Position numbers and translations under genes: made by a program. Source: a virus. From it: a DNA stretch of 64,000 nt. The stretch is taken from IMG/VR virus record IMGVR_UViG_3300005573_000995, positions 22,877 to 86,876 of that record; one strand, 5' to 3'. The notes under the pieces are model-generated. The model was not told the DNA's origin and ran no database searches. It was given only the letters and a program-made list of their open reading frames with translations. This document shows, in pieces, positions 1 through 64,000 of this stretch; the stretch's first letter is position 1; the number at the start of each line of letters is the position of its first letter.

Positions 1-345
1 CAGCTTCTAGAAAGCGAACAACAGGTTAGTAAAATAATCTATCAAAGTCTTCCTAATTACATTAAAGAAATAATTCTAACTGTCAAAAACTATAAGAAAA
101 TAACCAGAAAAGAGGACATTCCACCTTCAATAAATCTGACAAACCTAGGAAGTGTAATGACAAAAAAATACTATAGCTACATAAGTGAAGTAATCAAAAT
201 GTTAGACAGAATACATGATATAAGCAAATATGGAAACTATCTAGATAAATACTTTGGATTCACTATAAGAGAGATGGGAGCAAACGATTATATAATCGAG
301 TTCACAAACAAGGAGAAGGAGATTCAGATTGAGGACAGCAGTTGA
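1..345 (+). CDS. 3' end of a gene truncated by the window start (hypothetical, replication module)
   Basis: The frame of ORF 157..345 is open back to position 1 (QLLESEQQVSKIIY...), so the real start lies outside the window. Confidence 0.7.
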   Translation, partial: QLLESEQQVSKIIYQSLPNYIKEIILTVKNYKKITRKEDIPPSINLTNLGSVMTKKYYSYISEVIKMLDRIHDISKYGNYLDKYFGFTIREMGANDYIIEFTNKEKEIQIEDSS

Positions 346-448
346 AATAATCGACGTATCTGTTCATATAATCCTTAGCGTAAGCTCTAGACTAATAAAT
401 AATAAAATAATGCTAACTAGCCTAGATAACACTAAAATTAGGAAATAT

Positions 449-559
449 ATGTCCAAAATGTCCAAGTCCATGAGACGAGAATGCACAAAAATATACACGT
501 CAATTGCCGAATACTCCTCTCATGACGAACCATTTGGACATTTTGGACATTTTGGACAT
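449..559. repeat. Inverted 9-bp iterons (ATGTCCAAA/G x2, TTTGGACAT x3); candidate replication origin
   Basis: ATGTCCAAA 449-457 and ATGTCCAAG 458-466; reverse complement TTTGGACAT at 533, 542 and 551; AT-rich tract at 385-448; directly upstream of the primase gene. Confidence 0.6.
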
Positions 560-596
560 ACCAAGTCGTCATTTACTATGAGACGGTGATAAAATC

Positions 597-1619
597 TTGT
601 CGATGACACCTAAACTAGATAAACAAGCGCTATTTAATGCTTGGAAAGAGCATTTAAGACCAAAACTGTCGATGGGACTGTTTCCTAGGGACTGGGGATT
701 AAAAAGGTATCCTGCTGTAGAAAGTATGGAGGAATATCTAGCAAGAACTTATCAGACATATCTATCTGTTAATAGTTATGTGGGAATCTACAGTCATGCA
801 CAACATAAATTGCGGATTATAGATACCATTTTTGTCGATATAGACAGTTCTAATCATGGCTTTAATAAAAAAGAACTTGAAGACAATTATAGCAGATTGC
901 TGGAGCTTAAGAAGAAATTTAGGAATATGCGCCTTTACTTTAGTGGAAATGCTGGTTTTCATTGTTTCTTTGACTTTGATTGTGACCAGATTGACGCCTT
1001 TGATAAGGAAACCGTTATTAGATTGTTTAGGAATTACGGACTTAATGTTGATAGTGCCGTAATTCTCGACATAAAAAGAATTAGTCGAATTCCCTTTTCC
1101 CTTAACTTAAAGACTAGAAGATTCTGTATTCCAATTGATGATGGCGAGGACATAGACGTTGTTTTAGACCAATCCATTTCTCCAATAGCAAAGACAATAA
1201 GAGTAATCCCAGATAACATGGCAAAATTAGAGCTAATTAAAGAGGGATTTAAAGAGGAATTTAACTATTCTGCACCACAAGCTTCAAATGAAAATGGATA
1301 TTCTTGGATTATCTCATTGCTTGAGCATCCAATAAAAGACGGCAGACATAGAGCATTATGGCTTATCATCGCTCCTTATCTGGTTAATGTCCTCAAAGTG
1401 TCTTCTCAAGAAGCTACCGATATTATAAGAGATTATTTGGATAAATGCAACAAGTTATTTGAAACTGACGCTACATCTAAGTCTGAATATTATGTTAATT
1501 ATGCATTAAGAACGGGCTTAAAGCCTCCCTCCCTTCAGACGCTAAGGCTCGCACATCAAGACCTATACGAAATACTAATTAAGGAGAAGATAATAGAAGG
1601 ACGCATTGGGAGTGGATAA
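597..1619 (+). CDS. priS: Archaeo-eukaryotic primase: PriS catalytic domain fused to a PriX-like C-terminal domain
   Basis: AEP motifs FVDID, YFSGNAGFH and D..RISRIP; C-terminal DGRHRALWLIIAPYLVNV resembles PriX. Confidence 0.85.
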   Translation: MSMTPKLDKQALFNAWKEHLRPKLSMGLFPRDWGLKRYPAVESMEEYLARTYQTYLSVNSYVGIYSHAQHKLRIIDTIFVDIDSSNHGFNKKELEDNYSRLLELKKKFRNMRLYFSGNAGFHCFFDFDCDQIDAFDKETVIRLFRNYGLNVDSAVILDIKRISRIPFSLNLKTRRFCIPIDDGEDIDVVLDQSISPIAKTIRVIPDNMAKLELIKEGFKEEFNYSAPQASNENGYSWIISLLEHPIKDGRHRALWLIIAPYLVNVLKVSSQEATDIIRDYLDKCNKLFETDATSKSEYYVNYALRTGLKPPSLQTLRLAHQDLYEILIKEKIIEGRIGSG

Positions 1620-1622
1620 TAG

Positions 1623-4600
1623 ATGCATACGGCTTGGTATAGTGTTGAAAATGGGAAGCTCTGGATTTATGTTGTTAATAATAATGGCATAAGTAGAATA
1701 GAAGCTCCTGAAAGACCATACTTTTTTGTAACAGAAGAAGCTTTGGAAGACCTTTTAGGAAGAGGGAAAAACATTTGTCCTAACCTTAGGGTTATACCAG
1801 AAGAGAAGTTACGTACTATCGATACTTTAGAACGTGTCTTTCGCGTTGAGGTTGATTATCCTTTTCAAGTCTCTCAGTTAAGAGATATCTTTTCCTCACA
1901 CAGGTTTTATGAGGCCGATATTCCTTATATACGTCGATGGGCAATAGACTATGATATTCACGTTTCTCCAGACTATAATAAGCTATACTGGGATATTGAG
2001 GTTTGGGATAAAGATAGCATCAAACCAGACTCTTCATTAGACCCCATAATTAGTATAGCTGCTGTAGACTCTCAAGGTAAAGAGTTCTTCTTTGTTGGAG
2101 ACTATTCAACAAAAGAGAGAGCAATCTACTCTGAAAGAACTATATTGAAGCAGTTTATTGATTTGATTGAGCAATATAACTATTCTTTAGGAATAAGCTG
2201 GTTTGGTGATATCTTCGACCATCCCCATTTTCTTAATCGCCTAAAAGTTCACAAAATACCTTTTCAAAAAGCACGCTTTAGAATGCTTGACTTAGTTATT
2301 CCGTTAGAATATGCAGAAAAGGAGACTTATGCTAGCTATTCGTTGGAATATGTGTCCCAAAAGGTTTTGGGACGAGGAAAGAAGCATAAAAGCACAACTG
2401 GTCATGTATGGGATATGTCTCCTTCGGACTTAAAGGAATACAATCTCGAAGATTGTCGTTTATTAAGAGAAATCGATAGAGCAAAAGGAGGATTATCTGA
2501 TTTAGTAATAGAATTAGCACGGGAATCTTATGTCTTTCCTGATGAGGTATTATATAAAAGACCTTTTGATAGCCCTACTGCTTCTGCACCTGTCGATTCT
2601 CTAATCCTTAAAGAAGCTCGTTTACACAATTATGTCCTTCCCTGTAAGCCCAAAGAAATTAATAAAGAAGAGGGGCATAAATATAAGGGTGCTATCGTCA
2701 AGCAACCAGATGGTGAAATGTGTAATAACATTTTAGTATGCGATTTTGAATCATTATATCCAAATATAATAGTTCACTGGAATATTTCTCCCGACCCAGA
2801 AGGTATAGTAATACCAAACATTTTGAAGAAGCTCTTTGAAAAGAAAAGAGGAGCAAAAGGAAATCCCATTAAATACTGGACATACAAGACGCTGATGAAT
2901 ACCGTTTATGGAGTATTTGGCTCTCCTTATTTCCGTCTTTACAAGAAGGAATTGGCAGCAAAGATTACTGAAAAAGAAAGAGAGCTAATCCAAACACTAA
3001 TTAATATTGTAGAGAACAATATGGATTTGAAAGTCGTGTATGGCGACAGCGTATTATCTGGTACTCCCTTACTTTGTAAAACAGATGATAAAATAACAAT
3101 TAAAAGAATAGACGATGTAAAAGAAGGCGATTATGTAATAGATGAAAATGGATGGACTAGAGTAAAGAAAGTAATTAGAAAAGAAGTAGAGAAAAGAATG
3201 TTTAGAGTAGAAACGTGGACTGGAGTAGTAGTTGTTACAGAAGACCATAGCCTTATAAATAAAGATGGTAAGGAAGTTAGTGCAAAAAATGTTAGGGTTA
3301 ATGATTTGTTGGGAAGTCCTTTGTATTGCTTTGAAAAAACAAAAGATATGACTATGGATGAAGCTTGGTTATTAGGCTATTTCGTTGCTGACGGGACAGC
3401 TAAGGAATACAAGTGGTATTTAAAGAAGAGACCTTCCTCTATTAGAGGTATGAGACAACTTAAAAAGACAAAAATCAACGGATGGAAAACAAGTAGAACT
3501 AATGTTAATATAAGTGGGCAAAATAAAGAGTTATTGATAAGGGCAAAGAATATATTAGAAGAAATTGGGTTTAAATCTAAAATATATGCTCACAAATCTA
3601 ATAGAACAAAAGGAGGTATGGTTTATACTTTACAAATTTTGTCACCAAAGAAAAGCGGGGCTTTAGAATACTTTAAGAGATGTTATTATAATGATTTGAA
3701 AACTATTCCAGATGACATTTTGTCCTCTTCACCTGAAGTTGCTAAGAGTTTTATAGAGGGCTATCTGGCAGGAGATGGGAGTAATAAAAACAAAGAACAT
3801 ATTTGGAAAGCTACAGATGTAGAGCAAGTTATTTATGGATTAACTCTGCTAGCAAGGAAAGCCAATTTAAAGTTTCGCTATCTTTCTTATATTGGACAAC
3901 GCGGAAAGAGAAAGTATCTTAGGGAGATAAGATTTGTGAAAGATAGGATGGACAAAAGATTAAGCGATGATAACGCAATAAGAAAGATAGAAGACCTAGG
4001 AGTTAAGAGTTGCGTAGTATACGATTTAGAAACTGATAGTCATCATTTTGAAGCAGGAGGCGTCTTATTGCATAACACAGACAGTATTTTCATAGAGTTG
4101 CCAGACGTTGATATATCTAAAATAGATTTAGTAGGAAAAAACGTAGTTAAGGCGATAACTGAAGGTCTTGACCAGATTTATTCAACAAAGGAAAAGAAAT
4201 TCTCAATAAATCTTGTTCCTCAAAAGTTCTATGAGAAGCTAATGTTCGTTAAGAAGGCGACAGGAGAGCGAATGGCAAAGAAGAAATATGCGGGAATTGT
4301 AAAATGGGATGAAAAGAAAGGGTTTTATGAATATATAGATATCGTAGGATTAGAAAGTGTGAAATCAGATACTCCTCCCTTTATTAAAGAAATTCAAGAA
4401 GCTAGTGTAAAACTCAAACTCTATGGCATGAATGAAGAATTAAAGAATTACGTTGATGAGATAAAGAGACGGCTATATGCCAGAGAAATAGACTCTCAGC
4501 TTATTATATCCAAAGGGGTAAACAAGAGGCTAGAAGATTATAAAGCAGTGCAGAAGGGACAGAAGCCACCACCTCATGTCCGTGCCCTTCAAAAGGCAAT

Positions 4601-4814
4601 TAAAGAGAACAAATGGAATGAACAGAACTACAAAATTCAATATATTATGAGAAAAAATGATATAGTAGAACCCATATTTTCGCCAAACGATATTCCCCAA
4701 GACATCGATTATGACTATTACTGGAACAACTATATAGTGCCAATATTAGAAAGGACATGCGGTATCTCATTTAACCACATTAACAATACTACTCTTGAGG
4801 GTTGGGCAGAATGA
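1623..4814 (+). CDS. polB: Family B DNA polymerase with an intein
   Basis: ExoI WDIE, motif A DFESLYP, motif B KTLMNTVYG, YGD|TDS split by the intein, KKKY; C-terminal PIP-box-like NTTLEGW. Confidence 0.97.
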   Translation: MHTAWYSVENGKLWIYVVNNNGISRIEAPERPYFFVTEEALEDLLGRGKNICPNLRVIPEEKLRTIDTLERVFRVEVDYPFQVSQLRDIFSSHRFYEADIPYIRRWAIDYDIHVSPDYNKLYWDIEVWDKDSIKPDSSLDPIISIAAVDSQGKEFFFVGDYSTKERAIYSERTILKQFIDLIEQYNYSLGISWFGDIFDHPHFLNRLKVHKIPFQKARFRMLDLVIPLEYAEKETYASYSLEYVSQKVLGRGKKHKSTTGHVWDMSPSDLKEYNLEDCRLLREIDRAKGGLSDLVIELARESYVFPDEVLYKRPFDSPTASAPVDSLILKEARLHNYVLPCKPKEINKEEGHKYKGAIVKQPDGEMCNNILVCDFESLYPNIIVHWNISPDPEGIVIPNILKKLFEKKRGAKGNPIKYWTYKTLMNTVYGVFGSPYFRLYKKELAAKITEKERELIQTLINIVENNMDLKVVYGDSVLSGTPLLCKTDDKITIKRIDDVKEGDYVIDENGWTRVKKVIRKEVEKRMFRVETWTGVVVVTEDHSLINKDGKEVSAKNVRVNDLLGSPLYCFEKTKDMTMDEAWLLGYFVADGTAKEYKWYLKKRPSSIRGMRQLKKTKINGWKTSRTNVNISGQNKELLIRAKNILEEIGFKSKIYAHKSNRTKGGMVYTLQILSPKKSGALEYFKRCYYNDLKTIPDDILSSSPEVAKSFIEGYLAGDGSNKNKEHIWKATDVEQVIYGLTLLARKANLKFRYLSYIGQRGKRKYLREIRFVKDRMDKRLSDDNAIRKIEDLGVKSCVVYDLETDSHHFEAGGVLLHNTDSIFIELPDVDISKIDLVGKNVVKAITEGLDQIYSTKEKKFSINLVPQKFYEKLMFVKKATGERMAKKKYAGIVKWDEKKGFYEYIDIVGLESVKSDTPPFIKEIQEASVKLKLYGMNEELKNYVDEIKRRLYAREIDSQLIISKGVNKRLEDYKAVQKGQKPPPHVRALQKAIKENKWNEQNYKIQYIMRKNDIVEPIFSPNDIPQDIDYDYYWNNYIVPILERTCGISFNHINNTTLEGWAE
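3048..4076 (+). mobile_element. Intein (343 aa, LAGLIDADG type) in PolB motif C
   Basis: YGD|SVLSGTP...GGVLLHN|TDS; blocks VVVTEDH, LLGYFVADG and FIEGYLAGDG. Confidence 0.95.
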
Positions 4815-5170
4815 GGTCATTCTTAAGCAAAGATTTGACAAACAACTTAACAAGTGGAATTATGACAGCCAAATCTGCTCAACCTGCACCAACCTTTGAA
4901 CATGAAAAGTGTGTAAGATGTAAGGCATTAGGAGTTAATGTGCTTATAGACTTTCGTTTTTCGCAAAAATATTGTAGCTTTCATTATTGGTTATACGAAC
5001 TTCCTCCACTCCTTAAGACATTTGGCATTAAATTTGACTGTAGCTTAAATGGATGGCACGAATGGATAGCCGATACATTTCTCACAACTAATTATTATAA
5101 TGATATAGAACCCTATTCCCGTGGTCCTACACTTCCCCCTCTTAACATTATTTTAATGGAATTGCTCTGA
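4802..5170 (+). CDS. CxxC-CxxH Zn-finger protein; dispersed member of the 14.5-16.5 kb paralog family
   Basis: CVRCKALG...YCSFHYWL...TLPPLNIILMELL matches the family pattern. Confidence 0.75.
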   Translation: MGRMRSFLSKDLTNNLTSGIMTAKSAQPAPTFEHEKCVRCKALGVNVLIDFRFSQKYCSFHYWLYELPPLLKTFGIKFDCSLNGWHEWIADTFLTTNYYNDIEPYSRGPTLPPLNIILMELL

Positions 5171-5220
5171 CCTACTGTCTCTAAAGGTTTATATATAGCT
5201 ACTTAGATACCTTTCCCTAG

Positions 5221-6099
5221 GTGTATAGGATGCCAATCAACTATGAGATGTTGAAGGAAAAGTATAAGGTAACCGATAAGGAAATAGAAGACTATATCAC
5301 TTCGCACAAGCTTAATGTGGCCAACAACCCAAATCTACGTCTTATCGTCTATCTTTCTTCAAAAGGAATAACGTCGTTTGAAGAGCCACAATCTTCGCTC
5401 TACAAGAAAGTTAGCGAACTAACGAAGAAAGAAGAGCAATCTCCTTCATTTAAGGGAGAGAACGTAAGACTTAATGTCGTTGCCAAGCTTAAAGAAACAG
5501 CTTATATAGGATGTCCTTATTGTTGGAAAAGACTAGCAGATGCAACATTAGAAGATGAAGGCGAAGAGAAAATCTGTCGTAACGAAAAATGCAAATATTA
5601 TGGTAAAGAAGTTACGGCTACTCTCCATTATTCTACTCGCTATTTAGCAGGTGATGAGACAGGAGAAGTAGTAATACAAGTTCCTCCCTTTATAAAGAAC
5701 GTAGATATTCTGAACAAATGGATTGACGCATGGGGCAGGCTAGATGAAAGGGGAATCTTTAACCTTGCTAACTTCAAGATAGTCGAAGACTTGACAGAAG
5801 AGCAGAAAGAAGGAAAGAAAGAATCTAAAAGTTCAAAATCTTCTCTACCTTCCAAACCTTCCACAAAGACATCGGAGACTTTAGCATCTAACGAAACTAC
5901 AGTAGTTGTCGATGAAAAGATGTATGAAGTTGCTGTCAAGCAATTTACTAGAGTTCTTCGCCTTTACGGAGGTAGCTGGGCAGAGACAGAAGCTAAAGAA
6001 TGGCTAAAGGGGAGATACGAGAACTTAGATTCAGATGAAATTCTAAAAAGAGCAAATGTAACTATTGCTGACGGCGTTATCCAACTTAAGGAGGAGTAG
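5221..6099 (+). CDS. RPA/SSB-like OB-fold protein with Zn finger
   Basis: YIGCPYC...CRNEKC followed by LAGDETGEV, typical of the RPA OB-Zn domain; lies between polB and PCNA; own TATA at 5188. Confidence 0.7.
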   Translation: MYRMPINYEMLKEKYKVTDKEIEDYITSHKLNVANNPNLRLIVYLSSKGITSFEEPQSSLYKKVSELTKKEEQSPSFKGENVRLNVVAKLKETAYIGCPYCWKRLADATLEDEGEEKICRNEKCKYYGKEVTATLHYSTRYLAGDETGEVVIQVPPFIKNVDILNKWIDAWGRLDERGIFNLANFKIVEDLTEEQKEGKKESKSSKSSLPSKPSTKTSETLASNETTVVVDEKMYEVAVKQFTRVLRLYGGSWAETEAKEWLKGRYENLDSDEILKRANVTIADGVIQLKEE

Positions 6100-6102
6100 A
6101 AA

Positions 6103-6864
6103 ATGACTTTTGAAGCAATTACTACTCCCAAAGTCTGGGAAATCCTGTTTGATGTAGCTCCACTTTGGGAAGAGGAGATAACGTTTGATATAGCTTCAGA
6201 AGGAATAACTTTCGGCGTCATGGACCCAAGCCATGTGGCGATGATAAAAGCAAAGATAGACAAAAGCGCTTTTGCTAGCTATAAGGTAGATACTCCTCAA
6301 AAGATTTCGGTATTAGCTAATGAGATTTCCTCTCTCCTTAAGAAGTTTCCTTCTGATAGTGCTGTCAAATTCTTTCTGGACGATGAGAAGAAATTAAGAA
6401 TTGAAGTGCTATCTGATATTGAGCGACATTATGAGTTTCATACGATAGACAATCCTGAGACTCCTGATACTCCAAAGATAACTACTGTTTATACCAATTC
6501 TTTGATTTGTTCTCCCCAATTTCTCCACAACTTAATTGACGGAATTGTCCCAGTTTCTCCTACCATCACTTTTGAAATAGACGAAAAGACATTTACAGTC
6601 TGGGCTAAAGGAGAAAGTGGTAAAAGCAAAGCTATACTTAGACAGAGAGATACAACAGAAGACTCTGCTTTTGAAATTAAAGCGACATCCTCAGCAAAAA
6701 GCACATACGATAGTTCTTATATTCTCAAACTGCTAAATATAGCGAAGAAGAATGCCCAGGAGGTTAAGCTTGATTTTGAGACAAATGCTCCATTACGTTT
6801 AACTCTTTCCTATGACAACGCAAGTGTAACTATGTATCTAGCCCCAATAAGGGGAGAAGATTAG
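6103..6864 (+). CDS. pcn: PCNA sliding clamp
   Basis: MDPSHVAM near the N-terminus and YLAP at the C-terminus; 253 aa. Confidence 0.95.
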   Translation: MTFEAITTPKVWEILFDVAPLWEEEITFDIASEGITFGVMDPSHVAMIKAKIDKSAFASYKVDTPQKISVLANEISSLLKKFPSDSAVKFFLDDEKKLRIEVLSDIERHYEFHTIDNPETPDTPKITTVYTNSLICSPQFLHNLIDGIVPVSPTITFEIDEKTFTVWAKGESGKSKAILRQRDTTEDSAFEIKATSSAKSTYDSSYILKLLNIAKKNAQEVKLDFETNAPLRLTLSYDNASVTMYLAPIRGED

Positions 6865-6868
6865 AGCC

Positions 6869-8008
6869 TTGAAGTCATTAATTTTTTCTGATGAAGATGC
6901 TGACGGTATCTGCTCTGCTAGGATAGCCCAGCTAACTGTAGGGGGTGATGTCTGGTTCCAGAAGTGGCATACTTTTGGAATTACTCCTGACGATATAGTT
7001 AGGATTAAAGCATATCATCCTCAAGCTCTCTATTTTCTCGACTTAGGATGTGAAAAGGAGACATTAGAACTACTAAATTCCTTAGTAAAGGAAGGGATTA
7101 AAGTTACTCTGTTAGATAACCATCCTCCAAAAGAAGATGCTTCATATATAGAGAATTACAGAAACAAAAACTTCATTATAAACACTACTGCTGACAATTG
7201 TACAGCAGGAATAACGTATGACTTCTTTAAAGATGCTCTAGTAGGCGAAAGCCTTAAATGGGCACAAACATGGGCTTCTGTCGGAATTACTGGGGATGTC
7301 GCTACTGAGACGGTAGAGGGAGCTAGAATTCTTAATGAGATTAGAGGAGATTCAGCTTCTTTGTTCAGTAATGTAGGGGCTTGGGCTAAAGATGAGATGG
7401 ATAAGTGGCAAAGAATGGAGAGGCCTTATCTGCAACAGATGTCGTCTTATTTCCAAACCTGTAAGAGGATGTGCTACGATAAAGGAGGATATTTAGCCCT
7501 TCAAGTCTGCAGTGAGATAGAGAAAAGTGGCGATATCTTTCTTCTTGAAAGAACTTTTACAGATGAGGAAATGGCAATATATCCCGCATCCACAACGCTT
7601 AAGGCTTTGTATCAACGTTTTAAAGAATCTAAGATTTGGCAAGACTCCTCAACAAACTTAAGACTCTATTACGTAGGCAAAGTCTCCTTTAGTGTTATCG
7701 AACACCCGTGGAATGTATCTACTTATATCGCTACTTTCAAAGCACGCGAGACTCATAGAACGCACTTCTGTATCAACACATGGGGAAAGGATAATCTATT
7801 AGTAATAGGAGCTAGGAACCCACCTAAAGAAGATACCCAATCATTTAGATGTGATATCGGCGAAGTCTTTGACCAAGTAACTCTTGAGAGCAAGAATAAA
7901 ATCAACGGAGGTGGGATACCAGAAGCAGGTTCTGCCCATGCCACTGTAGGAACACCTCTCAGCTATATCATCGACACAATAACTCAAGTAGTAGAAGAAT
8001 ATTTCTAA
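6869..8008 (+). CDS. DHH-family phosphoesterase (RecJ/GAN/Cdc45-like)
   Basis: DEDADG, FLDLG, LDNH (degenerate DHH), GITGD and the DHHA1-like GGG..AG. Confidence 0.8.
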   Translation: MKSLIFSDEDADGICSARIAQLTVGGDVWFQKWHTFGITPDDIVRIKAYHPQALYFLDLGCEKETLELLNSLVKEGIKVTLLDNHPPKEDASYIENYRNKNFIINTTADNCTAGITYDFFKDALVGESLKWAQTWASVGITGDVATETVEGARILNEIRGDSASLFSNVGAWAKDEMDKWQRMERPYLQQMSSYFQTCKRMCYDKGGYLALQVCSEIEKSGDIFLLERTFTDEEMAIYPASTTLKALYQRFKESKIWQDSSTNLRLYYVGKVSFSVIEHPWNVSTYIATFKARETHRTHFCINTWGKDNLLVIGARNPPKEDTQSFRCDIGEVFDQVTLESKNKINGGGIPEAGSAHATVGTPLSYIIDTITQVVEEYF

Positions 8009-8050
8009 AAGTTTATATACAACTCTTTTATCTAAAACCTTAGAAGAGTC

Positions 8051-8308
8051 TTGAGTGAAAATATTAGCTACGTTTGTGACGTTTGTATGAAATCATTTAG
8101 CCTTGATAGCCTTTCGAACTTTCATGCAACTCGCTCTTCTATTACAAAGATTTGTCCTGTTTGTGGTGGAAGTCTTTTTAAGATAGTAGAAAAGACTAAG
8201 CCTTCTATTACTTTCTCTTCGCAAGAGACAAAGATAAGGCATGAATGTTGGACTCTGTCAGAAGATAGACCTCAAGACTCTGACTTTAAGAGAAGAGGTG
8301 AAGGATAA
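8051..8308 (+). CDS. Zn-ribbon protein
   Basis: CDVC...CPVC; TATA at 8012. Confidence 0.65.
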   Translation: MSENISYVCDVCMKSFSLDSLSNFHATRSSITKICPVCGGSLFKIVEKTKPSITFSSQETKIRHECWTLSEDRPQDSDFKRRGEG

Positions 8309-8687
8309 AGTGCCTGTCTATTATTGTTCAATCTGTAAAGATAAAGAGTTCAAATCTATAGATGAATGGAAAAAGGCTCATCCTACAGATATGAAAGGCT
8401 TATCTTATCACATTTGTATAGAGAAAGATTCTCGCGAAGACTTTTTGCTTAGAGAAAATTTAGATATAGAAGAGGAAGAGCGAAAAGAACTAGAACGAGG
8501 GCTTCCACCCCGAGCTTCTAACATTACTCGAGAAGCAAGCAAACTACCTAGTGGCACGTTTACCCCTTATATCCGTTCTATTCCTAATGTTTCAATAAAT
8601 CTTAAAGAAGCCGAAGCTAAGGTACCAAATAAAGAAGTTCGGAGCAAGATAAAGGAATTTTTAGAAAAGCAGGTTGAAGAAAGCTGA
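8241..8687 (+). CDS. Hypothetical Zn-finger protein
   Basis: CSIC...H...H.C; abuts the next gene. Confidence 0.6.
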   Translation: MNVGLCQKIDLKTLTLREEVKDKVPVYYCSICKDKEFKSIDEWKKAHPTDMKGLSYHICIEKDSREDFLLRENLDIEEEERKELERGLPPRASNITREASKLPSGTFTPYIRSIPNVSINLKEAEAKVPNKEVRSKIKEFLEKQVEES

Positions 8688-9440
8688 TTGTCTTCTTCTT
8701 TAGCAACAGATACTGCAACAATAGTTCTTAATCCGCAAGAAGCTAAAAATCATAAGGAATTAGTTGCAAAAATTCTATCGGCTGGCATCAACGTTATTGA
8801 AGATACTTTAGAAGTTGGTGATATTTTAGTTCTTGGTGCAAAGGAAAGAATACTTATAGAGCGAAAAGACTTAAACGACTTTCTACTAAGCGGTTATGGC
8901 CGTATCTGGGAACAAGTTTCAGAGATGTCTAAAAATGACGATAGATTTACTCTCTACGTTCTTGTCGAAGGAACTGAAATATGGGACAATCAGCTGAGGA
9001 GACCTGTCTATTGGGCAACATGGTGCAAGCGTTATCCAGACAAGGCCAAAATGTTTTATCAAGAACAGTATGGAGTTCAGAGATGGCGAATACCAATTAT
9101 TTGGACAGCAGATGTAAATGGGACTGCCGAATTTTTGATAGGGCTTGCTAAGAAGCTAGGGAAGCCTGCTGATGCCTCTGAAAGACCTATGCGTGGGGGC
9201 TTTAAGAAGGATTGGTCATTAGAGCAGAAGAGAAAATATTTGTTTGAAGCCTTTGGAACGGAAACGGGACACACATTATTTAAGCAGTTTCAAAGCCCAG
9301 CTAATTTGATAAATACATTAAGTTCTTTGCCGATGGAAAAGAAAATAGAAGCTATTTCTGAACTTAAATTAAAAAGTGAACGCAGAATTGGCGAAAAGAA
9401 GGCGAAGGAGATATTAGAAGTATTCGGCTTAATTAAGTAA
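8688..9440 (+). CDS. ERCC4/XPF (Hef/Mus81-like) structure-specific nuclease
   Basis: GD...ERKDLND motif; C-terminal HhH-like IGEKKA. Confidence 0.9.
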   Translation: MSSSLATDTATIVLNPQEAKNHKELVAKILSAGINVIEDTLEVGDILVLGAKERILIERKDLNDFLLSGYGRIWEQVSEMSKNDDRFTLYVLVEGTEIWDNQLRRPVYWATWCKRYPDKAKMFYQEQYGVQRWRIPIIWTADVNGTAEFLIGLAKKLGKPADASERPMRGGFKKDWSLEQKRKYLFEAFGTETGHTLFKQFQSPANLINTLSSLPMEKKIEAISELKLKSERRIGEKKAKEILEVFGLIK

Positions 9441-9478
9441 ACTAAAAGTTTAAATAGAGCATAAACATAGGTTAATGT

Positions 9479-9542
9479 GGCTACCGGGAGAGCGGTCTTT
9501 AAGGCCACTCGTGTGCATCTTTAATGGTGCCCCCGGCAGTCC
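9479..9542 (+). ncRNA. Putative structured small RNA 1 (three-way junction)
   Basis: Outer stem GGCTACCGGG/CCCGGCAGTC with two inner hairpins carrying TTTAA loops; TATA TTTAAATA at 9449, 30 nt upstream. Confidence 0.65.
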
Positions 9543-9564
9543 CCTTAATTAGAGGAATATTAAG

Positions 9565-9810
9565 ATGTCTAAGAAAGTTAATGGCGCTAATAATAACGCT
9601 TATACGTCCTATGTAACTTACACGACCACAACTCCTATGGAATCTACAGTTATGTCTTTTCCGTGTGGCGTTTGTGGAGGAAGTGGTATAGTATACGGGA
9701 AAGACGGAAAGCCATATCTATGTCCCAAGTGTCAAGGCGAGAAAGTAGTTCATTCTTCTCCTCATCTAACCTATATGAATTGGGCTTTTACCGCTTTAGT
9801 CAATACGTGA
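9565..9810 (+). CDS. DnaJ-type CxxCxGxG Zn-finger protein
   Basis: CGVCGGSG...CPKCQG; paralog of 39666..39887. Confidence 0.65.
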   Translation: MSKKVNGANNNAYTSYVTYTTTTPMESTVMSFPCGVCGGSGIVYGKDGKPYLCPKCQGEKVVHSSPHLTYMNWAFTALVNT

Positions 9811-9881
9811 AATTAGGAACCGAAATGGTTCATAATGTTTAAATAATACTCTCTCTACTGTAAGGACGGAGGAAATAAAGT

Positions 9882-10115
9882 ATGGTCAAAGAGGAAGTAA
9901 ATGAGTGGCAGTTCACACCCGGAACGAAGATTAAGGTAGTTGTCCTGCAAGAAGAAGGTGGAGGCTATTATATCGGTAACTTTCTCAAGTATGGACGAGA
10001 TAACATTATCCTCTCCAACGCAACATTCCATGCGAGCAACGGTACTACCGAATCATACGCTTCTACGATAAGTATAAATAAGAGAATATATCGCCACGCT
10101 CATGTAGTCAAGTGA
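9882..10115 (+). CDS. Putative Sm/Lsm-fold protein
   Basis: 77 aa; KIKVVV..GYYIGNFLKYGRDNIILSNA resembles the Sm1 motif. Confidence 0.45.
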   Translation: MVKEEVNEWQFTPGTKIKVVVLQEEGGGYYIGNFLKYGRDNIILSNATFHASNGTTESYASTISINKRIYRHAHVVK

Positions 10116-10130
10116 TGGGAAGATAATAAG

Positions 10131-11210
10131 ATGACAACCTTTAAGTCATGGACGCCAGAGGAAGAACTCTGGCTCTTAAAGAATAAAACTCTTTCGATGA
10201 ATGCACTAGTCGAACATTTAGGGCGCACTTCTTCTTCAATTCGCAAGAAGATTGCTCGACTAGAAGAAGAGAATAAGATAAGGCAGAGTAATTTAATACA
10301 AATTTCCCTCCCTAAATATGAAAAGCAGATAACTCTCCCCATTCCCCCTCAAGAAGATAAAAGAGCAGACGATTATGCTTATCTAACTGTCAGCGATATT
10401 CACATAGGATATATCGATGACCACGGACATAGCATTAATGATGAGGTTAAAGAGAAGCTAGACAATTACAGGGATAATGTTCTGCATCTACTTAAATATC
10501 ATAATCCAGTTAAGCACTTTAGGCTTCTCTTTCTCGGTGATATGATACAAGGGCAAGAGAATTATGATGCTCAAAAAGATGACTCGCAACCAATATCTAT
10601 TCAGCTTAGTGAAGCGATAAATATTTTGTATCACTGGTTAATACCATTCCTCGATACTCTCTATTCTATGGGCATACAAACCGACATCTATTGCATAGCT
10701 GGCAATCATGGTAGAACGTCTAAGTATAGGTCTGACGTAAAAGATAATTTCGACCTTACAATCTACAACTGGCTAAGAGCTGCGATAACCGACAGATATA
10801 AGGGCTTGAATTTCTACATCGACCCAGAGACCCTCCTTATTAAAGAGGGAGGCAAAACAATCGCCGTTGAGCATGGGGATAAAGTTAGGGGACTATCCTT
10901 AGCTTCTATGCAGAAGCGTATAATGAATGTATCGGGAATGTATCGGACAATATTAGATGCCTACGTAATGGGGCATTGGCATACGGCAGGAGACTTATAC
11001 GTTGGGAATACTCGCTTAATAATGTCAGGAACTTTACAAGGAGAGACAGACTTATCGAATGCTATGGGAATTTTGCCTCAGGAGAATTGGTATTTCTTCT
11101 CGACTAAGGGAGGACATTGGGGCTTTACGTATAGAATTGATTACAGACCTCGTAATAAGGGCAAGGGCAGTGTAATGTCAAACGGAGATAAAAACCATGC
11201 AAAGGCATAA
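10131..11210 (+). CDS. Calcineurin-like metallophosphoesterase with N-terminal Myb/HTH-like domain
   Basis: SDIHIG, LGD, GNHG, EHGD and GHWH motifs; N-terminal WTPEEE...LGRT. Confidence 0.9.
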   Translation: MTTFKSWTPEEELWLLKNKTLSMNALVEHLGRTSSSIRKKIARLEEENKIRQSNLIQISLPKYEKQITLPIPPQEDKRADDYAYLTVSDIHIGYIDDHGHSINDEVKEKLDNYRDNVLHLLKYHNPVKHFRLLFLGDMIQGQENYDAQKDDSQPISIQLSEAINILYHWLIPFLDTLYSMGIQTDIYCIAGNHGRTSKYRSDVKDNFDLTIYNWLRAAITDRYKGLNFYIDPETLLIKEGGKTIAVEHGDKVRGLSLASMQKRIMNVSGMYRTILDAYVMGHWHTAGDLYVGNTRLIMSGTLQGETDLSNAMGILPQENWYFFSTKGGHWGFTYRIDYRPRNKGKGSVMSNGDKNHAKA

Positions 11211-11520
11211 TGCTAAGAGATTGAAGGACGTAAAATATTATAAGCTTAAAGCTTTACAAGCGTTACAACTGCAAGACAATATCTTGCACGGCTTTAATCT
11301 TTTTGAATTTTTCTCGTTATTTATATGGTATGGGACTAATGTTTCACAGTCTTATCTTTTTGAGATGACTCCAGAGGAAATGAACAAAATAGTTAAAGAG
11401 CTTTATAAAGTGAATAAAGACATTTGGGCTATGTTGCCTCCTAAAGTAGAGTCTATATCTTCTGACTCTACTAATCTATCATCCTCTAAAATTGCTCTAC
11501 GCTTGCCCGGAGTAGGATAA
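11197..11520 (+). CDS. Hypothetical protein
   Basis: ORF overlapping the upstream stop codon. Confidence 0.55.
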   Translation: MQRHNAKRLKDVKYYKLKALQALQLQDNILHGFNLFEFFSLFIWYGTNVSQSYLFEMTPEEMNKIVKELYKVNKDIWAMLPPKVESISSDSTNLSSSKIALRLPGVG

Positions 11521-11597
11521 TTTTCAGATAATATACTCCTCTATGTATCTTCGATAGCTTTAAATATTCCCACTACTAATACTACTGCCGATGGAAA

Positions 11598-12311
11598 ATG
11601 GAGACAGAAAAAGATACTCTGATTATGAAGATGACCGAACTTCTTCATGAGAGAAACCAACTTCTTTCTGAAGATGTGAGAAAGCCTCTAGAAGAGAGCT
11701 TTAACAAAATTATGGAGCGCACAAAGCGTTACCTTACTACTGGCGCTGGATACTACTGGCAGAAAATAACGTCTTTCCAACTAAATGAAGGTGGCAAAAA
11801 CTGGAAAGTTGTAGATTTCTATGACACAGGAGGATATGGTAACTATGAAGCTTGTGACCTTTGCGGCTTTCCTAAATGTCGTTATAAGTTTGTCATAGTT
11901 TCTGAACAGAACTTCTTAGCAAGAGCCATGCTAGGCACACCACTTAAGGATATATGGTGGGGTGGAAAGAAGTTAGGAACAAAATATATTGATGGTATCG
12001 ATGCAAATCCAGATGAAGTAAAGTCAATAGGAGATGAGTGCGTTCTTAACTACCTCGATGAAAATGGACAGGAAATCTTTAAGAGATTCAAAAGAACTGC
12101 AATTGTCAAGGTCTTTAATATAAAGAAATATGAACCTCTTGCTAAGGAGATGTTTATCTACAAGGAAGCTATGAGATTTAAGATGACCTTTAGGCAGAGA
12201 TATGAAGTCTCATCTCTTACATATAAGATAATAAATGGTGGTGAACTTACTACTGAAACCTTAAAGAACCTTCCTCGGATACTAGGTCTTCAACAGGAGG
12301 TAAGCATCTAA
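11598..12311 (+). CDS. Hypothetical Cys-motif protein, first gene of the MoxR operon
   Basis: CDLCG...IGDECV; TATA TTTAAATA at about 11558. Confidence 0.75.
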   Translation: METEKDTLIMKMTELLHERNQLLSEDVRKPLEESFNKIMERTKRYLTTGAGYYWQKITSFQLNEGGKNWKVVDFYDTGGYGNYEACDLCGFPKCRYKFVIVSEQNFLARAMLGTPLKDIWWGGKKLGTKYIDGIDANPDEVKSIGDECVLNYLDENGQEIFKRFKRTAIVKVFNIKKYEPLAKEMFIYKEAMRFKMTFRQRYEVSSLTYKIINGGELTTETLKNLPRILGLQQEVSI

Positions 12312-12312
12312 A

Positions 12313-13362
12313 ATGCCAAAAGAAAAAGAAATTGCGCTTACTGTTGAGACAACCAAAGTAGAGGATGTTCGTAAAGCAATTCTGTATGCCATTAAGACAA
12401 AGCTTCCTCTGATGATTTGGGGAAAGCCTGGAATAGGAAAAAGTAGTCTCGTAAGGGACGTGGCAACGGAATTATCCTATAATCTGATTGATTTACGTCT
12501 CTCTCTTCTCTTACCTGAAGACTTAATGGGCTTACCTGCCATTATCAACGGTCTTACAAAATGGATGAGACCAGAACTCCTTCCTCCCTCAGATTCTACC
12601 ACTCCTACAATACTGTTTCTGGATGAAATCAATTTAGCTCAGCTATCTATGCAACATGCAGCTTATCAGCTAATTTTAGACCGAAGAATTGGAGCATATC
12701 AGTTGCCAGATAGCGTAGTTATTATTGCAGCAGGCAACAGGATTGAAGATAGAACGGGAGTAACAGATATGAATCCCGCATTGGCAAACCGCTTTATCCA
12801 TATCAATTTCCCAGTTCCCACTAAAGATGAATGGACAGAATGGGCTGTAAAACATAACATACACCCACAGATAATTGGTTTCATTAACTTCCAATCTAAC
12901 TTATTGTGGAATATAAATCCTAATAGCAAAGAGAAAGCTCAACCTACTCCCAGAAGTTGGGAATTTGCTTCTAAGCTCCTTTGGGTCTCTAATGACCCCA
13001 ATATAGTCTCTCTTGCAGTTGGAACTCCCGCTGGACAGCAATTTGTCGAGTATATCAAGAATTTCAGTACAATACCTAACGTATGGGATATTGTAGAGGG
13101 CAAGATGAGACTAGACGAAGGCGATGTAGGACTTTGGATTGCAGTAGTTAGCGAATTAGCTTATCAATTAAGCCAAAAGACATTTAGCGATAAGATGATA
13201 GATACTCTTCTCCACTGGCTACTTACAATCAACGTTGAATATGCAACCTTACTTCTGAGACAGATAAAAGTTGCATCAAATCCAACAATAATCAAAATTA
13301 TTAAAAACCCTATATGGGCAAACCAGATAGTTCCTAAATGGACTCGCTTTTTTGAAGGATGA
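12313..13362 (+). CDS. MoxR-family AAA+ ATPase (copy 1)
   Basis: Walker A GKPGIGKS, Walker B LFLDE, AAGN, LANRF, TPRSW. Confidence 0.92.
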   Translation: MPKEKEIALTVETTKVEDVRKAILYAIKTKLPLMIWGKPGIGKSSLVRDVATELSYNLIDLRLSLLLPEDLMGLPAIINGLTKWMRPELLPPSDSTTPTILFLDEINLAQLSMQHAAYQLILDRRIGAYQLPDSVVIIAAGNRIEDRTGVTDMNPALANRFIHINFPVPTKDEWTEWAVKHNIHPQIIGFINFQSNLLWNINPNSKEKAQPTPRSWEFASKLLWVSNDPNIVSLAVGTPAGQQFVEYIKNFSTIPNVWDIVEGKMRLDEGDVGLWIAVVSELAYQLSQKTFSDKMIDTLLHWLLTINVEYATLLLRQIKVASNPTIIKIIKNPIWANQIVPKWTRFFEG

Positions 13363-14564
13363 TAAAATTGGTTACCTTAACACCACACGAAAAGATTATA
13401 TCGGCTAGATTAACTCTATTACGTGAGAACCCTTTCTTATCATACTTAGCGATGTCTCTTAATCTCACTCCTCTCCCAGAAAACAACACTCTAGGAATTA
13501 GTACGATGGCAGTAGATAGCTTTGGGCACTTATATTATAACGAGAAATGGGTTGGTGCTTTACCTCAGCAAGAACTGATAGGAGCTATATCTCATGAAGT
13601 ACTTCATCTTGCTCTATTGCATATTGTTAGAAAGGGCAACCGTAATGCTGTAATTATGTTACCTAATGGTGAGACAACCCTACTCTGGAATGTAGCAGTC
13701 GATATTGTAGCAAATAACCTAGTTGAAGAAATGGGTTATAGCTTACCACCAGACGTTATCAAAAACAAGCAACTTGCTACCTTTCCAGCCGAAGAGGTTT
13801 ACTATAAGTTACTTAATGACAAATCACAAAATGGATTTCGTAAGTTTTTCCTTAATGGAATACTATTCGACAAGCATATCTTTGGCGTAATAGATAAAAA
13901 TGGCAAGATTAGAGACCTAACTGAAGATGAAAAAAAGGCATTAGAGAATGTTTGGGCTAAAAAAGCAAGAGAAGCAGCAACGTATGCCCAGAAACAAGGG
14001 ACCTTACCTTCTTCACTAGAAAGAATATTCGACTTAGTTGAACCAAAGCTAGACTGGAGAACGATATTACAACGCTTCGTTGTAAAGTCATTACCAACCG
14101 ATGTATCTTTCAGAAAGCCAAATAGACGGAGCTATACGTGTGGAGACTTTATCTTTCCTGGACAAATAAAAGAGTCCCTACAACTACATTTTGCAATTGA
14201 TACAAGCGGTTCAATCGACAAGGAAACATTAAGCCAAGTAGCGTCAGAAATCGTTGGAATATGCAAAGTCTATGAGAACATTAAGCTAATTATCTTAACT
14301 TCTGATGCTCAAGTCCATCAAGAATTTACAACTGTAGAGGAAATGCTAAAAGGAGTAGAAGGTGGTGGTGGAACGGACTTTCGTCCAGTTTTTGAATATA
14401 TAGAAGAGAATCAAGCAGAGTGTAATGCTCTAATTTACTTTACAGATGGGCAAGGAACTTTTCCCGAAGAAGCTCCTCCTTATCCCGTCTTATGGGTGCT
14501 ATGTGGTTATCACATACAACCAAATGAAGTTCCCTTTGGAGAAGTGATTGTCATTGACTCATGA
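13359..14564 (+). CDS. HExxH metallopeptidase-like plus VWA domain protein (DUF2201-like), copy 1
   Basis: HEVLH; MIDAS DTSGS, GGGGTDF and FTDG. Confidence 0.9.
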   Translation: MIKLVTLTPHEKIISARLTLLRENPFLSYLAMSLNLTPLPENNTLGISTMAVDSFGHLYYNEKWVGALPQQELIGAISHEVLHLALLHIVRKGNRNAVIMLPNGETTLLWNVAVDIVANNLVEEMGYSLPPDVIKNKQLATFPAEEVYYKLLNDKSQNGFRKFFLNGILFDKHIFGVIDKNGKIRDLTEDEKKALENVWAKKAREAATYAQKQGTLPSSLERIFDLVEPKLDWRTILQRFVVKSLPTDVSFRKPNRRSYTCGDFIFPGQIKESLQLHFAIDTSGSIDKETLSQVASEIVGICKVYENIKLIILTSDAQVHQEFTTVEEMLKGVEGGGGTDFRPVFEYIEENQAECNALIYFTDGQGTFPEEAPPYPVLWVLCGYHIQPNEVPFGEVIVIDS

Positions 14565-14853
14565 GCAGAAATACTGCAAACGATGTTTAGAGTTAGGGGT
14601 AAAGGTTCCGTTACTTAAAAAAGTAAATAAAGAAACAGGAAAAGTAGTGTGGAAACATAATGCATTCTGTGCTTGGCATTGGTGGTTTGACTATAAGATG
14701 AATGTCTATCCTCGCCTTGAAATATCTCGACCTGTAATGTCTTATGAAAGTTGGAAAGCAGGCTTAAGAAAGAACAGCAAGCATGAGGGTGAAATTGGAA
14801 AGTACGTCTTTACTGCTCCCCCAAAGAAATATAGGCTGGTAGAAATGATATGA
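14548..14853 (+). CDS. Zn-finger paralog family member 1
   Basis: YCKRC...CAWHWW...TAPPKKYRLVEMI. Confidence 0.85.
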   Translation: MSLTHEQKYCKRCLELGVKVPLLKKVNKETGKVVWKHNAFCAWHWWFDYKMNVYPRLEISRPVMSYESWKAGLRKNSKHEGEIGKYVFTAPPKKYRLVEMI

Positions 14854-15155
14854 TATCACCACCATATTGTGTTGAGTGTGCTAAATACGGCTTAAAAGTC
14901 ATAGCAGAAACTCGCTTGGTAAAAACTCACTTAGATAAACGGAAAAATCTAGGTTCATTTGCCTATGAGCAATGGCTTCCTGCGCTACTATGTAGCTGGC
15001 ATAGATGGTTTACTAAAGCTTATTGTAACCCTTCTATTTATAATGTCAGATTTTTAAGTGAAGTTTCTTGGAAAGACTATCAGAAAGTAGTTAAAAGAGA
15101 AGGTTATAAAGTTTCTGCTCCTCCTAAGGAATATAGGATGCTGGAGTTGATATAA
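14850..15155 (+). CDS. Zn-finger paralog family member 2
   Basis: YCVEC...CSWHRW...SAPPKEYRMLELI. Confidence 0.85.
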   Translation: MISPPYCVECAKYGLKVIAETRLVKTHLDKRKNLGSFAYEQWLPALLCSWHRWFTKAYCNPSIYNVRFLSEVSWKDYQKVVKREGYKVSAPPKEYRMLELI

Positions 15156-15440
15156 ATGATGAAATATTGTATCGAGTGCGCAAAGTACGGGCTAAAGATA
15201 CCAGTGTTTCACAAAATCAATACTGATACAGAAAAGATAGTGTGGGAGCATCATTCGTTCTGCGGGTGGCATTGGTGGCTCGATAATAAGTCCGTTCTTT
15301 CAGCCATTCTCCAAACTTATGAAGGTTGGGTAGCATGGATAGCCGAAAGAAGTAAGAATAAAGGAGATGAGGAATACATTATTACTTCACCTCCCAACGC
15401 ATATAAATTGATGGAGATGATGAGAATTAACTCAAAATAA
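15156..15440 (+). CDS. Zn-finger paralog family member 3
   Basis: YCIEC...CGWHWW...TSPPNAYKLMEMM. Confidence 0.85.
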   Translation: MMKYCIECAKYGLKIPVFHKINTDTEKIVWEHHSFCGWHWWLDNKSVLSAILQTYEGWVAWIAERSKNKGDEEYIITSPPNAYKLMEMMRINSK

Positions 15441-15789
15441 GACCCCAAAGCTTACTAAGTGGACACTAGCTTCTGAAAGACTCAACAATATTTCTTGCGT
15501 AAATAAGCTGATAGCACCTGCGCAAAAGCCTCGAGTTATTTGGTGTTTCTATTGTCTAAAATATAAAATCAAAATAGCTAGCACATTTTTGTTAGACTCG
15601 ACAGTCACAGTCTCTCATCCTGCACATCATGTATGCACTTTTCATAAGTGGTTATTGGAAAGGCGTCGTTTCTATCCTTCTTTTCAAGCTTATCTTGAGT
15701 GGTTAGAAGAATATAATCTCGAAGGAAAAGAGGAGCACACATTTCCACCACAAAAATATAGACTGTTAGATGTGGTGAGATTCTTATGA
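15427..15789 (+). CDS. Zn-finger paralog family member 4 (no canonical start before the CxxC)
   Basis: Frame open from 15424 and encodes WCFYCLKY upstream of the annotated TTG at 15589; then CTFHKW...TFPPQKYRLLDVV. Confidence 0.7.
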   Translation, partial: LTQNKTPKLTKWTLASERLNNISCVNKLIAPAQKPRVIWCFYCLKYKIKIASTFLLDSTVTVSHPAHHVCTFHKWLLERRRFYPSFQAYLEWLEEYNLEGKEEHTFPPQKYRLLDVVRFL

Positions 15790-16166
15790 GCTTAAAGAAA
15801 AATGAAACTCATTTGACTCCGATAAAAGACTATGTATCCTCTCCTAAGCATGCGTACTGTAAGCTCTGCCTTAAATACAATGAAAAAATAGCTACTGCAA
15901 GCATTATTTTCATACATAATCTTGCTCTTGACGTTTGCACCTTTCATAGTTGGTTAATTGAAGTTAATTCAAAATTTAATCTGGAGACCTACAAAAGTGG
16001 CTATAATCTGAAGGGCTACAAAGAATATCGGCAATACTTAAAAGAGGAACATCTTGCAGGACTTAATGATAAGCTTACACAACCATCGAAGTCCGTAATG
16101 TTGATGGAACTGATTAGATGGGCAAATGGAACTAAGGAGGCATTAGAGTCTTATGAAAACATCTAA
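15786..16166 (+). CDS. Zn-finger paralog family member 5
   Basis: YCKLC...CTFHSW...TQPSKSVMLMELI. Confidence 0.85.
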   Translation: MSLKKNETHLTPIKDYVSSPKHAYCKLCLKYNEKIATASIIFIHNLALDVCTFHSWLIEVNSKFNLETYKSGYNLKGYKEYRQYLKEEHLAGLNDKLTQPSKSVMLMELIRWANGTKEALESYENI

Positions 16167-16467
16167 AGCAAAACCTGCTAAACAAAAGAGCTGGTCGCCA
16201 CTTAGTCTAACGCCGCTTCTCTACTGCAATTTCTGTTCTACGTATGGAAAAAAGGTAGGTAGCAACTTCCTTGATGATGGCATGCACCTTTGCACATGGC
16301 ATCATTGGCTATACAAGTATGGTGGTGGCAATAGTGAGGAAACTTACGTTGAGTATTTAAGGTGGTTGGAGAAAAAAGGAATTGAAGAAGTAGGAACACA
16401 TACTGCTCCACCCAAGTCTATACGTCTAATGGATATGATAAGGTTAAGCAAAGGGAAAAGAATATAA
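16153..16467 (+). CDS. Zn-finger paralog family member 6
   Basis: YCNFC...CTWHHW...TAPPKSIRLMDMI. Confidence 0.85.
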   Translation: MKTSKAKPAKQKSWSPLSLTPLLYCNFCSTYGKKVGSNFLDDGMHLCTWHHWLYKYGGGNSEETYVEYLRWLEKKGIEEVGTHTAPPKSIRLMDMIRLSKGKRI

Positions 16468-16540
16468 AAGTTTATTAACAACTTGTCGAAAGACTTAAAT
16501 ATCCTGTGTATATTATTTCTCTGGAGGTAGATAAGCCAAA

Positions 16541-16723
16541 ATGTCAGTAAAGGAAATAAGCGAAAGAGACTGGCGAGGAGCATTAGCTGTTGGTCTAGTA
16601 GCTATCACTGCCGTTCTTGCTGTTTTAAATGGTGAATATCACCTCGGAATCGATAATATCATAACGGTATTCAGCACACTAACAGTTAGCGCTGTTTCTT
16701 GGTGGTATAAGACTCAATCTTAA
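16541..16723 (+). CDS. Small two-TM membrane protein (holin-like)
   Basis: Two hydrophobic segments; SD GGAGGT; TATA upstream. Confidence 0.6.
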   Translation: MSVKEISERDWRGALAVGLVAITAVLAVLNGEYHLGIDNIITVFSTLTVSAVSWWYKTQS

Positions 16724-16733
16724 GGGCGAGACT

Positions 16734-17270
16734 ATGAATAGCGAAGAACCAAACCCTCTCCCAATTGAAGAGTCTGAAACCGTAAAAGATGTCTTACCAG
16801 TTGTTGAAGAAGTAGCCTCTCTTTCTCCTGAAGATTCTCTCCCCCTTGAAGCGCCAGAAGAGTTGCCTCAAGAAGCCACTTCTCAAGAAGAAGCTACTCA
16901 AGAGGGAAAAGAAAAGAAAAAGAAAATAGTATGTCCACGCTGTAAGCATGTGTGGTATTCTAAGGCTATGGGCTATTACACTTGTTCACAATGTTCTTAT
17001 AAGTTTCGCCCTGGACAAGTGCCACGAGAGAAGAGAGCAGAAAGGACATGGGTAGCTAACTTAGATAATATTGATTTGAGAACGTCAGAAGGGCAGAGTG
17101 CTTTACTTCTACAAATTCAAGAGGCATTAGCACAAAGGTCTCTAACGTGGGGAGATATGACTGCCATCGACCGCTTACTCAAGACCATTAGCATTAAGAA
17201 GGATTTAGATGTTATGAAGATGTTTATCGAGATGCGTAAAGAGATAGATGAATTGAAGAAAGGTGTCTAA
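16734..17270 (+). CDS. Probable terminase small subunit (Zn ribbon plus helical region)
   Basis: Directly upstream of terL; CPRC...CSQC; called mainly by position. Confidence 0.5.
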   Translation: MNSEEPNPLPIEESETVKDVLPVVEEVASLSPEDSLPLEAPEELPQEATSQEEATQEGKEKKKKIVCPRCKHVWYSKAMGYYTCSQCSYKFRPGQVPREKRAERTWVANLDNIDLRTSEGQSALLLQIQEALAQRSLTWGDMTAIDRLLKTISIKKDLDVMKMFIEMRKEIDELKKGV

Positions 17271-17296
17271 TTAGCTGACAGTAAGGATGACGGAAT

Positions 17297-19957
17297 TTGA
17301 GTAGCACAACCAATTGGTACTATGAGAAGCTAAAGAGAGACTTAGATAAAATAAAGAAGAAAAAGCTACAAGAAGAGGATAAAGAGCTTATTCCAGACGA
17401 CATTATTGAATTTATAACCAAATTCCGAATTATTAGAGGAAGACCTTTTTTATTTGACTATGTAGACCCCAATACAGGGGTTGTTATTCCTCAAGCTAGA
17501 AAATATTTGTATGATATTTATAGAACAGCAGTTAATCCTCAAGTTCACGATATTATTATCACAAAAGGCAGGCAAATGGAAATCTCCGAATTAGCCGTTA
17601 ATGTTTTGCTTTATTTTGCTCTCAAATATCAAGACCGTCATCTAGTTTTACTTTATACTGCTCCTCGAGGAGACCAAGTCTCTCGCTTTTCCAATAGACG
17701 CTTGAGAATAGAAGCTATAAAACAGAGCAAGCTTATTCGAAAATATTTGACAGGTACTGATGCAACCGAGACAGTCCAGCTTGGCAACTGTACAACCTAT
17801 TTATACTCTGCTTGGGGGGAATTTGATGCAGTAAGGAACATCGATGCGGATGTAGCAATCGTTGATGAAGCTCAAGATATTCAATCTTCTGCTTTCCCCG
17901 TTATTCGTGAAAATATGGCTCATAGTTGGTTAAAGAAGTTTATCGTGATTGGAACACCGAAAGAAGCTAATTCCCCATTTGAGAATCTGTGGAACATGAG
18001 TGATAGGAGAGAATGGGATAAAGAGACAGGGAAGTGGATAAAAACTGTATCAGAGCCAAGACCTTTTGTCGGTTTTCATGTTTCTCAAGAAATGGCTCCT
18101 TGGATTACAAAAGAAGAGCTTGAAGCAAAGAAGATGCATTATACTCAACAGCAATTCTATAACGAAGTGCTAGGGCTGTTCTATAAGGGATTGGGTAGGC
18201 CAATCACAATCGAAGACTTATTTGCTTGCACAAACAGAGATATTGGATTCCAATCATTTGCAGAAGATACTTATGCAGGGGTGGATTGGGGGTGTTATGA
18301 TGAACAAACTAGAACACTCACTAATAGAGGATTTAAATATTATTGGGAAATAACTTCGGACGATTTGATTGCTCAATTTGACCCACAAACAGAAGAAATG
18401 TCATTTGTAAAGCCCTTAAAGAAAATAGTATTTCATCATCGGGGGAAAATGGTACGAATAAAGAATAAGCACCAAGATATGTTAATTACACCCGACCACA
18501 AATGCATATTTCGCAAAGAATGGCAAAAGAAATGGACCAAATGCGAAGCTCAAGACTTATTGTCTTTAGATGATATAATTTTACCCAGTAAGGCGCGATG
18601 GAAAGGTGAGAATAAAGAATACTTTATACTACCATCAACCATTCGCAAAGATTGGAACAGAATATATGAAGAAAAGAAAATTGATATGAAAGTGTGGTTA
18701 GAATTTCTCGGCTACTTTCTATCTGATGGATGTGTAGCCTTTAGAAACGCAGACCATCAGCATAGTAGAATGGTTCAGGTACAAATATGTCAAAGAAACG
18801 TACATCCTTACAAGGTTAATGCAATAAGGAATGTTTTGAATAAGTTGCCCTTCAAGTATGGAACATATTTCTATGAAAAGTATGGGGATTATCAGTTCAA
18901 AATTGCAAACAAACAGTTATATGAGTGGTTGGCAAATCATTGTGGTGCTGATTCAAAGACGAAGCACATACCAAGGGAATTTCTCGAATTATCTCCTGAA
19001 TATTTAAGAATACTCTTAGATTCTTTAATGTTAGGAGATGGATATTGGTCAAAAAATAAGACTGGGGGGACTTATTATACAATATCAAAGCAACTTGCGG
19101 ATGATGTATTTGAACTAACTATTAAACTTGGTTTCAATTCTCACTTATCTTATAGCTCTGGTAAATATAGAATAAACTTCTCTTTGTTAGATAAAAAACG
19201 GCATATAAGGGGAAAGAATGATGTTGAAATTGTAGACTATGATGGAATGGCATATTGTTTCTCTGTTCCAACAGGTTTCTTTGTTACAGAGCGTAATGGG
19301 TATATAGCATTCCAAGGTAACACTTCAACCAAAGATAATGCTGATACTGTATACTGGTGTATAAAACCATTAGACGATGGTAAAATTCATACGGTCTTCA
19401 TTTCCAAAATAGATACCCCAGATATAATGGAGCAAGTTCGGTTTGTAGCGAAATACATAGACCGCTATGATAACAGAAGGGTGGTTGTCGATTGGGGCTT
19501 TGGGCATGTTCAAACGCAAGAGCTACAAAAGATGTATGGGATGAGAGTCCTTCCTTGCGATTATAGTGGGAGTGAAATCAAACCAGTTGAAATCAAGCTC
19601 ACACAAACAGGCACAAAGCTACATCTGAACCGCACATTAGCAATAGATACCGTTTTCGACTTGATTAAGAAGAAGAACTTAGTTATCCCCGGTAAGAACA
19701 GAGAACTAACAGATTGGCTATATAAGAACTTTATGGTAATGTATCAAGAATCCGAAGTATCAACAACAGGGAAAAACATACGGCGATGGGTTAAGGACAA
19801 GGGAGAAGATGCCCATGATGACGCCGTTCATGCTCTCGTATATGCCTACTATGCTTATCAAACAGATAGAACCAGAAAAGCTATGGAACTTGGCGAAGGT
19901 CCTCCTCCTGTCTATTTCGTTCCTCATTCTGAAGAAGAGTTTGGGCTTCCTTTTTGA
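17297..19957 (+). CDS. terL: Terminase large subunit with an intein
   Basis: KGRQMEISE (Walker A variant), AIVDEAQ, IGTP; nuclease motifs GVDWG, VVDWGFG and HDDAVHA. Confidence 0.93.
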   Translation: MSSTTNWYYEKLKRDLDKIKKKKLQEEDKELIPDDIIEFITKFRIIRGRPFLFDYVDPNTGVVIPQARKYLYDIYRTAVNPQVHDIIITKGRQMEISELAVNVLLYFALKYQDRHLVLLYTAPRGDQVSRFSNRRLRIEAIKQSKLIRKYLTGTDATETVQLGNCTTYLYSAWGEFDAVRNIDADVAIVDEAQDIQSSAFPVIRENMAHSWLKKFIVIGTPKEANSPFENLWNMSDRREWDKETGKWIKTVSEPRPFVGFHVSQEMAPWITKEELEAKKMHYTQQQFYNEVLGLFYKGLGRPITIEDLFACTNRDIGFQSFAEDTYAGVDWGCYDEQTRTLTNRGFKYYWEITSDDLIAQFDPQTEEMSFVKPLKKIVFHHRGKMVRIKNKHQDMLITPDHKCIFRKEWQKKWTKCEAQDLLSLDDIILPSKARWKGENKEYFILPSTIRKDWNRIYEEKKIDMKVWLEFLGYFLSDGCVAFRNADHQHSRMVQVQICQRNVHPYKVNAIRNVLNKLPFKYGTYFYEKYGDYQFKIANKQLYEWLANHCGADSKTKHIPREFLELSPEYLRILLDSLMLGDGYWSKNKTGGTYYTISKQLADDVFELTIKLGFNSHLSYSSGKYRINFSLLDKKRHIRGKNDVEIVDYDGMAYCFSVPTGFFVTERNGYIAFQGNTSTKDNADTVYWCIKPLDDGKIHTVFISKIDTPDIMEQVRFVAKYIDRYDNRRVVVDWGFGHVQTQELQKMYGMRVLPCDYSGSEIKPVEIKLTQTGTKLHLNRTLAIDTVFDLIKKKNLVIPGKNRELTDWLYKNFMVMYQESEVSTTGKNIRRWVKDKGEDAHDDAVHALVYAYYAYQTDRTRKAMELGEGPPPVYFVPHSEEEFGLPF
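18293..19321 (+). mobile_element. Intein (343 aa, LAGLIDADG type) in the terminase nuclease domain
   Basis: GVDWG|CYDEQT...IAFQGN|TS; blocks ITPDH, FLGYFLSDG and LMLGDG. Confidence 0.92.
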
Positions 19958-20011
19958 TTAGAACAAGAAAAACTTTATATATTTTGTTAGAAATATTATA
20001 ATGGCAAAGGT

Positions 20012-20341
20012 ATGAAAGAACTTCGCATAACGCCTAAATTGTGGGGGGAAGAGCATCTTTTAGTAAACGAGCCACAATATGCTATAAAACTTCTCTTTAT
20101 AAAGAAAGGTTCTACGTCTAAGCACTATCATGTTCTCAAAAAGGAGACACTTTACGTTCTTAATGGTACTGCTACATTACGTATATTTACAGTTCAAGAG
20201 AAAGACGAGACTACGCACGATTATGTCTTGCAAGAGGGGGACTACTTTACCGTTATGCCATGCGCAATACATCAGATTACGGGTCCTGCAACAATCCTCG
20301 AAGTGTCTACCCAACCTTATGATGATGTGATAAGATTATAG
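20012..20341 (+). CDS. Cupin-domain protein
   Basis: SKHYH..KKETLYV..G...HQI...LEVST. Confidence 0.85.
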   Translation: MKELRITPKLWGEEHLLVNEPQYAIKLLFIKKGSTSKHYHVLKKETLYVLNGTATLRIFTVQEKDETTHDYVLQEGDYFTVMPCAIHQITGPATILEVSTQPYDDVIRL

Positions 20342-20356
20342 TAGGTGAGAGAATAG

Positions 20357-20620
20357 ATGAAGTTAGTTCAAATAATTGCTGTTTTTTCTATTCTTCTAAT
20401 TGGCATCATTACTTTCGCTTCTCTATGGGTGCTTCTATATTCAACTGTAAATCTATTCCAGTTCACATTAAGACCCAATGCAACTACTCCCTATGCTTAT
20501 TCGTATGACATCATGATGCAAGGTATGCAAGGCATTTTTAATCTTGCTTTCATTTTGCTGGTTTTAACGTTTGTTGTCTCGTCTCTGGTCTTGCTAATTG
20601 AAGCAAAAGCTGTTGGGTAA
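20357..20620 (+). CDS. Two-TM membrane protein
   Basis: Two long hydrophobic stretches; SD GGTGA. Confidence 0.7.
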   Translation: MKLVQIIAVFSILLIGIITFASLWVLLYSTVNLFQFTLRPNATTPYAYSYDIMMQGMQGIFNLAFILLVLTFVVSSLVLLIEAKAVG

Positions 20621-20699
20621 GAGGGCAGAACGTTCAAGCGTACTGTTATCTGCCTTATATATCGTTCAATACTTATTGAATCATAAGCATTCTTTTTTT

Positions 20700-21023
20700 C
20701 TATATAAGATTTGAAATCGAATTAGAATTTTTGATTTGAAGAAAAGATGCTGAAAAATAGCTCAAATTGTTGCTATGATTTATGAGCAATCTTTGAATAA
20801 ATTTCTCTAAAAATCTACGGAATTTTTCATAGGGATTTCTATCAAAAATGCTGAAAAAATGGCTGGAAATCCTTTCGGCAACTTTTTAAAATATATTTTC
20901 AAATTCTGCTGAATTTTATCGGCAATTCTATAAGAAAATCTTTGGATTTTGCTTTAATTTTTTTCTCCAGATTTTTTCAAAATGCTGGAAAAAATTTTTG
21001 GCGAAATTTCAAACCGGAAAAAT
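20700..21023. other. Phased A/T-tract (intrinsically bent) DNA, copy 1
   Basis: AAAAT/AATTT/ATTTT tracts recur roughly every 10-11 bp over about 320 bp. Confidence 0.75.
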
Positions 21024-21048
21024 TTTTCCCGGGGGTACCTGCTTCCTC
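21024..21048 (+). repeat. 25-bp direct repeat copy 1, TTTTCCCGGGGGTACCTGCTTCCTC (candidate pac/terminus site)
   Basis: Identical to 24509-24533. Confidence 0.85.
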
Positions 21049-21255
21049 TTCGAGCCTTTGTCGCTTGATTTGTTCTGCTCGTGCCAAAACGGCTTTTTTG
21101 TGGTCTTTATTGTCAATCAAGGGCTAAAAATGATAAAGTCCAAGCATCTTATAAAGTTTTATGATTGTTCTCAGGGATTATGATATATTATTTTCATAAT
21201 ATAGTATCGGTAGAGATTAAGGAGCGGGCAGGAACGGCAAACAAGGGTATTTTTA

Positions 21256-21437
21256 CAAATATTTGACAACCAAGGATGCCCGTTGCTCCTATAGGTAAGG
21301 GGCTTAAAATGAACAAATATTTGAAAAACACTGGTATCGTCGCTTTCCACTGCACTGCTGGTTCGTTGAACAAATATTTGGTTGCGCAGGACGTCGTTGG
21401 TGAGCATCGCAGTGGGCCGGTGTTAAACAAATATTTG
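21256..21437. repeat. CAAATATTTG palindrome cluster 1 (4 sites; spacing 58/57/57)
   Basis: Sites start at 21256, 21314, 21371 and 21428, with unique GC-richer spacers. Confidence 0.9.
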
Positions 21438-21491
21438 GGAACAAAATCCTTATTAACCCCTGCTCATATACTATTGGTGGGAAAGAGAAAA

Positions 21492-21695
21492 ATGTTAGTC
21501 TTCGCTTTCAGAGACGAGAAAGAAGCTAGTAAAGCCTGGGAAGTTCTTTTCATGGAGACAGAGAACCCATTATGGCTACGAAGATATGGCAATAAGATAA
21601 TCGACGAGAACAATGATTCGCGGACATATCGAAGCCGTCTAGTGAAGAGCCTTAAGGTAGCACTTCTCAACCCCAAGAAGGTGATGAAGACCTAA
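21492..21695 (+). CDS. Hypothetical protein (likely true start of ORF 21276..21695)
   Basis: TATA-like CTTATTAA at 21449 and GGTGG leader before the ATG at 21492. Confidence 0.65.
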   Translation: MLVFAFRDEKEASKAWEVLFMETENPLWLRRYGNKIIDENNDSRTYRSRLVKSLKVALLNPKKVMKT

Positions 21696-21835
21696 TGGCT
21701 TCTCAAGCGCTATTTATCCAAATCTGTAAAAGATGCGGACATAAATGGTGGCCAAGAAGCCTACTCAAGCCAAAAGTATGCCCCAAATGTAAATCGCCAT
21801 ATTGGGACAGAGAACGGAAAAGAATAGAGACCTAA
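21695..21835 (+). CDS. 46-aa Zn-ribbon microprotein (CKRCGHKW.PR...CPKCKSPYW)
   Basis: Translated by hand; TAATG coupling to the upstream gene; motif type common in archaeal viruses; followed by a T-rich terminator. Confidence 0.8.
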   Translation: MASQALFIQICKRCGHKWWPRSLLKPKVCPKCKSPYWDRERKRIET

Positions 21836-21846
21836 AGTCTCCACTC

Positions 21847-21890
21847 TCTTTATTTTTGTTTTTATTTTTGAAAAAAGAAAGAAAAAAGCT
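21847..21890. terminator. Bidirectional oligo-T terminator
   Basis: T-runs followed by A-runs between convergent genes. Confidence 0.6.
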
Positions 21891-21896
21891 TACGAT

Positions 21897-22007
21897 TTAG
21901 TATTCCTCTGACTTTACCTCATATTCCTGTTTGTCAAAATCAAAAGAAATGACGGTAAAAAGCTTTTTCTTTTGATTTTGCGTATCCACGTTTTTGCTTT
22001 CGACCAA
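21897..22007 (-). CDS. 36-aa peptide MVESKNVDTQNQKKKLFTVISFDFDKQEYEVKSEEY
   Basis: Minus-strand TATA (TTTAAATA, 22043-22050), purine-rich leader and TTG start. Confidence 0.5.
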   Translation of the reverse strand: MVESKNVDTQNQKKKLFTVISFDFDKQEYEVKSEEY

Positions 22008-22071
22008 ATGCCTTTCCCTCGACAGATAGTTATACCCTACTCTATTTAAACGTATCGCTAGGTAACCCGCT

Positions 22072-22265
22072 TAAATGTTTGTTAGAGCACGCAGGACAGG
22101 AGATAGACGGTTCGCTTACAAATATTTGTTCTAGACAACTGCTTAGTGCCGAACGGCAACGCTCTGGTGCAGGCAGTTGGATAAAACAAATATTTGAAAA
22201 AGCCTAACCTTGTCACAAAGCTTACCAACGCTACTGGATTTGGTATCTATTAAATCAAACATTTG
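22072..22265. repeat. CAAATATTTG cluster 2 (4 sites, two degenerate; spacing 47/68/69)
   Basis: TAAATGTTTG at 22072, exact sites at 22119 and 22187, CAAACATTTG at 22256. Confidence 0.85.
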
Positions 22266-22352
22266 TAAACACCCGGCCTCTAGGATATGCATCGGCTATC
22301 CATCGATAGCTTTATATACTATCATACTATTATACTATGCGGGGATACAAAT

Positions 22353-22832
22353 ATGGTTGGTCGATTTCAAGTAATGGCAACACTCCAAGCAGCACGTGCG
22401 TATAAGCTAGGTCTTTCCCTAGACTCAGCTTATTCGTGGGGTCTAGACCGTGCCCTATTCTATGCGGTAGCCAAAAGAGGCTTTAAGGGCAAAAGGCACT
22501 TTATCCCAAATGCGCAATCCGCTAAGGCACCAATCGGCGTTAAGCAACCTGTCGAAACTCCGAAGCCAAAATACAGCATGTTCTACCTAGGTGATGAAGG
22601 CGCATTCATGGATAACGATAAGGCTCTTTTCGTCTTCGGCGATAAAACTCTAACTCCGCAAGACTTTCAGAGGCAAATAATCAGTAGACTTAAAGACTTT
22701 CAGAGCGCCTGGAGTGAAGCCTTAAATATCGTCTCTCAGTACAGTAATGAGAAGCTTCTCTCATCAAAAGCCTTTTTTGAGGAAATCTACAAGCCTAGGA
22801 GAGACGAATTAGCCCTTAAGTGGCTACAGTAA
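22353..22832 (+). CDS. Conserved hypothetical protein (GRFQVMATLQAARAY family)
   Basis: TATA TTTATATA at 22311; the N-terminus resembles, from memory, an uncharacterised family in Thermoproteota; T-rich terminator follows. Confidence 0.8.
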   Translation: MVGRFQVMATLQAARAYKLGLSLDSAYSWGLDRALFYAVAKRGFKGKRHFIPNAQSAKAPIGVKQPVETPKPKYSMFYLGDEGAFMDNDKALFVFGDKTLTPQDFQRQIISRLKDFQSAWSEALNIVSQYSNEKLLSSKAFFEEIYKPRRDELALKWLQ

Positions 22833-22856
22833 AAAATTTTTTCTTTTTTTTTCTTT

Positions 22857-23279
22857 TTAGCTTAAAGCCTCTAAGAGTTCGCTTTCTTTCAGTAGTGCAG
22901 CATGTAACCGCTCTCCATACATGAAAAGAAGGTAAAAGACACGATAATCGTGTTTAGTGGACCCACCATGAAACTCGATAACCGCGGGTAGAGAAGGCAA
23001 AATCTGATAGACAACGTTATCTATCCTTTTTCGGTCTAAAAATTCACGTTCAAACTTATATTGCGGATGTAATCCCTTAATCTGTGCAGCCCAAGGCTTT
23101 CGTTGTGCCCATCCTCCTTCATTACAGTAAACAAAATCTTCATGCTTAACGCAAAAGTCATTTCCGAATTTCAGAAACTCATAAGGTCGAGCATTAGCTA
23201 GCTTTTTCTCCACTAGCTTCTCTATCCACGTCTTCGTTTCGACTGAAGTATTTTCTTGGCTCATTTTTCCCTCATACAT
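22857..23279 (-). CDS. Hypothetical protein
   Basis: Minus-strand TATA at about 23296-23303; convergent terminator at 22833-22857. Confidence 0.75.
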   Translation of the reverse strand: MYEGKMSQENTSVETKTWIEKLVEKKLANARPYEFLKFGNDFCVKHEDFVYCNEGGWAQRKPWAAQIKGLHPQYKFEREFLDRKRIDNVVYQILPSLPAVIEFHGGSTKHDYRVFYLLFMYGERLHAALLKESELLEALS

Positions 23280-23369
23280 CTATATAACCGTGCTGTATAT
23301 AAAGCTTGTGGAGTGTCCTTTATAAGCGATTGCAAGATTGCAATCCAGACGCTAAGCAAGGACAGTGTT

Positions 23370-23492
23370 CAAATATTTGTTTATGTACGACATCCCTTGG
23401 GGGGATAGAGGAGGGGGGCATAAAAACAAATATTTGATTTCTACCGAATTCCTCCTCGTCCGGCAAGCACGCCGGTACAAATCAAATATTTG
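23370..23492. repeat. CAAATATTTG cluster 3 (3 sites; spacing 57/56)
   Basis: Sites at 23370, 23427 and 23483, between divergent promoters. Confidence 0.9.
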
Positions 23493-23572
23493 CGCAAAAA
23501 AGACCTACGGCAAGTTCTTCCTTGACCAATAGCCTTAAATAACCCTCTTTACTTATAGGTAGTGGTGGGAAA

Positions 23573-24172
23573 ATGGGCTATACCCATTATTGGCGAAGAC
23601 CGAAAGAAATAGACCGAAAGAGATTTTCTCTAATCGTCAGAGACTTCAAAAGAGTAATGCCTACTCTCGAGCACTTGGGCATAAAGCTAGCTGATGGCTA
23701 CGGGGAAAATAAACCTGTAGTCAATATCCACCGCGTATGGTTCAACGGGCTAGCGAAATGCGGACATGAAAAGCATGACTATGGGATACCATGGCCAGCA
23801 GAGAACGCTAAAGGAGTAGTTCTTAGCGGAATGCCTAAAAACGAAGTTCTCGGAGGTATATGGTTTGCTGGGGCTTTACTGAACGCTAGAACATGTAATG
23901 GCGATTGCTCCCATGAAACTTTCAATTTCCCTCGTCAAATGAATAGGAAAAACTCTCTCCTAATCAAGGACGGAGAAATGTTTTTCGATTGCTGCAAAAC
24001 CGCTTATAAGCCCTATGACTTCGCGGTAAACGTCTTTCTAATCATAGCCAAGCACTACCTTAAAGACGATATCATAGTTACAAGTGACGGAACAATCGAA
24101 CAATGGCAAGACGCTATCGATTTTGTCCAGAGATTTCTAGACTATGGGCAAGACTTTCAGCTAGCCAATTAA
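23573..24172 (+). CDS. Hypothetical viral protein (MGYTHYW family)
   Basis: MGYTHYW...HETF...CKT..KPYD...SDG pattern seen in many phage hypothetical proteins; own promoter and terminator. Confidence 0.85.
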   Translation: MGYTHYWRRPKEIDRKRFSLIVRDFKRVMPTLEHLGIKLADGYGENKPVVNIHRVWFNGLAKCGHEKHDYGIPWPAENAKGVVLSGMPKNEVLGGIWFAGALLNARTCNGDCSHETFNFPRQMNRKNSLLIKDGEMFFDCCKTAYKPYDFAVNVFLIIAKHYLKDDIIVTSDGTIEQWQDAIDFVQRFLDYGQDFQLAN

Positions 24173-24184
24173 AGCATGCTTTTT

Positions 24185-24508
24185 TTCTATTAAGAAAAAA
24201 ATCGACCTTTAGATTTTTTGGAAATTGACGATGCCTAATCGAAATTATCTACGGTTTTTATAGAATTTTCTTTCAAAAAGCCATTAGATTTTCAGCCAAA
24301 ATGCTTAAAGTTTTGGCGATAATTTACTCTAAAATTTGCTGGGAATTTGCTTGCTTTTTGTTAGAAAATCTGGGCCATTTGCCGGGGAAATGTCAAGGAA
24401 AATTATCAAAAAAGCTGGGCAAAATTCTGCGAAATTCGTCTCAAAATCTGCGCTCAAAATTTTGGGATTCGCGAAAAAATTTTTTTAAAAATTCTATGGG
24501 GGCAAAAA
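24185..24508. other. Phased A/T-tract (bent) DNA, copy 2
   Basis: A/T tracts at about 10-11 bp periodicity; sequence not identical to copy 1. Confidence 0.75.
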
Positions 24509-24533
24509 TTTTCCCGGGGGTACCTGCTTCCTC
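24509..24533 (+). repeat. 25-bp direct repeat copy 2
   Basis: Identical to 21024-21048. Confidence 0.85.
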
Positions 24534-24743
24534 CGCTCTCTTTTCGTCTAAATAGTTTACATAGCGCTATATAGGATTGATAGAATAAAGGCTAGACCAT
24601 ACTGATAAGAAGACCTAATTACGGTCCTTATTGTTCGTGCCAATCCTTATCGCTACTTATAGTATATAGACCTATGTATTTAAACCTTTTGCCTATTTAC
24701 TAATTCATGTTTTTCCTGGTCTTCTACTTATCCGTATTTATTC

Positions 24744-24781
24744 CAAATGTTTGATAAGGACAGTATTTATTCAAATATTTG
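24744..24781. repeat. CAAATATTTG cluster 4 (2 sites)
   Basis: CAAATGTTTG at 24744 and CAAATATTTG at 24772, each preceded by GTATTTATT. Confidence 0.75.
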
Positions 24782-24952
24782 TGACCTTAGTCTATATACT
24801 ACCCTCCGAAACTATATAGACCTACATAGGCCATCTAATGCCTATATATTCGTTCTTATCTCTATATAGAAGTTTAAACTTTTGCGCCAGGTTTAAACTC
24901 TTTAGGGTAAAGGTATATATACCCTAGGGGTATAATCTCAACCGTAAGAAAA

Positions 24953-25093
24953 ATGATAACCCAAAACCGAAACAGAAAGAATAACCTAGTTTACGAGGGC
25001 CGCTTTATGTGCTACGAATGTGGCACGGTCTTCGTGAGTACTAGGTATTTGCATGCACATATAAAGAATGTGCATGTGCATAAGGAGGAGTGA
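24953..25093 (+). CDS. 46-aa classical C2H2 zinc-finger protein
   Basis: FMCYECGTVFVSTRYLHAHIKNVH (C-x2-C-x12-H-x4-H); TATA at about 24913. Confidence 0.8.
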   Translation: MITQNRNRKNNLVYEGRFMCYECGTVFVSTRYLHAHIKNVHVHKEE

Positions 25094-25099
25094 AAGACC

Positions 25100-25327
25100 A
25101 TGTCCGATGAGCTAGTTCTTATGCGAAAAGACCGTTTAGGTCCTGGACAGATGATGTACAAGTGTAGGGAATGCAGAGAGCACACAATACACAACTATGA
25201 GATAAGCATGCCATCATCTTATCATCAGCATTATAGGATTACGCTAGACATTTACAAGTGTATCAATTGCGGAACCTTGAAGTATATTTCCCATAGAGAG
25301 GGTTATGTCGAGAGGTCCATGATGTAA
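25100..25327 (+). CDS. Zn-ribbon protein
   Basis: CREC...CINC; SD GGAGGAG. Confidence 0.75.
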   Translation: MSDELVLMRKDRLGPGQMMYKCRECREHTIHNYEISMPSSYHQHYRITLDIYKCINCGTLKYISHREGYVERSMM

Positions 25328-25668
25328 TGATAACCGAAAAACAAAGGAAAAAAATCCTTCGGCAGCTAAAAACATATGTAGAAAAGGGTAGCCTATATAA
25401 GCTACACTACACTATTACTGTTCCGAAACCTTTCCTACACATTACTGCTAGTATACATATTTTTGAACAAGAAATTATAGAATTTGGCAAGGGAAGTTAT
25501 CTAGATGGGATTGATATTTGGAATTTGATCCATCTAGTCTTATATCTTCAAAGCCAAGGAATACAGGTAAATTGGATTAGGGTAGACGATAAGTTTGAGT
25601 ATTATCCTAATCTTCACATATCGCTAACCCTAGATCACATGCTAGTGGATCATATATTGGAGGAATAA
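25327..25668 (+). CDS. Hypothetical protein
   Basis: TAATG coupling to the upstream gene. Confidence 0.65.
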   Translation: MITEKQRKKILRQLKTYVEKGSLYKLHYTITVPKPFLHITASIHIFEQEIIEFGKGSYLDGIDIWNLIHLVLYLQSQGIQVNWIRVDDKFEYYPNLHISLTLDHMLVDHILEE

Positions 25669-25780
25669 AGGAATTGGACGAAAGAGATCAAACCGCCATA
25701 AGTGAAGCCATGGGAATATGGCTTCAGTTAGTCCTGAAAGAATTAGCACTAGTTGCTTATGAAGGGGGAGCACTAGGAAA

Positions 25781-26218
25781 TTGACCTTAAGCATTACGAT
25801 AATAAGCTATAGGCTTCCATCATATCAACGCAAGATGATGGAAACTAATCCTGAACTTAAGGCCAACATAAAAAAGGCCTATAACAAGGCATGGGCAAAA
25901 CTGTCCGAATTAGGTCCTCATCTAGGGACCTCTCAAATTGTTAGTTTTGTCAATCCTAGCGTAATAAGGGAAAGGCTAGAAGGGATTAAAGTTAAGCTTG
26001 ATCTCGATAAGCCTTTTGCTGTCTTTCATGTCTTAACTACAGAGGAATTGCCATCATGGATACCCTTTTTGGAGACCACAATAAGCGAAAAGCTTGAAAT
26101 AGTCAAAAATAAGAATAGTTATAGAAGTAGGACCGAATATGCCAAGCTACATAATGCACTAGAAGATTTGGAAACGATCAAAAGCGAATTAGCAAATAAG
26201 GCTTTAGAGGTGATTTAG
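25781..26218 (+). CDS. Hypothetical protein preceding MoxR copy 2
   Basis: ORF with SD; operonic spacing. Confidence 0.7.
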   Translation: MTLSITIISYRLPSYQRKMMETNPELKANIKKAYNKAWAKLSELGPHLGTSQIVSFVNPSVIRERLEGIKVKLDLDKPFAVFHVLTTEELPSWIPFLETTISEKLEIVKNKNSYRSRTEYAKLHNALEDLETIKSELANKALEVI

Positions 26219-26220
26219 TT

Positions 26221-27303
26221 TTGAACATTCCTCAAGTTTCCCCCAACCAGCTTATGAAAATTTTAGAAATAGCGCATAAAACTAAAACTGCTGTCCTAAT
26301 AGTAGGACGCTACGGAGTCGGAAAGACCTCAATCCCATATCAATACGCTAATGATAACAGATTTTACCTCGAGGACCTAAAGCTAAGTCAATTTGATGCG
26401 ATAAGCTTGAGAGGTCCTCCGGAGACCGAAATAAAAGACGGTATAAAAATAACGACTTGGCCTATAGGAGACATGTTTTATAGACTTTCACAACATAAAG
26501 AAGGGGCCGTTTTGCTATTGGATGAATTCGATAAAGCGACCCCTTCAGTAGCTAGCGCTAGTTATGAGCTATTACTTCAGAGACGTTATGGTAATTTTGT
26601 TTTAGCAGATAACGTTTTGATTGTAGCTACAAGTAATTTAGAATCTGAAGATTTTAGGAGTGAGGGATTTAGTATCCCTCAATTGGACCGTCTGTTAAAA
26701 GTAGAGCTAGCTTATCAGCTTGAGGATTGGCTAGCTTATGCGAAAAACAAGGGAATAGACAGTAGAATTATAGAGTTTATAAGCACTAATCCCTCTCGCT
26801 TATGGAGAGAAGGACAACCTGAAAGTTTTACTACTACTTCACCTAGAGGATGGGAAAGATTAAGCCATCTACTTCAAAACGTTAATAATTTGGATGTTGA
26901 GCTAATCGAGACGCTAGCAGGGGCCCTAGTAGGGTCCGATATCGCTAGCGAATTTATTGAATTCATTAATGAGGTATCATGGCAAAAGATTTACATTAAC
27001 AACGATATGCAGAAGCTTAAAAACCTTGATTTAGCAGCTAGAAAACTAGTAATAAAACAAGCTGCCCAAGATGTTGCTAGTGATATTGTGAAATCGCATA
27101 ATGCTGCTTATAATCTGAAACTAACGTTTATAACGAATTATTGCCTAGATTATGATGATCTTGAATTTGCTGTTTTGTTTTTCAGAGGCCTGAAGCTAAA
27201 TCTCGACAGTTTTGATGATTTTATTAGGTCCTATAGCTGGCCAAGAAAAACGGAATTATTGACAAAAATAACTGCCTTCAGTAAAAATGGAGGCAGTTCC
27301 TAA
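26221..27303 (+). CDS. MoxR-family AAA+ ATPase (copy 2)
   Basis: GRYGVGKT, LLLDE, ATSN, LDRL, SPRGW. Confidence 0.9.
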   Translation: MNIPQVSPNQLMKILEIAHKTKTAVLIVGRYGVGKTSIPYQYANDNRFYLEDLKLSQFDAISLRGPPETEIKDGIKITTWPIGDMFYRLSQHKEGAVLLLDEFDKATPSVASASYELLLQRRYGNFVLADNVLIVATSNLESEDFRSEGFSIPQLDRLLKVELAYQLEDWLAYAKNKGIDSRIIEFISTNPSRLWREGQPESFTTTSPRGWERLSHLLQNVNNLDVELIETLAGALVGSDIASEFIEFINEVSWQKIYINNDMQKLKNLDLAARKLVIKQAAQDVASDIVKSHNAAYNLKLTFITNYCLDYDDLEFAVLFFRGLKLNLDSFDDFIRSYSWPRKTELLTKITAFSKNGGSS

Positions 27304-28649
27304 TGAATTACGAAAAAATTATAAATGATGCGCTTATACTAATCCGCAATAAATCAAGGATATCCTTCAGCATATTAAAAAATTTTGACTTTAAGGCTTC
27401 TAGTGAAATAAATACTTTTGCTGTAGATGAACAAAACTTAACAATTTACTACAGCCCTAAATTTATTGAGGAAATTTTAAGCAATAAGAAATATACGCTA
27501 TTCACAATAAGCTCTATAATTGAACATGAATTATGCCATGTGCTTGGAGAGGATTATTTAAGAGCTAAACTTCTTCAAAAAAATAACATACCTATTATTC
27601 TTGATGTTTGGAATTGGTCTTGTGATGCTATAATTAATTCGGACCTTATAGCTCACGGTTGGAGCCTGACGGAAAACTGTGTATACCCAGATTTTAGAGC
27701 TATAGGCTTCGACCGTGTCCCTCCTAAAGAAGTACTTTACGAAAGAATTTTAAGAGATTATTATAACGAAGGAGACCAAGGGGACCAAGACCAAGATCAA
27801 GACCAAGACCAAGATCAAGACCAAGACCAAGATCAAGACCAAGACCAAGATCAAGACCAAGACCAAGATCAAGACCAAGAAGGAGGACAATCCGCCAAGG
27901 CTAAAGCTAAAGTAAATGTTAAGGGTTGTCAAGGACAGCAAACAATAGAGGATCCCAAAGATTTTGAAAAAAGCGTTGAAAAGGCTAGTGCTGATATAGC
28001 TCAAAAAATCGAAAAATCATTACAAAACATAGATAATAAAGACATTAGTGAAGATACGCCACAAGCAGTTAAGATATTTGCCCAAAATATCTTAAAACGC
28101 TTAAGAATTCCATTTAGCGCTAAACTGTCTAGGGTTATCTCTACCCATCTAGGAGATTCGGAAAATTGGACAAGACCTCATATAATTAGTAGTGCTGTAG
28201 GCAAGAAATTGCCTAGTTATAACAAGGAATTGCCTAAAATCGCTATAATCTTTGATGTTTCAGGTTCAATAGATACTGAAGAGGCACAAAACTTTTTGAA
28301 TTTAGCTAGTAAATATATTAGAGCACATAGAGAATCAGAGATTTACGTAATAACTTGCGATGATGCTGTCCAATTCTTTAAGAAAATTCACAATTTACAA
28401 GAAATACCGTTAGAGGGACGAGGCTCCACAGATTTTAGGCCACCATTCGAATTGATCAAGGAAAAACACTTAAACCCAGACCTAATTTTATACTTTACGG
28501 ATTTGCGAGGGATATTTCCTTCTTATCGAAAAATTCCTCAACTATATTGGATTGTTGAGGAAAAGAAGTACAATTCTCTCAACGAAGGATATAGATCTGA
28601 AGCCATTCGATTAGGGAAAGTTATTACCTACAGAGAGGATGAGCTATAA
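27303..28649 (+). CDS. HExxH plus VWA protein (copy 2) with a (DQ)n linker
   Basis: HELCH; DVSGS, GRGSTDF and FTD. Confidence 0.9.
   Translation: MNYEKIINDALILIRNKSRISFSILKNFDFKASSEINTFAVDEQNLTIYYSPKFIEEILSNKKYTLFTISSIIEHELCHVLGEDYLRAKLLQKNNIPIILDVWNWSCDAIINSDLIAHGWSLTENCVYPDFRAIGFDRVPPKEVLYERILRDYYNEGDQGDQDQDQDQDQDQDQDQDQDQDQDQDQDQDQDQEGGQSAKAKAKVNVKGCQGQQTIEDPKDFEKSVEKASADIAQKIEKSLQNIDNKDISEDTPQAVKIFAQNILKRLRIPFSAKLSRVISTHLGDSENWTRPHIISSAVGKKLPSYNKELPKIAIIFDVSGSIDTEEAQNFLNLASKYIRAHRESEIYVITCDDAVQFFKKIHNLQEIPLEGRGSTDFRPPFELIKEKHLNPDLILYFTDLRGIFPSYRKIPQLYWIVEEKKYNSLNEGYRSEAIRLGKVITYREDEL
27783..27878 (+). repeat. Hexamer tandem repeat GA(C/T)CAA x16 encoding (DQ)16
   Basis: 18-bp super-unit GACCAAGACCAAGATCAA x5 plus one GACCAA. 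Confidence 0.95.
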
Positions 28650-28775
28650 ATGATGGACAGTTTAGCCTACTTTTTCGACAGCCTAGCTAAACTGATAATC
28701 GAAATACTAAAAATTACGATAATTAGCGCAATAGCGTATATAATTTTAGCTTATGTCTTAAGGAGAGGCTCCTAA
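28650..28775 (+). CDS. 41-aa membrane peptide
   Basis: MMDSLAYFFDSLAKLIIEILKITIISAIAYIILAYVLRRGS; fills the gap between neighbours exactly. Confidence 0.55.
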   Translation: MMDSLAYFFDSLAKLIIEILKITIISAIAYIILAYVLRRGS

Positions 28776-29009
28776 ATGAATAAGAAGACACAAAAGAAGA
28801 TAAGGAAAACTGATAAAGAGCTAGAGGAAAACATGGAAATAGTCACCTTATCATGGGACCAAATACTAAATCTTGCGAAAGAACTAGAATCTCACAAAAA
28901 GAGAGATGAATTTTTAAGGCTATTTGAAGATAACAGAAAATTGCTAATTACCTATAAGGCTCGATGGGATTGTGATGTTATTTTGGGAGAATTGATAAGA
29001 ATTGAGTAA
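28776..29009 (+). CDS. Hypothetical protein
   Basis: SD GGAGAGG; operonic. Confidence 0.6.
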   Translation: MNKKTQKKIRKTDKELEENMEIVTLSWDQILNLAKELESHKKRDEFLRLFEDNRKLLITYKARWDCDVILGELIRIE

Positions 29010-29199
29010 AACAGCAAAATATCGCATTACCCTTAAAGACCAGAATGGTCACGAAATTACTCAAACAATTTGGTTAACTAGTGAACAATTCGATGAACTT
29101 GATAAGGCATTGCGCATTTTAAACAACATACTTGGCCTTAAATGTGATATTTTATATAATGATTGGATATGGATAATATAAAGGAGGTGAGATAAAAAA

Positions 29200-29472
29200 T
29201 TGAAAGACCAAAACAAAAACGATAAGAACATGGCAATACCTAAAGGCTTTTTTAAGGTCTTAAAATTACAGATGTGCCCTGAATGCAGATCCTCAAAATG
29301 GCAAATAACTAGCCCATTCCCTGCCGGATATCTTTCCCATGCAGCTACTATATGGGTTAATTGCAAAAAATGTGGAAGACTTGAAGCCTTCGGATGGCAA
29401 ATGTGTAAAATATGTAAAATTCATGTCTTCCGACTAGATAAAACAAAAGGCTGGAGACAGGAATTAGGCTAG
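29200..29472 (+). CDS. Zn-finger protein
   Basis: CPEC, CKKC, CKIC; SD GGAGGTGA; T-run terminator follows. Confidence 0.7.
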   Translation: MKDQNKNDKNMAIPKGFFKVLKLQMCPECRSSKWQITSPFPAGYLSHAATIWVNCKKCGRLEAFGWQMCKICKIHVFRLDKTKGWRQELG

Positions 29473-29613
29473 TACTTTTTTCTAGCTTCTTTCCCCGTTT
29501 TTCTATTTTCCCGAAATACTAGCGCGAGATAAGCGGATTTTATGCCTAGGAAAAGGCTTTTTTAGTAGGAATTATAGGGATTAAGGGTAGGCTATTCATG
29601 ATATACCTAGGGA

Positions 29614-29660
29614 TACCCATTACCCTATACCCTACCCATTAGCCATTACCCATTACCTAA
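29614..29660. repeat. Degenerate TACCCAT heptamer tandem; G-quadruplex motif on the minus strand
   Basis: Minus strand 29637-29616 reads GGGTAGGGTATAGGGTAATGGG. Confidence 0.7.
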
Positions 29661-29710
29661 ACTGCTTAATGGAAAAGGCTCCTACCTAGATTGATTAACC
29701 CTTAAGGTCA

Positions 29711-29934
29711 CAAATATTTGTTAAAAATTAACGTTTTGAGGGGACCACTGGATATCGGATTTTTTACAAATATTTGTAGCGGTTTAAGGGTTTGAAGGGT
29801 TAGCAAGCAGTTTAAAACCCTACAAATATTTGATAACCTACTCTACCTAGGATATAGTTAGCTCACTTATTGCGTTATAGATGCAATAAAGACCTATACC
29901 GTGTCCTAGATGTTGAAAGGTTTACAAATATTTG
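29711..29934. repeat. CAAATATTTG cluster 5 (4 sites; spacing 56/56/102)
   Basis: Sites at 29711, 29767, 29823 and 29925. Confidence 0.9.
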
Positions 29935-30214
29935 ATAACCTAGTCTTGCTGGTTTTGATGGCCTGTCCTTGTTGGTCTTGATAACCGATTACCCTAATCT
30001 AGCATTTTGATTTAGACATCAGATATAGGGTTATAGATGGGATAGTATAACTTGTATTAGCGCTCTACTGGCAATTCTTTCCTCCCGTCAAAAAGGCTAT
30101 ATATAGCGGGCTAACAGATGGACGGGAGTTATAGATATGTATAATCTCGGTTATCCTTCTTGCTACCAGTAAAGCTTATATATAGAGATAACAAAGGCTT
30201 ATAGAAGAGAAGGC

Positions 30215-30394
30215 ATGGGACAAAATAACAAATCTCATTATCATGTTACCGTAATGTGTCGGGAATGTGGGAAGTTATTTGACCTTCTGAAGTATTGGGA
30301 TTACTGTCCATACTGTCATATCGCCATCCCCTTCTCAGTAGTCGAAGTTACTGCAAGAGATATGAATACCGGACAGCAGATAATGCTTAAATAA
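30215..30394 (+). CDS. 59-aa Zn-ribbon protein
   Basis: CRECG...CPYC; TATA at about 30175. Confidence 0.7.
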   Translation: MGQNNKSHYHVTVMCRECGKLFDLLKYWDYCPYCHIAIPFSVVEVTARDMNTGQQIMLK

Positions 30395-30426
30395 TGGACT
30401 ATATATACGATTAATGTAGATATAGA

Positions 30427-30903
30427 ATGAACAGAAAGGAACTCGCTATAACAGCTTTAATGACTACTCTTTATGTCGTCTTAGTTCAATCTCTTGGTCC
30501 TCTATCCTTTATGCAAATACAGGTTAGAATAGCGAATGCTCTAATAGGTGTAGTGCCAGTAGTGGGTGAACCGGCAGTGATTGGTCTTACGCTAGGTGTA
30601 TTAATAGGAAATATCAACAGTCCTCTGGGCTTTATTGACCTTCTCTCGTTTATCCCTTCCCTTTTTGGAATGATAATAGTTCTCAAGACTAAAGGAAAGA
30701 TGGTAATGGTAGGGCTATCGGTCTATAGTCTATTACTTTCAGCTTGGGTAGCTTTTATGCTAAACATGATATTTGGAGTTCCATATCTTATAACATTTCT
30801 CTATGTGCTTGGAGGAATGATTATATCTACTGTCGTCCTAGGCTATCTGGTATATATTGGCTTAAAGAAAAGAATGAGAAGCTATGAGAGTAGCAAAAAT
30901 TGA
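30427..30903 (+). CDS. queT: QueT-family queuosine-precursor transporter (ECF S-component)
   Basis: ALM..LYVVL...PLSF..IQVRIA.AL...A.IGLTLG..IGN..SPLG..D pattern; multi-TM. Confidence 0.8.
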   Translation: MNRKELAITALMTTLYVVLVQSLGPLSFMQIQVRIANALIGVVPVVGEPAVIGLTLGVLIGNINSPLGFIDLLSFIPSLFGMIIVLKTKGKMVMVGLSVYSLLLSAWVAFMLNMIFGVPYLITFLYVLGGMIISTVVLGYLVYIGLKKRMRSYESSKN

Positions 30904-31375
30904 AAGAGCACTCATGATAGCTGAACTGGAATTAGACGGACTTAAAACTCACACTACTATGAAAAAAGAGAAGTGCAGAATCTATAACACCGTATTTGAT
31001 AAGAAAATTAGAAGAGCATTATCAGCAGTCAGGTCAGCAAGAGATATTCTACGCTTTGATGTTGGAGAGAAACAGATGACTATTACAACAAGAGGTGGCT
31101 CTAATCGTCATGGGAGATGGGATGCTAATCCAAGGTCTTCGTTTACTCAATTCCCCTGTGGCTTTGACATTGACGACAAAGAACCTGGCAAAGGACTAGC
31201 TAGCAAGTGTTGGCATTGTGGCAATGTATTTATCAAAACTAAGCTCTGTCCCGTCTGTAAGCTTTATATCTGCCCTAGCTGTCATGGATGTGGTTGTCAG
31301 CTATCTGATGAAGCTAGAAAAGCCGTCTATTGCGCTCTAAAGACGTTGAGTCCACAAACCACGCTTCTGGAGTAA
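30884..31375 (+). CDS. Cys-rich hypothetical protein
   Basis: CWHC, CPVC, CPSC.GC.C. Confidence 0.7.
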   Translation: MRVAKIERALMIAELELDGLKTHTTMKKEKCRIYNTVFDKKIRRALSAVRSARDILRFDVGEKQMTITTRGGSNRHGRWDANPRSSFTQFPCGFDIDDKEPGKGLASKCWHCGNVFIKTKLCPVCKLYICPSCHGCGCQLSDEARKAVYCALKTLSPQTTLLE

Positions 31376-31422
31376 TGAAAAGCTTAAATAACAGCTTATA
31401 TATATGTTTGACGTGATATAGA

Positions 31423-31719
31423 ATGGGAGAAACAGAAAAAAGCTTGAAGGAAGCAGTCGCCAACGCTATAGTCGAGATGGAGCCACTTAAGACCTTTGGT
31501 TATAAGACTAAAATGAGATATGACAACAAGTATGATGTTGTATGGATAAAGATATATAAAATAGCAAAGGGAAAAGGTCTGTTATGGCATTTGGGGAGTC
31601 TTCTCTCGCTTCGCTTACAGGCACATGGATTAAAGATAATCTATATGCGAGGTTGTCCAGATGGACAGATAGAGTTCGCAATAGATAGACAGAATACACA
31701 TCGTCTAACAATTTTATAG
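31423..31719 (+). CDS. Hypothetical protein
   Basis: Own TATA at about 31384-31400. Confidence 0.65.
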   Translation: MGETEKSLKEAVANAIVEMEPLKTFGYKTKMRYDNKYDVVWIKIYKIAKGKGLLWHLGSLLSLRLQAHGLKIIYMRGCPDGQIEFAIDRQNTHRLTIL

Positions 31720-31758
31720 GGGGAAAGGCATATATATTAGTTCTTCTGCTACTGGATA

Positions 31759-31837
31759 GGGGCAGATAGGGATTTAGCACATCCTCTTTTTGAGGATGGT
31801 TTGCATCGTAAGGTGCAGACGAAACTTGTCTGCCTCC
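31759..31837 (+). ncRNA. Putative structured small RNA 2 (three-way junction)
   Basis: Outer stem GGGGCAGATAGG/CTTGTCTGCCTC; hairpins CATCCTC-T5-GAGGATG and GTTTGCATC-GTAA-GGTGCAGAC; TATA 30 nt upstream. Confidence 0.75.
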
Positions 31838-31891
31838 TAATTTAGCCCAAACTTTATATATAAGACTCTAACCCTATTGTATCGAATCAAA

Positions 31892-32050
31892 ATGGCACAC
31901 AAAGTACTGACTAGGATAGGTCTAGTATCTTTAGGCATACTGGTCTTAATAGGAGTTATCATCTTCGACGTAACAGTTTGGAACAATTTATTTTCTTCCG
32001 GAAATGATTTGGGAAGAACAATAGGATATGGTATAGGATGCAAGGGATAG
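31892..32050 (+). CDS. 52-aa membrane peptide
   Basis: MAHKVLTRIGLVSLGILVLIGVIIFD...; TATA at 31853. Confidence 0.55.
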   Translation: MAHKVLTRIGLVSLGILVLIGVIIFDVTVWNNLFSSGNDLGRTIGYGIGCKG

Positions 32051-32066
32051 ACTCATAAAATGAGGA

Positions 32067-32252
32067 TTGAAAGACGAGATGGCTTGTCCCTACGCACAAA
32101 CTTATGCGGAACAAGGCTTCAATTACGTGGGTTCGGAAGACTTTTCCCACGCTTCTAATGGACCATATCAACAGATGATTAACAAGCTGATAGAGCAAGG
32201 ATGGACTGTCAAGTTCGTGGGTTTTGAGAGAGAGGAGGTGAGCAATCAATGA
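32067..32252 (+). CDS. Hypothetical protein
   Basis: Coupled to the next gene (ATGA). Confidence 0.55.
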   Translation: MKDEMACPYAQTYAEQGFNYVGSEDFSHASNGPYQQMINKLIEQGWTVKFVGFEREEVSNQ

Positions 32253-32434
32253 CTGAGATAACTAGGGAGCAGTTTTCTGCGTATGTCAAAGTTCAGTATA
32301 GCGGAGTAACCAACATGTTTGCTATTGATGTAGTAGAGGCTTTATCAGGACTTTCGAAAGAACAAATCCTCTCTATTATGAAGAACTATGAGGAACTCAA
32401 AAAACGATATCCAGATGTGATAAGGGTCATATAA
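32249..32434 (+). CDS. DUF5049-like small viral protein
   Basis: SGVTNMF motif. Confidence 0.7.
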   Translation: MTEITREQFSAYVKVQYSGVTNMFAIDVVEALSGLSKEQILSIMKNYEELKKRYPDVIRVI

Positions 32435-32481
32435 AAGACTGTAGGAAAAGTTTATATATTGTCCTTTTAATAGTGATATGC

Positions 32482-32651
32482 GCGGTGGAGCCAACGGAGC
32501 CAACAAGCGCCTTAGGTGCTTGCGCCCGTTGTGTATTCCTCCGCAAGTGGAGTGCGACCAGAGTCTCGCGAACTAGGCGAGGTTGCTCTGCTCCACTGTT
32601 TGGAGGTTAGTCCTCCGCGATGGGAGACAGTCGCAGAAGTCTCCCACCGCA
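32482..32651 (+). ncRNA. Putative structured RNA 3 (~170 nt, multi-helix, possible pseudoknot)
   Basis: GC-rich island with at least 7 complementary helices; TATA TTTATATA at 32451. Confidence 0.75.
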
Positions 32652-32680
32652 TACCCCTTAAATTGAGGTTTAACAACAAT

Positions 32681-32899
32681 TTGTTTCGTTGGCTTAAACG
32701 GCTATTTTCGTCTAGAAAGAAAGCCTTTTTGGGGCTATTTTGTGAGGAGCATTTGCCCGAAGTTATCAAATATCATGGAACTTGTATAGTAACTCCACTA
32801 CAAGGAGATTCGGTTCCTACTGACCAAAGGTGTAACGTATACACTTGTAAAAACTTAGTAGTATATTCTGTTGAGAAAGACGAGGATAAAATATTTTGA
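32681..32899 (+). CDS. Hypothetical protein (likely true start of ORF 32516..32899)
   Basis: GAGGT SD before the TTG at 32681; the upstream part of the ORF is the structured RNA. Confidence 0.55.
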   Translation: MFRWLKRLFSSRKKAFLGLFCEEHLPEVIKYHGTCIVTPLQGDSVPTDQRCNVYTCKNLVVYSVEKDEDKIF

Positions 32900-32922
32900 A
32901 TTATTTTCTTATGTGAGAAATA

Positions 32923-33117
32923 ATGGCTACATTACGCTGTCCTTATTGTGGTAAGTTCTTGAGTGTAGCTTATTATAAAATACATGTGAGATATATTTGC
33001 GAACAAAACCCAAACAACTATCAAACTACTACCTGCCCTAAGTGTGGTTACACATATAAAATAAGGGGGAGGAAACCAATAAATGCAAAACCTTATATAG
33101 AAGAAGAAGATTCTTAA
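32923..33117 (+). CDS. Zn-finger protein
   Basis: CPYC...H...C; CPKC. Confidence 0.7.
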   Translation: MATLRCPYCGKFLSVAYYKIHVRYICEQNPNNYQTTTCPKCGYTYKIRGRKPINAKPYIEEEDS

Positions 33118-33186
33118 AAGAGATAGCGGAGCATATTTAGTATCCGCTTGATATATACATTTAATCATTTTAAAAGGTGTAAATAA

Positions 33187-33489
33187 ATGAGTTTTCTTGA
33201 TAGTCGCACGTGGGAAGCACAAAAGAGGCCAGAGAAAGACCCCGAAAAGGTAAAAACTAGATATCAAGACATATATGAAGAAAAGGGTGCATCTGCATTT
33301 GCTGACCCAGTTCATAAATCATATCCGATAGATACTTATGAGCATGTAAGAGCAGCTATCGCTTATTTCTCTAAGCCGAAAAATTACAGGAGATATAAGC
33401 CGGAAGAGAGAAAGTGGATATGGAATCGCATAGTAAAGGCAGCAAAGAAGTTCAAGATAGAAGTATCAGAGCCTGAATGGTCCGATTAA
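33187..33489 (+). CDS. DUF6582-like protein
   Basis: FADP..YPID..HVRAA..YF...Y..E...I..RI..AAKKF.I pattern. Confidence 0.75.
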   Translation: MSFLDSRTWEAQKRPEKDPEKVKTRYQDIYEEKGASAFADPVHKSYPIDTYEHVRAAIAYFSKPKNYRRYKPEERKWIWNRIVKAAKKFKIEVSEPEWSD

Positions 33490-33713
33490 ACAAAAGGAGA
33501 GAAGCCTCTTTGAGTCGTCTTGCTGTCTCCCCTTTACTGTGTATTATCTTTGGGGCATTCTTAATAATCGACAAATTATTTTTACATCTAATCTTTTTTG
33601 ATTATGATAAAATTGGACTTGGATGGCTTAATCCGTATTTTTCTCATCTTATTTGGGGGCTTCTCTTACTTATGGCAGGACTGTTTGATGTGATAAGAAA
33701 TGAGCGCCCTTAA
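33477..33713 (+). CDS. Two-TM membrane protein
   Basis: Hydrophobic segments. Confidence 0.6.
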   Translation: MVRLNKRREASLSRLAVSPLLCIIFGAFLIIDKLFLHLIFFDYDKIGLGWLNPYFSHLIWGLLLLMAGLFDVIRNERP

Positions 33714-33930
33714 TCAAAAATGGTGGAGACGATGGAGAGAGAAAAGAGAAGGTCATTGGATAACCAAAGAGGATAAACACATATATATAAGAGATAAGAA
33801 AGAAGAGGATAGGGATGATGTTTGGGCTTTAGTGAAGAAACAGATTATGAGAGAAGTGGAATATACAGAGGATTGGGAAAGGTCGAACCTCTCGAAGAAA
33901 AAAGCACCTTCCAAGAAAAAATCAAAATAG
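33700..33930 (+). CDS. Basic hypothetical protein
   Basis: GHWIT...HIYI motif of the kind seen in phage head-associated proteins. Confidence 0.55.
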   Translation: MSALNQKWWRRWREKREGHWITKEDKHIYIRDKKEEDRDDVWALVKKQIMREVEYTEDWERSNLSKKKAPSKKKSK

Positions 33931-34130
33931 TTGATGTAATTGAAGTAAAAGGGGCATCAATTGTGGATATACGCGTAAAGTTCGACTATCTCGATGAGCC
34001 AATTAGCTTATGTTATCCTTCGTCTATGCCCAAAGAATACATTATCAATGATATCCAAAAAACGTATGATTTAATTAAAGGGAACAAAAATCCTTCAGAA
34101 CTGAAGGATTTAAAAGACTTAACATTATAG
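33822..34130 (+). CDS. Hypothetical protein
   Basis: SD GGGATGA before a TTG; ORF. Confidence 0.55.
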   Translation: MGFSEETDYERSGIYRGLGKVEPLEEKSTFQEKIKIVDVIEVKGASIVDIRVKFDYLDEPISLCYPSSMPKEYIINDIQKTYDLIKGNKNPSELKDLKDLTL

Positions 34131-34227
34131 GGGGAGAGGGGAATAAAGGACGTGAAGAACGCCGAAAAAACTAATTGTCTTCTGTCCTTGGCCTAGCGTC
34201 CCCTCTCCTTCCACAAAACTGCTAGGC
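34131..34227 (-). ncRNA. Putative pseudoknotted RNA 4
   Basis: GCCTAGC/GCTAGGC helix interleaved with GGAGAGGGGA/TCCCCTCTCC, plus an inner hairpin; minus-strand TATA TTTAAATA begins at 34257, 30 nt before the first paired G. Confidence 0.6.
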
Positions 34228-34284
34228 AATAATGATATTTAAAAGGATATATTTAAAGTTTTCAAATCTTTAGGTGAACAAAAT

Positions 34285-34728
34285 TTGCCCGTATTAGCAA
34301 GTAGTGCCGTGATTGCTCAAGAATTTAGTGGAGCATCTATTTCATCAAGCGTAATTACAATTTATGGAGTAGGGCATGGAAGACCTTATGCCATCCGAGA
34401 CATTAATCAAAATAACGTTATCTGTGATGTAGCTACTACTGATGACGTGATTATTGATGTAAGCGGATTGTCTTTGCCTATGGCCGGCTATATTGTTGTA
34501 TATACTCTGCAAGGGCTTAGTGCTTCTCCCTGGTGCTTCTTAAAGGTTAATCAAATCTATGGGGGGGATATATATCGTGTTATTAGAACCAATACATATA
34601 ACCCTCCGGTCTTGCAGGGCAAGATAACAACAAGGGTAGATGGAGCAAAAAAGCTTTTGACTCCTTCGCAAATTGTTTCTTTGATTAATCAGGGAAAAGA
34701 CGTAGAAGTTATTGGCGATAGTGTCTAA
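34285..34728 (+). CDS. Hypothetical (possibly virion) protein
   Basis: SD GGTGA; beta-rich composition. Confidence 0.7.
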   Translation: MPVLASSAVIAQEFSGASISSSVITIYGVGHGRPYAIRDINQNNVICDVATTDDVIIDVSGLSLPMAGYIVVYTLQGLSASPWCFLKVNQIYGGDIYRVIRTNTYNPPVLQGKITTRVDGAKKLLTPSQIVSLINQGKDVEVIGDSV

Positions 34729-34800
34729 ATTCTTAAGGACTTTGGAGATAAGGGTAAAGATTTAAATATATGGACAGAAAGCTTATAAGACAGAGAAAAT

Positions 34801-35088
34801 ATGTCCTTCGAGACCGAAATACTAAAATATGAAAATCAAATTAAAGACTTAATGGAAAGAATTCATGAACTCAGCCCTACTCGTATAGTCTATAATGCTA
34901 TTGAAATTAATGGTGAAAAGCACCTCTTATATGGGGCAACATTTGCTTCTAATGGGCGCCTTGAAGGTCTCGAAGTTAAGAAGGTAAAAGATTCAGTAGA
35001 AGCTGAGCTGTGGGAGCTTGTTCGTCAAAGAGAAGACTTACTCTTTGAATATGACAAGTTAGTTAAGACTCAAATAAAAAGTGGTTGA
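34801..35088 (+). CDS. Hypothetical protein
   Basis: TATA at 34761. Confidence 0.7.
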   Translation: MSFETEILKYENQIKDLMERIHELSPTRIVYNAIEINGEKHLLYGATFASNGRLEGLEVKKVKDSVEAELWELVRQREDLLFEYDKLVKTQIKSG

Positions 35089-35283
35089 AATATGTGTCAT
35101 ATAGACCGAAAGGGAGACGTAATAGCTACCTGCAAAATATATGCTGAATTGAAAGGAGAATTAACGACTGCTCAAACTCAAGAAGTGGCCGACTTAATTA
35201 AAGAGCTAACAGACAAATTGGCAAAACATTACGACCATTCTTGGGCGATGACTATTCAATACGATAAGTGAACGTGAGTTTAA

Positions 35284-38200
35284 ATGAGTGAGGAGATAGA
35301 CGCCGTTCTTAGAGCTTATGGTCTTAGAGGCTTAAAAGGGGCGGTGGAAAAAGAGGGAAGAGTAGCAACTTATCGTACAGCACCTACTAGAGTTCAGGAG
35401 AGATTTCTAAAGGAGGACTCTTTTGAATCTTGGCGTGATGAGGATTATTGGAGTAGTGTTGCTAAAAGATATTTAGCTGACCTTGGAATAGGTTTTGTAG
35501 TTAGCCCTTGGGTAGCTGGATGGGAACGTATCTGGGGAGCTACGCCGATTGAGGACTACGCACGTTATAAGGAAATGTACAGTGTCCATAAAGACAGACC
35601 TCTAATTATTCTTTGGAACAAAGAAGTAAAAATCTTTACTTTTGAAGAACTCTGGAATGAACTTGCCAAAAAATTCAAAGTTCAATACAATGGACAAGAA
35701 GAAATTATTATCATACCTTATCAACAGAATAAGAAGGAAGAGGAACAATTTACAATTAAAACTCTTTCCGCTTTGAATCGTTATTGTGGACTAAAGAAAG
35801 ACCAAACGGCTTCAAGGAGTCATTATGGAGCATGGAGAAGAATAAACTATATCGTAAGACATAGATTTACTGGAGACTTAATTAGATTACAACAGAGAAA
35901 TGGAGAAACAATCGTAACTCCTAACCACTCTGTTTATGACGAAAATTTCAATCTTGTCAAGCCAGAATCTAATCCCAATCTCATGAAAATACGGAGAATC
36001 GCTAAGTTTGAAGAGTTGCCTGAAAGAGATGAACTTATAATTGATATTCCGCTCATTACAACTGTTAGTAAAAAGGTTCCAATGCCGAATGGAGGGTACA
36101 GAATACGCACTTATCAGACACAATATGTAGTTAGTAGAAAACTCTCGGGGGTAGCACTTCAGAATTTTGCGTATTTCTTAGGTGCATACGTTAGTGAAGG
36201 ATACATATATTATAAGGATGGTAAAGCAAAAGGCATTACAATTTCTAATTCCGACAAACAATATTTGCAAAGACTGGCAACTTATGTTCCATCTTTTATG
36301 AATAGACCTAACGCTCCAATCTATAAGGAAGGAAGGGTATATGCGCTTACCATTCTCAGCAGAGATTTGGCTCAAATTGTTGAGCAATATTGCGGAAGAT
36401 ACTGTAAACACAAGCAAGTTCCATCATTTATTTTTACTGCACCAAAGGAAGTCAAAAAGGCATTTTTAGAAGGCTATTCATTTGGAGATGGACTAAAGAA
36501 AGCTCTATTAAAGGGCGTATATAGTGGAACGACTATTTCCCCCAAACTTGTTGCTGGACTAAGTTTGCTTTTCACTCAGCTTGGTTCCTCTTTTGGAATT
36601 TCTTATGGCTTAACAAAAGGCAATAACAGAAGCTATGAAATAAAGCAAACCAAATGGTATACAAATCTATATAGAAGGAACAAAATAGAGAAAATAGCTT
36701 ATGACGATTATGTTTATGACATTGAGGTAGATGGACTACACAATTTTGTTGATGGTGTCGGGCTTGTTGTCCTTCATAATACTAGGGTGCCTTTTATATC
36801 ATCTGCCATCGATTTACAAGTCAATCTTTGTGCTGCTAAAGGATTTATAATTAGTTATCAAGGACCAGAGGAGGTTAAAAAAGAAATTGAAAAACATCTA
36901 GAACGCTTTGATATAAATAATCTAGCACGCATAATTTTTACCGATATGCTTGTGTTTGGCAATGCTTATGTTGAAATAATTAGAAGATGGAGATGCAAGT
37001 CAAAAGACCACCAAGAATCTGACTTACCTTCTCTCTCGGATAATCCAGACTATCGAAAAGTAAATGGTGGCATTATATTCGAGACTGATTTGAGAGAAAA
37101 AGCAGTAGAACATCTGCAAAAGTATCCAGACCACGAATTTGAGAGCAAATATGGCGAGGTTATAGCTTTAAAGCCATTAGACCCCTATTACATGCGTCTT
37201 AACAGGGACCCTTGGGGGTCTCACCCTCCAGATGAGAGGTTAATATTCTTCAATGATAATAGGCTTGTTCTAGAACCGCTGGGAGAATATGTTAGCAAAA
37301 ATGCTACCAAAGAAAATACTTCTTATATCTCAAATGAAACAAGACTAATACAGCACCCGTTTATCTTGCCAAGCATGGAAAAAGATAAGGTCGTCCTTAA
37401 CGTCTCGCCACACCTTATAGAGCACTATTATTCAGGAGATATGTATGATATTTATACTATGTATGGTTCAAAGGTAAGGGCGACGGGTAACCATAGTGTC
37501 TTTACTTGGAAACCGAAGCACAAGAATCATACATTTCCTGGAGAACTTGAATTAAAAGAGACGAGAGATATTAAAGTAGGAGATTATGTATTAATATCAA
37601 GAAAGTTTCCTGTTTTCAAAGAAGTGCCTTTAGATATTAAAGTTTCAAGAATTTTTATGGAAAACATGACTATTGAGGAGTTACATGACTTTGGAATACA
37701 ATCTAATTCTCTTAAAGTTGAGGACTATAAGAACAAACTGCTTGAATATCTTAGAAAAAAGAATATTAAATACCCAGAACTAGACTATAATCATTATAAG
37801 AAGAAGCATATCCTACCTCTTGACTTTGTTAAAGAAGCTAATATATCTGTACCAGATGATGCCATAATAATAGGATGGCATGCAAAGACAGAAATAAAAG
37901 ATAAATTAGAACCAAACGGACTACTCTATCTTCTTGGTCTTCTCTTATCTGACGGTTGTCTTTCGACCGATAACAAAAGAACTGGTAAAGTTCTATTTTC
38001 GGGAGATTCGGTAGAGAATAATACTTTCTTAGAGGCTTGGCTTAAAGAAAACTCAATAAAGTTCAGCAAAAAGATTGATAAGAGAGAAAGACTTATATGG
38101 AAAGAGCAGAAGAATCTAGTTTCTGTTCCCAATCTTTCCATTTACAACCGTGCTCTCTACTCTTTATGCAAACTTTTGTTACCTCAAGAAAAGAAGTTGC

Positions 38201-39669
38201 CATCGTGGCTATATACTTTGCCTCTCTCACAATTAAAATACTTTATTAAAGGTCTTTGGGATGGAGACGGATGGCATAAAGACACTAGGATAACTTTCAG
38301 ATACTTTACGAGAGATAAGAGATTAGCAGAAGATTTGATTCTCCTCCTTAAGCGCTTTGGAATAGTCGCTTCTCTTAGTATGAGGGAGGGAAGAGGAAAG
38401 AAGCTCGATTATGATGTTCAAGCTTATGTCGAGCCATTAGATATACTTGACTGGGACAAAGGCGTTAAGCAAAGAACTAGAGCGTCCGCTTATGGAGATT
38501 TTCTTATAGTAAAAGTTAAGAAGATAGAGAAGTCCTTTTATAAGGGACCAGTATACGACTTTGAAGTGCCAGGCTCTGAAAGTTATCTCTCTTCCTCTGG
38601 TATCCTAGTGCATAATACGGTGCTGGGATATATCCAACTATTAACTGTTCCTCCTGTAAAGTTTACAGCAGACCAGATATTACATATTAGATTTAAAGCG
38701 AAGAGTTGGAATTTCGAATCGGCCTATGGCACGAGCATCCTAAGGAGCTTACTTTTCCACGAAGCCCTTATCGATGAACTTGAGAAGAACATGGGGGCAA
38801 TTGTCGCCACTTATTTGAAGCCTATGCTTGTTGTGAAAATTGGTAGTGCTGACCCCAATGCTCCTGAAATTACTGACGAGCAATATGATGCGATAGTTAA
38901 GGCTTTTGCTGGAAGACAAGCTACTACCGATATTTTTGTCAGGCAGGGCTTAATAAATGACGTAATTACCATTAACCCACCAATAGCAGGCGTTCAAGCA
39001 GGTGAGTGGTGGCTCAATTATCTCAAAGAGCAGAGAGAATTTGCTTTAGGAGTTCCAAAGATTTTTGCTGGGCAACCAGAGAAATCGAATAGAGCAACCG
39101 CTCAAATGGTTATGCAAGAGTTCATTACAAGATTAACTTCTCTCCAAGAGAGCTTCTCTTCTCAATTTGAGAAGCAAATATTTGTTGCAATTATTAAGTC
39201 GAAGTTTGAGAACTGGAAGGAATTAATAGACAAGTTTGGAATACCGAAGATATCATGGAACCCAATAATTGAGGAAGACCCAACGCAGACTTTACAGTAT
39301 GCGGTTCAAGGATGGTCAGCGGGCTTACTTACTCGAGACGAGGCAAGAAAGAAATTAGGGTTGCCTCAGTTAGATAAGAACGTCTATGGGAACATTGGTG
39401 ATATGATTTTGAGGCCAGATTTAGCACAACAGGCAGCCCTTCATGGCGGACTCAATCCTTCAATAGTTCCAGCAGGAGGAGCAGAGGTTGGTCCAAGGGG
39501 TCCGCAAGACCAGTTTAAGAAGGTTCAAGACTTACAAAAAGAAGAAACTCCAGAAGGAATCGAAGAGAAATTATCTGAGGCAATAGATAGCGGAATAATA
39601 ACGGTAGATGAAGCTCGTCAATGGCTTGAAGAGAAAGGTGAAGTAACGCCAAAGAGGAGAAAGAAATGA
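35284..39669 (+). CDS. Portal protein with two inteins (~595 aa after splicing)
   Basis: DMLVFGNAYVEI, LKPLDP, ILHIR...YGTSIL, ALGVP, NRATA and LLTRDEARKKLG portal motifs. Confidence 0.9.
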   Translation: MSEEIDAVLRAYGLRGLKGAVEKEGRVATYRTAPTRVQERFLKEDSFESWRDEDYWSSVAKRYLADLGIGFVVSPWVAGWERIWGATPIEDYARYKEMYSVHKDRPLIILWNKEVKIFTFEELWNELAKKFKVQYNGQEEIIIIPYQQNKKEEEQFTIKTLSALNRYCGLKKDQTASRSHYGAWRRINYIVRHRFTGDLIRLQQRNGETIVTPNHSVYDENFNLVKPESNPNLMKIRRIAKFEELPERDELIIDIPLITTVSKKVPMPNGGYRIRTYQTQYVVSRKLSGVALQNFAYFLGAYVSEGYIYYKDGKAKGITISNSDKQYLQRLATYVPSFMNRPNAPIYKEGRVYALTILSRDLAQIVEQYCGRYCKHKQVPSFIFTAPKEVKKAFLEGYSFGDGLKKALLKGVYSGTTISPKLVAGLSLLFTQLGSSFGISYGLTKGNNRSYEIKQTKWYTNLYRRNKIEKIAYDDYVYDIEVDGLHNFVDGVGLVVLHNTRVPFISSAIDLQVNLCAAKGFIISYQGPEEVKKEIEKHLERFDINNLARIIFTDMLVFGNAYVEIIRRWRCKSKDHQESDLPSLSDNPDYRKVNGGIIFETDLREKAVEHLQKYPDHEFESKYGEVIALKPLDPYYMRLNRDPWGSHPPDERLIFFNDNRLVLEPLGEYVSKNATKENTSYISNETRLIQHPFILPSMEKDKVVLNVSPHLIEHYYSGDMYDIYTMYGSKVRATGNHSVFTWKPKHKNHTFPGELELKETRDIKVGDYVLISRKFPVFKEVPLDIKVSRIFMENMTIEELHDFGIQSNSLKVEDYKNKLLEYLRKKNIKYPELDYNHYKKKHILPLDFVKEANISVPDDAIIIGWHAKTEIKDKLEPNGLLYLLGLLLSDGCLSTDNKRTGKVLFSGDSVENNTFLEAWLKENSIKFSKKIDKRERLIWKEQKNLVSVPNLSIYNRALYSLCKLLLPQEKKLPSWLYTLPLSQLKYFIKGLWDGDGWHKDTRITFRYFTRDKRLAEDLILLLKRFGIVASLSMREGRGKKLDYDVQAYVEPLDILDWDKGVKQRTRASAYGDFLIVKVKKIEKSFYKGPVYDFEVPGSESYLSSSGILVHNTVLGYIQLLTVPPVKFTADQILHIRFKAKSWNFESAYGTSILRSLLFHEALIDELEKNMGAIVATYLKPMLVVKIGSADPNAPEITDEQYDAIVKAFAGRQATTDIFVRQGLINDVITINPPIAGVQAGEWWLNYLKEQREFALGVPKIFAGQPEKSNRATAQMVMQEFITRLTSLQESFSSQFEKQIFVAIIKSKFENWKELIDKFGIPKISWNPIIEEDPTQTLQYAVQGWSAGLLTRDEARKKLGLPQLDKNVYGNIGDMILRPDLAQQAALHGGLNPSIVPAGGAEVGPRGPQDQFKKVQDLQKEETPEGIEEKLSEAIDSGIITVDEARQWLEEKGEVTPKRRKK
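35581..36780 (+). mobile_element. Portal intein 1 (400 aa)
   Basis: EMY|SVHKD...VVLHN|TR; IVTPNH, FLGAYVSEG, FLEGYSFGDG. Confidence 0.9.
37219..38616 (+). mobile_element. Portal intein 2 (466 aa)
   Basis: DPWG|SHPPDE...GILVHN|TV; RATGNH, LLGLLLSDG, FIKGLWDGDG. Confidence 0.9.
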
Positions 39670-39887
39670 AACTCAAATCTGTATCCCATCCTAACGTGGT
39701 TACCAAAGAAGAAGGCTATAGAATATGCCCTACTTGTGATGGTAAGGGAGTAGTCTTTGATTCGTTAAATAATCCGCATCTTTGCCCCAAATGTGATGGA
39801 GAGAAGAAAATAAAGATTAAAACAAATGTCTCTAATGCAAGCGAAACAGATAGAGATACGACAGTTTTAACGTTTAGAGGTGCTTGA
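39666..39887 (+). CDS. DnaJ-type Zn-finger protein
   Basis: CPTCDGKG...CPKCDG. Confidence 0.7.
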   Translation: MKLKSVSHPNVVTKEEGYRICPTCDGKGVVFDSLNNPHLCPKCDGEKKIKIKTNVSNASETDRDTTVLTFRGA

Positions 39888-40197
39888 AATGAGAACCGAT
39901 GCCCGCAAGGTACCAGTCAAATGCCAGATGTGTGGCTATATAACTGTTGTCTATAATGACTCATGGATTTGGTTCTGCCCTACTTGCGGTGGTACTCATT
40001 TCGATGTTGATAAATATATGGTAGGAAAAGACGAATATTATCGGCAAGAAAGAATAAACAAAGTAATTCCACTTCAAAAGGTTCAGCAACAGCTTTGGGG
40101 AACTGGACACTATCCTCATGATGACAAAGAGAAAGAATATCAGAAGATAGTATTTTCTCAGCTTCCTCCAAAGATACGTCCTAAACCGAGGTGGTAA
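39880..40197 (+). CDS. Zn-ribbon protein
   Basis: CQMC...CPTC. Confidence 0.7.
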   Translation: MLEMRTDARKVPVKCQMCGYITVVYNDSWIWFCPTCGGTHFDVDKYMVGKDEYYRQERINKVIPLQKVQQQLWGTGHYPHDDKEKEYQKIVFSQLPPKIRPKPRW

Positions 40198-40204
40198 TAT
40201 ATAG

Positions 40205-40303
40205 ATGAAATGTGATAATTGTAATTATGAGATGACAAATATGAATTCATGTGCCTATGTTTGTCCTAATTGTGGGACAAAAATTGATTGTTCGGACTGG
40301 TGA
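40205..40303 (+). CDS. 32-aa Cys-rich microprotein MKCDNC...CPNCGTKIDCSDW
   Basis: Translated by hand; SD GAGGTGG upstream. Confidence 0.65.
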   Translation: MKCDNCNYEMTNMNSCAYVCPNCGTKIDCSDW

Positions 40304-40312
40304 GAAAGTAAA

Positions 40313-40564
40313 ATGAGTTGTTTAGATGCTAATAAGTGGAAGGCTCTGATGATGACCGATATGATGATTAGTGACAAACCAGCCATAGCATATCCTCTAT
40401 TGCCTAATAAGAAAGGCAAGATTAAGATTAAGATAAAGAAAGAACTAAAAAAGAAAGAATGCCCACCCTCTTTAATGACTAAAGAAGAGTGGGACAAAAT
40501 TAAGGAAATGACAGGAGAAACGGAAGAGGAGGACTACTCGAGCCATCCTCTTTATGAGAGGTGA
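40313..40564 (+). CDS. Hypothetical protein
   Basis: SD GGTGA; operonic. Confidence 0.6.
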   Translation: MSCLDANKWKALMMTDMMISDKPAIAYPLLPNKKGKIKIKIKKELKKKECPPSLMTKEEWDKIKEMTGETEEEDYSSHPLYER

Positions 40565-40572
40565 AAGATTAG

Positions 40573-40884
40573 TTGCCAGGAATCGATGAATCTCCCCAAC
40601 AGTGGAGATATAGAGTTAATGACCCCAGTAGATATAAGAGAATGCGCTATGGAAAAGACGTTTTTGGGGAGGGTATAGATGTGATATGGGGAGTAACGGA
40701 TGATGGAAGAGCAGAAGTGCAAGCACTTAGGTTCAATAAGGACAAATTCAAAGATAAGAAATCCGTCCAAGATTGGATAAAGAAACATCAAAGCGAATTA
40801 AGGCAAATGAAAGCGAATGAAATAGAATGGAGTAGTTTCCTCTCATCGTATAAATATAATGAATTGACTGGGCTATCCCTCTAA
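40573..40884 (+). CDS. Head-module accessory domain protein
   Basis: RYRV.DP...GI.VI.G...QALRF.K..F....V..W pattern, often attached to prohead proteases. Confidence 0.7.
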   Translation: MPGIDESPQQWRYRVNDPSRYKRMRYGKDVFGEGIDVIWGVTDDGRAEVQALRFNKDKFKDKKSVQDWIKKHQSELRQMKANEIEWSSFLSSYKYNELTGLSL

Positions 40885-40910
40885 GATATCAAAGGAGCTT
40901 AGACGGAGAG

Positions 40911-41321
40911 ATGGACTGGAAAGATACTAAAGATTGGTATATATGTCAAATCGGAAATAGAGAGACATACAAGAAGACACTATTTAAGAAAGCAACTATC
41001 GATAGTCGAGTTAAGATACTATATGGGAAAGATGGGAAGAAAGTAGGTATTCTTCAAATACTCTTCCCCAAAAAATATTTTACTCTATATGATGCTCAGT
41101 GGTGGCTCAAGAGTTATACAGCCTCTCTTGCTCTATCTAGTCAGCTAGGCTCTCTTAACGCCTATGAAGTCGAATTTATCAATTCCTATTCGCAATACGA
41201 TAGCGCTTTAATAGCCAAATATTCTGGTATACCATCTCTCCAATTCATTTGGAAGAAGGGGAATAGCTTGCTGAATCAAAAAGAATATGAAAAGGTGAAA
41301 GACGAATGTCAGAAAATATAA
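40911..41321 (+). CDS. Divergent paralog of 40573..40884
   Basis: VKILYG...ILQILFPKKYFT..DAQWW aligns with the preceding gene. Confidence 0.6.
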   Translation: MDWKDTKDWYICQIGNRETYKKTLFKKATIDSRVKILYGKDGKKVGILQILFPKKYFTLYDAQWWLKSYTASLALSSQLGSLNAYEVEFINSYSQYDSALIAKYSGIPSLQFIWKKGNSLLNQKEYEKVKDECQKI

Positions 41322-41689
41322 GAACTAAAAGAGATGAAGACCTATTAGTTGTCCTAAACCGAGAAGTTGGAGAACTTAAAGTATTAGTTACAGAAATAAA
41401 TGAGCATGCCAAAGAAAATATAAAATCTATCAATAATATAGAGCAAAATATCGGCAAAATAGAAGCTCATATAAACAAATTAAATGAAGAGCATGGGGTT
41501 CTTGTTGTTCGTATGGACGAATTAGAAGAGAAAGAACGAAAGAGAGAGGAATGGCAAAACGAATGGGACATAAGTTGGAAGCATTTTAAGACGACACTTA
41601 AACTTACGGTTTCTGTAGTTGGATTTGTAGTAACCATTCTTACTCTCTTAAACCTTTGGAACTTAGTTGCCGGGAGGCTTTTGCCTTGA
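41306..41689 (+). CDS. Coiled-coil protein with C-terminal TM helix
   Basis: Heptad region followed by VSVVGFVVTILTLL. Confidence 0.7.
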   Translation: MSENIRTKRDEDLLVVLNREVGELKVLVTEINEHAKENIKSINNIEQNIGKIEAHINKLNEEHGVLVVRMDELEEKERKREEWQNEWDISWKHFKTTLKLTVSVVGFVVTILTLLNLWNLVAGRLLP

Positions 41690-42339
41690 GCTATTTAAAT
41701 GTATTTGAAAAGTTTAATGTCAATGTAGCTCCCAAATATTTGGAGATAAACAGAAGGCTATTCCACGATATTCTTTTGATGAGCGCCTACACCCGACAGA
41801 CTAAGGAGGAGAGTGGGGGCTTTGTAATACGGGGGAAGCATGGACATATAGGAGTTGTAGCAGTTCAAATCGGGAAGGATAGAGAGATTAATCTTTATCC
41901 TTCTGAAACCTTATATAGTGGCGAAGAGTATTTAGGGACTTATCACGCGCATCCAGTGACAAATACATTTAGTATAGCGGATGTGGCTACTTTTCTTTAT
42001 GACCGCAACGAGAAAATAAGTTTAAATAGTGGTGATGATAATAGCATAAATGCAACTATAAAGACCCCTCAAACTATTCAAATTAGTAAAGAGGACATTT
42101 CTTTCCTTGAAAAGAACTTTAAACAGGAGGATATTGCTAAGTTAGCAAATATATATCACTTTCTCTATTACAAAGGAAAAAGTAATTCACGTATATTAGA
42201 ATTACAAAATGACGGTATGACCACAACAGAAAAAGAAATGTTTGATGATTTCGTTAGAAATATTAGAGGACTTCCACGAATACCAAGAACGTGGGTGAAA
42301 AAGAAACCGAAAGTTCATCAATATTTGTTTAGTGAGTGA
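41656..42339 (+). CDS. JAB/MPN+ (JAMM) metalloprotease-domain protein
   Basis: EESGG...GTYHAHP..FS.AD matches E-xn-HxH-x6-S-x2-D; true start probably the TTG at 41686. Confidence 0.8.
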   Translation: MELSCREAFALSYLNVFEKFNVNVAPKYLEINRRLFHDILLMSAYTRQTKEESGGFVIRGKHGHIGVVAVQIGKDREINLYPSETLYSGEEYLGTYHAHPVTNTFSIADVATFLYDRNEKISLNSGDDNSINATIKTPQTIQISKEDISFLEKNFKQEDIAKLANIYHFLYYKGKSNSRILELQNDGMTTTEKEMFDDFVRNIRGLPRIPRTWVKKKPKVHQYLFSE

Positions 42340-42345
42340 TGGAAA

Positions 42346-43752
42346 ATGGATATGAGAATTGTTTATTACGCATCGATTACTCCAGCAGTAGATGCTGAGA
42401 CACAAAAGAAAATGCTAGCTGAATTTGAGCAATATAACAAACTTCCTCCAGTTCTTAAAGTAAAAGGAGTAGCTATTGATGCCTCGGTTAATAAAAACCG
42501 TTGGAAAGTTGAACCGGAAGATTTAGATTATCTTGTAGAAGAAGCAAATAAAAGAATACAGAACCCTCTAGGTGGAATTCAATACCGCTTAGACCATAGT
42601 GAGAATGTAAGGAATATAATTGGCAAGGTCAATAAATATTGGAGAGAAGGGGATAAAGTCTATTATGAGGCAGAGACAGATGACCCAGATATAATTCGCA
42701 AAATCTTAAGAAATTATATCAAATTTGATAGCATCCAAATTGATAGTTCATCTGCTTATTGCTCATATTGTCTAGAAGAACTTAAGGCTGGAAAATATAA
42801 GTCTGAGGAAGAAATGATTAAGAAAGGATTACTTAGAACTAGAGATGAGAATGGAGTATTAATGCATTTACATCAAGGAGCTTACGAAGTCGTTAGAAAG
42901 CCAAAAGTGCGTGAACAAAGCCTAGTAGCAACGCCAGCCTATGACTCGGCTATAACTGTTCCTATTGGCTTTAGTGCAGCAATCGATAAGCTAACGGAAG
43001 ACCATTCTTATATAGAATTGACGCCTATTGATGGTCAAAAGATTGAAAATATATCTAATAAAGAGGAAAAAGCTGAGAAAAATATAACAACTGCCGAAAA
43101 TGTTTATATAGGAGATAAGAAAGAAAAGGAGACAGAGACTAAACCAAAATTGGGTGAAGTCTCTTCTGATGAACCCAAGAATTTGGGTGTGGGGATTCTA
43201 GCCCATAGGGACAATGAATCCGACATAACGACAAAAGCGATTGAAAGGAAAGGAGTGTTTGAAATGTCTGAAAGCAAGGCTGAAGAGAAAGTAACTCTTA
43301 AGTCCGATGCGGTTCAGAATCTGTCTTCGCAACCAGAGAAGAGTGCTCCAGTAGACTACGAGAAACTTATCAATGCGTTTACTCAAGCTCTAGATAAGCT
43401 GAGTGACGTTGAAGGAATACAGACGAAGCTGGAGGAACTCTCCAAGAAATACGAAGAGCTTGTAAAGAAATACGAAGCCAAGAAGGAAGAGGAAGAAGAG
43501 GAAGAGGACGAGGCAAAGGTTAAGAAGGAAGCCAAGAAGAGGGATGAACAGCCTCCGGAGGACTCTGACGAAGAGGAAGAGTGCCCTCCGAAAGAAGAGG
43601 AGGATGAGGAAGAGGCTAAGAAGGCTTCTACTGTTGGCAAAGGCTTAATCTCCGCTTCTCCTGCAAATCCCGAGAAGGACAAGCTCGTTCCTGATTGGTT
43701 CGTAGAGCTTTACAAGGCTCATAAGAAGAATGTCTCTCCTTTTAGAGGGTGA
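42346..43752 (+). CDS. Prohead protease fused to a scaffold region
   Basis: N.NRW, RLDHS..IIGKV and EQSLVATPAY; acidic coiled-coil C-terminus. Confidence 0.85.
   Translation: MDMRIVYYASITPAVDAETQKKMLAEFEQYNKLPPVLKVKGVAIDASVNKNRWKVEPEDLDYLVEEANKRIQNPLGGIQYRLDHSENVRNIIGKVNKYWREGDKVYYEAETDDPDIIRKILRNYIKFDSIQIDSSSAYCSYCLEELKAGKYKSEEEMIKKGLLRTRDENGVLMHLHQGAYEVVRKPKVREQSLVATPAYDSAITVPIGFSAAIDKLTEDHSYIELTPIDGQKIENISNKEEKAEKNITTAENVYIGDKKEKETETKPKLGEVSSDEPKNLGVGILAHRDNESDITTKAIERKGVFEMSESKAEEKVTLKSDAVQNLSSQPEKSAPVDYEKLINAFTQALDKLSDVEGIQTKLEELSKKYEELVKKYEAKKEEEEEEEDEAKVKKEAKKRDEQPPEDSDEEEECPPKEEEDEEEAKKASTVGKGLISASPANPEKDKLVPDWFVELYKAHKKNVSPFRG
43096..43110 (+). promoter_or_regulatory. Internal BRE-TATA promoter for a nested scaffold/capsid transcript
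   Basis: GAAAATG-TTTATATA; SD GGAGTG plus in-frame ATG at 43264. Confidence 0.55.
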
Positions 43753-43759
43753 ATAAAAT

Positions 43760-44176
43760 ATGTCTTCAGCAACTCTCTTTGGTAGTTTGGATGGAACCTC
43801 TCCTCTAATTGCAGACAGATGGCTCGTTACTTTCATCGCTGGCGATTCAACGCTTACAACTGCTGGTAAGGTTTGTAAGGTAGCTTCAAGTGGTGGATAT
43901 GTTACTGCTGCTACTGCAGGAACCGATATACTTCTGGGCGTAGTTGTAGTTCCAGGAGCTTCTGGTAGTAGAGTAACTGTTCAGACACGTGGCATAGCAA
44001 AGGTAACAACTTATGCTGGCACTACGGCTGGGCAGTTAGTTATACCTGACGCTTCTGGTGGAGTAACTTCTGTTGCTCTTTCCGCTCTCTCGACTCCTGG
44101 ACAAGCATATCCACGTGGAGTGGCTCTTACAACCCAATCGACTAGCGGTGGTAGCGCGTACATATTGCTTTGGTGA
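43760..44176 (+). CDS. Capsid decoration/cement protein
   Basis: Gly/Ala/Thr-rich with LLGV, V.V..RG, AGQLV and RGVAL; immediately upstream of the MCP. Confidence 0.8.
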   Translation: MSSATLFGSLDGTSPLIADRWLVTFIAGDSTLTTAGKVCKVASSGGYVTAATAGTDILLGVVVVPGASGSRVTVQTRGIAKVTTYAGTTAGQLVIPDASGGVTSVALSALSTPGQAYPRGVALTTQSTSGGSAYILLW

Positions 44177-44182
44177 TAATGT

Positions 44183-45094
44183 ATGGCTTTAGTTAGAGAC
44201 GCTTTCACATGGGTCGATACTGGTGCTATCGCATATCCAGCTCTATACAACAGAATAATTCAGCTAACCATGCCTGCTCTGAAACTAAAGCAGTTGCTTC
44301 CTGAATTTCCGATACTTCAGGGTAGAACTGCTACGTTTGTCAAGGAGTCAGGTAGCAGAGCTGCAGCTATAACTCAAGTCGGGGAAGGTGCTGAGGTTGC
44401 GATGGACTTTACGAATTATACTTACTTTACTGTCACACCTTACAAGGTGGGCATAAGGGAAAGGATAACTCGTGAGACCATCGAAGACCTATATATCCCC
44501 GTTATTGAGTCTCAGCTTGCTCGTCTTGCTAGACGAATGGCTTATACTATCGACAAGGACGTTCAAACTGTCATTTCAAATGGAGCTGCTAATTCGTTCT
44601 CCGCTACAGGAGTAACGATTGCTTACACCGGTACTGCGACTTCATCTCCCGGTACGATAGGAGTAAACGACATCACCCAAGCAAAGTCTGTAATCGAAGG
44701 CTATTCGCTAATTGCTGATAGCTTCGCATTACATCCGTTGAACGCCAACGATTTAACGAGACTACCGCAGTTTGCTTCACAAGACATCTTCGGAACAAGT
44801 GTTTACAAGGAAGGACTTGGTTGGGAGACTGGTGCTGTCGGTGGAGTCATGGGTCTTGACTTCTACATCACACCAATTGTGCCTGCTGGAGAGGCTTATG
44901 TGCTAAGCACGGGTAAGAACTTATCTGCTGCTTATGCACCTCTGGGCTTCTTTGCGATTAAGAGGCCGTTGGTTATAGATGTGGACTTCAAGAAGGAATA
45001 CGACAGCTACGACGTAGTTGCCACAACTAGGTATGCTCCTGTAATCACTTACGGAGAGTCTATTGTGAAGATACTCGGTCTTAGGACAAGCTAA
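44183..45094 (+). CDS. Major capsid protein (HK97 fold)
   Basis: VGEGAE, PYKVG...ITRETIED and LHP...G.VMGL; position in the head module. Confidence 0.92.
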   Translation: MALVRDAFTWVDTGAIAYPALYNRIIQLTMPALKLKQLLPEFPILQGRTATFVKESGSRAAAITQVGEGAEVAMDFTNYTYFTVTPYKVGIRERITRETIEDLYIPVIESQLARLARRMAYTIDKDVQTVISNGAANSFSATGVTIAYTGTATSSPGTIGVNDITQAKSVIEGYSLIADSFALHPLNANDLTRLPQFASQDIFGTSVYKEGLGWETGAVGGVMGLDFYITPIVPAGEAYVLSTGKNLSAAYAPLGFFAIKRPLVIDVDFKKEYDSYDVVATTRYAPVITYGESIVKILGLRTS

Positions 45095-45126
45095 ACGTTA
45101 CTTTCAATTCCATATCATATTTAATT

Positions 45127-45202
45127 GGGGTAGGGCTATAATTAATTTAGTCCTAACCCTCCACCCCCGTTTTTAGGGTCTTACTCCTTTTTTAAGGAGA
45201 GT
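45127..45202 (+). promoter_or_regulatory. Hairpins after the MCP gene (terminator / SD-sequestering stem)
   Basis: TAGGGCTA..TAGTCCTA stem; CTCCTT-TTTT-AAGGAG stem covers the SD of the 45213 ORF. Confidence 0.45.
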
Positions 45203-45241
45203 GTACAAAAAGATGTCTGCCTCTACTAATGTGCAAGATAA

Positions 45242-45772
45242 ATGTACAATAAAGATAACAAGAGGTGGAAAGAAACGAATAAGGAGAGCGATAAAAGATT
45301 GGATTCGACTGAATATAATGGCACGGGTAGGATGGTAGGCTACTGCACAATCAGAGCGTATCGTGGAGACGAAAAGATATTCGAGGAAACCAGAAAGAAC
45401 ATAATTACCAACGCTGGATTTGACTTATGGTCAGCAGTGCTTGGTAATTATTCCGACACTACATTAGGTTTGGGGTTTATTGCCGTAGGGACAGGAACGT
45501 CCGCTTTTTCTGCTGGCTCAGTAGCATTGACTGCAGAATTTACACGAGGTTCTGCAACTTATGCCCACACTGGTGGAACCCAAACGTTTACGGAAACAAG
45601 AACGTTTGGTACAGGAACTTTTGCAACAGGTGGAACTACCATAGGAGAAAGCGGTGTGTTCAACCAAGCTTCATCGGGAACTATGTTCTCAGCAACGAAT
45701 TTTACTACGATTACGCTTTATTCCAGCGATACGCTACAAGTGCAATGGACATATAATCTCAGCGGTAGTTGA
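45242..45772 (+). CDS. Virion fibre-attachment/collar-like structural protein (likely start 45332)
   Basis: ITNAG...IAVGTG...L..E..R...I.E.GVF..A..G.M...F..I....D.L.V.W pattern. Confidence 0.75.
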   Translation: MYNKDNKRWKETNKESDKRLDSTEYNGTGRMVGYCTIRAYRGDEKIFEETRKNIITNAGFDLWSAVLGNYSDTTLGLGFIAVGTGTSAFSAGSVALTAEFTRGSATYAHTGGTQTFTETRTFGTGTFATGGTTIGESGVFNQASSGTMFSATNFTTITLYSSDTLQVQWTYNLSGS

Positions 45773-45800
45773 TTACACAACACTAACCTACTGACGGTAG

Positions 45801-46490
45801 TTGATAGTGTTGTGTATGCCACGTACCCTTGCTATGGAACATAGACGTAAGATTAGCGAAAGCATTAGACAATTTTGGGCTTCTTATACACCTGAACAAA
45901 GAAAGAAACACATTGAAAATAGTAAGAAAGCAACCAAAGAAGCTATGGCGCATCTTCCTCCAGACAAAGAAATCAAGTTACACAGCAGATTAGGAACTCA
46001 TTATATCATGTCAGAAGAACGTAAGAGACATATTAGTGAAGCCAAAAGAGGAAAGGCTACATGGAATAAAGGGCTTCATCTTTCTGAAGAACACAAACGC
46101 AAAATCTCGTTATCTCAAAGGGGAATTAAGTGTCCACAAAGAGCAGTTAAAAATAAGTCCATACTTCACGAAAACATTTGTAAGGCAAGAAAAACTATGG
46201 CGCTTAATGGTCATAGAACTAACATTGAACTTGAGGTAGAACGAGTACTTAAAGAGAGAGGCATTAACTTCATTTCTGAGCATCCTTTAAACGGAAAAAT
46301 TGTAGATTTTTACATACCTTCGACTCACACGGTTATTGAGGTAGATGGAAAGTATTGGCACAGAGATTATGACAAAGAACGCATCCGCGATAATGTTATA
46401 TTGAATTCTAATCTTGTTTATGATATTATTCATTTGCCAGAGGAGATGGTATTTACTAATGAGTGGCATTTTCTATTGGGGAGGAGATAA
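45801..46490 (+). CDS. Free-standing homing-type endonuclease (NUMOD3 repeats plus Vsr/DUF559-like domain)
   Basis: SEEHKRKIS repeats; DFY....VIEVDGKYWH. Confidence 0.85.
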   Translation: MIVLCMPRTLAMEHRRKISESIRQFWASYTPEQRKKHIENSKKATKEAMAHLPPDKEIKLHSRLGTHYIMSEERKRHISEAKRGKATWNKGLHLSEEHKRKISLSQRGIKCPQRAVKNKSILHENICKARKTMALNGHRTNIELEVERVLKERGINFISEHPLNGKIVDFYIPSTHTVIEVDGKYWHRDYDKERIRDNVILNSNLVYDIIHLPEEMVFTNEWHFLLGRR

Positions 46491-46493
46491 CGC

Positions 46494-48569
46494 TTGAGTT
46501 ATCAACCTCAGCAAGCTGCCACTACGCTCTATTTTTACAATTCTACCGCAAGTAACGTACATCCTAGCGTCAAGCAAACTACCCTTTCTATGACGCAATA
46601 CGTTGCTAGCACTTTGGGAGGAGGACAAGATAGCCCAACAGCCATTTATCCTCTAAATATGGGAACTACGATTGGTAATGGTTCTGTAACTATACTTCAG
46701 AGCATTACGGAACCCGGAGCAAAGCATCACGCTTGGTTTAAGGCTTTTGTCAGTCCCCCCTTAAGCGGAAATCAAACCATTCAAAGTAGCACTGTTGGAT
46801 TTATTGCCGACTTCAACGAAGGTAACTCATCACATAACATGATGCCGAAAATAAATCTTTACGTATGGAAGAACGACAATACTGGGATAAGAGGGACGCT
46901 AATAAGCAACCGAAGTTCGACAATAGAAGCTCCTACTGCCTTTGGAACGTCAAAGGTTTATCTAAGTAGCATAGGAGTAACGACTGTTTCTGCGGTAAAT
47001 GGAGACACAATAGTATGCGAAGTGTTCGTTTACGATAACTACTCAGGGACAAGTGCCTATAATCACGGCTTAGCGATAAATGGGAAGTCAGGCTCAAGTG
47101 CTGCCAGCAGACTAGAATTTAGTCAGGCATTATCTTTCTTACAAGCAACTAATGCAAGCCTTAGCCTTCTGTCTTCTGCTTTCACACAAGGTCTCTGGAA
47201 TAGAGCAGTTAATTCGCAAAGGAGCTTCAGTTCTATTCTGTTAAATGCTCCAGCCTCTACAAGAGCAGCCAATTATTTGAGAGAGCAAATATCTACCATC
47301 TCTTTGCTTAGTCAATTATCCACTCTTATAGTCAAGAGCAAGGAGCTTATTTCAAATCTCTTTGCCTCTTCTCTTTTGAGCAAAGGTGCAGGAGTGTTTA
47401 AATCGTTATCTTCAACTAACTTTATTTCATCTTCAATAGCTAAATTGGCTAACTTTACTAGGGCTTTCTCTTCTCAAGCATATATGTCCTCTGCCATCTC
47501 TAAGAGCATAAGCCGTCTTTTATCTTTACTAAGTTCTATGTATGAGGTGATAACTACATCTCTTTCCAAAAGCTTATTCCGTCAGTTTACGAGTAGCAGT
47601 TTTATCTCTGTCTCAATTAGTAAGATTGTAAGCCTATTAAAGAAGCTAAGCCAACCTTCTTTCGTTCTCTCGACCATAAGCACGACTACCCTAAAGTTCT
47701 TAGGAGTGGCTAGTAGCTTAATTGGGTTAAGTAAGATACAACGAAGCATATTAAAAGTAATATCGTCAAGTCTCAATTCGTTAAGCTCGAAGGTCGTCAG
47801 CATTACAAAAAGTATAAGGCAATCTCTGCTCTTGTCCTCAACTACTGTGAAAATTATTAGTTTGTTTAAGTCGTTCCTCTTATCTTTATATGCTCTAAGC
47901 TCTGTTTCTGCTTTAGTATCTAAGTTCCTTTCTTTAGCCTCTTACTCATATATTTCGTCTTCTCTGACAAGGGGATTGAGTATATTAAAGAGCTTCTCAT
48001 CTAGTTTGTATGTAAAATCTATAAGGACAATTAGTATTGTAAAGAATTTGTTTGCTTCTTTATTTGATAGTTCTGTAATCTCGAAAGGGCAGGGCTTATA
48101 TAAGGCTTTTGTCTCACCTCTATTGATTTCAAGTAGCCTAAGCAAGATTATTCAATATGTAAGGGCATTATCTAGTACAAATCTCATTACTTCGTCAATA
48201 AGCAAGAGTATAAGCCTTGTAAGGCAATTGGTCTCATCTCTCTATGATATTAGTTCGGTTAAGAATGCAATTAGCAAATTTGTTGCAAACGTCTCAAACC
48301 TTTACGAAAGCTCCTCTCTAAAGAATACATTACAGCTTATGAAGACTATTGGGCAAAGCTTATATATTGCCTCAGCAATTTCTAAAACGATAGAGAAGAG
48401 CCTAATTATTTTCACATATATTGGTAGCACGGTAACAAATCTCATACAAAAGATGATTTCAATTGTAGAAAGTGTTTTCATAGAAGCGACACAACTTGCT
48501 CAAAAGTATATGCCTCCAATGGTCGCGAAAGTCAGAAAGGTTGTGAGGAAATACGTGGGGGGTAGCTAA
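46494..48569 (+). CDS. Fibre-like virion protein 1 (globular N-terminus plus Ser/Leu/Lys repeats)
   Basis: About 18-21 aa imperfect K..SS.Y..S repeats after residue ~215. Confidence 0.7.
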   Translation: MSYQPQQAATTLYFYNSTASNVHPSVKQTTLSMTQYVASTLGGGQDSPTAIYPLNMGTTIGNGSVTILQSITEPGAKHHAWFKAFVSPPLSGNQTIQSSTVGFIADFNEGNSSHNMMPKINLYVWKNDNTGIRGTLISNRSSTIEAPTAFGTSKVYLSSIGVTTVSAVNGDTIVCEVFVYDNYSGTSAYNHGLAINGKSGSSAASRLEFSQALSFLQATNASLSLLSSAFTQGLWNRAVNSQRSFSSILLNAPASTRAANYLREQISTISLLSQLSTLIVKSKELISNLFASSLLSKGAGVFKSLSSTNFISSSIAKLANFTRAFSSQAYMSSAISKSISRLLSLLSSMYEVITTSLSKSLFRQFTSSSFISVSISKIVSLLKKLSQPSFVLSTISTTTLKFLGVASSLIGLSKIQRSILKVISSSLNSLSSKVVSITKSIRQSLLLSSTTVKIISLFKSFLLSLYALSSVSALVSKFLSLASYSYISSSLTRGLSILKSFSSSLYVKSIRTISIVKNLFASLFDSSVISKGQGLYKAFVSPLLISSSLSKIIQYVRALSSTNLITSSISKSISLVRQLVSSLYDISSVKNAISKFVANVSNLYESSSLKNTLQLMKTIGQSLYIASAISKTIEKSLIIFTYIGSTVTNLIQKMISIVESVFIEATQLAQKYMPPMVAKVRKVVRKYVGGS

Positions 48570-48571
48570 TA

Positions 48572-51500
48572 ATGCCGTCTGTTGTGGGGACAAGCACGGC
48601 CAGCTCAGCCACCTATTACCCATCTCAACGTAAGTCCTTCTACGCAAATGGAAGGTTCTGGGTCTTCTACTTCGACGGCACGAACATGGTTTACCGAACG
48701 AGTACGGACGGCTCGACTTGGACATCTGCGACGACAGTCAAGGCAGTGACTGCAGGAAACCAGTTTAGCATATGGTTTGATGGAACCTATCTGCACTATG
48801 TTTATGCCTATGCCTCTTCTCTTTATTATCGCCGTGGGACTCCAAACTCGAATGGGAGCATTACTTGGAGTGCGACAGAGCAGACGGTTTCAACTACCTA
48901 TAACTACGCCCTTTATCCTGTCATTTCAACCGACAGCAACGGCTATGTTTGGATTGGCTATTACGAATATACCGGTACGTTTTATTATCCCTACATCATT
49001 AAAAGCGGAAACAATGATGGGACATGGGGTTCGACACCTAGTGGTTTCCCCTATCAGCTTTCATCAACTAACGCTATTTGGAATGTGATTCCAGTTCCCC
49101 TGACAAGCGGAAAGATGCTTGTCATTTATGCACGGACTAGCGCGAGCCTTACCATGCAAGCGTGGAACGGTAGCGCGTGGGGTTCGGCGGTTACGACCGT
49201 CTCGACCAATCAATATTACTATTCTTTCAGCGCCGTCGCTCAGGGCGATAACGCCCACATCGTCTTCCTGAAGGCCACCACTTACGACATAGTCTATACT
49301 AAATACACATATTCGACAAACAGCCTCTCGACTGAAACGACACTTGTGAGTGGGGCAACATCCACTTCGGCTCCAGTAATGAGTATAAACCCAAATACGA
49401 ATGACCTTTACGTATTCGTAGCCACCAAGACGACTGGAACGCCGACGGGATGGACAGCAAACCACATATACTACACGAAATACACGGACTCAACTTCGAC
49501 ATGGGGTAGCTGGGTTGATTGGATAAATGAAGCGACAGAGGTTCTTACTTCTGAGGATGTCCTGACGTCCTTCTACCAAGCCTACGGGAACAAGATAGGG
49601 CTGGAATATGAGACCAAGACGGCCTCGCCTTACAATGTAAAGTTTGCATTTTCATCATTATCTATTTCTCAGAGCTTTAGTTCAACATTATGGGCTAGTG
49701 GTTCTCGCTCTTCTTCGATGAATTTATATAAATCTTATATTTCAGCATTATGGGCTAATGGTTTGCGCCTTTCTTCGATGAATTTGGTCAGACCTTATTC
49801 TGCCTCAACTTTTCTCTTATCCCTCAAAAGTTTTGGTGTAACGAAGGTGGTTCCACCTGCCAAATTGCTTTCTCTTAGTTCTTTATCTAATGTAACCACG
49901 CGAATTAAGAGCTTTGTCTCTAACCTTTATAAGACAGGAGTCTCGGTTGTGACTAGAACCGTTAATAGGTATTTCCCCACCTCTCTCTCAATAAGCAAAT
50001 TTCGCTCTGCTGTTGCCACAGTAGATAGGACGTTTGAGAGGTGGGCTTTATATGGGGTTGCTCAGTATGACGATGATAGATATGACACCTATGAAAGAAG
50101 GCAATGGCCATCAATTGCAACGGTGTCATCTTATACGAGAAGCTTTGTTAGGCTCTTTAGTTCGAGCCTATATGCTTCTACCGCATTTGTTAAGAATTTG
50201 CTTATTTACATCTATTCGTTTCTAAGTATTGTGTTATCAACGCGGTTAATTAAGAATATTTATAAGGCTTTTGCTAGCAACTTGAGAGTAATAGGCTCGA
50301 GGGTCTCTAATGTAACGAAGGCTATATTTGCTCTCTTATATACGTTATCAGCCAGACAATTTGTGCTGTCTATCGTAAAGAAATTAACTGTTTCGTCTTA
50401 TACCATATCTTCCTTGGTCAAGTCTATTACAAAGCAACTAGCTTCTCTGCTCTACATCCTATCAGTTAGGCAATTCATATTATCCGCTATAAAGAAATTG
50501 AGTTCTTCCCTCTATGTTGCCTCGGCTATTGCCAAAAACTTATCCCGTTATATCTATTCTTCGCTATATGAAGGAGCTTTAATTTCATTCATTAAGAACA
50601 TACTTAAGCTCCTTTCATCTTCTATGTTTGTTCTAAGCAGTAAGCTGACAAATATAACTAAGCTAAATCTGTCTCGTCTATACGCATCAAGCTCAAGGTT
50701 CTTTACTTTAAGTGTGATTAGAAAGCCTATATCTTCTCTGTTCTCTAGCTCTTCTGCCACCAAATCTTATCAATTATTTAAGAGCTTTGTTAGTTCTTTA
50801 CTTTCCTTAAGTGCAATCTCCAAATCCTTAACAAAGAGCATAGTTTCTTCACTCTATCTTCAAAGCGTTAGAACCTTTGTTCTCAACGTTATTAAGAAGG
50901 CAACTTCAACGCTTTACTCTCTGTCAAGTCTAATGAAGAACTATCAATTAATTCGTTCTCTGTCATCTTTGCTCTATCTCCAAGCACAATCAACAATTAC
51001 TAAGAATTTGGTTAGGTTCTTCTCCGTCCTATCTTATCTGTCTTCTTCGATAAGACTAGGAGGTTCAATCTATAAATATCTTACTTCTGAACTTTACACA
51101 AGCTCTTCAAAAGTTATGGGAATATATAAGGCTCTAATGTCCTCGTTACTTACAACTCCAATTCGTGTAATGGGTGTTGGGAAAGCTGTATCTTCTGCGC
51201 TTTCTATCACTTCAGTTCTTTCAACCTTTAAGTCGGTGTTCCTAAGTATTAGCTCCAATTTGTTCGCCTTATCTAAAATCGCAAAGAATGTAACCAAAAT
51301 CATATATCAGAATATACTTAATCTGGTAACGGGATTAAGAAAAGACGTAGAAATATACGTAGATGTTGATTTGTTCCTATCGACAATTTCAAAAACCATA
51401 ACTGCTTTCACTAAGGCATTAAGCAGTTCTCTATTTGCTCTCAGTAGTCTGGGTAAAATTGGAACTTACTTTAGGTCTTTGTCCTCAACCCTCATAGTTC

Positions 51501-52543
51501 AAGCATTAAGAGCAATAACTGTATTTAAAGCTCTAACGTCTTTGCTAAGAATATCTACAGCCATAGCGACTCAATCCTTTAAGGCGATAGTGCTAGCTCT
51601 CACTCTCTTTGTCTCATCTTCTTTGTCTAAAGTGGCGTCAGTTAAGAAGTACCTCTCTCAATTGCTTTATACAAGTATTTCAATTGGCACTTTCTTGGGA
51701 TACCAAATCCTGTTGTCTGTTTATCTAAAGGTCACATCTTCTCTCTCTAAGGTGGCTACAGTCATTAAGAAGTTATCTACAATACTATATGCTCAGTCCA
51801 TCATCAGCCTTACGAGAGTCTTCTATCGCTTCTTTACTGCCAATCTTAATATTGGTATAAGTTTTGTTAAAAATCTGTTCGTTTATATCTATTCTCGTCT
51901 TAATTTGAATGCACTAGTAACAAATATAATAAGCCGTATCAAATCTCTTGTCTTTAATCTTGCAGTTATTGCAACCAAGACCTTCCAAATGAATATCACA
52001 AGAGCTTTCACTGCAAAATTATATCTCTCCTCGGTTAGACAATTTATAGTTTCTGCCATCAAACAATTAACTGCCTCACTATACGCCTTATCAGTTAGAA
52101 AGTTCGTATTGTCGATTATAAGGAAATTAGACGTTCCCTTATACATCTCAGCAATTGGAGAACTTAGGAGAACAGTTATAAGAACGTTAAGTACAAACTT
52201 ATATCTTAGTTCTGTCGTACTCAAAACAATTGGCAAGTATTTCTACTTATCCCTGCATATTTCGAGTGAAATAGGCAAAATCATAAGCAGAATTATTACC
52301 TCTGTTCTAAGTATGTTATCAGAATTTCAATTCTTCTGGAAGCTCATATATGTTAAGGTTGTGAAGATATCGAAGTTGCTACAAGTCGAGAGTGTTTCTG
52401 TCGAGCATTTGCTTAATCTAGAGATACAAAAACTTTATAAGTTACTATCTATAACAATTATTCAGAATAGAAAATTACAGATTATCACGCAGTCTGTTAA
52501 AAGATTGCTCAACTTAATTGCAAAGATTGCTGACCGTGTTTGA
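48572..52543 (+). CDS. Fibre-like virion protein 2 (BNR/beta-propeller-like N-terminus plus ~950 aa repeats)
   Basis: Asp-box STDGSTW; long imperfect repeat region. Confidence 0.7.
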   Translation: MPSVVGTSTASSATYYPSQRKSFYANGRFWVFYFDGTNMVYRTSTDGSTWTSATTVKAVTAGNQFSIWFDGTYLHYVYAYASSLYYRRGTPNSNGSITWSATEQTVSTTYNYALYPVISTDSNGYVWIGYYEYTGTFYYPYIIKSGNNDGTWGSTPSGFPYQLSSTNAIWNVIPVPLTSGKMLVIYARTSASLTMQAWNGSAWGSAVTTVSTNQYYYSFSAVAQGDNAHIVFLKATTYDIVYTKYTYSTNSLSTETTLVSGATSTSAPVMSINPNTNDLYVFVATKTTGTPTGWTANHIYYTKYTDSTSTWGSWVDWINEATEVLTSEDVLTSFYQAYGNKIGLEYETKTASPYNVKFAFSSLSISQSFSSTLWASGSRSSSMNLYKSYISALWANGLRLSSMNLVRPYSASTFLLSLKSFGVTKVVPPAKLLSLSSLSNVTTRIKSFVSNLYKTGVSVVTRTVNRYFPTSLSISKFRSAVATVDRTFERWALYGVAQYDDDRYDTYERRQWPSIATVSSYTRSFVRLFSSSLYASTAFVKNLLIYIYSFLSIVLSTRLIKNIYKAFASNLRVIGSRVSNVTKAIFALLYTLSARQFVLSIVKKLTVSSYTISSLVKSITKQLASLLYILSVRQFILSAIKKLSSSLYVASAIAKNLSRYIYSSLYEGALISFIKNILKLLSSSMFVLSSKLTNITKLNLSRLYASSSRFFTLSVIRKPISSLFSSSSATKSYQLFKSFVSSLLSLSAISKSLTKSIVSSLYLQSVRTFVLNVIKKATSTLYSLSSLMKNYQLIRSLSSLLYLQAQSTITKNLVRFFSVLSYLSSSIRLGGSIYKYLTSELYTSSSKVMGIYKALMSSLLTTPIRVMGVGKAVSSALSITSVLSTFKSVFLSISSNLFALSKIAKNVTKIIYQNILNLVTGLRKDVEIYVDVDLFLSTISKTITAFTKALSSSLFALSSLGKIGTYFRSLSSTLIVQALRAITVFKALTSLLRISTAIATQSFKAIVLALTLFVSSSLSKVASVKKYLSQLLYTSISIGTFLGYQILLSVYLKVTSSLSKVATVIKKLSTILYAQSIISLTRVFYRFFTANLNIGISFVKNLFVYIYSRLNLNALVTNIISRIKSLVFNLAVIATKTFQMNITRAFTAKLYLSSVRQFIVSAIKQLTASLYALSVRKFVLSIIRKLDVPLYISAIGELRRTVIRTLSTNLYLSSVVLKTIGKYFYLSLHISSEIGKIISRIITSVLSMLSEFQFFWKLIYVKVVKISKLLQVESVSVEHLLNLEIQKLYKLLSITIIQNRKLQIITQSVKRLLNLIAKIADRV

Positions 52544-52565
52544 AAGAGAGTAAGGAGCGATAATT

Positions 52566-53381
52566 ATGTCTTATGGAGACCTGTCTGCTGGAGACTTAAT
52601 CCAAGCAAGTGTACTTAGCGCCAAGACTATTTGCATTCAATCCTCAGCACCTACTCCTTCTCCCGGTAAGCATTGGTTCGACCTAACGAATAGAGTTCTC
52701 TGGTGGTACGATAACGTTGCGGGTTATTGGAGAGGAGGACGCTCCTATGGGACTGCAACCACTTCATCTAACGGATATGTTTGGGTTTCTTTTCCATTCA
52801 CCTATTCAACCTCTCCCTTCATAAGAGTAGAAGTTTTGGGGAGCTGGGATGGAAGAGTTCAGATTACTTCTCGCTCTACTACAGGATTCGCTATCCAAAC
52901 AAGAGTTCTTAATACGGGTACTTTCGTTACAGGAGGAGGAACGGGGACTGCTGTAACGGCTGTGGGTAATTTTAACGTTGGTAATGCTGTTACTGCAGTA
53001 GGTAGTCTCAATACTGCGACAGGCATTGCCAATATTGGTACAACAACTGGGGTTGAATCTGCCGATAGTTCAGCAAGTTATGTAGCGAGCGTGACTACGA
53101 GGTATGCTGCTGGAAGTAGTTCGGGCGATACAACTTACGCCTTTAGCGCGTATACTTTAGGACTACAAACGGTTCCGGCTGCCTCTCATAGTCATACTTT
53201 ACAAAATATTAGTACTGCGTCTTTTGTAATTAGTAAAAACGCCGATTCAACCGATACATTTCTGAAAGGGAAAAGCGCAGATTCGACAGGTTCATTCTAT
53301 AACTCTCTCTATACTGGAACTGCCGTTGTGGGATGGGCAAATGGAGGCTCTTGTAGCATTATGTGGGAAGCGTGGTTATAA
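52566..53381 (+). CDS. Tail/fibre-associated protein
   Basis: AP.P..G..WFD; VSFPFTY..P...ST.TGF lectin-like segment; Thr/Ser/Gly-rich. Confidence 0.65.
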   Translation: MSYGDLSAGDLIQASVLSAKTICIQSSAPTPSPGKHWFDLTNRVLWWYDNVAGYWRGGRSYGTATTSSNGYVWVSFPFTYSTSPFIRVEVLGSWDGRVQITSRSTTGFAIQTRVLNTGTFVTGGGTGTAVTAVGNFNVGNAVTAVGSLNTATGIANIGTTTGVESADSSASYVASVTTRYAAGSSSGDTTYAFSAYTLGLQTVPAASHSHTLQNISTASFVISKNADSTDTFLKGKSADSTGSFYNSLYTGTAVVGWANGGSCSIMWEAWL

Positions 53382-53400
53382 TTATTTGGGATGATAAAAT

Positions 53401-53706
53401 ATGAGCGAAATAAATGCTCCGCAACAGGTTTTGGCTGGAAATACCATTCGACTTAGTGTCTTAATTACTGACATCTCAGGTGTAGGAACAAATGTAACTT
53501 CGACATCTGGAACGATATACGACTCAAGTGGGACTGCTGTTCAAACAGGGATTGCATTAATTAATGCCTCAACTACACCTGGAAACTATTACTACGATTA
53601 TACACTTCCTAGTACAGCACCCAAAGGGAAGTGGACTTTCGATGTATATGCCTCATTAGGAGGTAACGTAGGAAGAGGGAAAATGTATTTCACGGTGATT
53701 GATTAG
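53401..53706 (+). CDS. Ig-like virion protein
   Basis: G.Y.YDY.LP....G.W pattern. Confidence 0.65.
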   Translation: MSEINAPQQVLAGNTIRLSVLITDISGVGTNVTSTSGTIYDSSGTAVQTGIALINASTTPGNYYYDYTLPSTAPKGKWTFDVYASLGGNVGRGKMYFTVID

Positions 53707-53708
53707 GA

Positions 53709-54176
53709 ATGAGTAGCATAGAATATTGTACCTTTAATGATGTGGTATCTCGACTTAACTTAACTGAAGTGAGTAGTTCGCCAGGCACATATTTAATGTG
53801 GGGAATAAATGTAGGGGGAGCAACAATTCAAGCCTATGTGGATGATGCTAATGACCAGATATATGCAATAGTTGGAGATGTGCGAGGAGATGAAAAGCGC
53901 TTTATTTTGGCGAAATTACTTGCACGTGCAACTGCAATTCTTCGTTTAATTGTCTTTACAACTGGAGGATGGTTAGACACAGCCTATAACTTTAGATTAG
54001 GAGATATGAATGTAGAGAAAGGAACGGCAGCTTATAATGCCCTAAAGTCTATAGCGAGCCAAGCTAAAGAGGATATTCTTAGATATAAGGTACAACTTGT
54101 AGGGAAGACTGATGGACAGACATCGACCATTACGAGAGACTATTATACCCAAGAGGGGACAGCAATAGGATATTGA
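53709..54176 (+). CDS. Head-tail adaptor
   Basis: YCT..DV N-terminus; position. Confidence 0.7.
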   Translation: MSSIEYCTFNDVVSRLNLTEVSSSPGTYLMWGINVGGATIQAYVDDANDQIYAIVGDVRGDEKRFILAKLLARATAILRLIVFTTGGWLDTAYNFRLGDMNVEKGTAAYNALKSIASQAKEDILRYKVQLVGKTDGQTSTITRDYYTQEGTAIGY

Positions 54177-54182
54177 TGAGAT

Positions 54183-54554
54183 ATGTCTTTTATGCTATCT
54201 GCCTTTCAACAAATAATTAGCACAAGTGGAATACAGATAACTTGGTCTACTAGAAATACGAATCTCTCATCTAGAGACGCTTATGGACAGCCAACCACTT
54301 CCTACTCAAGCCAAACAATCTGGGCTAAAGTAGCTCCTGTCGGAGACAAAGAACTAACTTTCATAGAACCCGGCTTAGTTCCAGGGCATTATATCAAAGT
54401 TTATGAAGCCGAAGTAGTCCCCAAACATTTGGACAGAGTAACCTACGACAATATAGTGTTTGAAGTTCGTTCAGTAATTCCTCGCCATTATCAGTCTCAG
54501 ATAGTCTATTATGAAGTGTTGGCAAGAAGGTTGGAGGATGTACAACAGCAATGA
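54183..54554 (+). CDS. Head closure/stopper protein
   Basis: DAYG.P...DRV.YD...FEV pattern. Confidence 0.7.
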   Translation: MSFMLSAFQQIISTSGIQITWSTRNTNLSSRDAYGQPTTSYSSQTIWAKVAPVGDKELTFIEPGLVPGHYIKVYEAEVVPKHLDRVTYDNIVFEVRSVIPRHYQSQIVYYEVLARRLEDVQQQ

Positions 54555-55003
54555 GCGCAAATATTGATATTACTGCTGACCCTGTTTCATGGTTAATCAG
54601 TAAGCTATCGGGAACTATTTATGACAGTACTAGCTCTTCGGTGTTAATTAAGGCGTCTTGGCTCTTGAATTTGTCCGAAGTTCCTAGCGTTACTGTTTAC
54701 CGTAAGACCTCTACGTATCAATGGTTGAGCTTGGCTGGCACTTCAACAGCAAAAAAGAGATGTTACACAATTCTGGGATTGCGGGTATGGGCTAAAAATC
54801 CTTTGGACAAATTTACAATTGCCAAAAATTTGCATACTACAATTCATAGTAACGCGAAGGCTTGGAAGGACACAACTACAAATCTAGTATGGATAGATGT
54901 GAAGACTGAGAGAGGAATGGATGAACCCCAACGTATTCCTCCTCTATACAGTATAGATGTAGATACAGAACTAATCTATGATGAAGATATCACATTTACT
55001 TAA
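54551..55003 (+). CDS. Tail terminator-like protein
   Basis: P.VTV...VWA pattern; position. Confidence 0.6.
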   Translation: MSANIDITADPVSWLISKLSGTIYDSTSSSVLIKASWLLNLSEVPSVTVYRKTSTYQWLSLAGTSTAKKRCYTILGLRVWAKNPLDKFTIAKNLHTTIHSNAKAWKDTTTNLVWIDVKTERGMDEPQRIPPLYSIDVDTELIYDEDITFT

Positions 55004-55097
55004 GGTCTAGTAGCGGTAAAAGCTTATATACTCGCAGAATAGAAATAAGTTAGTAAAATTACATAAAATTTTAAAACTAACTAACAACGGTGAAAAT

Positions 55098-55328
55098 ATG
55101 CCTCGAACTCTATTGGTATGGAAGAAGTTGGTTAGAGTAAATAAGTCAAATTCAAGAAATATTCAGATAAGCAAAAGACTTATAGAAGAAGCAGGGCTTA
55201 ATCCAGAAGCAGACTTAGTAGGGAAATGGACGGTATGGGAAAAGGGAAAACACATGTTAGTTTTGGAAATTAAAGAAGATAATCAAGAATTTACACAAAA
55301 TATAGAAGGCGATAGTGTAAATGCTTGA
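55098..55328 (+). CDS. AbrB/SpoVT-like DNA-binding protein
   Basis: KLVRV..SNS..IQISK..IEEAGL; own TATA at about 55023. Confidence 0.6.
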   Translation: MPRTLLVWKKLVRVNKSNSRNIQISKRLIEEAGLNPEADLVGKWTVWEKGKHMLVLEIKEDNQEFTQNIEGDSVNA

Positions 55329-55394
55329 TTATTTTTTTGTAAACGTTGTAAAATATATACAAAGATACCCTATATTATATATAGGTGAAATGAA

Positions 55395-56234
55395 ATGAGT
55401 TTAGTAAATAGTGGCTATCTAAGCACCATAGGATATGTGCAAGAAACGACTTACGGAGTAGCACCTTCAAGCGCTAGCTTCTCGGTTCTGGCAATTGCAA
55501 CGGCTGAACCTAACTTAAACGGAAATTACATTCCAATTTACGCACTTGGACAAAGAGCAGCCTATTTTGTCTTACGTGGAAGGAGAGAAGTAGAGGTACG
55601 TCAAGAATTCTATCCCCAAGATAAGACTGCGATATCAATTCCAATAAGTTCTTACACAAATAGTTATACACTTTGGTGTCAATACATCAACATTAATGCA
55701 AATCTTACGTTAGTCGGTGCAAAAGCTGAGGAAATTACTCTCGTTGGACGAGTGGGAGAACCATTGCGAGCTACTGTCTCATGGTATTGCAAAGATGTTA
55801 CATCTTCAGCCCCAACTGGAGGAACTATGGGTACTGTTTCAACTAAGACGCCTTATCACTTCGACCGTCAAAGCATAACATACAGCGGTAGTGCTCTTAC
55901 TGCTGCAACAGACTTTGAGTGTAGAATAAGGAACAACCTCGAAAGGATATGGCAGTTTAATGACGTATCTATTAGGGCTGCACCAGAGAAGAACGTAGAA
56001 ATAACGGGGACAGTAAGGGTTACTTTGGGAAGCACTGGGCAAATTACCGACTTCTTGGGCGATACTTACTTTGATATGAATATTACTTTGGGAGTAGATT
56101 CTGTAACGACTAGCCCAACAATTCTTCAACTATACAGATGCAAGTGGGAAAGAGTACCTATTCCTCAAAGCCCGACAGATATAATTGCTCTTGCTTTGCC
56201 TTATCGTGCCTCAAGTGTTTCAATCATAGGTTAA
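55395..56234 (+). CDS. Major tail (tube) protein
   Basis: QETTYG..P N-terminus; I.NNLE...EITG. Confidence 0.85.
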   Translation: MSLVNSGYLSTIGYVQETTYGVAPSSASFSVLAIATAEPNLNGNYIPIYALGQRAAYFVLRGRREVEVRQEFYPQDKTAISIPISSYTNSYTLWCQYININANLTLVGAKAEEITLVGRVGEPLRATVSWYCKDVTSSAPTGGTMGTVSTKTPYHFDRQSITYSGSALTAATDFECRIRNNLERIWQFNDVSIRAAPEKNVEITGTVRVTLGSTGQITDFLGDTYFDMNITLGVDSVTTSPTILQLYRCKWERVPIPQSPTDIIALALPYRASSVSIIG

Positions 56235-56247
56235 GGAGTGAGCTAGA

Positions 56248-56559
56248 TTGACAGAAACAAAAGAAATAGAAGTGCAAGGAAAGAAGTTCGTCATACGCAG
56301 GCTTACTGTTAAAGAGAACTTTGAAGTCAATGAAGCTAAAACAGCAAGCGAGAGGTTTAAGCTCTGGTTGCATCATGGAACTGAACCAAAGATACCTCTA
56401 GACAAAATAGACGATATGGATGCCCTTCTTGCAGAAGAATTAAGTTGGGAAATTCAAGATTTTAATCTCCCCCCTTTCGAGACCTTGCAGAAACGCTTGA
56501 AGCGTTTAGAAGAGGCACAATCGCTGGGTATTCTTCCGCAACTCAAAGGAACATCATAA
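56248..56559 (+). CDS. Tail assembly chaperone (gpG-like)
   Basis: Follows the tail tube gene; contains a slippery site. Confidence 0.8.
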   Translation: MTETKEIEVQGKKFVIRRLTVKENFEVNEAKTASERFKLWLHHGTEPKIPLDKIDDMDALLAEELSWEIQDFNLPPFETLQKRLKRLEEAQSLGILPQLKGTS

Positions 56560-56714
56560 ATTACGTACTTGCTAGAGAGTTTGGCTGGACACCCAATCAA
56601 ATCGACTCCCTTAGTATGTATGATGTAGAAATTTTATTGCAATTGCTTAGCGAAGATAAGAAGAAACAAAAAGCCACTATTGAAGATTCTTTAGAGGTGT
56701 TTAAAGCCCCATGA
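56472..56714 (+). CDS. -1 frameshift extension of the tail chaperone (gpGT-like)
   Basis: C CCT TTC heptamer at 56472-56478; the -1 frame encodes YVLAREFGWTPNQIDSL and stops at 56714. Confidence 0.8.
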   Translation, partial: PFRDLAETLEAFRRGTIAGYSSATQRNIINYVLAREFGWTPNQIDSLSMYDVEILLQLLSEDKKKQKATIEDSLEVFKAP

Positions 56715-57244
56715 GTACCGCTGGTGGTATAACTACAGAAGTAACGTTTGAGGGCTTATATGAAGCTCTTGAAGCTCTAGATATAATCAATCGAGGATTC
56801 GGAAACAGCATTGAAGAAGCAATTACAATTGTAGCCCAAGCAGTTCAGCTGAAGGCAAAGAGCTATGCTCCCATCGGCTTAACTAAGAAATTGCAGGACA
56901 GCATTCGTATTCTGCCTCCTGAACCTGGGGTAAGAGTCGTGATTGCTGGTGGAACCCCTGAAGTTCCCTACGCTAGAATAGTCGAATACGGAGCATCTGC
57001 TCATGAAATTTTTCCGGTTTCAGCAGAAGCATTACATTGGGAAGGAAGAGGGGATATAGCAGACATTACAGAGAAGGGAGAAGATATCTTTGCGAAAAGA
57101 GTAGAACACCCGGGCGTATTGCCTCAACCATTTATGCATCAAGCTGCTGAAGCAACTCGTTTTGAGATTCCTGCTTTAGCTACTCAAAGTTTTATTAAGC
57201 TAATGGTCGAAGCAAGAGTTGGAGGAAATGTTGTGGTGGAATAA
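56711..57244 (+). CDS. HK97 gp10-like tail completion protein
   Basis: AK..AP...T..L..SI...YA..VEYG...HPG...QPFM..A. Confidence 0.8.
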   Translation: MSTAGGITTEVTFEGLYEALEALDIINRGFGNSIEEAITIVAQAVQLKAKSYAPIGLTKKLQDSIRILPPEPGVRVVIAGGTPEVPYARIVEYGASAHEIFPVSAEALHWEGRGDIADITEKGEDIFAKRVEHPGVLPQPFMHQAAEATRFEIPALATQSFIKLMVEARVGGNVVVE

Positions 57245-57258
57245 TTGGGTGAATAGAT

Positions 57259-58980
57259 GTGGCTGCTGAGGGAGATACTGGTGTTCAAGTAAATATAACT
57301 GCAAACGTTAGAGCCAGAGCTGAAGGCATAGAAGCGATACAGCAGATTTACAACGAATTAAGACAAGGAGCAACTTATGACACCGAAATGCAAGCTCGCT
57401 TACGAGAAGCAAGGGCTGGCATTGTTGGACAAAACAGAGCTTATTACTCTTTGGTTCTAGCAGAACGAGAACAGCATGAAACTCTCTTCCGTGTTTCACA
57501 AGCTTATGCAAAATTTGCAACTGCTCTTGCTCGAATAAATAGTCTCTATACTCAATATGCAGTTATACAAATCAGAAACATGGAGATGGAAAAAAGAGCA
57601 GAAGAAGCTACTGAAAAGCGCGTAGAGTTAGAACAAAGAAGGGCTGAATGGCAAAAAACCGTTAATATGCTCCAAGCTGCAGGAATGAGTAATACAGACC
57701 AATATCGTCAAGCTCTTTATAACCTTTCGCTTGTGCAAGAAGCTTATAATAAAGCAAAAGAAAATGAAAAGAAAGCTGTAATGGAAGCTCAACGTGCGCA
57801 ACAGGAGACGGTTCTTTGGACGATAGTGGCTGGAGCACAACTTATTGGAACAATTCAACCGCTTCTCTTAGGCTATACAAGACTAATGGCTCTTTTAAGA
57901 GCGCAGGGGATTATTGGTGGAATAAGCGCTCTTGCTAGAGGAGCAGGAACGGCAGCAGTAGCAGCACAAGCTGGAGCTGCTGTAGCTGCACCAGCAGCCG
58001 GAACTGCTGCTACAACTGCTGGAGCAGCAGGAGCAGGAGTGGCTGGTGTAACAAGTCTCTCAGCTCTCATAGCACCATTAACTCTTGCTACAACAATGGT
58101 CGCATTTCCATTACTAATGGCTAGTATAGAAGAAGCTATTGACCCCGAAGGAGCTAGGAAAAGAACAGAAGAGAGTAGAAGGGCGCAAGAAAGAGCTAAT
58201 GAGATAATTACGAGAGAAACTGCAAAGCTTGGAGAAGGGCTAGCTTCTCTTTATGACCCAACACAGGCGCTTGCTCAGATGTATATGACTCAATCTATAA
58301 GGGCTGGTGTCTTTGTCGATAGATTTTCTGATTTAAACAATACTGTCGATAATACAATTAACATATTTCAATCTTTAAATGATACGGCTGATGAATTCTG
58401 GAGAATTACGCATAAAAGTCTAGAGACTCCACCAACGCCTACTTCATATACCCTAGAAGAACCCATGCCCGAATTCGGTTCACAAGAATGGCAAACTTAT
58501 ATGGAAGAAGTTTATGGACTAAGCAGTGATGTCATCCAAAATATAATGACGATGGGAGTACAAACATTTGAGGAGTTTAAGGCTAAATATGAGGCTATCT
58601 ATGGAACACTAACGCCATCATCACCACCAACACAAACTGAAACTCCATCAATCACATTCACTTCTTATGAAGATTTATGGAAATACGTTGCGTCTCATCC
58701 AGAAATACTGAGACAACTCTTTCCGCAAGCACAAAAGGGTGGAGTCGTTACAAAAGAAACAATCATTACGGTTGGTGAGAGAGGCAAAAAAGAAGCAATT
58801 ATTCCTTTAGAAAGTGGAATAAATATTTTCAAGAATTTGATTCCGCCTCCACAAAAAGAGGAAAAACGAGAACCAATTAGGATTATTTTAGAAATTCAGC
58901 CATCAGAGATAAGTAAAATAGTTTCGGCGAAATTGGGTGAGAGACTAAACGTAACGCGTGGGGTGAGTAATGCCTTTTGA
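57259..58980 (+). CDS. Tape measure protein (short, 573 aa)
   Basis: Helical, Ala-rich; C-terminal AQKGGVV...VGE.G..EAIIPL. Confidence 0.8.
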   Translation: MAAEGDTGVQVNITANVRARAEGIEAIQQIYNELRQGATYDTEMQARLREARAGIVGQNRAYYSLVLAEREQHETLFRVSQAYAKFATALARINSLYTQYAVIQIRNMEMEKRAEEATEKRVELEQRRAEWQKTVNMLQAAGMSNTDQYRQALYNLSLVQEAYNKAKENEKKAVMEAQRAQQETVLWTIVAGAQLIGTIQPLLLGYTRLMALLRAQGIIGGISALARGAGTAAVAAQAGAAVAAPAAGTAATTAGAAGAGVAGVTSLSALIAPLTLATTMVAFPLLMASIEEAIDPEGARKRTEESRRAQERANEIITRETAKLGEGLASLYDPTQALAQMYMTQSIRAGVFVDRFSDLNNTVDNTINIFQSLNDTADEFWRITHKSLETPPTPTSYTLEEPMPEFGSQEWQTYMEEVYGLSSDVIQNIMTMGVQTFEEFKAKYEAIYGTLTPSSPPTQTETPSITFTSYEDLWKYVASHPEILRQLFPQAQKGGVVTKETIITVGERGKKEAIIPLESGINIFKNLIPPPQKEEKREPIRIILEIQPSEISKIVSAKLGERLNVTRGVSNAF

Positions 58981-61121
58981 CCTCATATAGCGTTTTAGTC
59001 AATAATACCAGCATAAATTTCATTTCTTTAGAATATACTCGTGTTTTAGATTTCAAAAATACATCCTTTGAAATTACATTACCAGAATTTAATGTTTCAA
59101 TAGCTTATAATCAACCTGTTATAATTAAGAGAGATAACCAAACGGTCTTTGCAGGGAGAATAGAAAGTATAGATAAAAAGTTTGGAGCAAATGCACAAGA
59201 AATGGTAATTGGGGGCAGAGATTTATCCAACACATTAGATAAGAGAATCTTTAATATTGGGGGTCTTGTCGATTTAAGCTATTCCCCAGCTTATCCTGCA
59301 TCATCTATGTTTACCGATATAATAAGTTCGGCTGGACTAACGGTAGGAACTATTGGAAGTTCTGCTTCTGCCATTCCTTCTCAAATCACGAGCTTTAGAA
59401 AAGAACGCTGTAATGCTGCCCTTGAAAGACTACAGAAAGCTACATCGTGGGAATACTTTGTCAATTTTGATGGAACGGTTGATTTTAAGTCGTCAGTCGG
59501 TTCAGATAAGACTAGCACTATTGTCTTTAGAGAAGGGGTTAATTGCAGAATTATCGAACATCAATACGACTTTAAGCGTATGGCTAATTACATCTATGCT
59601 CTAGGAGCGCAGGTTGGGACAGACCAATTAATCGTCTCGAGTTATGATACTGCCTCAATTAGCACTTACGGAAGAATTGATGAAATAGTTGAGGATAGAA
59701 CCTTAACTACGCAACCTGCTCTACAGTCTTTTGTTAATCAAAGACTCGCAGACTTCAAAAATCCAGTTGAAACTTATGTGGTAGAATGTGTCGATACATA
59801 CAGTGGTTATGATTTTGACATAGGGGACAGAATAAAAGTCATAAGTGATACCCACGCTCCACTTGCAGATATTACTGGGAGAGTATTGCAATTAACTAGA
59901 AAATGGTCTGCTAACGAAGGAGAAATTACTAAATTTGAGATTGGAAATTTAACTTACCAGCTTAATACAAGCCGTTATAAATTGCCTAGGTTTGAGGAAG
60001 CATTAGCGTCATTAAGATTAAGCTGGGATAGAGACCGCTATGAGCAGGGGAATGAAAACACATTTATTGGAGATGCAGGATTCAATTTAGACGATTCTCA
60101 TACTCTTACTCTACAGTTTGTCGCTCCTTCAAATGTTGCAACTGACCCAGATGGGCACAATCTATATAAAGACTTTTCGATGTGGATAACGGCCAAGCCT
60201 TACAGAGCTAATGCTGTAACAAGTGTGACAAATGTAACGGCTACTACAACTGTTGCAGTAAGCACGAGCGTTACAGCAAGTACAAGCGTTACAACGAGCG
60301 TCTCTGTCGTAAATGGACCGGTTTCAACTAGTTTAACAGGATTCCCTGTTGCAATTCAAACAGGTTCACTAACAGGAACATACTCTGCTGGGGGGATAAC
60401 TATTACGATGCCTACTCCTCCAACAACATTTTATCAATGGAATGCAAATGCAAAATTTACTTGGTATGCCAATTATACTGATATAGACCCCTATACTGTT
60501 CAAGTTGTAGACGTTAGTAATAGCAATGAAGTTTTGGCTCAACAGGCTTATACTGGGATAATCGCTTATGCACCAACCACTAAATTAGGTCTTGTAGGAA
60601 CAGCAGACTTAAGTAATCATGGAATAAATCTAAGAATCTTGAATGCTTCGGGTTCAGTTGCTTTCCCTGCTTCTGCAACAGCAGCCTCTACATCTATGCG
60701 AGGGAACTTCTATTTAGAGTTATGGAATTATGGACAACAATTCCATACGGTACCGGGAGAACCAGCATCAGCATCTACTGTAACAAGCGCTTCTACAGTT
60801 ACAAACGCTTCTACTACTGCAACTGCTACAACTCTTACATCAGCTACAACTAACGCGAGTGTTGGTGGAAGCTTAATTTTAGGTACTGGAACTGCAAGCC
60901 TACTCGTTATGAATGTGTATAACCCCGCTGGAAGCTTGGTAGACAGTAGAACATGGTCTCTGCCAGTAGTTGCCAATAACTCTCTCTCAATAATTTTCAC
61001 GAGTTCAGGAGTATATTCATTTCAAATGACACTTGCATCGGGACAGCCTCCATCATGGATTGAATGGCACGGTGTACTAACTTACTATCAAAAATCTTAT
61101 GGAAGGTATAAGGTGGTGTAA
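58977..61121 (+). CDS. Tail tip / baseplate hub protein
   Basis: VFAGRI...GRD...N.IY..G...SI..YG...F.IGD.I pattern. Confidence 0.75.
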   Translation: MTSYSVLVNNTSINFISLEYTRVLDFKNTSFEITLPEFNVSIAYNQPVIIKRDNQTVFAGRIESIDKKFGANAQEMVIGGRDLSNTLDKRIFNIGGLVDLSYSPAYPASSMFTDIISSAGLTVGTIGSSASAIPSQITSFRKERCNAALERLQKATSWEYFVNFDGTVDFKSSVGSDKTSTIVFREGVNCRIIEHQYDFKRMANYIYALGAQVGTDQLIVSSYDTASISTYGRIDEIVEDRTLTTQPALQSFVNQRLADFKNPVETYVVECVDTYSGYDFDIGDRIKVISDTHAPLADITGRVLQLTRKWSANEGEITKFEIGNLTYQLNTSRYKLPRFEEALASLRLSWDRDRYEQGNENTFIGDAGFNLDDSHTLTLQFVAPSNVATDPDGHNLYKDFSMWITAKPYRANAVTSVTNVTATTTVAVSTSVTASTSVTTSVSVVNGPVSTSLTGFPVAIQTGSLTGTYSAGGITITMPTPPTTFYQWNANAKFTWYANYTDIDPYTVQVVDVSNSNEVLAQQAYTGIIAYAPTTKLGLVGTADLSNHGINLRILNASGSVAFPASATAASTSMRGNFYLELWNYGQQFHTVPGEPASASTVTSASTVTNASTTATATTLTSATTNASVGGSLILGTGTASLLVMNVYNPAGSLVDSRTWSLPVVANNSLSIIFTSSGVYSFQMTLASGQPPSWIEWHGVLTYYQKSYGRYKVV

Positions 61122-61385
61122 ATGAAGTATAAAGTAAGAATAGTTAAGATTCTTGATAACGAAGTAAGAGCAGTTATAACTGAAACGGGTAGACTTGATG
61201 TTGATGGCGCTGAATACAGATTACCACTCGCTACTACTCGTCCTTTAACAGAATTGACTGAAGAAGAGATAATTAACGTTGTCAGAAGTTATATTGACCC
61301 TATCGTTAATCCACCTACAAATATACAGAAAGTTAGACCAAAGATACTCGATATGGAAGGAAAAGAATATGTTGTAGGGGAGTAG
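61122..61385 (+). CDS. Hypothetical protein
   Basis: Operonic ORF. Confidence 0.65.
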   Translation: MKYKVRIVKILDNEVRAVITETGRLDVDGAEYRLPLATTRPLTELTEEEIINVVRSYIDPIVNPPTNIQKVRPKILDMEGKEYVVGE

Positions 61386-61394
61386 TGATTACCT

Positions 61395-62084
61395 TTGTAC
61401 CTTTATAAGCCCTCATTTCTTGATGAAGCCTTTGAGACGACAGATTGGACCCCTACAAATTCAACATATTCAACGGACGGAGATATAGCTACTGTTCAAA
61501 CTACTGTTGCTGGTGGATACATAACGAGAAGTGTAAGTTATGACCTTACTACTTATAATCAACTAAAGGTCAAAGGGGCTGGATATTCTCCATTTGTAAC
61601 GGCTGTTTGTACTGGTGGCAACGTTACTGGATATCCAACAGCAGGTTCTCGCTTTAATACAATTACTTTAAATTTGAGCGGAAAGGGAACTCTTACTGCT
61701 ATTCAATTAGGAGACCAAGGAGCAAGCACTTATGCATATTTCGATACAGTTGCTCTTGTCAAAAGCACTGCTGACTATGACTTGTGGGATGAGGAACTTG
61801 CAGGAAACTTAACGAAAGAAATTGTCATTAAGCCTGCGCCTTATGCAAGAGATTACGTTTACGATATAGGTGTAAGGCATTTCTATTTTCGCTATTATGG
61901 CTATATACCAGACGATACAATGCGTATTAATTTGGAAAACGATGTAACTAACTTAAGTCGCTTCTTCTTCGAGGACAATGAGGATAGTGCAACAGGAGTT
62001 ATTACGCAAATTACTACAACAATAACACCTGGGAGACAATATTATGACGCCGAATTGGTAATTACTAAGGGGAGAATTGTATAA
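61395..62084 (+). CDS. Tail-associated structural protein
   Basis: Beta-rich; position. Confidence 0.6.
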   Translation: MYLYKPSFLDEAFETTDWTPTNSTYSTDGDIATVQTTVAGGYITRSVSYDLTTYNQLKVKGAGYSPFVTAVCTGGNVTGYPTAGSRFNTITLNLSGKGTLTAIQLGDQGASTYAYFDTVALVKSTADYDLWDEELAGNLTKEIVIKPAPYARDYVYDIGVRHFYFRYYGYIPDDTMRINLENDVTNLSRFFFEDNEDSATGVITQITTTITPGRQYYDAELVITKGRIV

Positions 62085-62413
62085 TGGCATCAATAGACGG
62101 GATTACCATATATATTCAGAAGCAAACAAGAGAAATAAAGGTAAAACATGCAATACATCTAATTCCAAATAGACGCTTACCCCTAGTGCAACCCACTTAT
62201 ATAGCCTCTCCAACATGGACTATTGAAGCAACAGTTCCTGCTGACATCAATAATTTGAGAGATTTACAAAATACTGCGCATAAGATGGCTCTTGTAACGT
62301 TTGTAGATGAATTTGGGAATAGCTATAATGTTAGAGTGATGACTTTAGATATTAAAGAGACTGCTGGACAACAGAATATATTTGAGATAGAACTGACGTT
62401 AGTTGAACCATAA
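62084..62413 (+). CDS. Distal-tail-like small protein
   Basis: H.IP.R..P.VQ...W.I....IELTL.E pattern. Confidence 0.55.
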   Translation: MASIDGITIYIQKQTREIKVKHAIHLIPNRRLPLVQPTYIASPTWTIEATVPADINNLRDLQNTAHKMALVTFVDEFGNSYNVRVMTLDIKETAGQQNIFEIELTLVEP

Positions 62414-62471
62414 AACAGATAAATAATAGCTCCAAAGACTTATATATAGCACATTTTACTAACAACACATC

Positions 62472-62900
62472 ATGTCACAAATAAGTGGACAAAACAACGT
62501 TGAAGCTATAGACTCAGAGATAACAAAGCTACGCAAAGAATTGGCTGCTGCTGTTTTGATGGCTCAAATATTTCATAGCGATAAGTCTGCCAATGACTTA
62601 CGCAAGCTTATGGACTCAATACGAGAAGGGCTTTCTAATCAAGAGTCAATCAACATACTTATCGATAGATTTGGAGAACGTGCTGCAAGAGAAATGGATT
62701 TTGCAGAGGGGCTAGTTCTAATAACGAATAGAAAACATCGTTGTAAAGCTTGTGGTATAGAGCTTAAGAAGGGAGAAAAGGCTTTCTCAGGAGGAGGAAA
62801 GTGGATTTGTATGTTCTGTTCTTACGTTGGTTTTCTATATCAATTAAGAAAATCTATTCAAGTTTTAAAAGATTTCTATAATAATATAAGCTTGCCCTAA
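62472..62900 (+). CDS. Zn-finger protein
   Basis: CKAC...CMFC; own TATA. Confidence 0.7.
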   Translation: MSQISGQNNVEAIDSEITKLRKELAAAVLMAQIFHSDKSANDLRKLMDSIREGLSNQESINILIDRFGERAAREMDFAEGLVLITNRKHRCKACGIELKKGEKAFSGGGKWICMFCSYVGFLYQLRKSIQVLKDFYNNISLP

Positions 62901-63100
62901 AGGTCTGATAGCCCGCTATTACATTTATGCACTCGCCTATCAAAGAAATGGCTTTTACAAAATCTTTTCTTACATTCTGGACAATAATTCCAACAGAGCG
63001 AATAACAAATACAACAACGTTGCACTATGTCATCGAGATTATAGTCCTTAGTTCCTTTAGCTTCCTTTCGTAGACTTCGTTTTATTCTTGATAGCTTCAA
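62897..63100 (-). CDS. AN1-like Zn-finger protein
   Basis: CPECKKRFCKSH....HKC. Confidence 0.65.
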   Translation of the reverse strand: MKLSRIKRSLRKEAKGTKDYNLDDIVQRCCICYSLCWNYCPECKKRFCKSHFFDRRVHKCNSGLSDL

Positions 63101-64000
63101 GTTACGACTTCTACACCAAGACCATCTAAAACGTATTGAATATGATTGACAATTGTATGCGTATCGCTACCCGCAAAGAGTAGTCCAGCCAATAGCCCAC
63201 TAGAAGTTATACCACTTGAAGTTACACTAGCTTCATAGACTCCTGAACCAGAGTCTCCTCCTTGAGAGAAGTGGTCAGAATCACCATCAGATAGTTTCGT
63301 TACGACTATTTGATGGACAAATCTGGCAGTGAAGTCCCCATAACTAACGTCTACGGTCGCATTATCATCGAATACCGTCCCAACAGTTATTCCCGTTGTT
63401 CTCCCACTCTTAATAAGACGAGTCTGATAAGGAGACACATCTACCTTAATTCCTGTTGGAGCCACTAAGCCGTTGGGGATAGTAGAATAGTCAGCAGTTA
63501 AGTCGGCAATGGCACAATCAACGAAGTTCTCTGGCTCTGCTTGAGGCACTACTGCTTGAAATCTTGTCTTTCTGCCAAATCCAGAGTATATATGGTTAAG
63601 AGCAAAGACTATTGTCTTAGCGACTGGACAAGTAGAAGGTGGGGGTGGAGGAGGTGGATTAGTGCCATTATGAAGTATCTCAACAAAACGCTTAAGTGTT
63701 CCTATCTGGTCATTTGGCAATCTTCCAGAGTCATAGGGTCCCGGTTGCAAGATTGCATCTCCCGCCTTACCTTTATTAGAATTCGCCAAAACATGGCAAT
63801 TCGACAGAATACATACCTTTCCATCGGTCTTATCTCTAACTATGGCTCCTATCGTTCCAGCGGTGATGAGATAATGACCTACGCTTATTCCGGGAAATAT
63901 TGGTCTGTATTTCTTCGTTGGGTCTTGAAAATTTGAGGAAAGTGCTTTAACTTCTCCTAATTCCACAACATCTACAGGAATTCCATTAATTTCGTCTGGA
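63097..64000 (-). CDS. Trypsin-like (Nal1-type) serine protease, 5'-truncated by the window end
   Basis: GTIG, SNCHVL, DCA and GDSGS triad motifs; frame open to the window end (PDEINGIPVDVVE). Confidence 0.85.
   Translation of the reverse strand, partial: PDEINGIPVDVVELGEVKALSSNFQDPTKKYRPIFPGISVGHYLITAGTIGAIVRDKTDGKVCILSNCHVLANSNKGKAGDAILQPGPYDSGRLPNDQIGTLKRFVEILHNGTNPPPPPPPSTCPVAKTIVFALNHIYSGFGRKTRFQAVVPQAEPENFVDCAIADLTADYSTIPNGLVAPTGIKVDVSPYQTRLIKSGRTTGITVGTVFDDNATVDVSYGDFTARFVHQIVVTKLSDGDSDHFSQGGDSGSGVYEASVTSSGITSSGLLAGLLFAGSDTHTIVNHIQYVLDGLGVEVVT

Follow-up and report, generated by a model that had tools for sequence, protein, structure and literature searches.

Genomic context of the elements

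The DNA analysed here, a window of 64,000 nucleotides to which all positions refer, stems from an archaeal tailed virus from hot springs. An archaeal host is assigned because a PriX-type primase, PCNA, PolB, inteins and TATA-type promoters are present. The large terminase subunit, TerL, is a gpA-type ATPase encoded on the plus strand (17297 to 19957) by a gene that is interrupted by a LAGLIDADG intein. An initial sequence-only reading had pointed to a resemblance with terminases of the SPO1/K type. Instead, Pfam assigns the protein to GpA_ATPase (PF05876; 31.2 bits against a cut-off of 25.6), a family present in 14 of 14 aligned TerL relatives, and the best 15 of 173 matching phage records, with lengths from 45 to 484 kb, stem from phages of Bacillus, Geobacillus, Rossellomorea, Staphylococcus and Escherichia and from one uncultured phage. 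By its profile match, TerL is predicted to be a member of the lambda gpA family. The gene directly upstream (16734 to 17270, plus strand) encodes a protein with an acidic tail, a zinc ribbon and a helical C-terminal part, a putative occupant of the small-terminase position. Neither homologues nor a recognisable small-terminase fold (model pLDDT 67) were found for this protein, its structure matches being confined to the zinc ribbon, and no small terminase was recognised in this virus.

The virus carries two strongly curved, non-coding elements of about 363 bp that have only their end sequences in common and that sit where the long replication-terminase operon stops and the early-gene region starts. 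Element 1 begins 728 bp and its core 1,067 bp downstream of the end of TerL at 19957, in agreement with the sequence-only reading, which had placed the first block about 1 kb downstream of terL. The segment between the elements (21049 to 24171) holds five small genes with promoters and terminators of their own, located at 21492-21695, 21695-21835 (encoding a zinc ribbon), 22353-22832, 22857-23279 (minus strand) and 23573-24172. The genes of this cassette are orphans.

The palindrome CAAATATTTG, present 16 times in the window against 0.1 copies expected, is embedded in longer inverted repeats. Four copies spaced 57-58 bp apart (21256 to 21437) directly precede the TATA box of gene 21492, and further clusters are found at 22119-22196, 23370-23492, 24772-24781 and 29711-29934. 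It had been proposed that the same layout follows both cores. This holds true for the small genes, CAAATATTTG and TATA-like boxes, which occur after both, but not for an equal CAAATATTTG cluster, as four copies follow core 1 and one exact copy together with a one-mismatch copy near 24745 follows core 2. Nor does it hold true for the leftward TATA-like box, which is clear after core 2 (minus strand, 24684 and 24669), while the only candidate after core 1 is the near-palindromic CTTATAAA at 21148.

Core repeat and end boxes

On the right, both elements end in the same 25-bp core, TTTTCCCGGGGGTACCTGCTTCCTC, at 21024-21048 and 24509-24533. The identical repeat proposed from the letters proved to be exact: both copies lie on the plus strand, 3,485 bp apart and with 0 mismatches, they are the only two in the entire 86,876-bp genome, and no such pair arose by chance in 100 shuffles. 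The right box of element 1 (21019 to 21048, plus strand) is made up of A5T5 and then the invariant core, with identity to copy 2 starting at 21024, and that of element 2 (24504 to 24533, plus strand) of A5T4 followed by the core. Identity with copy 1 grows to 31 bp in a minority variant that has an additional T after 24508. Among the variants listed (40 of 42) none is a substitution in the core in either run.

On the left, a second common box of 19 bp, AAGCATKCTTTTTTTCTAT, which includes a T7 run, is located at 20685 and 24172 and nowhere else in the window; the elements are therefore 364 bp (element 1) and 362 bp (element 2) long. The left box of element 1 (AAGCATTCTTTTTTTCTAT, 20685 to 20703, plus strand) starts 65 nt past the stop codon of gene 20357-20620, that of element 2 (AAGCATGCTTTTTTTCTAT, 24172 to 24190, plus strand) overlaps the stop codon of gene 23573-24172, and both agree exactly with the common sequence bar the N position. 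The ORFs that overlap the two cores read them in different frames, the core matched no RNA family and no fold was predicted for its single strand; it is therefore regarded as a putative duplex recognition site.

Curved A-tract blocks

The interior of element 1 (20704 to 21018) is non-coding, rich in oligo-T on both strands, and contains about 29 A/T tracts phased at about 11.3 bp, that of element 2 (24191 to 24503) about 25 phased at about 11.15 bp. The density of the blocks, 24-28 A-tracts in 300 bp where the genome median is 9, is a genome-wide extreme. A periodicity statistic reaches 9.6 in block 1 and 14.7 in block 2, compared with 6.9 at the 99th percentile of the genome, and the blocks are the strongest phased A-tract arrays of the genome. 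Their period of 11.1-11.3 bp stands against 10.0 bp genome-wide, AnTm runs outnumber TnAm runs by 25 to 5, and in a simple wedge model the handedness of the arrays agrees with that of an 11-bp control. Each block features 5-8 T runs and six A runs of at least five, which corresponds to 14-22 per kb vs. 1.6-2.2 per kb genome-wide.

Local alignment of the two interiors gave z = 0.9-1.3 over phase-preserving permutations and Tandem Repeats Finder called no repeat within them, which together with the extreme density and phasing substantiates the earlier description of two phased A-tract regions of different sequence. As the interiors are no more alike than such permutations, shape, length and both ends are what is kept. 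A second strain differs in block 1 by six substitutions and one indel within about 115 bp, and other contigs diverge completely within the blocks, at 20903 and 24475. The retention of 364 and 362 bp and of both end boxes around unrelated interiors points to a nucleoprotein complex of defined size, and the elements are probably docking sites for a DNA-wrapping protein.

Sequencing depth and conservation

The main proposal of the sequence-only reading had been a terminal repeat of about 3.5 kb, with doubled depth between the cores named beforehand as its test. If the elements were the borders of such a direct repeat, collapsed in assembly, it would be fitting that small early genes with promoters of their own, beside the terminase operon, are enclosed by identical sites in direct order, and both copies would be essential, which would explain why both are retained. 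A collapsed terminal repeat in virion DNA leads to about 2x depth, with a cut-off of 1.8 in the procedure of PMC5418689. Depth was available as mean contig depth, not per base, from two hot-spring runs, X1 and X2. In run X2, a contig spanning exactly 21019-24512 had a depth of 29.1, compared with 33.8 and 32.1 on the left flank and 25.5 on the right; in run X1, the contigs of the segment had depths of 7.84 and 6.93 and the flanks 7.56 and 8.15. Core-to-core depth hence equals that of the flanks, the ratios for the two runs being about 1.0 and 0.94. One reservation is that the DNA of metagenomes may come mainly from inside cells, and in such DNA each genome unit has a terminal repeat only once. 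Contigs do break at the cores, but this is the effect of a short shared repeat on assembly and gives no positive sign of DNA ends. The source contig neither starts nor stops at the cores, which also argues against the borders of a repeat; the source assembly runs through both of them and appears to close on itself.

Conservation of the core in relatives, another expectation, was not observed: there were 0 matches in IMG/VR, JGI metagenome contigs and GTDB genomes, and a comparable A-tract block was present at none of 74 loci of TerL relatives, the closest relatives in this search sharing at most 47% TerL identity. With these caveats, equal depth and the absence of the core from relatives disfavour the terminal repeat, which we now consider very unlikely.

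The cores could also be direct-repeat sites for site-specific recombination, either attL and attR of a 3.5-kb cassette or resolution sites with accessory DNA, or the elements could represent a CRISPR-leader-like sequence with a solitary repeat. An exact direct repeat of 25-31 bp does bracket a cassette of orphan genes, and cer, psi and res sites likewise consist of a core with accessory DNA. Junction reads deleting the segment had been put forward as the sign of recombination; among the assembled contigs of the two runs none deletes the segment or joins across it, and the excised junction is found in no contig. Neither integrase nor recombinase nor resolvase was detected among the ORFs scanned, the core sequence is devoid of inverted arms of the recombinase-site type, and a simple att duplication leaves two full-length curved blocks unexplained. 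The CRISPR variant gains from the report that hot-spring viruses of Bathyarchaeia can carry mini-CRISPR arrays (PMC10848311). A 20-mer of the core, however, had 0 matches in GTDB genomes and JGI metagenome contigs, so that no host CRISPR array or attB was found in these collections. Altogether, explanations of this kind are hardly probable.

Possible regulatory and replicative roles

The surroundings of the elements can be read in terms of early-region architecture. A curved block that stops transcription could insulate the late operon from the early genes, and a viral or host chromatin protein could dock there, with the core as operator or nucleation site that sets early-gene expression; we regard this explanation as possible, if doubtful. 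A local job for each copy would explain why two are kept. Archaeal RNA polymerase stops at oligo-T, and the left box offers its T7 run right after a gene stop, followed by a block in which A/T runs are as dense as given above. TATA-like boxes, CAAATATTTG operators and small genes come after both elements, and the period of the blocks departs from that of the genome. Such a block is missing, on the other hand, from other early promoters (22311, 23534 and a cluster near 29.7-30.4 kb), and ordinary terminators of the same region need just about 40 bp. Furthermore, an invariant stretch of 25-31 bp is long for an operator, and A5T5 plus core does not fit the promoter consensus of the virus, RSYTTAWATA, the TATA-like boxes being situated 100-150 bp further on.

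Origins of replication commonly pair bent DNA with an adjoining conserved box, and large viruses commonly have multiple origins. The elements may accordingly be pictured as origins, primed perhaps by a short transcript, in which bent DNA and a core for initiator binding lie beside easily melted DNA. The DNA just right of the cores does belong to the least stable of the genome, the window at 21146 taking 5th place among those of 60 bp and the window at 24658 taking 6th place among those of 300 bp. Since the virus brings a primase, PolB, PCNA and a RecJ/Cdc45-like protein of its own while no initiator was recognised, a private origin signal would be needed. The blocks themselves, however, do not stand out as unwinding elements, and block 2 falls outside the ten least stable windows at every window size. 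Rather than being inverted and flanking an unwinding element, the cores repeat in direct orientation at a distance of 3.5 kb; genes for Orc1/Cdc6 or MCM are absent from the vicinity, and GC skew keeps its sign in this region. An origin function therefore appears rather unlikely to us.

A possible role in packaging

Our leading guess, a tentative one, is that the elements are protein-wrapped recognition elements for packaging or genome-end formation. Each would be a shape-coded stretch of fixed length, about 363 bp or some 32 turns of 11.2 bp, wrapped by an oligomeric DNA-binding protein, with the invariant 25-31-bp box at the right end as the sequence-specific site. The most likely job would be that of a pac- or cos-like signal, at which the gpA-type terminase recognises the element and cuts at or near the core. 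The terminase might dock on the curved block and package leftwards through TerL; the last DNA to be packaged, and the first to reach the next cell, would then be that right of the core, with its small operator-controlled early genes.

In favour of packaging, element 1 lies only 728 bp past a gpA-type TerL, and like pac-type DNA both elements are intrinsically bent by A/T runs. The small terminases of SPP1 and SF6 are described as choosing intrinsically bent pac DNA with 5-7 A/T-pair runs amid G/C pairs (PMC4737164). Here, the site is downstream of TerL, neither beside nor inside a small-terminase gene, which counts against the packaging reading. A pac or cos site is, moreover, not expected in two copies, and two cos sites in direct order should yield deletion and duplication variants; none between the cores were seen in the contigs. 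A-tract curvature weakens at high temperature, which likewise speaks against it. So do the absence of the element from relatives and an assembly that passes through both cores and appears to close on itself.

To our knowledge, almost nothing is known about cis-acting signals such as packaging sites, origins or early-gene control in hot-spring archaeal tailed viruses. The element pair lends itself well to testing as a candidate, since its shape, length and two short boxes are kept while the interior varies freely. In the widest interpretation, which we consider speculative and rather improbable, the elements would represent a novel type of cis-acting organiser of thermophilic archaeal tailed viruses: a DNA solenoid of fixed length and about 32 turns, with an 11.2-bp phase inside a 10.0-bp genome, that is either wrapped opposite to the histone-type sense or traps underwound DNA in a host with relaxed or overwound DNA, and whose invariant 31-bp box is the start point of genome-end formation or replication. 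If true, this virus group would have its first defined signal for packaging or replication, and with it an example of DNA shape being read at high temperature. There is a physical puzzle in that A-tract curvature is thought to fade when hot, yet a thermophilic virus keeps two strongly phased arrays. For annotation, the lesson is that an exact repeat around early genes does not equal a terminal repeat without depth or read-end evidence.

Comparison with known systems

In archaeal chromosomal origins, ORB boxes surround an unwinding element beside orc1/cdc6. The elements resemble them in a G-run-containing box beside A/T-rich DNA and differ from them by direct repeats 3.5 kb apart, the lack of orc1/cdc6 and blocks that are not the least stable DNA of the genome. 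T5 and SPO1 possess long direct terminal repeats bearing early genes, and here, too, small early genes with their own promoters are located between the sites and beside packaging genes. Depth is not doubled in our case, however, and identical boundary boxes are not defining for those phages.

In lambda, the cos site (cosQ-cosN-cosB) precedes the small-terminase gene and pairs a specific GC-rich site with DNA bent by IHF. Shared features are a gpA-type TerL (PF05876) and a specific GC-rich site combined with bent DNA, whereas in this virus the elements come after TerL, are bent intrinsically and number two per genome instead of one. Hyperperiodic curved DNA is exemplified by the bent region of kinetoplast minicircles and by the nucleoprotein complex of phi29 p6, with which the elements have tens of A-tracts, a period above 10.5 bp and a shape kept without sequence in common. 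Fixed length, invariant boxes at both ends, presence in two copies and a thermophilic archaeal virus as carrier set the elements apart from these. According to PMC3431218, phages generally are without curvature-type periodicity.

The pac sites of SPP1 and SF6 differ from the elements in wrapping about 100 bp, compared with about 330 bp proposed here, and in being single sites in or near the small-terminase gene, as opposed to two sites of which the first follows TerL, in a virus with an archaeal host and no recognised small terminase. They are similar in that A/T-pair runs, each of 5-7 pairs in pac, lie amid G/C pairs and are, or here would be, read by shape and not by sequence (PMC4737164), and in that a specific cut site, which here would be at or near the core, adjoins bent DNA near the terminase genes (PMC4737164).

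Two Curved Elements of Fixed Length With Identical Ends

The 25-bp core is located at 21024-21048 and 24509-24533 on the same strand, is present in exactly two copies in the whole genome and was matched in 0/100 shuffled sequences, in full agreement with the duplication noted in the sequence-only reading. Each core forms the end of the right box of an element that further comprises a curved A-tract interior (block 1 or block 2) and a left box. The left box, AAGCATKCTTTTTTTCTAT, contains a T7 run, is common to both elements (at 20685 and 24172) and occurs nowhere else in the window. With the shared left box on one side and the core at the right end, the elements measure 364 and 362 bp, and each starts at or just past the stop codon of a plus-strand gene.

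The two blocks align end to end solely through their ends. When the interiors were scored against each other, z amounted to 4-5 above plain dinucleotide shuffles and to 0.9-1.3 relative to permutations keeping the 11-bp phase. The blocks are thus of different sequence, as had been stated, their interiors resembling each other no more than phase-keeping permutations do. Neither was a repeat unit called in the interiors by Tandem Repeats Finder nor was a conserved non-A/T word present 5' of the tracts. Taken together, these comparisons show that the elements keep their length, phase and both ends, whereas the intervening sequence can vary freely. As slippage is frequent in homopolymer-rich DNA, lengths that differ by just 2 bp suggest that element length itself is constrained.

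Only two public runs, X1 and X2, both hot-spring metagenomes, contain stretches of the window, and strain variation in their assembled contigs is consistent with ends that stay fixed around a rapidly changing interior. No core substitutions were present among the entries listed for these runs (40 of 42 rows in one table and 12 of 32 in another). A second strain in X2 carries, among the variants listed, 6 substitutions and one 1-nt deletion in block 1 (20806-20921) and diverges completely past 20903, and another contig in X1 matches from 24475 rightwards only. A further T following 24508, present as a minority variant at a depth of 2 of 16.8 in X1 and 7.2 of 65.2 in X2, stretches the identity between the copies to 31 bp.

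Curvature was assessed by a model-free scan of the whole genome, in which the centres of A/T tracts were scored for periodicity in 300-bp windows. Block 1 and block 2 are the clear genome maxima, with 24-28 tracts per window vs. a median of 9 and a Rayleigh-type statistic of 9.6 and 14.7, respectively, vs. a 99th percentile of 6.9, so that the proposal of bent DNA is borne out by two phased A-tract blocks that are genome-wide extremes. The tract period is 11.1-11.3 bp in the blocks, and AA/TT periodicity of the genome outside both blocks peaks at 10.0 bp. Runs of the AnTm type outnumber TnAm runs by 25 to 5, an arrangement that bends DNA. In a simple and crude AA/TT wedge model, the ratio of end-to-end distance to contour length is 0.88 for the blocks vs. 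0.95-0.97 for two coding controls, and the block axis twists like that of an 11-bp control, a 10-bp control twisting the other way. The register of the A-tracts relative to the core varies too much with the assumed period for a copy-to-copy comparison to be usable. Each block furthermore contains 5-8 T runs and 6 A runs of at least 5 nt, about 10 times the genome density; judging from known archaeal termination behaviour, transcription should not cross DNA with such dense T and A runs on either strand.

The core does not represent coding sequence, as two overlapping ORFs use different frames, nor an ordinary promoter, as it is devoid of the TATA consensus of the virus, RSYTTAWATA. Structure prediction gave no notable single-strand fold for the core, a tRNA search found none, and an Rfam scan yielded no family at threshold and two sub-threshold matches that look like chance. 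The palindromes CCCGGG and GGTACC inside the core have 3 and 5 genome copies, as expected.

Gene Content and Early Region

The window covers bases 22877-86876 of one virus record with a length of 86,876 bp. Gene scans revealed the repertoire of an archaeal tailed virus, i.e., a PriX-domain primase, a family-B DNA polymerase and PCNA, a DHH/RecJ-like protein, an XPF/ERCC4 nuclease and a TopoVI-A-like Toprim protein as further replication/repair functions, and portal, major capsid and tail tube as structural proteins. Boxes of the RSYTTAWATA form, situated about 35-50 nt 5' of the ATG at gene starts, are of the archaeal TATA type. The closest relatives of the large terminase TerL are at most 47% identical, one of them stemming from a Bathyarchaeota MAG. 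A replication origin would fit bent DNA next to a box as well as the unstable DNA right of the cores but appears rather unlikely, as the blocks do not stand out as unwinding elements and the gene scans placed no initiator gene nearby.

The intein load is unusually high, with LAGLIDADG or intein-splicing domains in TerL, portal, PolB, a DNA methylase and another large protein (window 17297-19957, the TerL gene, 35284-39669 and 1623-4814; L001:7150-9267 and L001:12457-15687). At the record ends, the same protease-like gene is found in two forms with 69/73 identical residues (genome 1-1243; window 63097-64000), one of which is continued by a LAGLIDADG region, and the contig closes with 89 bp that exactly repeat genome 985-1073. 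This suggests a circular assembly whose opening point is an intein-presence polymorphism and not the curved elements. Two paralogous pairs of genes for a MoxR-type ATPase and a VWA/metallopeptidase protein (12313-14564 and 26221-28649) flank the terminase-to-early region. An 18-bp tandem repeat (27765-27892) lies in the second VWA gene, and public contigs break there too. Several 6-bp palindromes are strongly avoided genome-wide (observed vs. expected: GAGCTC 0 vs. 14, GTCGAC 0 vs. 12, GTTAAC 1 vs. 13, CATATG 2 vs. 18, CCATGG 2 vs. 13, TTCGAA 5 vs. 18), which suggests that host restriction systems exert pressure. The virus also encodes a weak DpdA-like match, a "nucleotide modification associated domain 1" protein, a QueT transporter and several methylases (L001:11648-12442, minus strand, L001:19448-19864 and window 30427-30903), and its DNA may be modified, possibly with 7-deazaguanine-type bases.

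On the 3' side of each core, 200-240 bp of non-coding DNA with TATA-like boxes are followed by CAAATATTTG palindromes and then by small genes. The window contains 16 copies of the palindrome vs. 0.1 expected (window 21256-21437, 22119-22196, 23370-23492, 24772-24781, 29711-29934, 39175 and 41733; further sites at genome 5988 and 9370). Most copies are clustered at a spacing of 56-58 bp, immediately 5' of promoters in the 21-30 kb interval, and many make up the tip of a longer inverted repeat with arms of 20-27 nt. The set probably constitutes the operators of an early-gene regulator, for which the sole minus-strand gene of the region, 22857-23279, adjoining a three-site cluster, is a candidate. 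The layout said to be the same after both cores is evident at core 1, with four sites, and only loosely reproduced at core 2, with one exact and one one-mismatch site. An architectural or regulatory function of the elements in the early region would account naturally for two copies and ranks just behind a packaging role; against it, other early promoters of the virus lack such a block, and the core does not correspond to an ordinary promoter.

Among the five genes between the cores, only that for a 199-residue protein beside block 2 has informative relatives, on 38 IMG/VR contigs, and none of these 38 loci features a block, core or operator. For the proteins of the segment and the zinc-ribbon protein encoded upstream of TerL (16734-17270), neither relatives nor folds were informative. 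A scan for the paired-operator pattern returned 66 loci, mostly giant-virus MAG contigs, none with translated similarity to the window.

Distribution Among Relatives

Conservation of the core in relatives was not found: a core 21-mer had 0 matches in IMG/VR, and a 20-mer had 0 in JGI metagenome contigs and 0 in GTDB genomes. The single IMG/VR match of a 16-mer lies in GC-rich coding DNA and is due to chance. As no matching repeat or attB was present in the JGI contigs and GTDB genomes and no recombinase was found among the ORFs scanned, recombination or CRISPR-type sites are the least probable of all readings.

A single-protein scan found no TerL relatives in IMG/VR, and a profile scan found 74 metagenome loci and one genome locus, all at most 46% identical. 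No A-tract block comparable to those described here occurs in the 74 loci (606 kb; best periodicity statistic 7.4), nor is there an analogous repeat pair in the four loci searched for repeats. One locus, L088, is the sole one with several genes of the window, in different order. As far as can be seen, the element is lineage-specific; with the closest TerL proteins at most 47% identical, "not conserved" is a weak statement.

Sequencing Depth and the Role of the Elements

The elements had been interpreted either as the two ends of a terminal repeat of about 3.5 kb or as two genome-end modules joined by recombination. A collapsed terminal repeat in virion DNA is expected to give a depth ratio of about 2, intracellular concatemers of a terminal-repeat virus would give 1x, and a passage in PMC5418689 names 1.8 as cut-off. 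In X2, one contig spans exactly 21019-24512 at a depth of 29.1; the left flank has depths of 33.8 (14837-20295) and 32.1 (20349-20805), the right flank 25.5 (24509-27790) and 30. The same segment in X1 consists of two contigs with depths of 7.84 and 6.93, compared with 7.56 on the left flank and 8.15 on the right. The segment is therefore as deep as its flanks, with ratios of about 1.0 and 0.94 (one mean depth per contig) in two runs that possibly stem from the same sampling campaign and possibly include the source sample, and the elements are very unlikely to be the borders of a terminal repeat. Neither of the two contig joints listed for X1 and X2 skips the 3.5-kb segment. The contigs of both runs break at the cores, which is the behaviour of short-word assemblers at a shared repeat.

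We tentatively rank a role in packaging or at the genome end first, because the element lies directly 3' of the terminase operon and borders early genes, because TerL is of the gpA type, and because SPP1/SF6-type small terminases are guided to pac by bent DNA with A/T runs beside the cut site, as described in a passage of PMC4737164. The data fit a DNA stretch of set length that is shaped for wrapping by an oligomeric protein and has a sequence-specific site at one of its ends. In a packaging role, the early genes at its border would be packaged last and enter the next cell first. Two copies of the element and its position downstream of TerL speak against this role, as does the fact that homology and fold searches, including those with the protein encoded upstream of TerL, identified no small terminase. 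DNA ends at the elements are putative.

Comparison With Known Systems

Phased A-tract arrays as such are already known, as is bent DNA at packaging, origin and promoter sites; bent A/T-run DNA is found at the pac site of SPP1/SF6 and likewise in the elements described here. In the relevant passages of PMC3431218, curvature-type periodicity is described as generally missing from phage genomes, an 11-bp period is linked to negative supercoiling, and the 10-bp period of some archaea to positive supercoiling. The genome outside the blocks shares the AA/TT period of 10 bp reported for some archaeal genomes, whereas the blocks depart from it with 11.1-11.3 bp. What is new is the combination of a fixed length, two invariant end boxes and a free interior, present in two copies in a thermophilic archaeal virus, with an element period of 11.2 bp that departs from the 10.0 bp of the genome.

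Follow-up and report, generated by a model that had tools for sequence, protein, structure and literature searches.

The tetranucleotide GATC is absent from the known genome of an uncultivated, tailed archaeal virus from a hot spring outside a single segment of about 4.9 kb, within which it occurs at the density expected from composition. The window analysed, a stretch of 64,000 nt, comprises bases 22877-86876 of the IMG/VR record IMGVR_UViG_3300005573_000995, and all positions given here are window positions. The record is classed as linear by IMG/VR and as 76% complete by CheckV, and the absence of GATC holds for the 86.9 kb on record. An exact count of the full 86,876-bp record found 16 GATC sites, all in 25527-29288 and thus confined to 3.8 kb of the genome (25527, 25633, 25648, 25686, 26000, 26176, 27157, 27795, 27813, 27831, 27849, 27867, 27951, 28454, 28594 and 29288). 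A first-pass annotation made from the sequence had listed the same 16 positions, each of which was exact, with no further GATC in the window; its expectation of roughly 3 sites per kb matched the 221 (base frequencies) or 172 (second-order Markov estimate) sites expected in the window. Counts were made for the segment 24534-29472 and for the rest of the record, designated the backbone. The backbone contained 0 GATC against 215.9 expected (log10 P of about -94, Poisson model), which ruled out a normal frequency outside the segment and confirmed, by exhaustive count, what the annotation had concluded for the large stretches it read. Counted separately, five backbone segments were likewise all free of GATC, with 10.7 to 58.6 sites expected in each. 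The segment itself held 16 sites against 16.7 expected, and with a tandem repeat encoding DQ masked it held 11 against 14.8 (P = 0.20), indicating no depletion. Judged by GATC only, the borders of the segment are loose: 1.8 sites are expected in 24534-25526 and 2.05 in 29289-30214.

The backbone is depleted of other words of the restriction-site type as well. GGCC occurred 34 times against 115.9 expected, GAGCTC, GTCAAC and GAGCCC were missing altogether (13.2, 20.9 and 18.5 expected, respectively), and CATATG and GCCGC were found once and twice (16.7 and 28 expected). Among MCP-related loci for which 10 or more sites were expected, and which were compared by the words they avoid and not by individually identified hosts, the avoided words differed: none of 75 was free of GATC, 13 of 73 were free of GTAC and 5 of 62 were free of CTAG, and the median observed/expected ratio of GGCC was 0.37. 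GATC is the target of DpnII/MboI-type enzymes, and the avoidance of GATC in the backbone is most likely due to a GATC-specific Type II restriction enzyme of the usual host. The annotation had proposed that the backbone evolved under GATC restriction; the extreme avoidance of several words at once spoke for this proposal, in which the GATC enzyme of the host is putative. As the backbone has no GATC among 3969 tetramers that are one substitution away from it, neutral divergence since selection stopped would be less than about 0.23%. This implies that selection against GATC in the backbone persisted until very recently.

Relatives of the virus sit as proviruses in Bathyarchaeia genomes. Of 401 genomes sampled from the class to which these provirus-bearing genomes belong, the presumed host class, 8 had the DpnII family (PF04556), so that it is patchily distributed there; it was found in none of the five provirus-bearing genomes searched. 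None of the 60 spacers of one array with a matching repeat matched the virus. Among the genes of the virus are one for a large, intein-containing DNA methyltransferase (beta class, N6/N4) and one for a QueT transporter; a further match, to DpdA, is weak.

The segment is foreign by measures that are independent of GATC. It contained 10 GGCC against 7.7 expected (P = 1.3e-4 for following the backbone GGCC ratio), and its strand-symmetric tetranucleotide distance, calculated on repeat-masked sequence without counting GATC and GGCC, gave z = 3.2, a distance reached by only 3 of 168 comparison windows. The five most distant of these start at 23675-25635 and all overlap the segment, which is the most atypical 4.9-kb stretch by tetranucleotides when GATC and GGCC are left out. 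The annotation had held that the segment came recently from a relative with a different host. GGCC and tetranucleotides upheld its foreign character, but a donor of that description is conjectural: the closest outside homologues of an ATPase encoded in the segment were just 38-46% identical and lay on tiny contigs. Contigs (Logan) from two hot-spring runs, designated X1 and X2, which may come from one sampling campaign, differed from the window less in the segment than in its flanks, with 0 of 5 difference events inside the segment in X1 and 1 of 8 in X2 (P = 0.019 each); these are comparisons of 5 and 8 events in contigs, which drop rare variants. Together with the persistence of selection on the backbone until within about 0.23% divergence, this contrast indirectly supports a recent arrival, and the segment is most likely a recent import, hereafter the cassette, from another genetic element. 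The direction of change, gain of the cassette rather than loss elsewhere, is presumed.

Short repeated sequences mark the borders of the cassette. Two copies of a core repeat lie 3485 nt apart, at 20988-21048 and at 24473-24533, the latter forming the left junction. The copies are 80% identical over 61 nt, follow A/T tracts and end in an identical 25-nt stretch that, in the second copy, directly precedes the segment. A sequence that co-occurs in the samples seems to run along with the window at about 24474-24538 and then diverges. At this border, X1 contigs have their ends or starts at 24512, 24483-24538 and 24509, and one X2 contig ends at 24512. Loose ends with letters that this genome does not contain occur at 24474 (X1) and, on the right side, at 29468 (X2). 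The right junction spans 29468-29607; a minor X2 contig matches only from 29468 rightwards, and a cluster of substitutions and indels separates the window from both runs at 29525-29607. To the right of the cassette, in the GATC-free backbone, is an array of four CAAATATTTG palindromes (29711-29934), and of the 18 CAAATATTTG sites in the genome, 14 are clustered around the cassettes, at 21256-24772 and 29711-29925. The core was found neither in IMG/VR nor in the other loci compared, and arrays of at least two CAAATATTTG sites were not found in those loci. The segment limits given by the annotation agreed within a few bases with the contig breaks and loose ends, and its remark that the segment carries the same CAAATATTTG sites and core held in that one site (24772) lies inside and the 25-nt core directly before.

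Read depth was compared between the cassette and the backbone in both runs. In X1, the island contigs had depths of 25.5 and 30 and the backbone 29.1 and 30.1; in X2, the island contigs had depths of 8.15, 7.94 and 8.69, with an additional 282-nt contig at 3.6, and the backbone 6.93-9.24. Absolute depth thus differed about 3.5-fold between the runs, and the depth of the island equalled that of the backbone in each. Single contigs crossed the right border, extending from GATC sites of the island past 29472 to 29677 in X1 and to 29787 in X2. The left border was traversed in Logan by a path of three contigs with 30-nt overlaps, with no single bridging contig. The co-occurring variant was at most about half as deep (the X2 loose end at 29468 had a depth of 2.77), and the genotype with 16 GATC sites was the dominant one in both samples. 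These results bear on the possibility, raised by the annotation itself, that the island is an assembly chimera, with the cassette belonging to a second related spring virus and joined here through shared core and CAAATATTTG-array sequences. Such an error would be consistent with the short stretches that the other sequence shares at both borders, with the loose ends there, with the breaking of Logan contigs at exactly these places, and with a 60-nt contig at 29728-29787 whose depth of 43.9 exceeds the roughly 30-34 alongside. However, because the island is as deep as the backbone in both X1 and X2 and the right border is spanned, a chimera is very improbable. The exact 25-nt core match and the approximately 65 nt apparently shared at 24474-24538 were also judged shorter than ordinary reads, and an identical island ATPase protein is on record on three contigs from two sources.

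The cassette is a compact block of about 11 ORFs on the plus strand. A non-coding leader (24534-24952) has TATA-like boxes and the CAAATATTTG site at 24772, with 0 GATC against 0.5 expected. On inspection of the sequence, the TATA-like boxes lie about 30 nt upstream of the first ATG, a promoter-like placement. The leader is followed by an ORF of 46 aa with a C2H2-like zinc finger (24953-25093; E = 9.2e-5, 23.1 bits, below the Pfam cut-off of 25.2) and a Cys-rich, zinc-ribbon-like ORF of 75 aa without a family above threshold (25100-25327). An orphan ORF of 113 aa (25327-25668; 3 GATC) is the first that certainly belongs to the GATC-bearing block, and it precedes an orphan of 145 aa (25781-26218; 2 GATC). 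Next are a MoxR-like AAA+ ATPase (26221-27303; AAA and AAA_5, PHROG 1297 at E = 1.4e-56), with 1 GATC and 5 GGCC, and a protein with a DUF2201_N putative metallopeptidase domain and a DUF2201 VWA-like domain (27303-28649; E = 5.9e-14 and 1.9e-14, phrog_1314 at E = 8.5e-40), in which PF13203 and PF09967 exceed their cut-offs. The latter gene has 8 GATC, and five of the genome's 16 sites lie in its perfect 18-nt tandem repeat encoding (DQ)n (27765-27892). Three small orphan ORFs of 41, 77 and 59 aa (28650-29181) have no GATC, with about 1.8 expected by synonymous shuffling, and a Cys-rich ORF of 90 aa (29200-29472) holds the last site, at 29288. In all, 15 of the 16 sites are within ORFs, distributed over five genes. 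The oligo-T run after the final stop codon and the TATA-like boxes in front are a candidate terminator and promoter of the cassette's own.

Families were sought among the cassette ORFs in Pfam and PHROGs (9 ORFs), NCBIfam (7 ORFs) and PADLOC (10 ORFs), and no integrase or transposase family was found. NCBIfam gave nothing above cut-off for the seven ORFs, and PADLOC gave no defence family beyond generic AAA matches. The only terminal repeats were weak inverted matches composed of TATA and palindrome sequence. The cassette was accordingly rejected as a transposon or integrative element, since these searches gave no integrase or transposase family and no more than the weak inverted matches.

The ATPase and the metallopeptidase-VWA gene are the only cassette genes with paralogues elsewhere in the genome. 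A resident, GATC-free pair of the same kind lies on the plus strand of the backbone (12313-14564). The island ATPase is 31% identical to its backbone counterpart (12313-13362) over 245 aa, and the island metallopeptidase-VWA protein is 21% identical to the product of 13359-14564 over 430 aa. The island ATPase family had no relative in IMG/VR, and among metagenome contigs it was found on just two, one of 1.8 kb (45%) and one of 4.4 kb (33%).

We consider it probable that the contrast arose from a purge of GATC from the backbone by host restriction, followed by recent import of a cassette that had not been under this selection. Selection against cleavage would have removed GATC fully from the known backbone, and other restriction-type words partly or fully. 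The cassette, at about 24539-29467, may then have entered the variable region between the terminase and portal genes by recombination at short sequences common to co-occurring relatives, namely the A/T tract with the 25-nt core at the left border and, at the right border, the sequence that follows from the last stop codon onward. Its donor would have been under no selection against GATC or GGCC, and the cassette would be young enough that no GATC site has yet been lost. The dominance of the 16-site genotype in two samples fits ongoing GATC restriction badly, and this explanation therefore needs a permissive host or a protective modification: the virus of today may infect hosts in which GATC is left uncut, or the methyltransferase or base-modification genes that it carries may protect its DNA.

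That same abundance would also be expected if the contrast were stable, the cassette being exempt from the GATC-reading factor by entering last, should packaging start at the adjacent core, by being protected through a product that is made before its entry, or by neutralising the enzyme itself. The five-fold multiplication of GATC by a perfect tandem repeat without penalty, the position of the cassette directly after the A/T-tract and core element, a possible packaging site, and the methyltransferase, QueT and DpdA-like genes would agree with such an exemption. However, the cassette is foreign in GGCC and tetranucleotides as well, its proteins match no defence family beyond generic AAA matches and no NCBIfam model above cut-off, and it lies mid-contig. 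Moreover, if protection sufficed for 16 sites, selection on the remaining 82 kb should be relaxed, but not a single site arose there. A maintained exemption is therefore unlikely, and its specific form, in which the core element would be the start of packaging and the cassette, as the last DNA into the cell, would meet a GATC-reading enzyme already disarmed by the viral methyltransferase, by base-modification functions or by products of the cassette, is more doubtful still; if true, it would reverse the logic of T5 first-step transfer in an archaeal virus. We give an equally small chance to a reader of GATC other than restriction, for example a viral nuclease that attacks the DNA of the host, or a methyl-directed enzyme for which the virus's own methylation is the target, with the island still a recent import. 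The virus does encode a DNA methyltransferase, Type II nucleases often escape family models, and a published survey (PMC6286503) names GATC enzymes of Type IIM, which are methyl-directed, as a further cause of avoidance. Against this, the 86.9-kb record matched none of the DpnII, MutH/Sau3AI and Dam (D12) families at E values up to 0.1, and the joint avoidance of unrelated words, with different words avoided in relatives, fits changing sets of host enzymes better than one viral enzyme. The confinement of all sites to so short a stretch might also suggest a function for the cluster as such, for instance that of an origin, of a packaging signal or of a target for regulatory methylation. This is the least credible of the readings, as the density is what composition predicts with or without the repeat, nearly all sites lie in ORFs, and the record has no Dam-type methyltransferase family.

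Host restriction of the backbone followed by cassette import belongs to a known kind of event, site avoidance combined with mosaic gene acquisition. The haloarchaeal viruses HF1, HF2, His2 and SH1 are described as lacking GATC and CTAG (PMC2194725), and restriction-site avoidance has been surveyed generally by Rusinov et al. 2018 (PMC6286503). As in those site-avoiding viruses, a 4-base palindrome is completely or nearly completely lost and several palindromes are avoided, for which the published reading is host restriction-modification pressure. Those accounts, as far as they were available, concern avoidance over whole genomes; here, in contrast, a 4.9-kb block at full GATC density lies within an otherwise site-free genome of 87 kb, and the host is an uncultivated archaeon.

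The morons and mosaic modules of tailed phages, familiar from the lambdoid phages, are transcription units of their own that sit between backbone genes and deviate from them in composition. The cassette resembles them as a compact same-strand block with TATA-like boxes in front, an oligo-T run behind and the shift in GGCC and tetranucleotides given above, located in a variable region between conserved modules. Unlike the classical one-gene moron, it is much larger, at 4.9 kb and about 11 ORFs, with a promoter and terminator predicted from motifs. Its ATPase and VWA genes strongly match the phage pair of PHROG 1297/1314 and are adjacent on one strand with a one-base stop/start overlap, but this virus already owns a pair of that kind, and the best matches in named phages are about 26-32% identical. 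As in PeSLs, short conserved regulatory sequences bracket variable cassettes, here the core after A/T tracts and CAAATATTTG near TATA boxes, and the points at which the co-occurring variant begins or ceases to match the window seem to fall at core and CAAATATTTG sequences, which would fit a replacement of cassettes among relatives. The core and CAAATATTTG sequences are nevertheless unrelated to those of PeSLs, and exchange between relatives is deduced from contig ends. A TATA-plus-inverted-repeat motif is described before ORFs of the haloarchaeal virus HGTV-1 (PMC3950731).

A sharp border in restriction-site content inside one virus genome also recalls phage T5. The first-step-transfer DNA of T5 is a site-free segment that enters first. 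In this virus the polarity is reversed, with about 94% of the sequence site-free and a small internal block not, which misfits a protective early segment.

GATC was absent from the virus genome except in one block. The first-pass annotation had listed 16 GATC sites and had described the sequence outside one segment as apparently free of GATC. The list was exact and no further GATC was found in the window, for which base frequencies predict 221 sites and a Markov estimate predicts 172. The virus record is a single sequence of 86,876 bp, of which the window represents bases 22877-86876; the other 22.9 kb likewise contained no GATC. Over the whole record, 0 sites were observed beyond 24534-29472 compared to 215.9 expected, which bears out the described absence, and five backbone segments assessed separately each contained 0 GATC (10.7-58.6 expected). 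Within the island at 24534-29472, 16 sites were observed compared to 16.7 expected. Five of these lie in a perfect 18-nt tandem repeat, (DQ)n, within the VWA gene; when this repeat was masked, 11 sites remained compared to 14.8 expected (P = 0.20), and therefore the island is not depleted in GATC. The record is classed as linear in IMG/VR with a CheckV completeness of 76%, so these statements are limited to the known 87 kb. The possibility that the GATC cluster is a functional element was rejected, as its density equals expectation and the sites fall in coding DNA.

Other words were also absent or rare in the backbone. GAGCTC, GTCAAC and GAGCCC were each observed 0 times (13.2, 20.9 and 18.5 expected, respectively), CATATG once (16.7 expected), GCCGC twice (28 expected), TTCGAA 4 times (16.4 expected) and GGCC 34 times (115.9 expected), which suggests that several restriction specificities occur in the host range. 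GTAC was about halved (87 compared to 179 expected). Its depletion was uneven: the observed/expected ratio was 0.6 (37/61.6) in the structural module at window 44001-64000, and elsewhere in the backbone, with the exception of segment 20601-24533 (6/6.8), it was 0.29-0.43.

The proposed foreign origin of the island was supported independently of GATC by both GGCC and tetranucleotide content. GGCC was observed 10 times in 24900-29472 compared to 7.7 expected (P = 1.3e-4 under the backbone ratio). A strand-symmetric tetranucleotide test, from which GATC and GGCC were excluded and in which the repeat was masked, placed the island 3.2 standard deviations from the genome mean. This distance was reached in only 3 of 168 sliding windows, and the five highest, which begin at 23675-25635, all overlap the island. 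In a scan without strand symmetry, the gene block on the minus strand dominated the signal, and the strand-symmetric test took its place. The G+C content of the island (36.1%) was close to that of the genome (38.2%).

The ORFs of the island are tightly packed and all lie on the + strand. Two of them are small and Cys-rich, and two more are orphans with lengths of 113 and 145 aa. The stop of an ORF for a MoxR-like AAA+ ATPase (phrog_1297, E 1.4e-56) is overlapped by the start of an ORF for a DUF2201_N metallopeptidase plus VWA-like protein (phrog_1314, E 8.5e-40). The others are three tiny ORFs and a Cys-rich ORF of 90 aa. TATA-like boxes were identified ~30 nt upstream of the first ATG and an oligo-T run follows the last stop; by inspection, the island was read as one transcription unit. 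When every island ORF was compared by BLASTP with the remaining ORFs of the genome, paralogues were identified for only the ATPase and the VWA protein, encoded by a backbone pair at 12313-14564 (31% and 21% identity, respectively). In a large protein collection, the closest homologues of the island ATPase shared 38-46% identity with it and were less similar to the backbone copy. Among the island ORFs, searched as sets of 9 in Pfam and PHROGs, 10 in PADLOC and 7 in NCBIfam, none matched an integrase, a transposase or a defence-specific family. A transposon or integrative element was rejected, as the island has neither an integrase nor real terminal repeats. The orphan proteins gave no usable match in ESM Atlas, PADLOC or NCBIfam, and PADLOC returned generic AAA only.

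Searches for a donor gave few relatives. Megablast of the island against phage records returned no match, and no relative of the island ATPase was found in IMG/VR with either the single sequence or a 7-sequence alignment. A metagenome scan with the ATPase identified 29 loci, among which only L002 (1783 bp, 45%) and L003 (4430 bp, 33%) were meaningfully close, both too short for gene context. The 25-nt core, a repeat whose second copy lies at the left border of the island, had 0 exact matches in IMG/VR and was not found in the other fetched loci with up to 4 mismatches allowed. The 199-aa gene of the left flank (23573-24172) matched 38 IMG/VR loci. The best two, L136 and L137 (46-48%), have ordinary GATC content and only this gene in common with the virus. 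The gene is already GATC-free here (0 compared to ~1 expected) and resembles a further travelling accessory gene.

GATC counts by themselves define the borders of the island only loosely. The stretch 25527-29288 is certainly inside the block, only 1.8 GATC are expected in 24534-25526 and only 2.05 in 29289-30214, and synonymous shuffling gave 0-1.4 expected GATC for each small border ORF. Logan contigs from two hot-spring metagenome runs, X1 and X2, were compared with the window, and 96% of the sampled words of window 22000-31500 were present in these runs. In X1, successive contigs at 22000-24512, 24483-24538 and 24509-27790 overlap by 30 nt, and an X2 contig also ends at 24512. We take the 30-letter overlaps between successive contigs to reflect a word length of ~31; since the core copies have only 25 exact letters in common, the breaks would on this reading arise from another sequence in the samples and not from the intragenomic repeat. 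One X1 contig matches from 24474 rightwards and is preceded by 255 unrelated letters. In X2, the match of a minor contig (depth 2.77) starts at 29468, four bases short of the point where the last island ORF ends, and extends only rightwards from there. The loose-end letters of these X1 and X2 contigs are all absent from this genome. The simplest reading of these contig ends is that a co-occurring relative has the same core and the same sequence from the terminator onward, with different sequence between them. This reading places a variable cassette at ~24539-29467, within five bases of the borders proposed in the first-pass annotation. A 60-nt contig within the CAAATATTTG array had excess depth (43.9 compared to 30-34).

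Within the 4.9-kb cassette, X1 differed from the window at 0 positions and X2 at one adjacent pair (25670-25671). Directly to the right of the cassette lies a hypervariable non-coding stretch (window 29525-29607), in which five substitutions and three indels relative to the window were common to X1 and X2; further run-specific differences were found at 29599-29607.

A chimera, in which island and backbone were wrongly joined during assembly, is very improbable. Contig depths were compared between island and backbone in both runs: 25.5 and 30 for the island and 29.1 and 30.1 for the backbone in X1, and 8.15, 7.94 and 8.69 for the island (3.6 for one 282-nt contig) and 6.93-9.24 for the backbone in X2. 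Single contigs that contain four of the island GATC sites cross 29472 and extend to 29677 in X1 and to 29787 in X2. The left border is crossed by no single contig, and the join there rests on overlaps, depth and the original assembly. The substitutions and indels common to X1 and X2 at 29525-29607 indicated that the window was not simply assembled from these contigs, and an identical ATPase is recorded on three contigs from two sources.

The absence of GATC also dates the selection. The backbone contains 3969 tetramers one substitution away from GATC, and a simple neutral calculation with equal substitution rates gave one new GATC per ~0.08% divergence; zero backbone GATC thus indicates that selection acted until less than ~0.23% divergence ago. 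The flanks differed by ~0.2% between the window and the run contigs. With the hypervariable stretch excluded, the island, which represents 55% of the compared length, held 0 of 5 difference events in X1 and 1 of 8 in X2, a deficit with P ~0.019 per run, the two runs not being independent. All 11 independent island GATC sites were still present, one of them multiplied by the perfect tandem repeat. These results fit a young import that either has yet to meet a GATC-reading enzyme or is protected from it at present. The genotype with 16 GATC was dominant in two samples and is therefore not under effective GATC restriction now. The present host may lack the enzyme, such systems being patchy (8 of 401 genomes), or the viral methyltransferase or putative 7-deazaguanine-type functions may provide protection. 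We give little weight to the idea that the cassette is exempt from restriction for a positional or functional reason, as this leaves its foreign GGCC and tetranucleotide pattern unexplained, and general protection should already have let GATC reappear in the backbone.

Backbone Pfam matches include a family B DNA polymerase and a large terminase, each with LAGLIDADG inteins, as well as a phage capsid protein, a tail protein and a QueT transporter. A 1461-aa ORF at 35284-39669, which aligns piecewise with the gene preceding the capsid gene in relatives, was read as a putative portal protein. The part of the record left of the window (22.9 kb) encodes enzymes of sugar modification, an intein-containing N6/N4 DNA methyltransferase of 1076 aa, a Spo11/Topo VI-A-like Toprim protein and an RNA ligase, and contains a weak DpdA-like match (19.7 bits, under the cut-off of 27). 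No tRNA genes were found in the window and no Rfam families at 20000-33500, and a search for relatives with the 468-aa protein at 42346-43752 gave nothing useful. Both ends of the record (record bases 1-1243 and window 63097-64000) lie inside minus-strand ORFs. The frames of these two ORFs fail to connect across the ends, which gives no support for a seamless circle. No terminal repeat of the record was found, and the genome on record is probably truncated.

The capsid protein had 91 relatives in IMG/VR, 80 of which were kept (51-66% identity), and 12 in species-representative genomes (L111-L122), all 12 on contigs titled as Bathyarchaeia or Bathyarchaeota MAGs. Several of these contigs measure 0.3-2.1 Mb, and given lengths of hundreds of kb the capsid relatives in them are probably proviruses. 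Because of these capsid relatives, which point to Bathyarchaeia as the host group, the virus is assigned to a group of tailed archaeal viruses associated with Bathyarchaeia.

Of 401 sampled genomes from the class of the provirus-bearing genome G001, 8 contained the GATC-cutting DpnII family, and it was found in 0 of 5 provirus-bearing genomes. No DpnII, MutH/Sau3AI or Dam-type family was found in the virus record, and no spacer-type match to the virus turned up when window 20001-40000 was searched as DNA against the 401 genomes. A solitary CRISPR-repeat-like sequence, present in a single copy in the virus, lies directly before a small ORF at window 32037-32073. Its last 25 nt (32049-32073), which take in the stem-loop and the ATTGAAAG end, recur without mismatch as the 3' part of the 37-nt repeat that makes up a 61-repeat array in G069, a genome of the class that holds Bathyarchaeia; overall, 31 of 37 positions match. 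None of the 60 spacers of this array matched the virus (best 19 nt, E 0.002). The solitary sequence could be a decoy or a regulator of host CRISPR, and it serves as a clue to the host.

Separate lineages of this virus group purged separate palindromes. Among capsid relatives whose loci had at least 10 expected sites, GATC was absent from 0 of 75 (median observed/expected 0.8), GTAC from 13 of 73 and CTAG from 5 of 62, and GGCC was low throughout (median observed/expected 0.37). The closest capsid relatives were wholly GTAC-free. Changing host restriction enzymes would produce such lineage-specific loss. Avoidance has been attributed to host restriction enzymes for haloarchaeal viruses free of GATC and CTAG (PMC2194725) and for sites in phages in general (PMC6286503). 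Four capsid relatives have CTAG only in their first 2-4 kb (L045 1-2451, L052 1-1945, L064 1-4027, L112 1-2546), upstream of an ORF of 464-511 aa that lies ahead of the portal homologue, and the remaining 15-17 kb contain 0 CTAG compared to ~20-35 expected. This border is either that between provirus and host or a mosaic border of the same type for another word.

The total purge of GATC represents a built-in clock and label. DNA that still bears GATC arrived after, or from outside, the selective regime, and the label thus allows a recombination event in an uncultivated archaeal virus to be delimited within a few bases without a reference genome. Its value lies in a clean natural marker of recombination and in predictions on the uncultivated host. 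For this virus group, none of whose hosts is in culture, a restriction system specific for GATC is predicted in the usual host, together with enzymes for GGCC, GAGCTC, GTCAAC and CATATG, and co-occurring relatives should hold other cassettes between the same core and terminator sequences.

A limited literature search found no description of an archaeal virus that is fully purged of a site apart from one fully site-bearing block, which does not imply that none has been published, and a preprint on Bathyarchaeia viruses contains 0 mentions of GATC. The avoidance of restriction sites is a textbook process, as is the mosaic gain of modules at conserved regulatory sequences, and the case described here exemplifies these two well-known processes without a new mechanism. 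For the acquisition of modules at conserved regulatory sequences, the idea of shuffling has been raised for the TATA-plus-inverted-repeat motifs of the haloarchaeal virus HGTV-1 (PMC3950731), and the nearest analogue is the PeSL-mediated shuffling of T4-type phages (PMC2839356).

Follow-up and report, generated by a model that had tools for sequence, protein, structure and literature searches.

A structured RNA of about 170 nt, named RNA D here, is predicted on the plus strand at positions 32482-32650 of the window, i.e. the whole 64,000-nt stretch of DNA that was analysed, which corresponds to positions 22877-86876 of an 86,876-bp IMG/VR virus record. The queT gene (30427-30903; QueT recognized with an E-value of 9.8e-19) lies upstream of RNA D, and a possible small gene (32753-32899) and a zinc-ribbon gene (32923-33117) lie downstream. 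The virus is of the head-tail (tailed) type with archaeal features and originates from a hot-spring metagenome. The completeness of its record is rated 76%, for an estimated full size of about 114 kb, and the GC content of the genome is 0.382. Its family B DNA polymerase and its large terminase (GpA_ATPase domain) contain one intein each, its capsid protein is Phage_capsid_4, and relatives of a 1,461-aa ORF precede the capsid gene by about 4.5 kb. Replication-type genes encode a PriX-type primase, PCNA, an ERCC4 protein and a DHH protein. An RNA ligase and a sugar-modification operon are also encoded, as well as a weak match to DpdA (E 4.5e-4) that falls short of the Pfam cut-off. The subset of viral ORFs that was scanned contains no RT, Cas, IscB/TnpB-like or Ro-like gene. 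A CRISPR-like repeat of 37 nt near RNA D has no exact match in GTDB genomes or in IMG/VR, and complementarity between this repeat and RNA D was looked for and none was seen. For the 'Sm-like' ORF 9882-10115, neither Pfam (E-values up to 1) nor the PDB sequences yielded a match, and its AlphaFold2 model (pLDDT 56) was too poor for a structure search. Near-identical DNA is present in two hot-spring metagenome runs, and a ~90% relative, called X3 here, is partly present in one sediment run. Among the listed metagenome runs that contain the RNA D stretch, none is an RNA run, and the three examined are DNA contigs.

RNA D constitutes the top non-coding GC island of the genome, with a GC content of 0.63 in 100 nt versus 0.382 overall. 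The minimum free energy (MFE) of a 191-nt stretch containing RNA D is -88.7 kcal/mol versus -64.6 +/- 4.3 for shuffled sequences (z -5.6), and none of the 200 shuffles was as stable. When 6,940 segments of 150 nt taken from both strands of the genome were ranked by stability (mean -27.3, sd 7.3), RNA D came second with -71.2. The first rank is held by a second locus, RNA A, and both are about 6 sd off the mean. The minus strand at RNA D is equally foldable (-87.3 kcal/mol, z -6.1), so that it is the promoter that decides on the strand. This predicted promoter, found by motif scan at 32444-32458 on the plus strand, is of the archaeal type and consists of a purine-rich BRE-like GGAAAAG followed by the TATA box TTTATATA (32451-58). 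As stated in an earlier note on this DNA, the RNA would start 31 nt past the box: the first paired G (32482) is at this distance from the first T of TTTATATA, which places the predicted start at about 32480-82, at the foot of the first stem. A spacing of 31 nt fits the usual distance between TATA box and start site in archaea.

All the complementarities that the earlier note had listed are present in the sequence where it had placed them. The 5' segment 32482-90 (GCGGTGGAG) is complementary to 32591-99 (CTCCACTGT) over 9 bp, two of which are G-U, further complementarities are CAACGG/CCGTTG and CAAGCGCC/GGTGCTTG, and the ends of RNA D can match each other through GCGGTGG on the 5' side and CCACCGC on the 3' side (32644-50). 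The nested MFE structure consists of four hairpins in series and has no four-way junction. Hairpin H1 (32482-32544), which can be aligned to a shorter H1 in RNA A, is a long and irregular 5' hairpin with a UUA triloop and appears as a variable module. At 75-85 C, other pairings of similar energy are available to the 5' end. Hairpin H2 (32547-32596) is built from stem1 (GTGGAG/CTCCAC, 32547-52/32591-96), a 6-nt 5' bulge UGCGAC (32553-32558), stem2 (CAGAG/CTCTG, 32559-63/32586-90) and an apical stem TCTCGC/GCGAGG (32564-69/32577-82) with the loop GAACUAG. In the MFE structure, part of H2 is engaged in the pairing GCGACC/GGUUGC, which is displaced by the form with the bulge, the one that comparison with the paralogue supports. 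The short hairpin H3 (GGAGG-UUAGU-CCUCC, 32602-32616), recovered in both the MFE structure and the models, is followed by H4 (32621-32646), formed by TGGGAGAC/GTCTCCCA with the conserved loop A-GUCGCA-GAA. Positions 4-9 of this loop, GUCGCA (32630-32635), would form the 3' strand of a pseudoknot whose 5' strand is the bulge of H2. All these elements are on the plus strand, as are those that follow. A tail motif CCCCTTAAATTGAGG with a Shine-Dalgarno-like GAGG occupies 32654-32668. Its CCCCTTAA occurs four times in the genome, three of these being in RNA candidates (RNA A, RNA D and a 64-nt element at 9475-9540, below the 9475 element). Archaeal RNA polymerase terminates at oligo-T, and an AT-rich zone at 32680-32741 with TTTGTTT (32680-86), T4 (32705-08), T5 (32726-30) and T4 (32738-41) is, from its sequence, a candidate termination zone. 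The possible small gene of 48 aa at 32753-32899 has a TTG start behind GAGGAG and no promoter of its own, and its codon score is positive only from about position 32744.

None of the known RNA families accounts for this locus. No match at gathering score was obtained in the whole window with the 4,227 models of Rfam 15, which include RNase P, SRP, ribozymes and riboswitches. With E-values up to 10, four chance-level matches were found for RNA D (the best with 16.4 bits versus a gathering score of 70) and six in the vicinity of RNA A, and the models preQ1-I, -II and -III matched neither RNA at this threshold. ARAGORN detected no tRNA or tmRNA in the window, nor in the whole genome with introns of up to 200 nt allowed. 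The statement of the earlier note that the RNA is not a tRNA, SRP RNA, RNase P RNA or known ribozyme thus agrees with the Rfam 15 and ARAGORN results. Other assignments were considered, in part by reading the sequence, and rejected. The 17 nt ahead of CCACCGC are unable to form the 5-bp T-stem of an intron-containing tRNA. For a box C/D RNA, the only UGAU precedes the predicted start and the 3' region lacks CUGA, and a K-loop in H4 was likewise rejected. An H/ACA RNA was discarded on account of the lack of a large internal pocket beside an ACA and of any Rfam match of snoRNA type on RNA D. The AGUC in the loop of RNA D, reminiscent of loop A of the hairpin ribozyme, is not kept in RNA A. Complements of 11 nt to the rest of the genome, as could be expected for an antisense regulator, are at chance level (7 for RNA D and 8 for RNA A).

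The earlier note had singled out codon-level conservation of ORF 32516 as a finding that would speak against an RNA. We can note that this ORF (32516-32899), an open frame of 127 codons, traverses RNA D without any ATG. Its codon score is about 0 across RNA D and negative at 32636-32743, and the protein collection contains no product of this frame. A gene start at TTG 32681 was also rejected, as the codon score stays below zero until about 32743 and no such protein is on record. The view that RNA D is a part of a coding sequence or a chance GC-rich stretch, for which the open frame could be invoked, therefore deserves practically no credence: besides these codon scores, none of the 200 shuffles reached the stability of RNA D, and the paralogue shares its structure and not its frame.

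RNA A is located on the minus strand at genome positions 10679-10807. It is the most stable segment of the genome and its second non-coding GC island, with a fold z of -6.0. Judged by a model search, a shared signature and the predicted fold, RNA A is a paralogue of RNA D. The signature, GGAGAC-N5-CAGAAG-N-CTCC, occurs exactly twice in the 86,876 bp, and the two occurrences are the last hairpins of RNA D and RNA A; 18 of its 22 bases are identical between the two. A model built from RNA D only with its MFE structure, used unfiltered on 84 kb and both strands, recovered RNA A over its full length with 25.6 bits (E 2e-4). In the same search, reverse-strand matches on RNA D itself scored 15.7 and 10 bits, and unrelated matches scored at most 9.9 bits. 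The core model of RNA D (model R2, 32546-32650), in which H2 is represented by the CAGAG/CTCTG and TCTCGC/GCGAGG arm and 32553-58 are left as a bulge, found RNA A with 37.6 bits (E 7.5e-6). The full-length model alignment lines up H1-H4 of RNA D with RNA A. In the alignment of the two RNAs, which is model-based, 36 pairs make up 6 helices, with pairing in 94.3% of 70 cells. Between RNA D and RNA A, ten pairs are changed on both sides, versus 0-2 when the partners are slid by 1-3 columns, and only 1 of 500 shuffles matched this number, although such counts are indicative only, being drawn from two sequences of one genome with an alignment fitted to nested helices. These compensatory pairs comprise one in stem1 of H2, two in H3, two in the stem of H4 and three of the five in stem2 of H2, and the CAGAG/CTCTG arm described in the earlier note is supported by the latter.

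Both RNAs display the traits that we propose for the family: four serial hairpins with a TATA box about 31 nt upstream, an H2 bulge UGYGRC that is flanked by stem1 and a 5-bp stem2 and has no nucleotides opposite, and the H4 signature, the loop of which complements the bulge at positions 4-9. Both are oriented along their own TATA box and the surrounding genes. For RNA A, a TTTATATA box is found 31 nt ahead of the first stem, and T6 and T5 runs are located directly past the last hairpin, followed by a separate TATA box for the next gene. The earlier note had placed RNA D in a set of four RNAs that share their promoter geometry. This geometry is indeed found for RNA A (31 nt) and roughly for the 9475 element (29 nt), but only RNA A is homologous to RNA D.

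The pseudoknot proposed in the earlier note is supported by the paralogue comparison. In RNA D, the H4 loop GUCGCA (32630-35) could pair with the H2 bulge UGCGAC (32553-58). In RNA A, the same loop positions read GCCACA and are complementary, in the same register, to a UGUGGC bulge at the equivalent place. All six pairs are Watson-Crick in both RNAs, two of them are compensatory (U-A to C-G and G-C to A-U) and none is broken. Because the pseudoknot is included in none of the alignment models, this evidence is free of the bias due to fitting. In shuffled sequences, a complement to the fixed 6-mer was found upstream in 3.8-4.4% of the cases per RNA, and a complement to any loop 6-mer in 17-22%. 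With the -7.9 and -8.5 kcal/mol contributed by the pseudoknot duplex, the bulge form is about iso-energetic with the nested MFE structure in RNA D and better than it in RNA A.

The X3 relative gives a further view on which parts of the RNA are kept. It retains the promoter, positions 32544-92 and the 3' strand of H4. Its contig joins 32477 straight to 32544, so that exactly H1 (66 nt) is skipped, being either absent or replaced. If this junction is a clean deletion, stem1 would lie 30 nt behind the start of the TATA box, i.e. the same geometry again. At the 3' end, X3 has CTATCGA where RNA D has CCACCGC, and 3 of the 6 bases of 32645-50 are changed. One of these changes, C32645 to T, converts a G-C pair of H4 into G-U and pairing is thus kept. 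The conserved unit is a core of about 100 nt composed of H2, H3 and H4 with the putative pseudoknot (32546-32650), and H1 is a variable or dispensable add-on, since the X3 relative skips H1 and RNA A lacks the junction and the end closure. The four-way junction that the earlier note had closed by GCGGTGGAG/CTCCACTGT has no counterpart in RNA A and is not in line with the serial hairpins of the nested MFE structure. Moreover, CTCCAC is the 3' strand of H2 stem1 in both RNAs and is therefore unavailable for closing a junction with the 5' end. The alternative closure of the ends by GCGGTGG/CCACCGC has no counterpart in RNA A either, and the 3' changes in X3 fall within it. As to the conformational switch that had also been suggested, alternative conformers are possible on energies, but the reading as a switch is not supported.

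Homologs of RNA D were searched for in other viruses. No match was found by blastn against 50,697 phage records. Neither of the two loci with relatives of the upstream 61-aa gene (44-56% identity) contains RNA D, and no homolog came from the two distant relative loci of the VWA/metallopeptidase gene or from the only two relatives of the 100-aa downstream gene (about 47% identity). PolB has no close relative in IMG/VR. Blastn and nhmmer found no homolog at 80 loci with related capsid genes (51-66% identity), none of the 22 whole related records contains one, and the models found none in 1,048,490 bases of loci (model R1) and in 1,181,094 bases, mostly from capsid-related viruses (model R3). These capsid relatives are viruses or proviruses of about 30 kb with 42-54% GC, and in view of this small size and GC content their overall relationship to the present virus is not close. 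IMG/VR, JGI metagenomes and GTDB genomes were scanned with exact motifs (H4 of RNA D, the 3' end common to X3 and the signature shared with RNA A) and gave no homolog; such pattern scans require exact motifs and are hence blind to diverged members. The signature was encountered at 18 loci in viral contigs, 15 of which share one conserved gene context, but the stems are present at none of the 18. It was also encountered at 16 loci in metagenome contigs, all of them unrelated. At one locus in a contig of 66% GC, an identical 22-mer forms a hairpin just past a stop codon, which was judged to be due to chance.

Taken together, RNA D is a real feature and very probably an RNA gene whose family is undescribed and comprises two members here, RNA D and RNA A. 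The novelty claimed in the earlier note is borne out by the negative Rfam and tRNA searches, the promoter, the extreme stability and the paralogue with its compensatory changes. What RNA D does can be approached by confronting several possibilities. It could be a cis-acting 5' leader of the downstream small genes (32753-32899 and the zinc-ribbon gene 32923-33117), controlling them by conditional termination at the T-runs, by occlusion of the GAGG, by protection of the 5' end or by binding of a ligand or protein, a switch or preQ sensor included. We regard this as a possible explanation, albeit somewhat on the unlikely side. The candidate genes (TTG 32753 and ATG 32923) have Shine-Dalgarno-like sites and no TATA box, and T-runs are found between RNA D and the ORF with none directly past H4. 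The tail of RNA D (CCCACCGCATACCCCTTAAATTGAGG) shares 20 of 26 aligned positions with the tail of the 9475 element, which ends 9 nt ahead of an ATG. The similar energies of the alternative 5'-end pairings at high temperature would also suit a leader. However, RNA A, its homolog, forms a closed unit, with its own TATA box, its T6/T5 right past H4 and a new TATA box for the next gene. In addition, the other first genes of this virus are found 25-35 nt behind a TATA box, so that a leader of 270 nt would be exceptional. No riboswitch family matches RNA D or RNA A at E-values up to 10, in the X3 relative the 5' strand required for switching is absent or replaced, and RNA D does not precede a 7-deazaguanine gene. 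The connection with preQ0/preQ1 that the earlier note had drawn from the presence of queT is not supported: besides the negative preQ1 models, queT lies 1.6 kb upstream of RNA D, with other promoters in between.

That RNA D is a new kind of self-cleaving ribozyme, or multimerises by intermolecular pairing of loop and bulge as in the rings of phi29 pRNA, appears improbable. The compact pseudoknotted fold and the few conserved unpaired bases by the pseudoknot (AC...GAAG) could point in this direction. The loop and bulge sequences of the two paralogues differ and yet match internally, which would keep intermolecular assemblies apart. However, covariation is blind to whether pairing is intramolecular or intermolecular, known ribozyme or pRNA families do not match RNA D or RNA A, and the fact that RNA A does not retain the AGUC of the RNA D loop weighs against a ribozyme. 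The virus encodes a packaging enzyme of the terminase type, and therefore a pRNA is not needed. It could also be argued that the element acts as DNA, with hairpins extruded at a replication origin or at a packaging or recombination site, because both strands fold equally and the helices are mostly Watson-Crick. This is highly improbable when the orientation of the two copies is considered, as each has a consensus TATA box at 31 nt and follows local transcription, RNA A being also provided with a T-run terminator. G-U pairs in the helices of RNA D (U-G in the apical stem) would be C-A on the opposite strand, and the GC enrichment confined to the stems is what selection for RNA stability at high temperature would be expected to produce.

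The explanation that we favor, with about an even chance of being right, is that RNA D is the gene of a thermostable structured ncRNA with its own BRE/TATA promoter, belongs to a pseudoknotted paralogue pair and is a candidate scaffold or decoy acting in trans. RNA D would be transcribed from its strong BRE/TATA promoter and would fold as four serial hairpins, with a 6-bp pseudoknot tying the H4 loop to the H2 bulge. The compact pseudoknotted core could then result in an abundant and nuclease-resistant RNA at the high temperature of the host, and this RNA may offer a viral or host protein a scaffold or a decoy. We favor such a role because of the strong promoter, the GC-rich stems, the 3' hairpin predicted to be locked by the pseudoknot, and the existence of two paralogues whose 5' module varies. 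The same promoter may also serve the following small genes if termination at the downstream T-runs is leaky. RNA D is read here as an RNA gene with read-through because RNA A is a closed unit, yet the tail of RNA D and its downstream genes resemble those of a leader. A bolder proposal, which we think rather unlikely, is that the two RNAs are the first members of an archaeal-virus RNA class whose core binds and neutralises a host defence or RNA-processing protein, or senses a small molecule, while the exchangeable 5' hairpin tunes the specificity. If a class with such biochemical activity exists, it would be an archaeal counterpart of the RNA-based counter-defence being found in phages.

To our knowledge, hardly any structured ncRNA encoded by an archaeal virus is documented. 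In a shallow check of the literature, covering titles and abstract openings, no description of a structured archaeal-virus ncRNA like RNA D was seen. Here, two promoter-driven paralogues stand out from their genome by GC content and stability and have a candidate pseudoknot supported by covariation. The thermostable core of about 100 nt is a concrete object to probe, to crystallise and to use in pull-downs. Should it turn out to work as decoy, sensor or catalyst, RNA-level interplay between viruses and their hosts in thermophilic archaea would be opened to experiment.

Several known systems can be compared with RNA D. In bacteria, preQ1 riboswitches (classes I-III) precede queT (COG4708) genes. 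RNA D is probably pseudoknotted as they are, and the virus encodes QueT together with the weak DpdA match. However, RNA D is 3-5 times longer and is not in the queT leader, several ORFs and TATA boxes being located in between. The pRNA of phi29-type viruses, which has an Rfam family, is also an RNA of about 170 nt from a tailed virus whose loop complementarities covary between relatives, whereas RNA D has no Rfam match and the large terminase of its virus carries an ATPase domain of gpA type. Adenovirus VA RNA and the Epstein-Barr EBERs are abundant, structured small RNAs of viruses that bind host proteins. RNA D has no sequence or family relationship with them and its host is archaeal, but it may be similar in kind only, as a GC-rich, multi-hairpin, non-coding RNA of about 160-170 nt with a strong promoter and two paralogues. 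Finally, Klein, Misulovin and Eddy reportedly showed in 2002 that structural RNAs can be screened for by their high GC content in the AT-rich genomes of hyperthermophiles. RNA D is viral and does not match the families held in Rfam that were found by GC screening. Nevertheless, like the cellular ncRNAs of AT-rich hyperthermophiles, it combines an RNA GC island (0.60-0.63) in a genome of 38% GC with a stable predicted fold and a promoter.

The structured RNA under study, RNA D, has a paralogue elsewhere in the same virus genome. This paralogue, RNA A, lies on the minus strand at positions 10679-10807 of the whole virus record, 12 kb ahead of the window start, and is preceded, at a distance of 31 nt, by a TTTATATA of its own. 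It is built of four hairpins followed by a T6/T5 terminator, the bulge-loop pseudoknot of RNA D is present likewise, and its fold z-score is -6.0. RNA A is located between a coiled-coil gene, which adjoins a DpdA-like gene, and a glycosyltransferase/sugar operon. Another sequence, TCCTTTTAA, is found in two copies and no more in the whole genome, at window positions 32462-32470 and, on the minus strand, 34239-34247. Both copies are directly 3' of a TATA box, that of RNA D in one case and that of a minus-strand RNA candidate (window 34131-34263) in the other. TCCTTTTAA may be a promoter-proximal element common to these two RNAs.

Similarity to the 3' end of RNA D is also seen in a 64-nt structured element in the window 9475-9565 region, preceded by a TTTAAATA box: 20 of its 26 3'-terminal nucleotides align. 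This element looks like a 5' leader, because it is directly followed by CCCCTTAATTAGAGG and then by the ATG at 9565, which opens an 81-aa ORF with a CxxCxGxG zinc finger. The ORF at window 9882-10115 presents, by eye, an Sm1-like pattern. No match to it was found in Pfam at E-values up to 1, nor any sequence match in the PDB, and its AlphaFold2 model is all-beta with a pLDDT of 56.

In X1, one of the two hot-spring metagenomes with near-identical virus DNA, a second strain carries 36 substitutions and 5 indels across the 235 nt of window 31762-31996. Three of the substitutions (C31816T, T31835C and C31836T) are within stems of the RNA C candidate (window 31759-31837), and each converts a G-C pair to G-U or the reverse, so that pairing is retained as judged by reading. 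The genome-wide fold scan gave further stability outliers, on the plus strand at window 57900-58100, 24975-25124, 43950-44099 and 44850-44999 and on the minus strand at 401-575. The first of these is GC-rich (0.58) and lies within a 573-aa ORF (57259-58980); the second is mostly intergenic, with a GC content of merely 0.44.

The virus encodes a PriX-type primase (window 597-1619), PCNA (6103-6864), an ERCC4 nuclease (8688-9440) and an RNA ligase (PF09414; positions 17282-18190 of the whole record). PriX is known from Sulfolobales-type archaea, and the primase is thus a hint that the host belongs to the Thermoproteota. The closest capsid relatives are viruses of roughly 30 kb with 42-54% GC, and among 22 records checked about half are proviruses by classification.

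A single 37-nt CRISPR-repeat-like unit, with the 3' end ATTGAAAG, sits between two small ORFs at window 32037-32073 and is the only copy within the window. Its Rfam matches, CRISPR-DR47, DR36 and DR45, are all sub-threshold, and no exact match was found in GTDB genomes or IMG/VR. In both hot-spring runs the unit is present on separate short contigs, with unlike flanks on either side, at depths from hundreds to about 1,700x (peaks of 1,679x and 786x) versus 32x and 9x for the virus. This unit is a candidate for a solitary repeat from the array of the host, of the kind reported for RNA anti-CRISPRs (PMC10651486).
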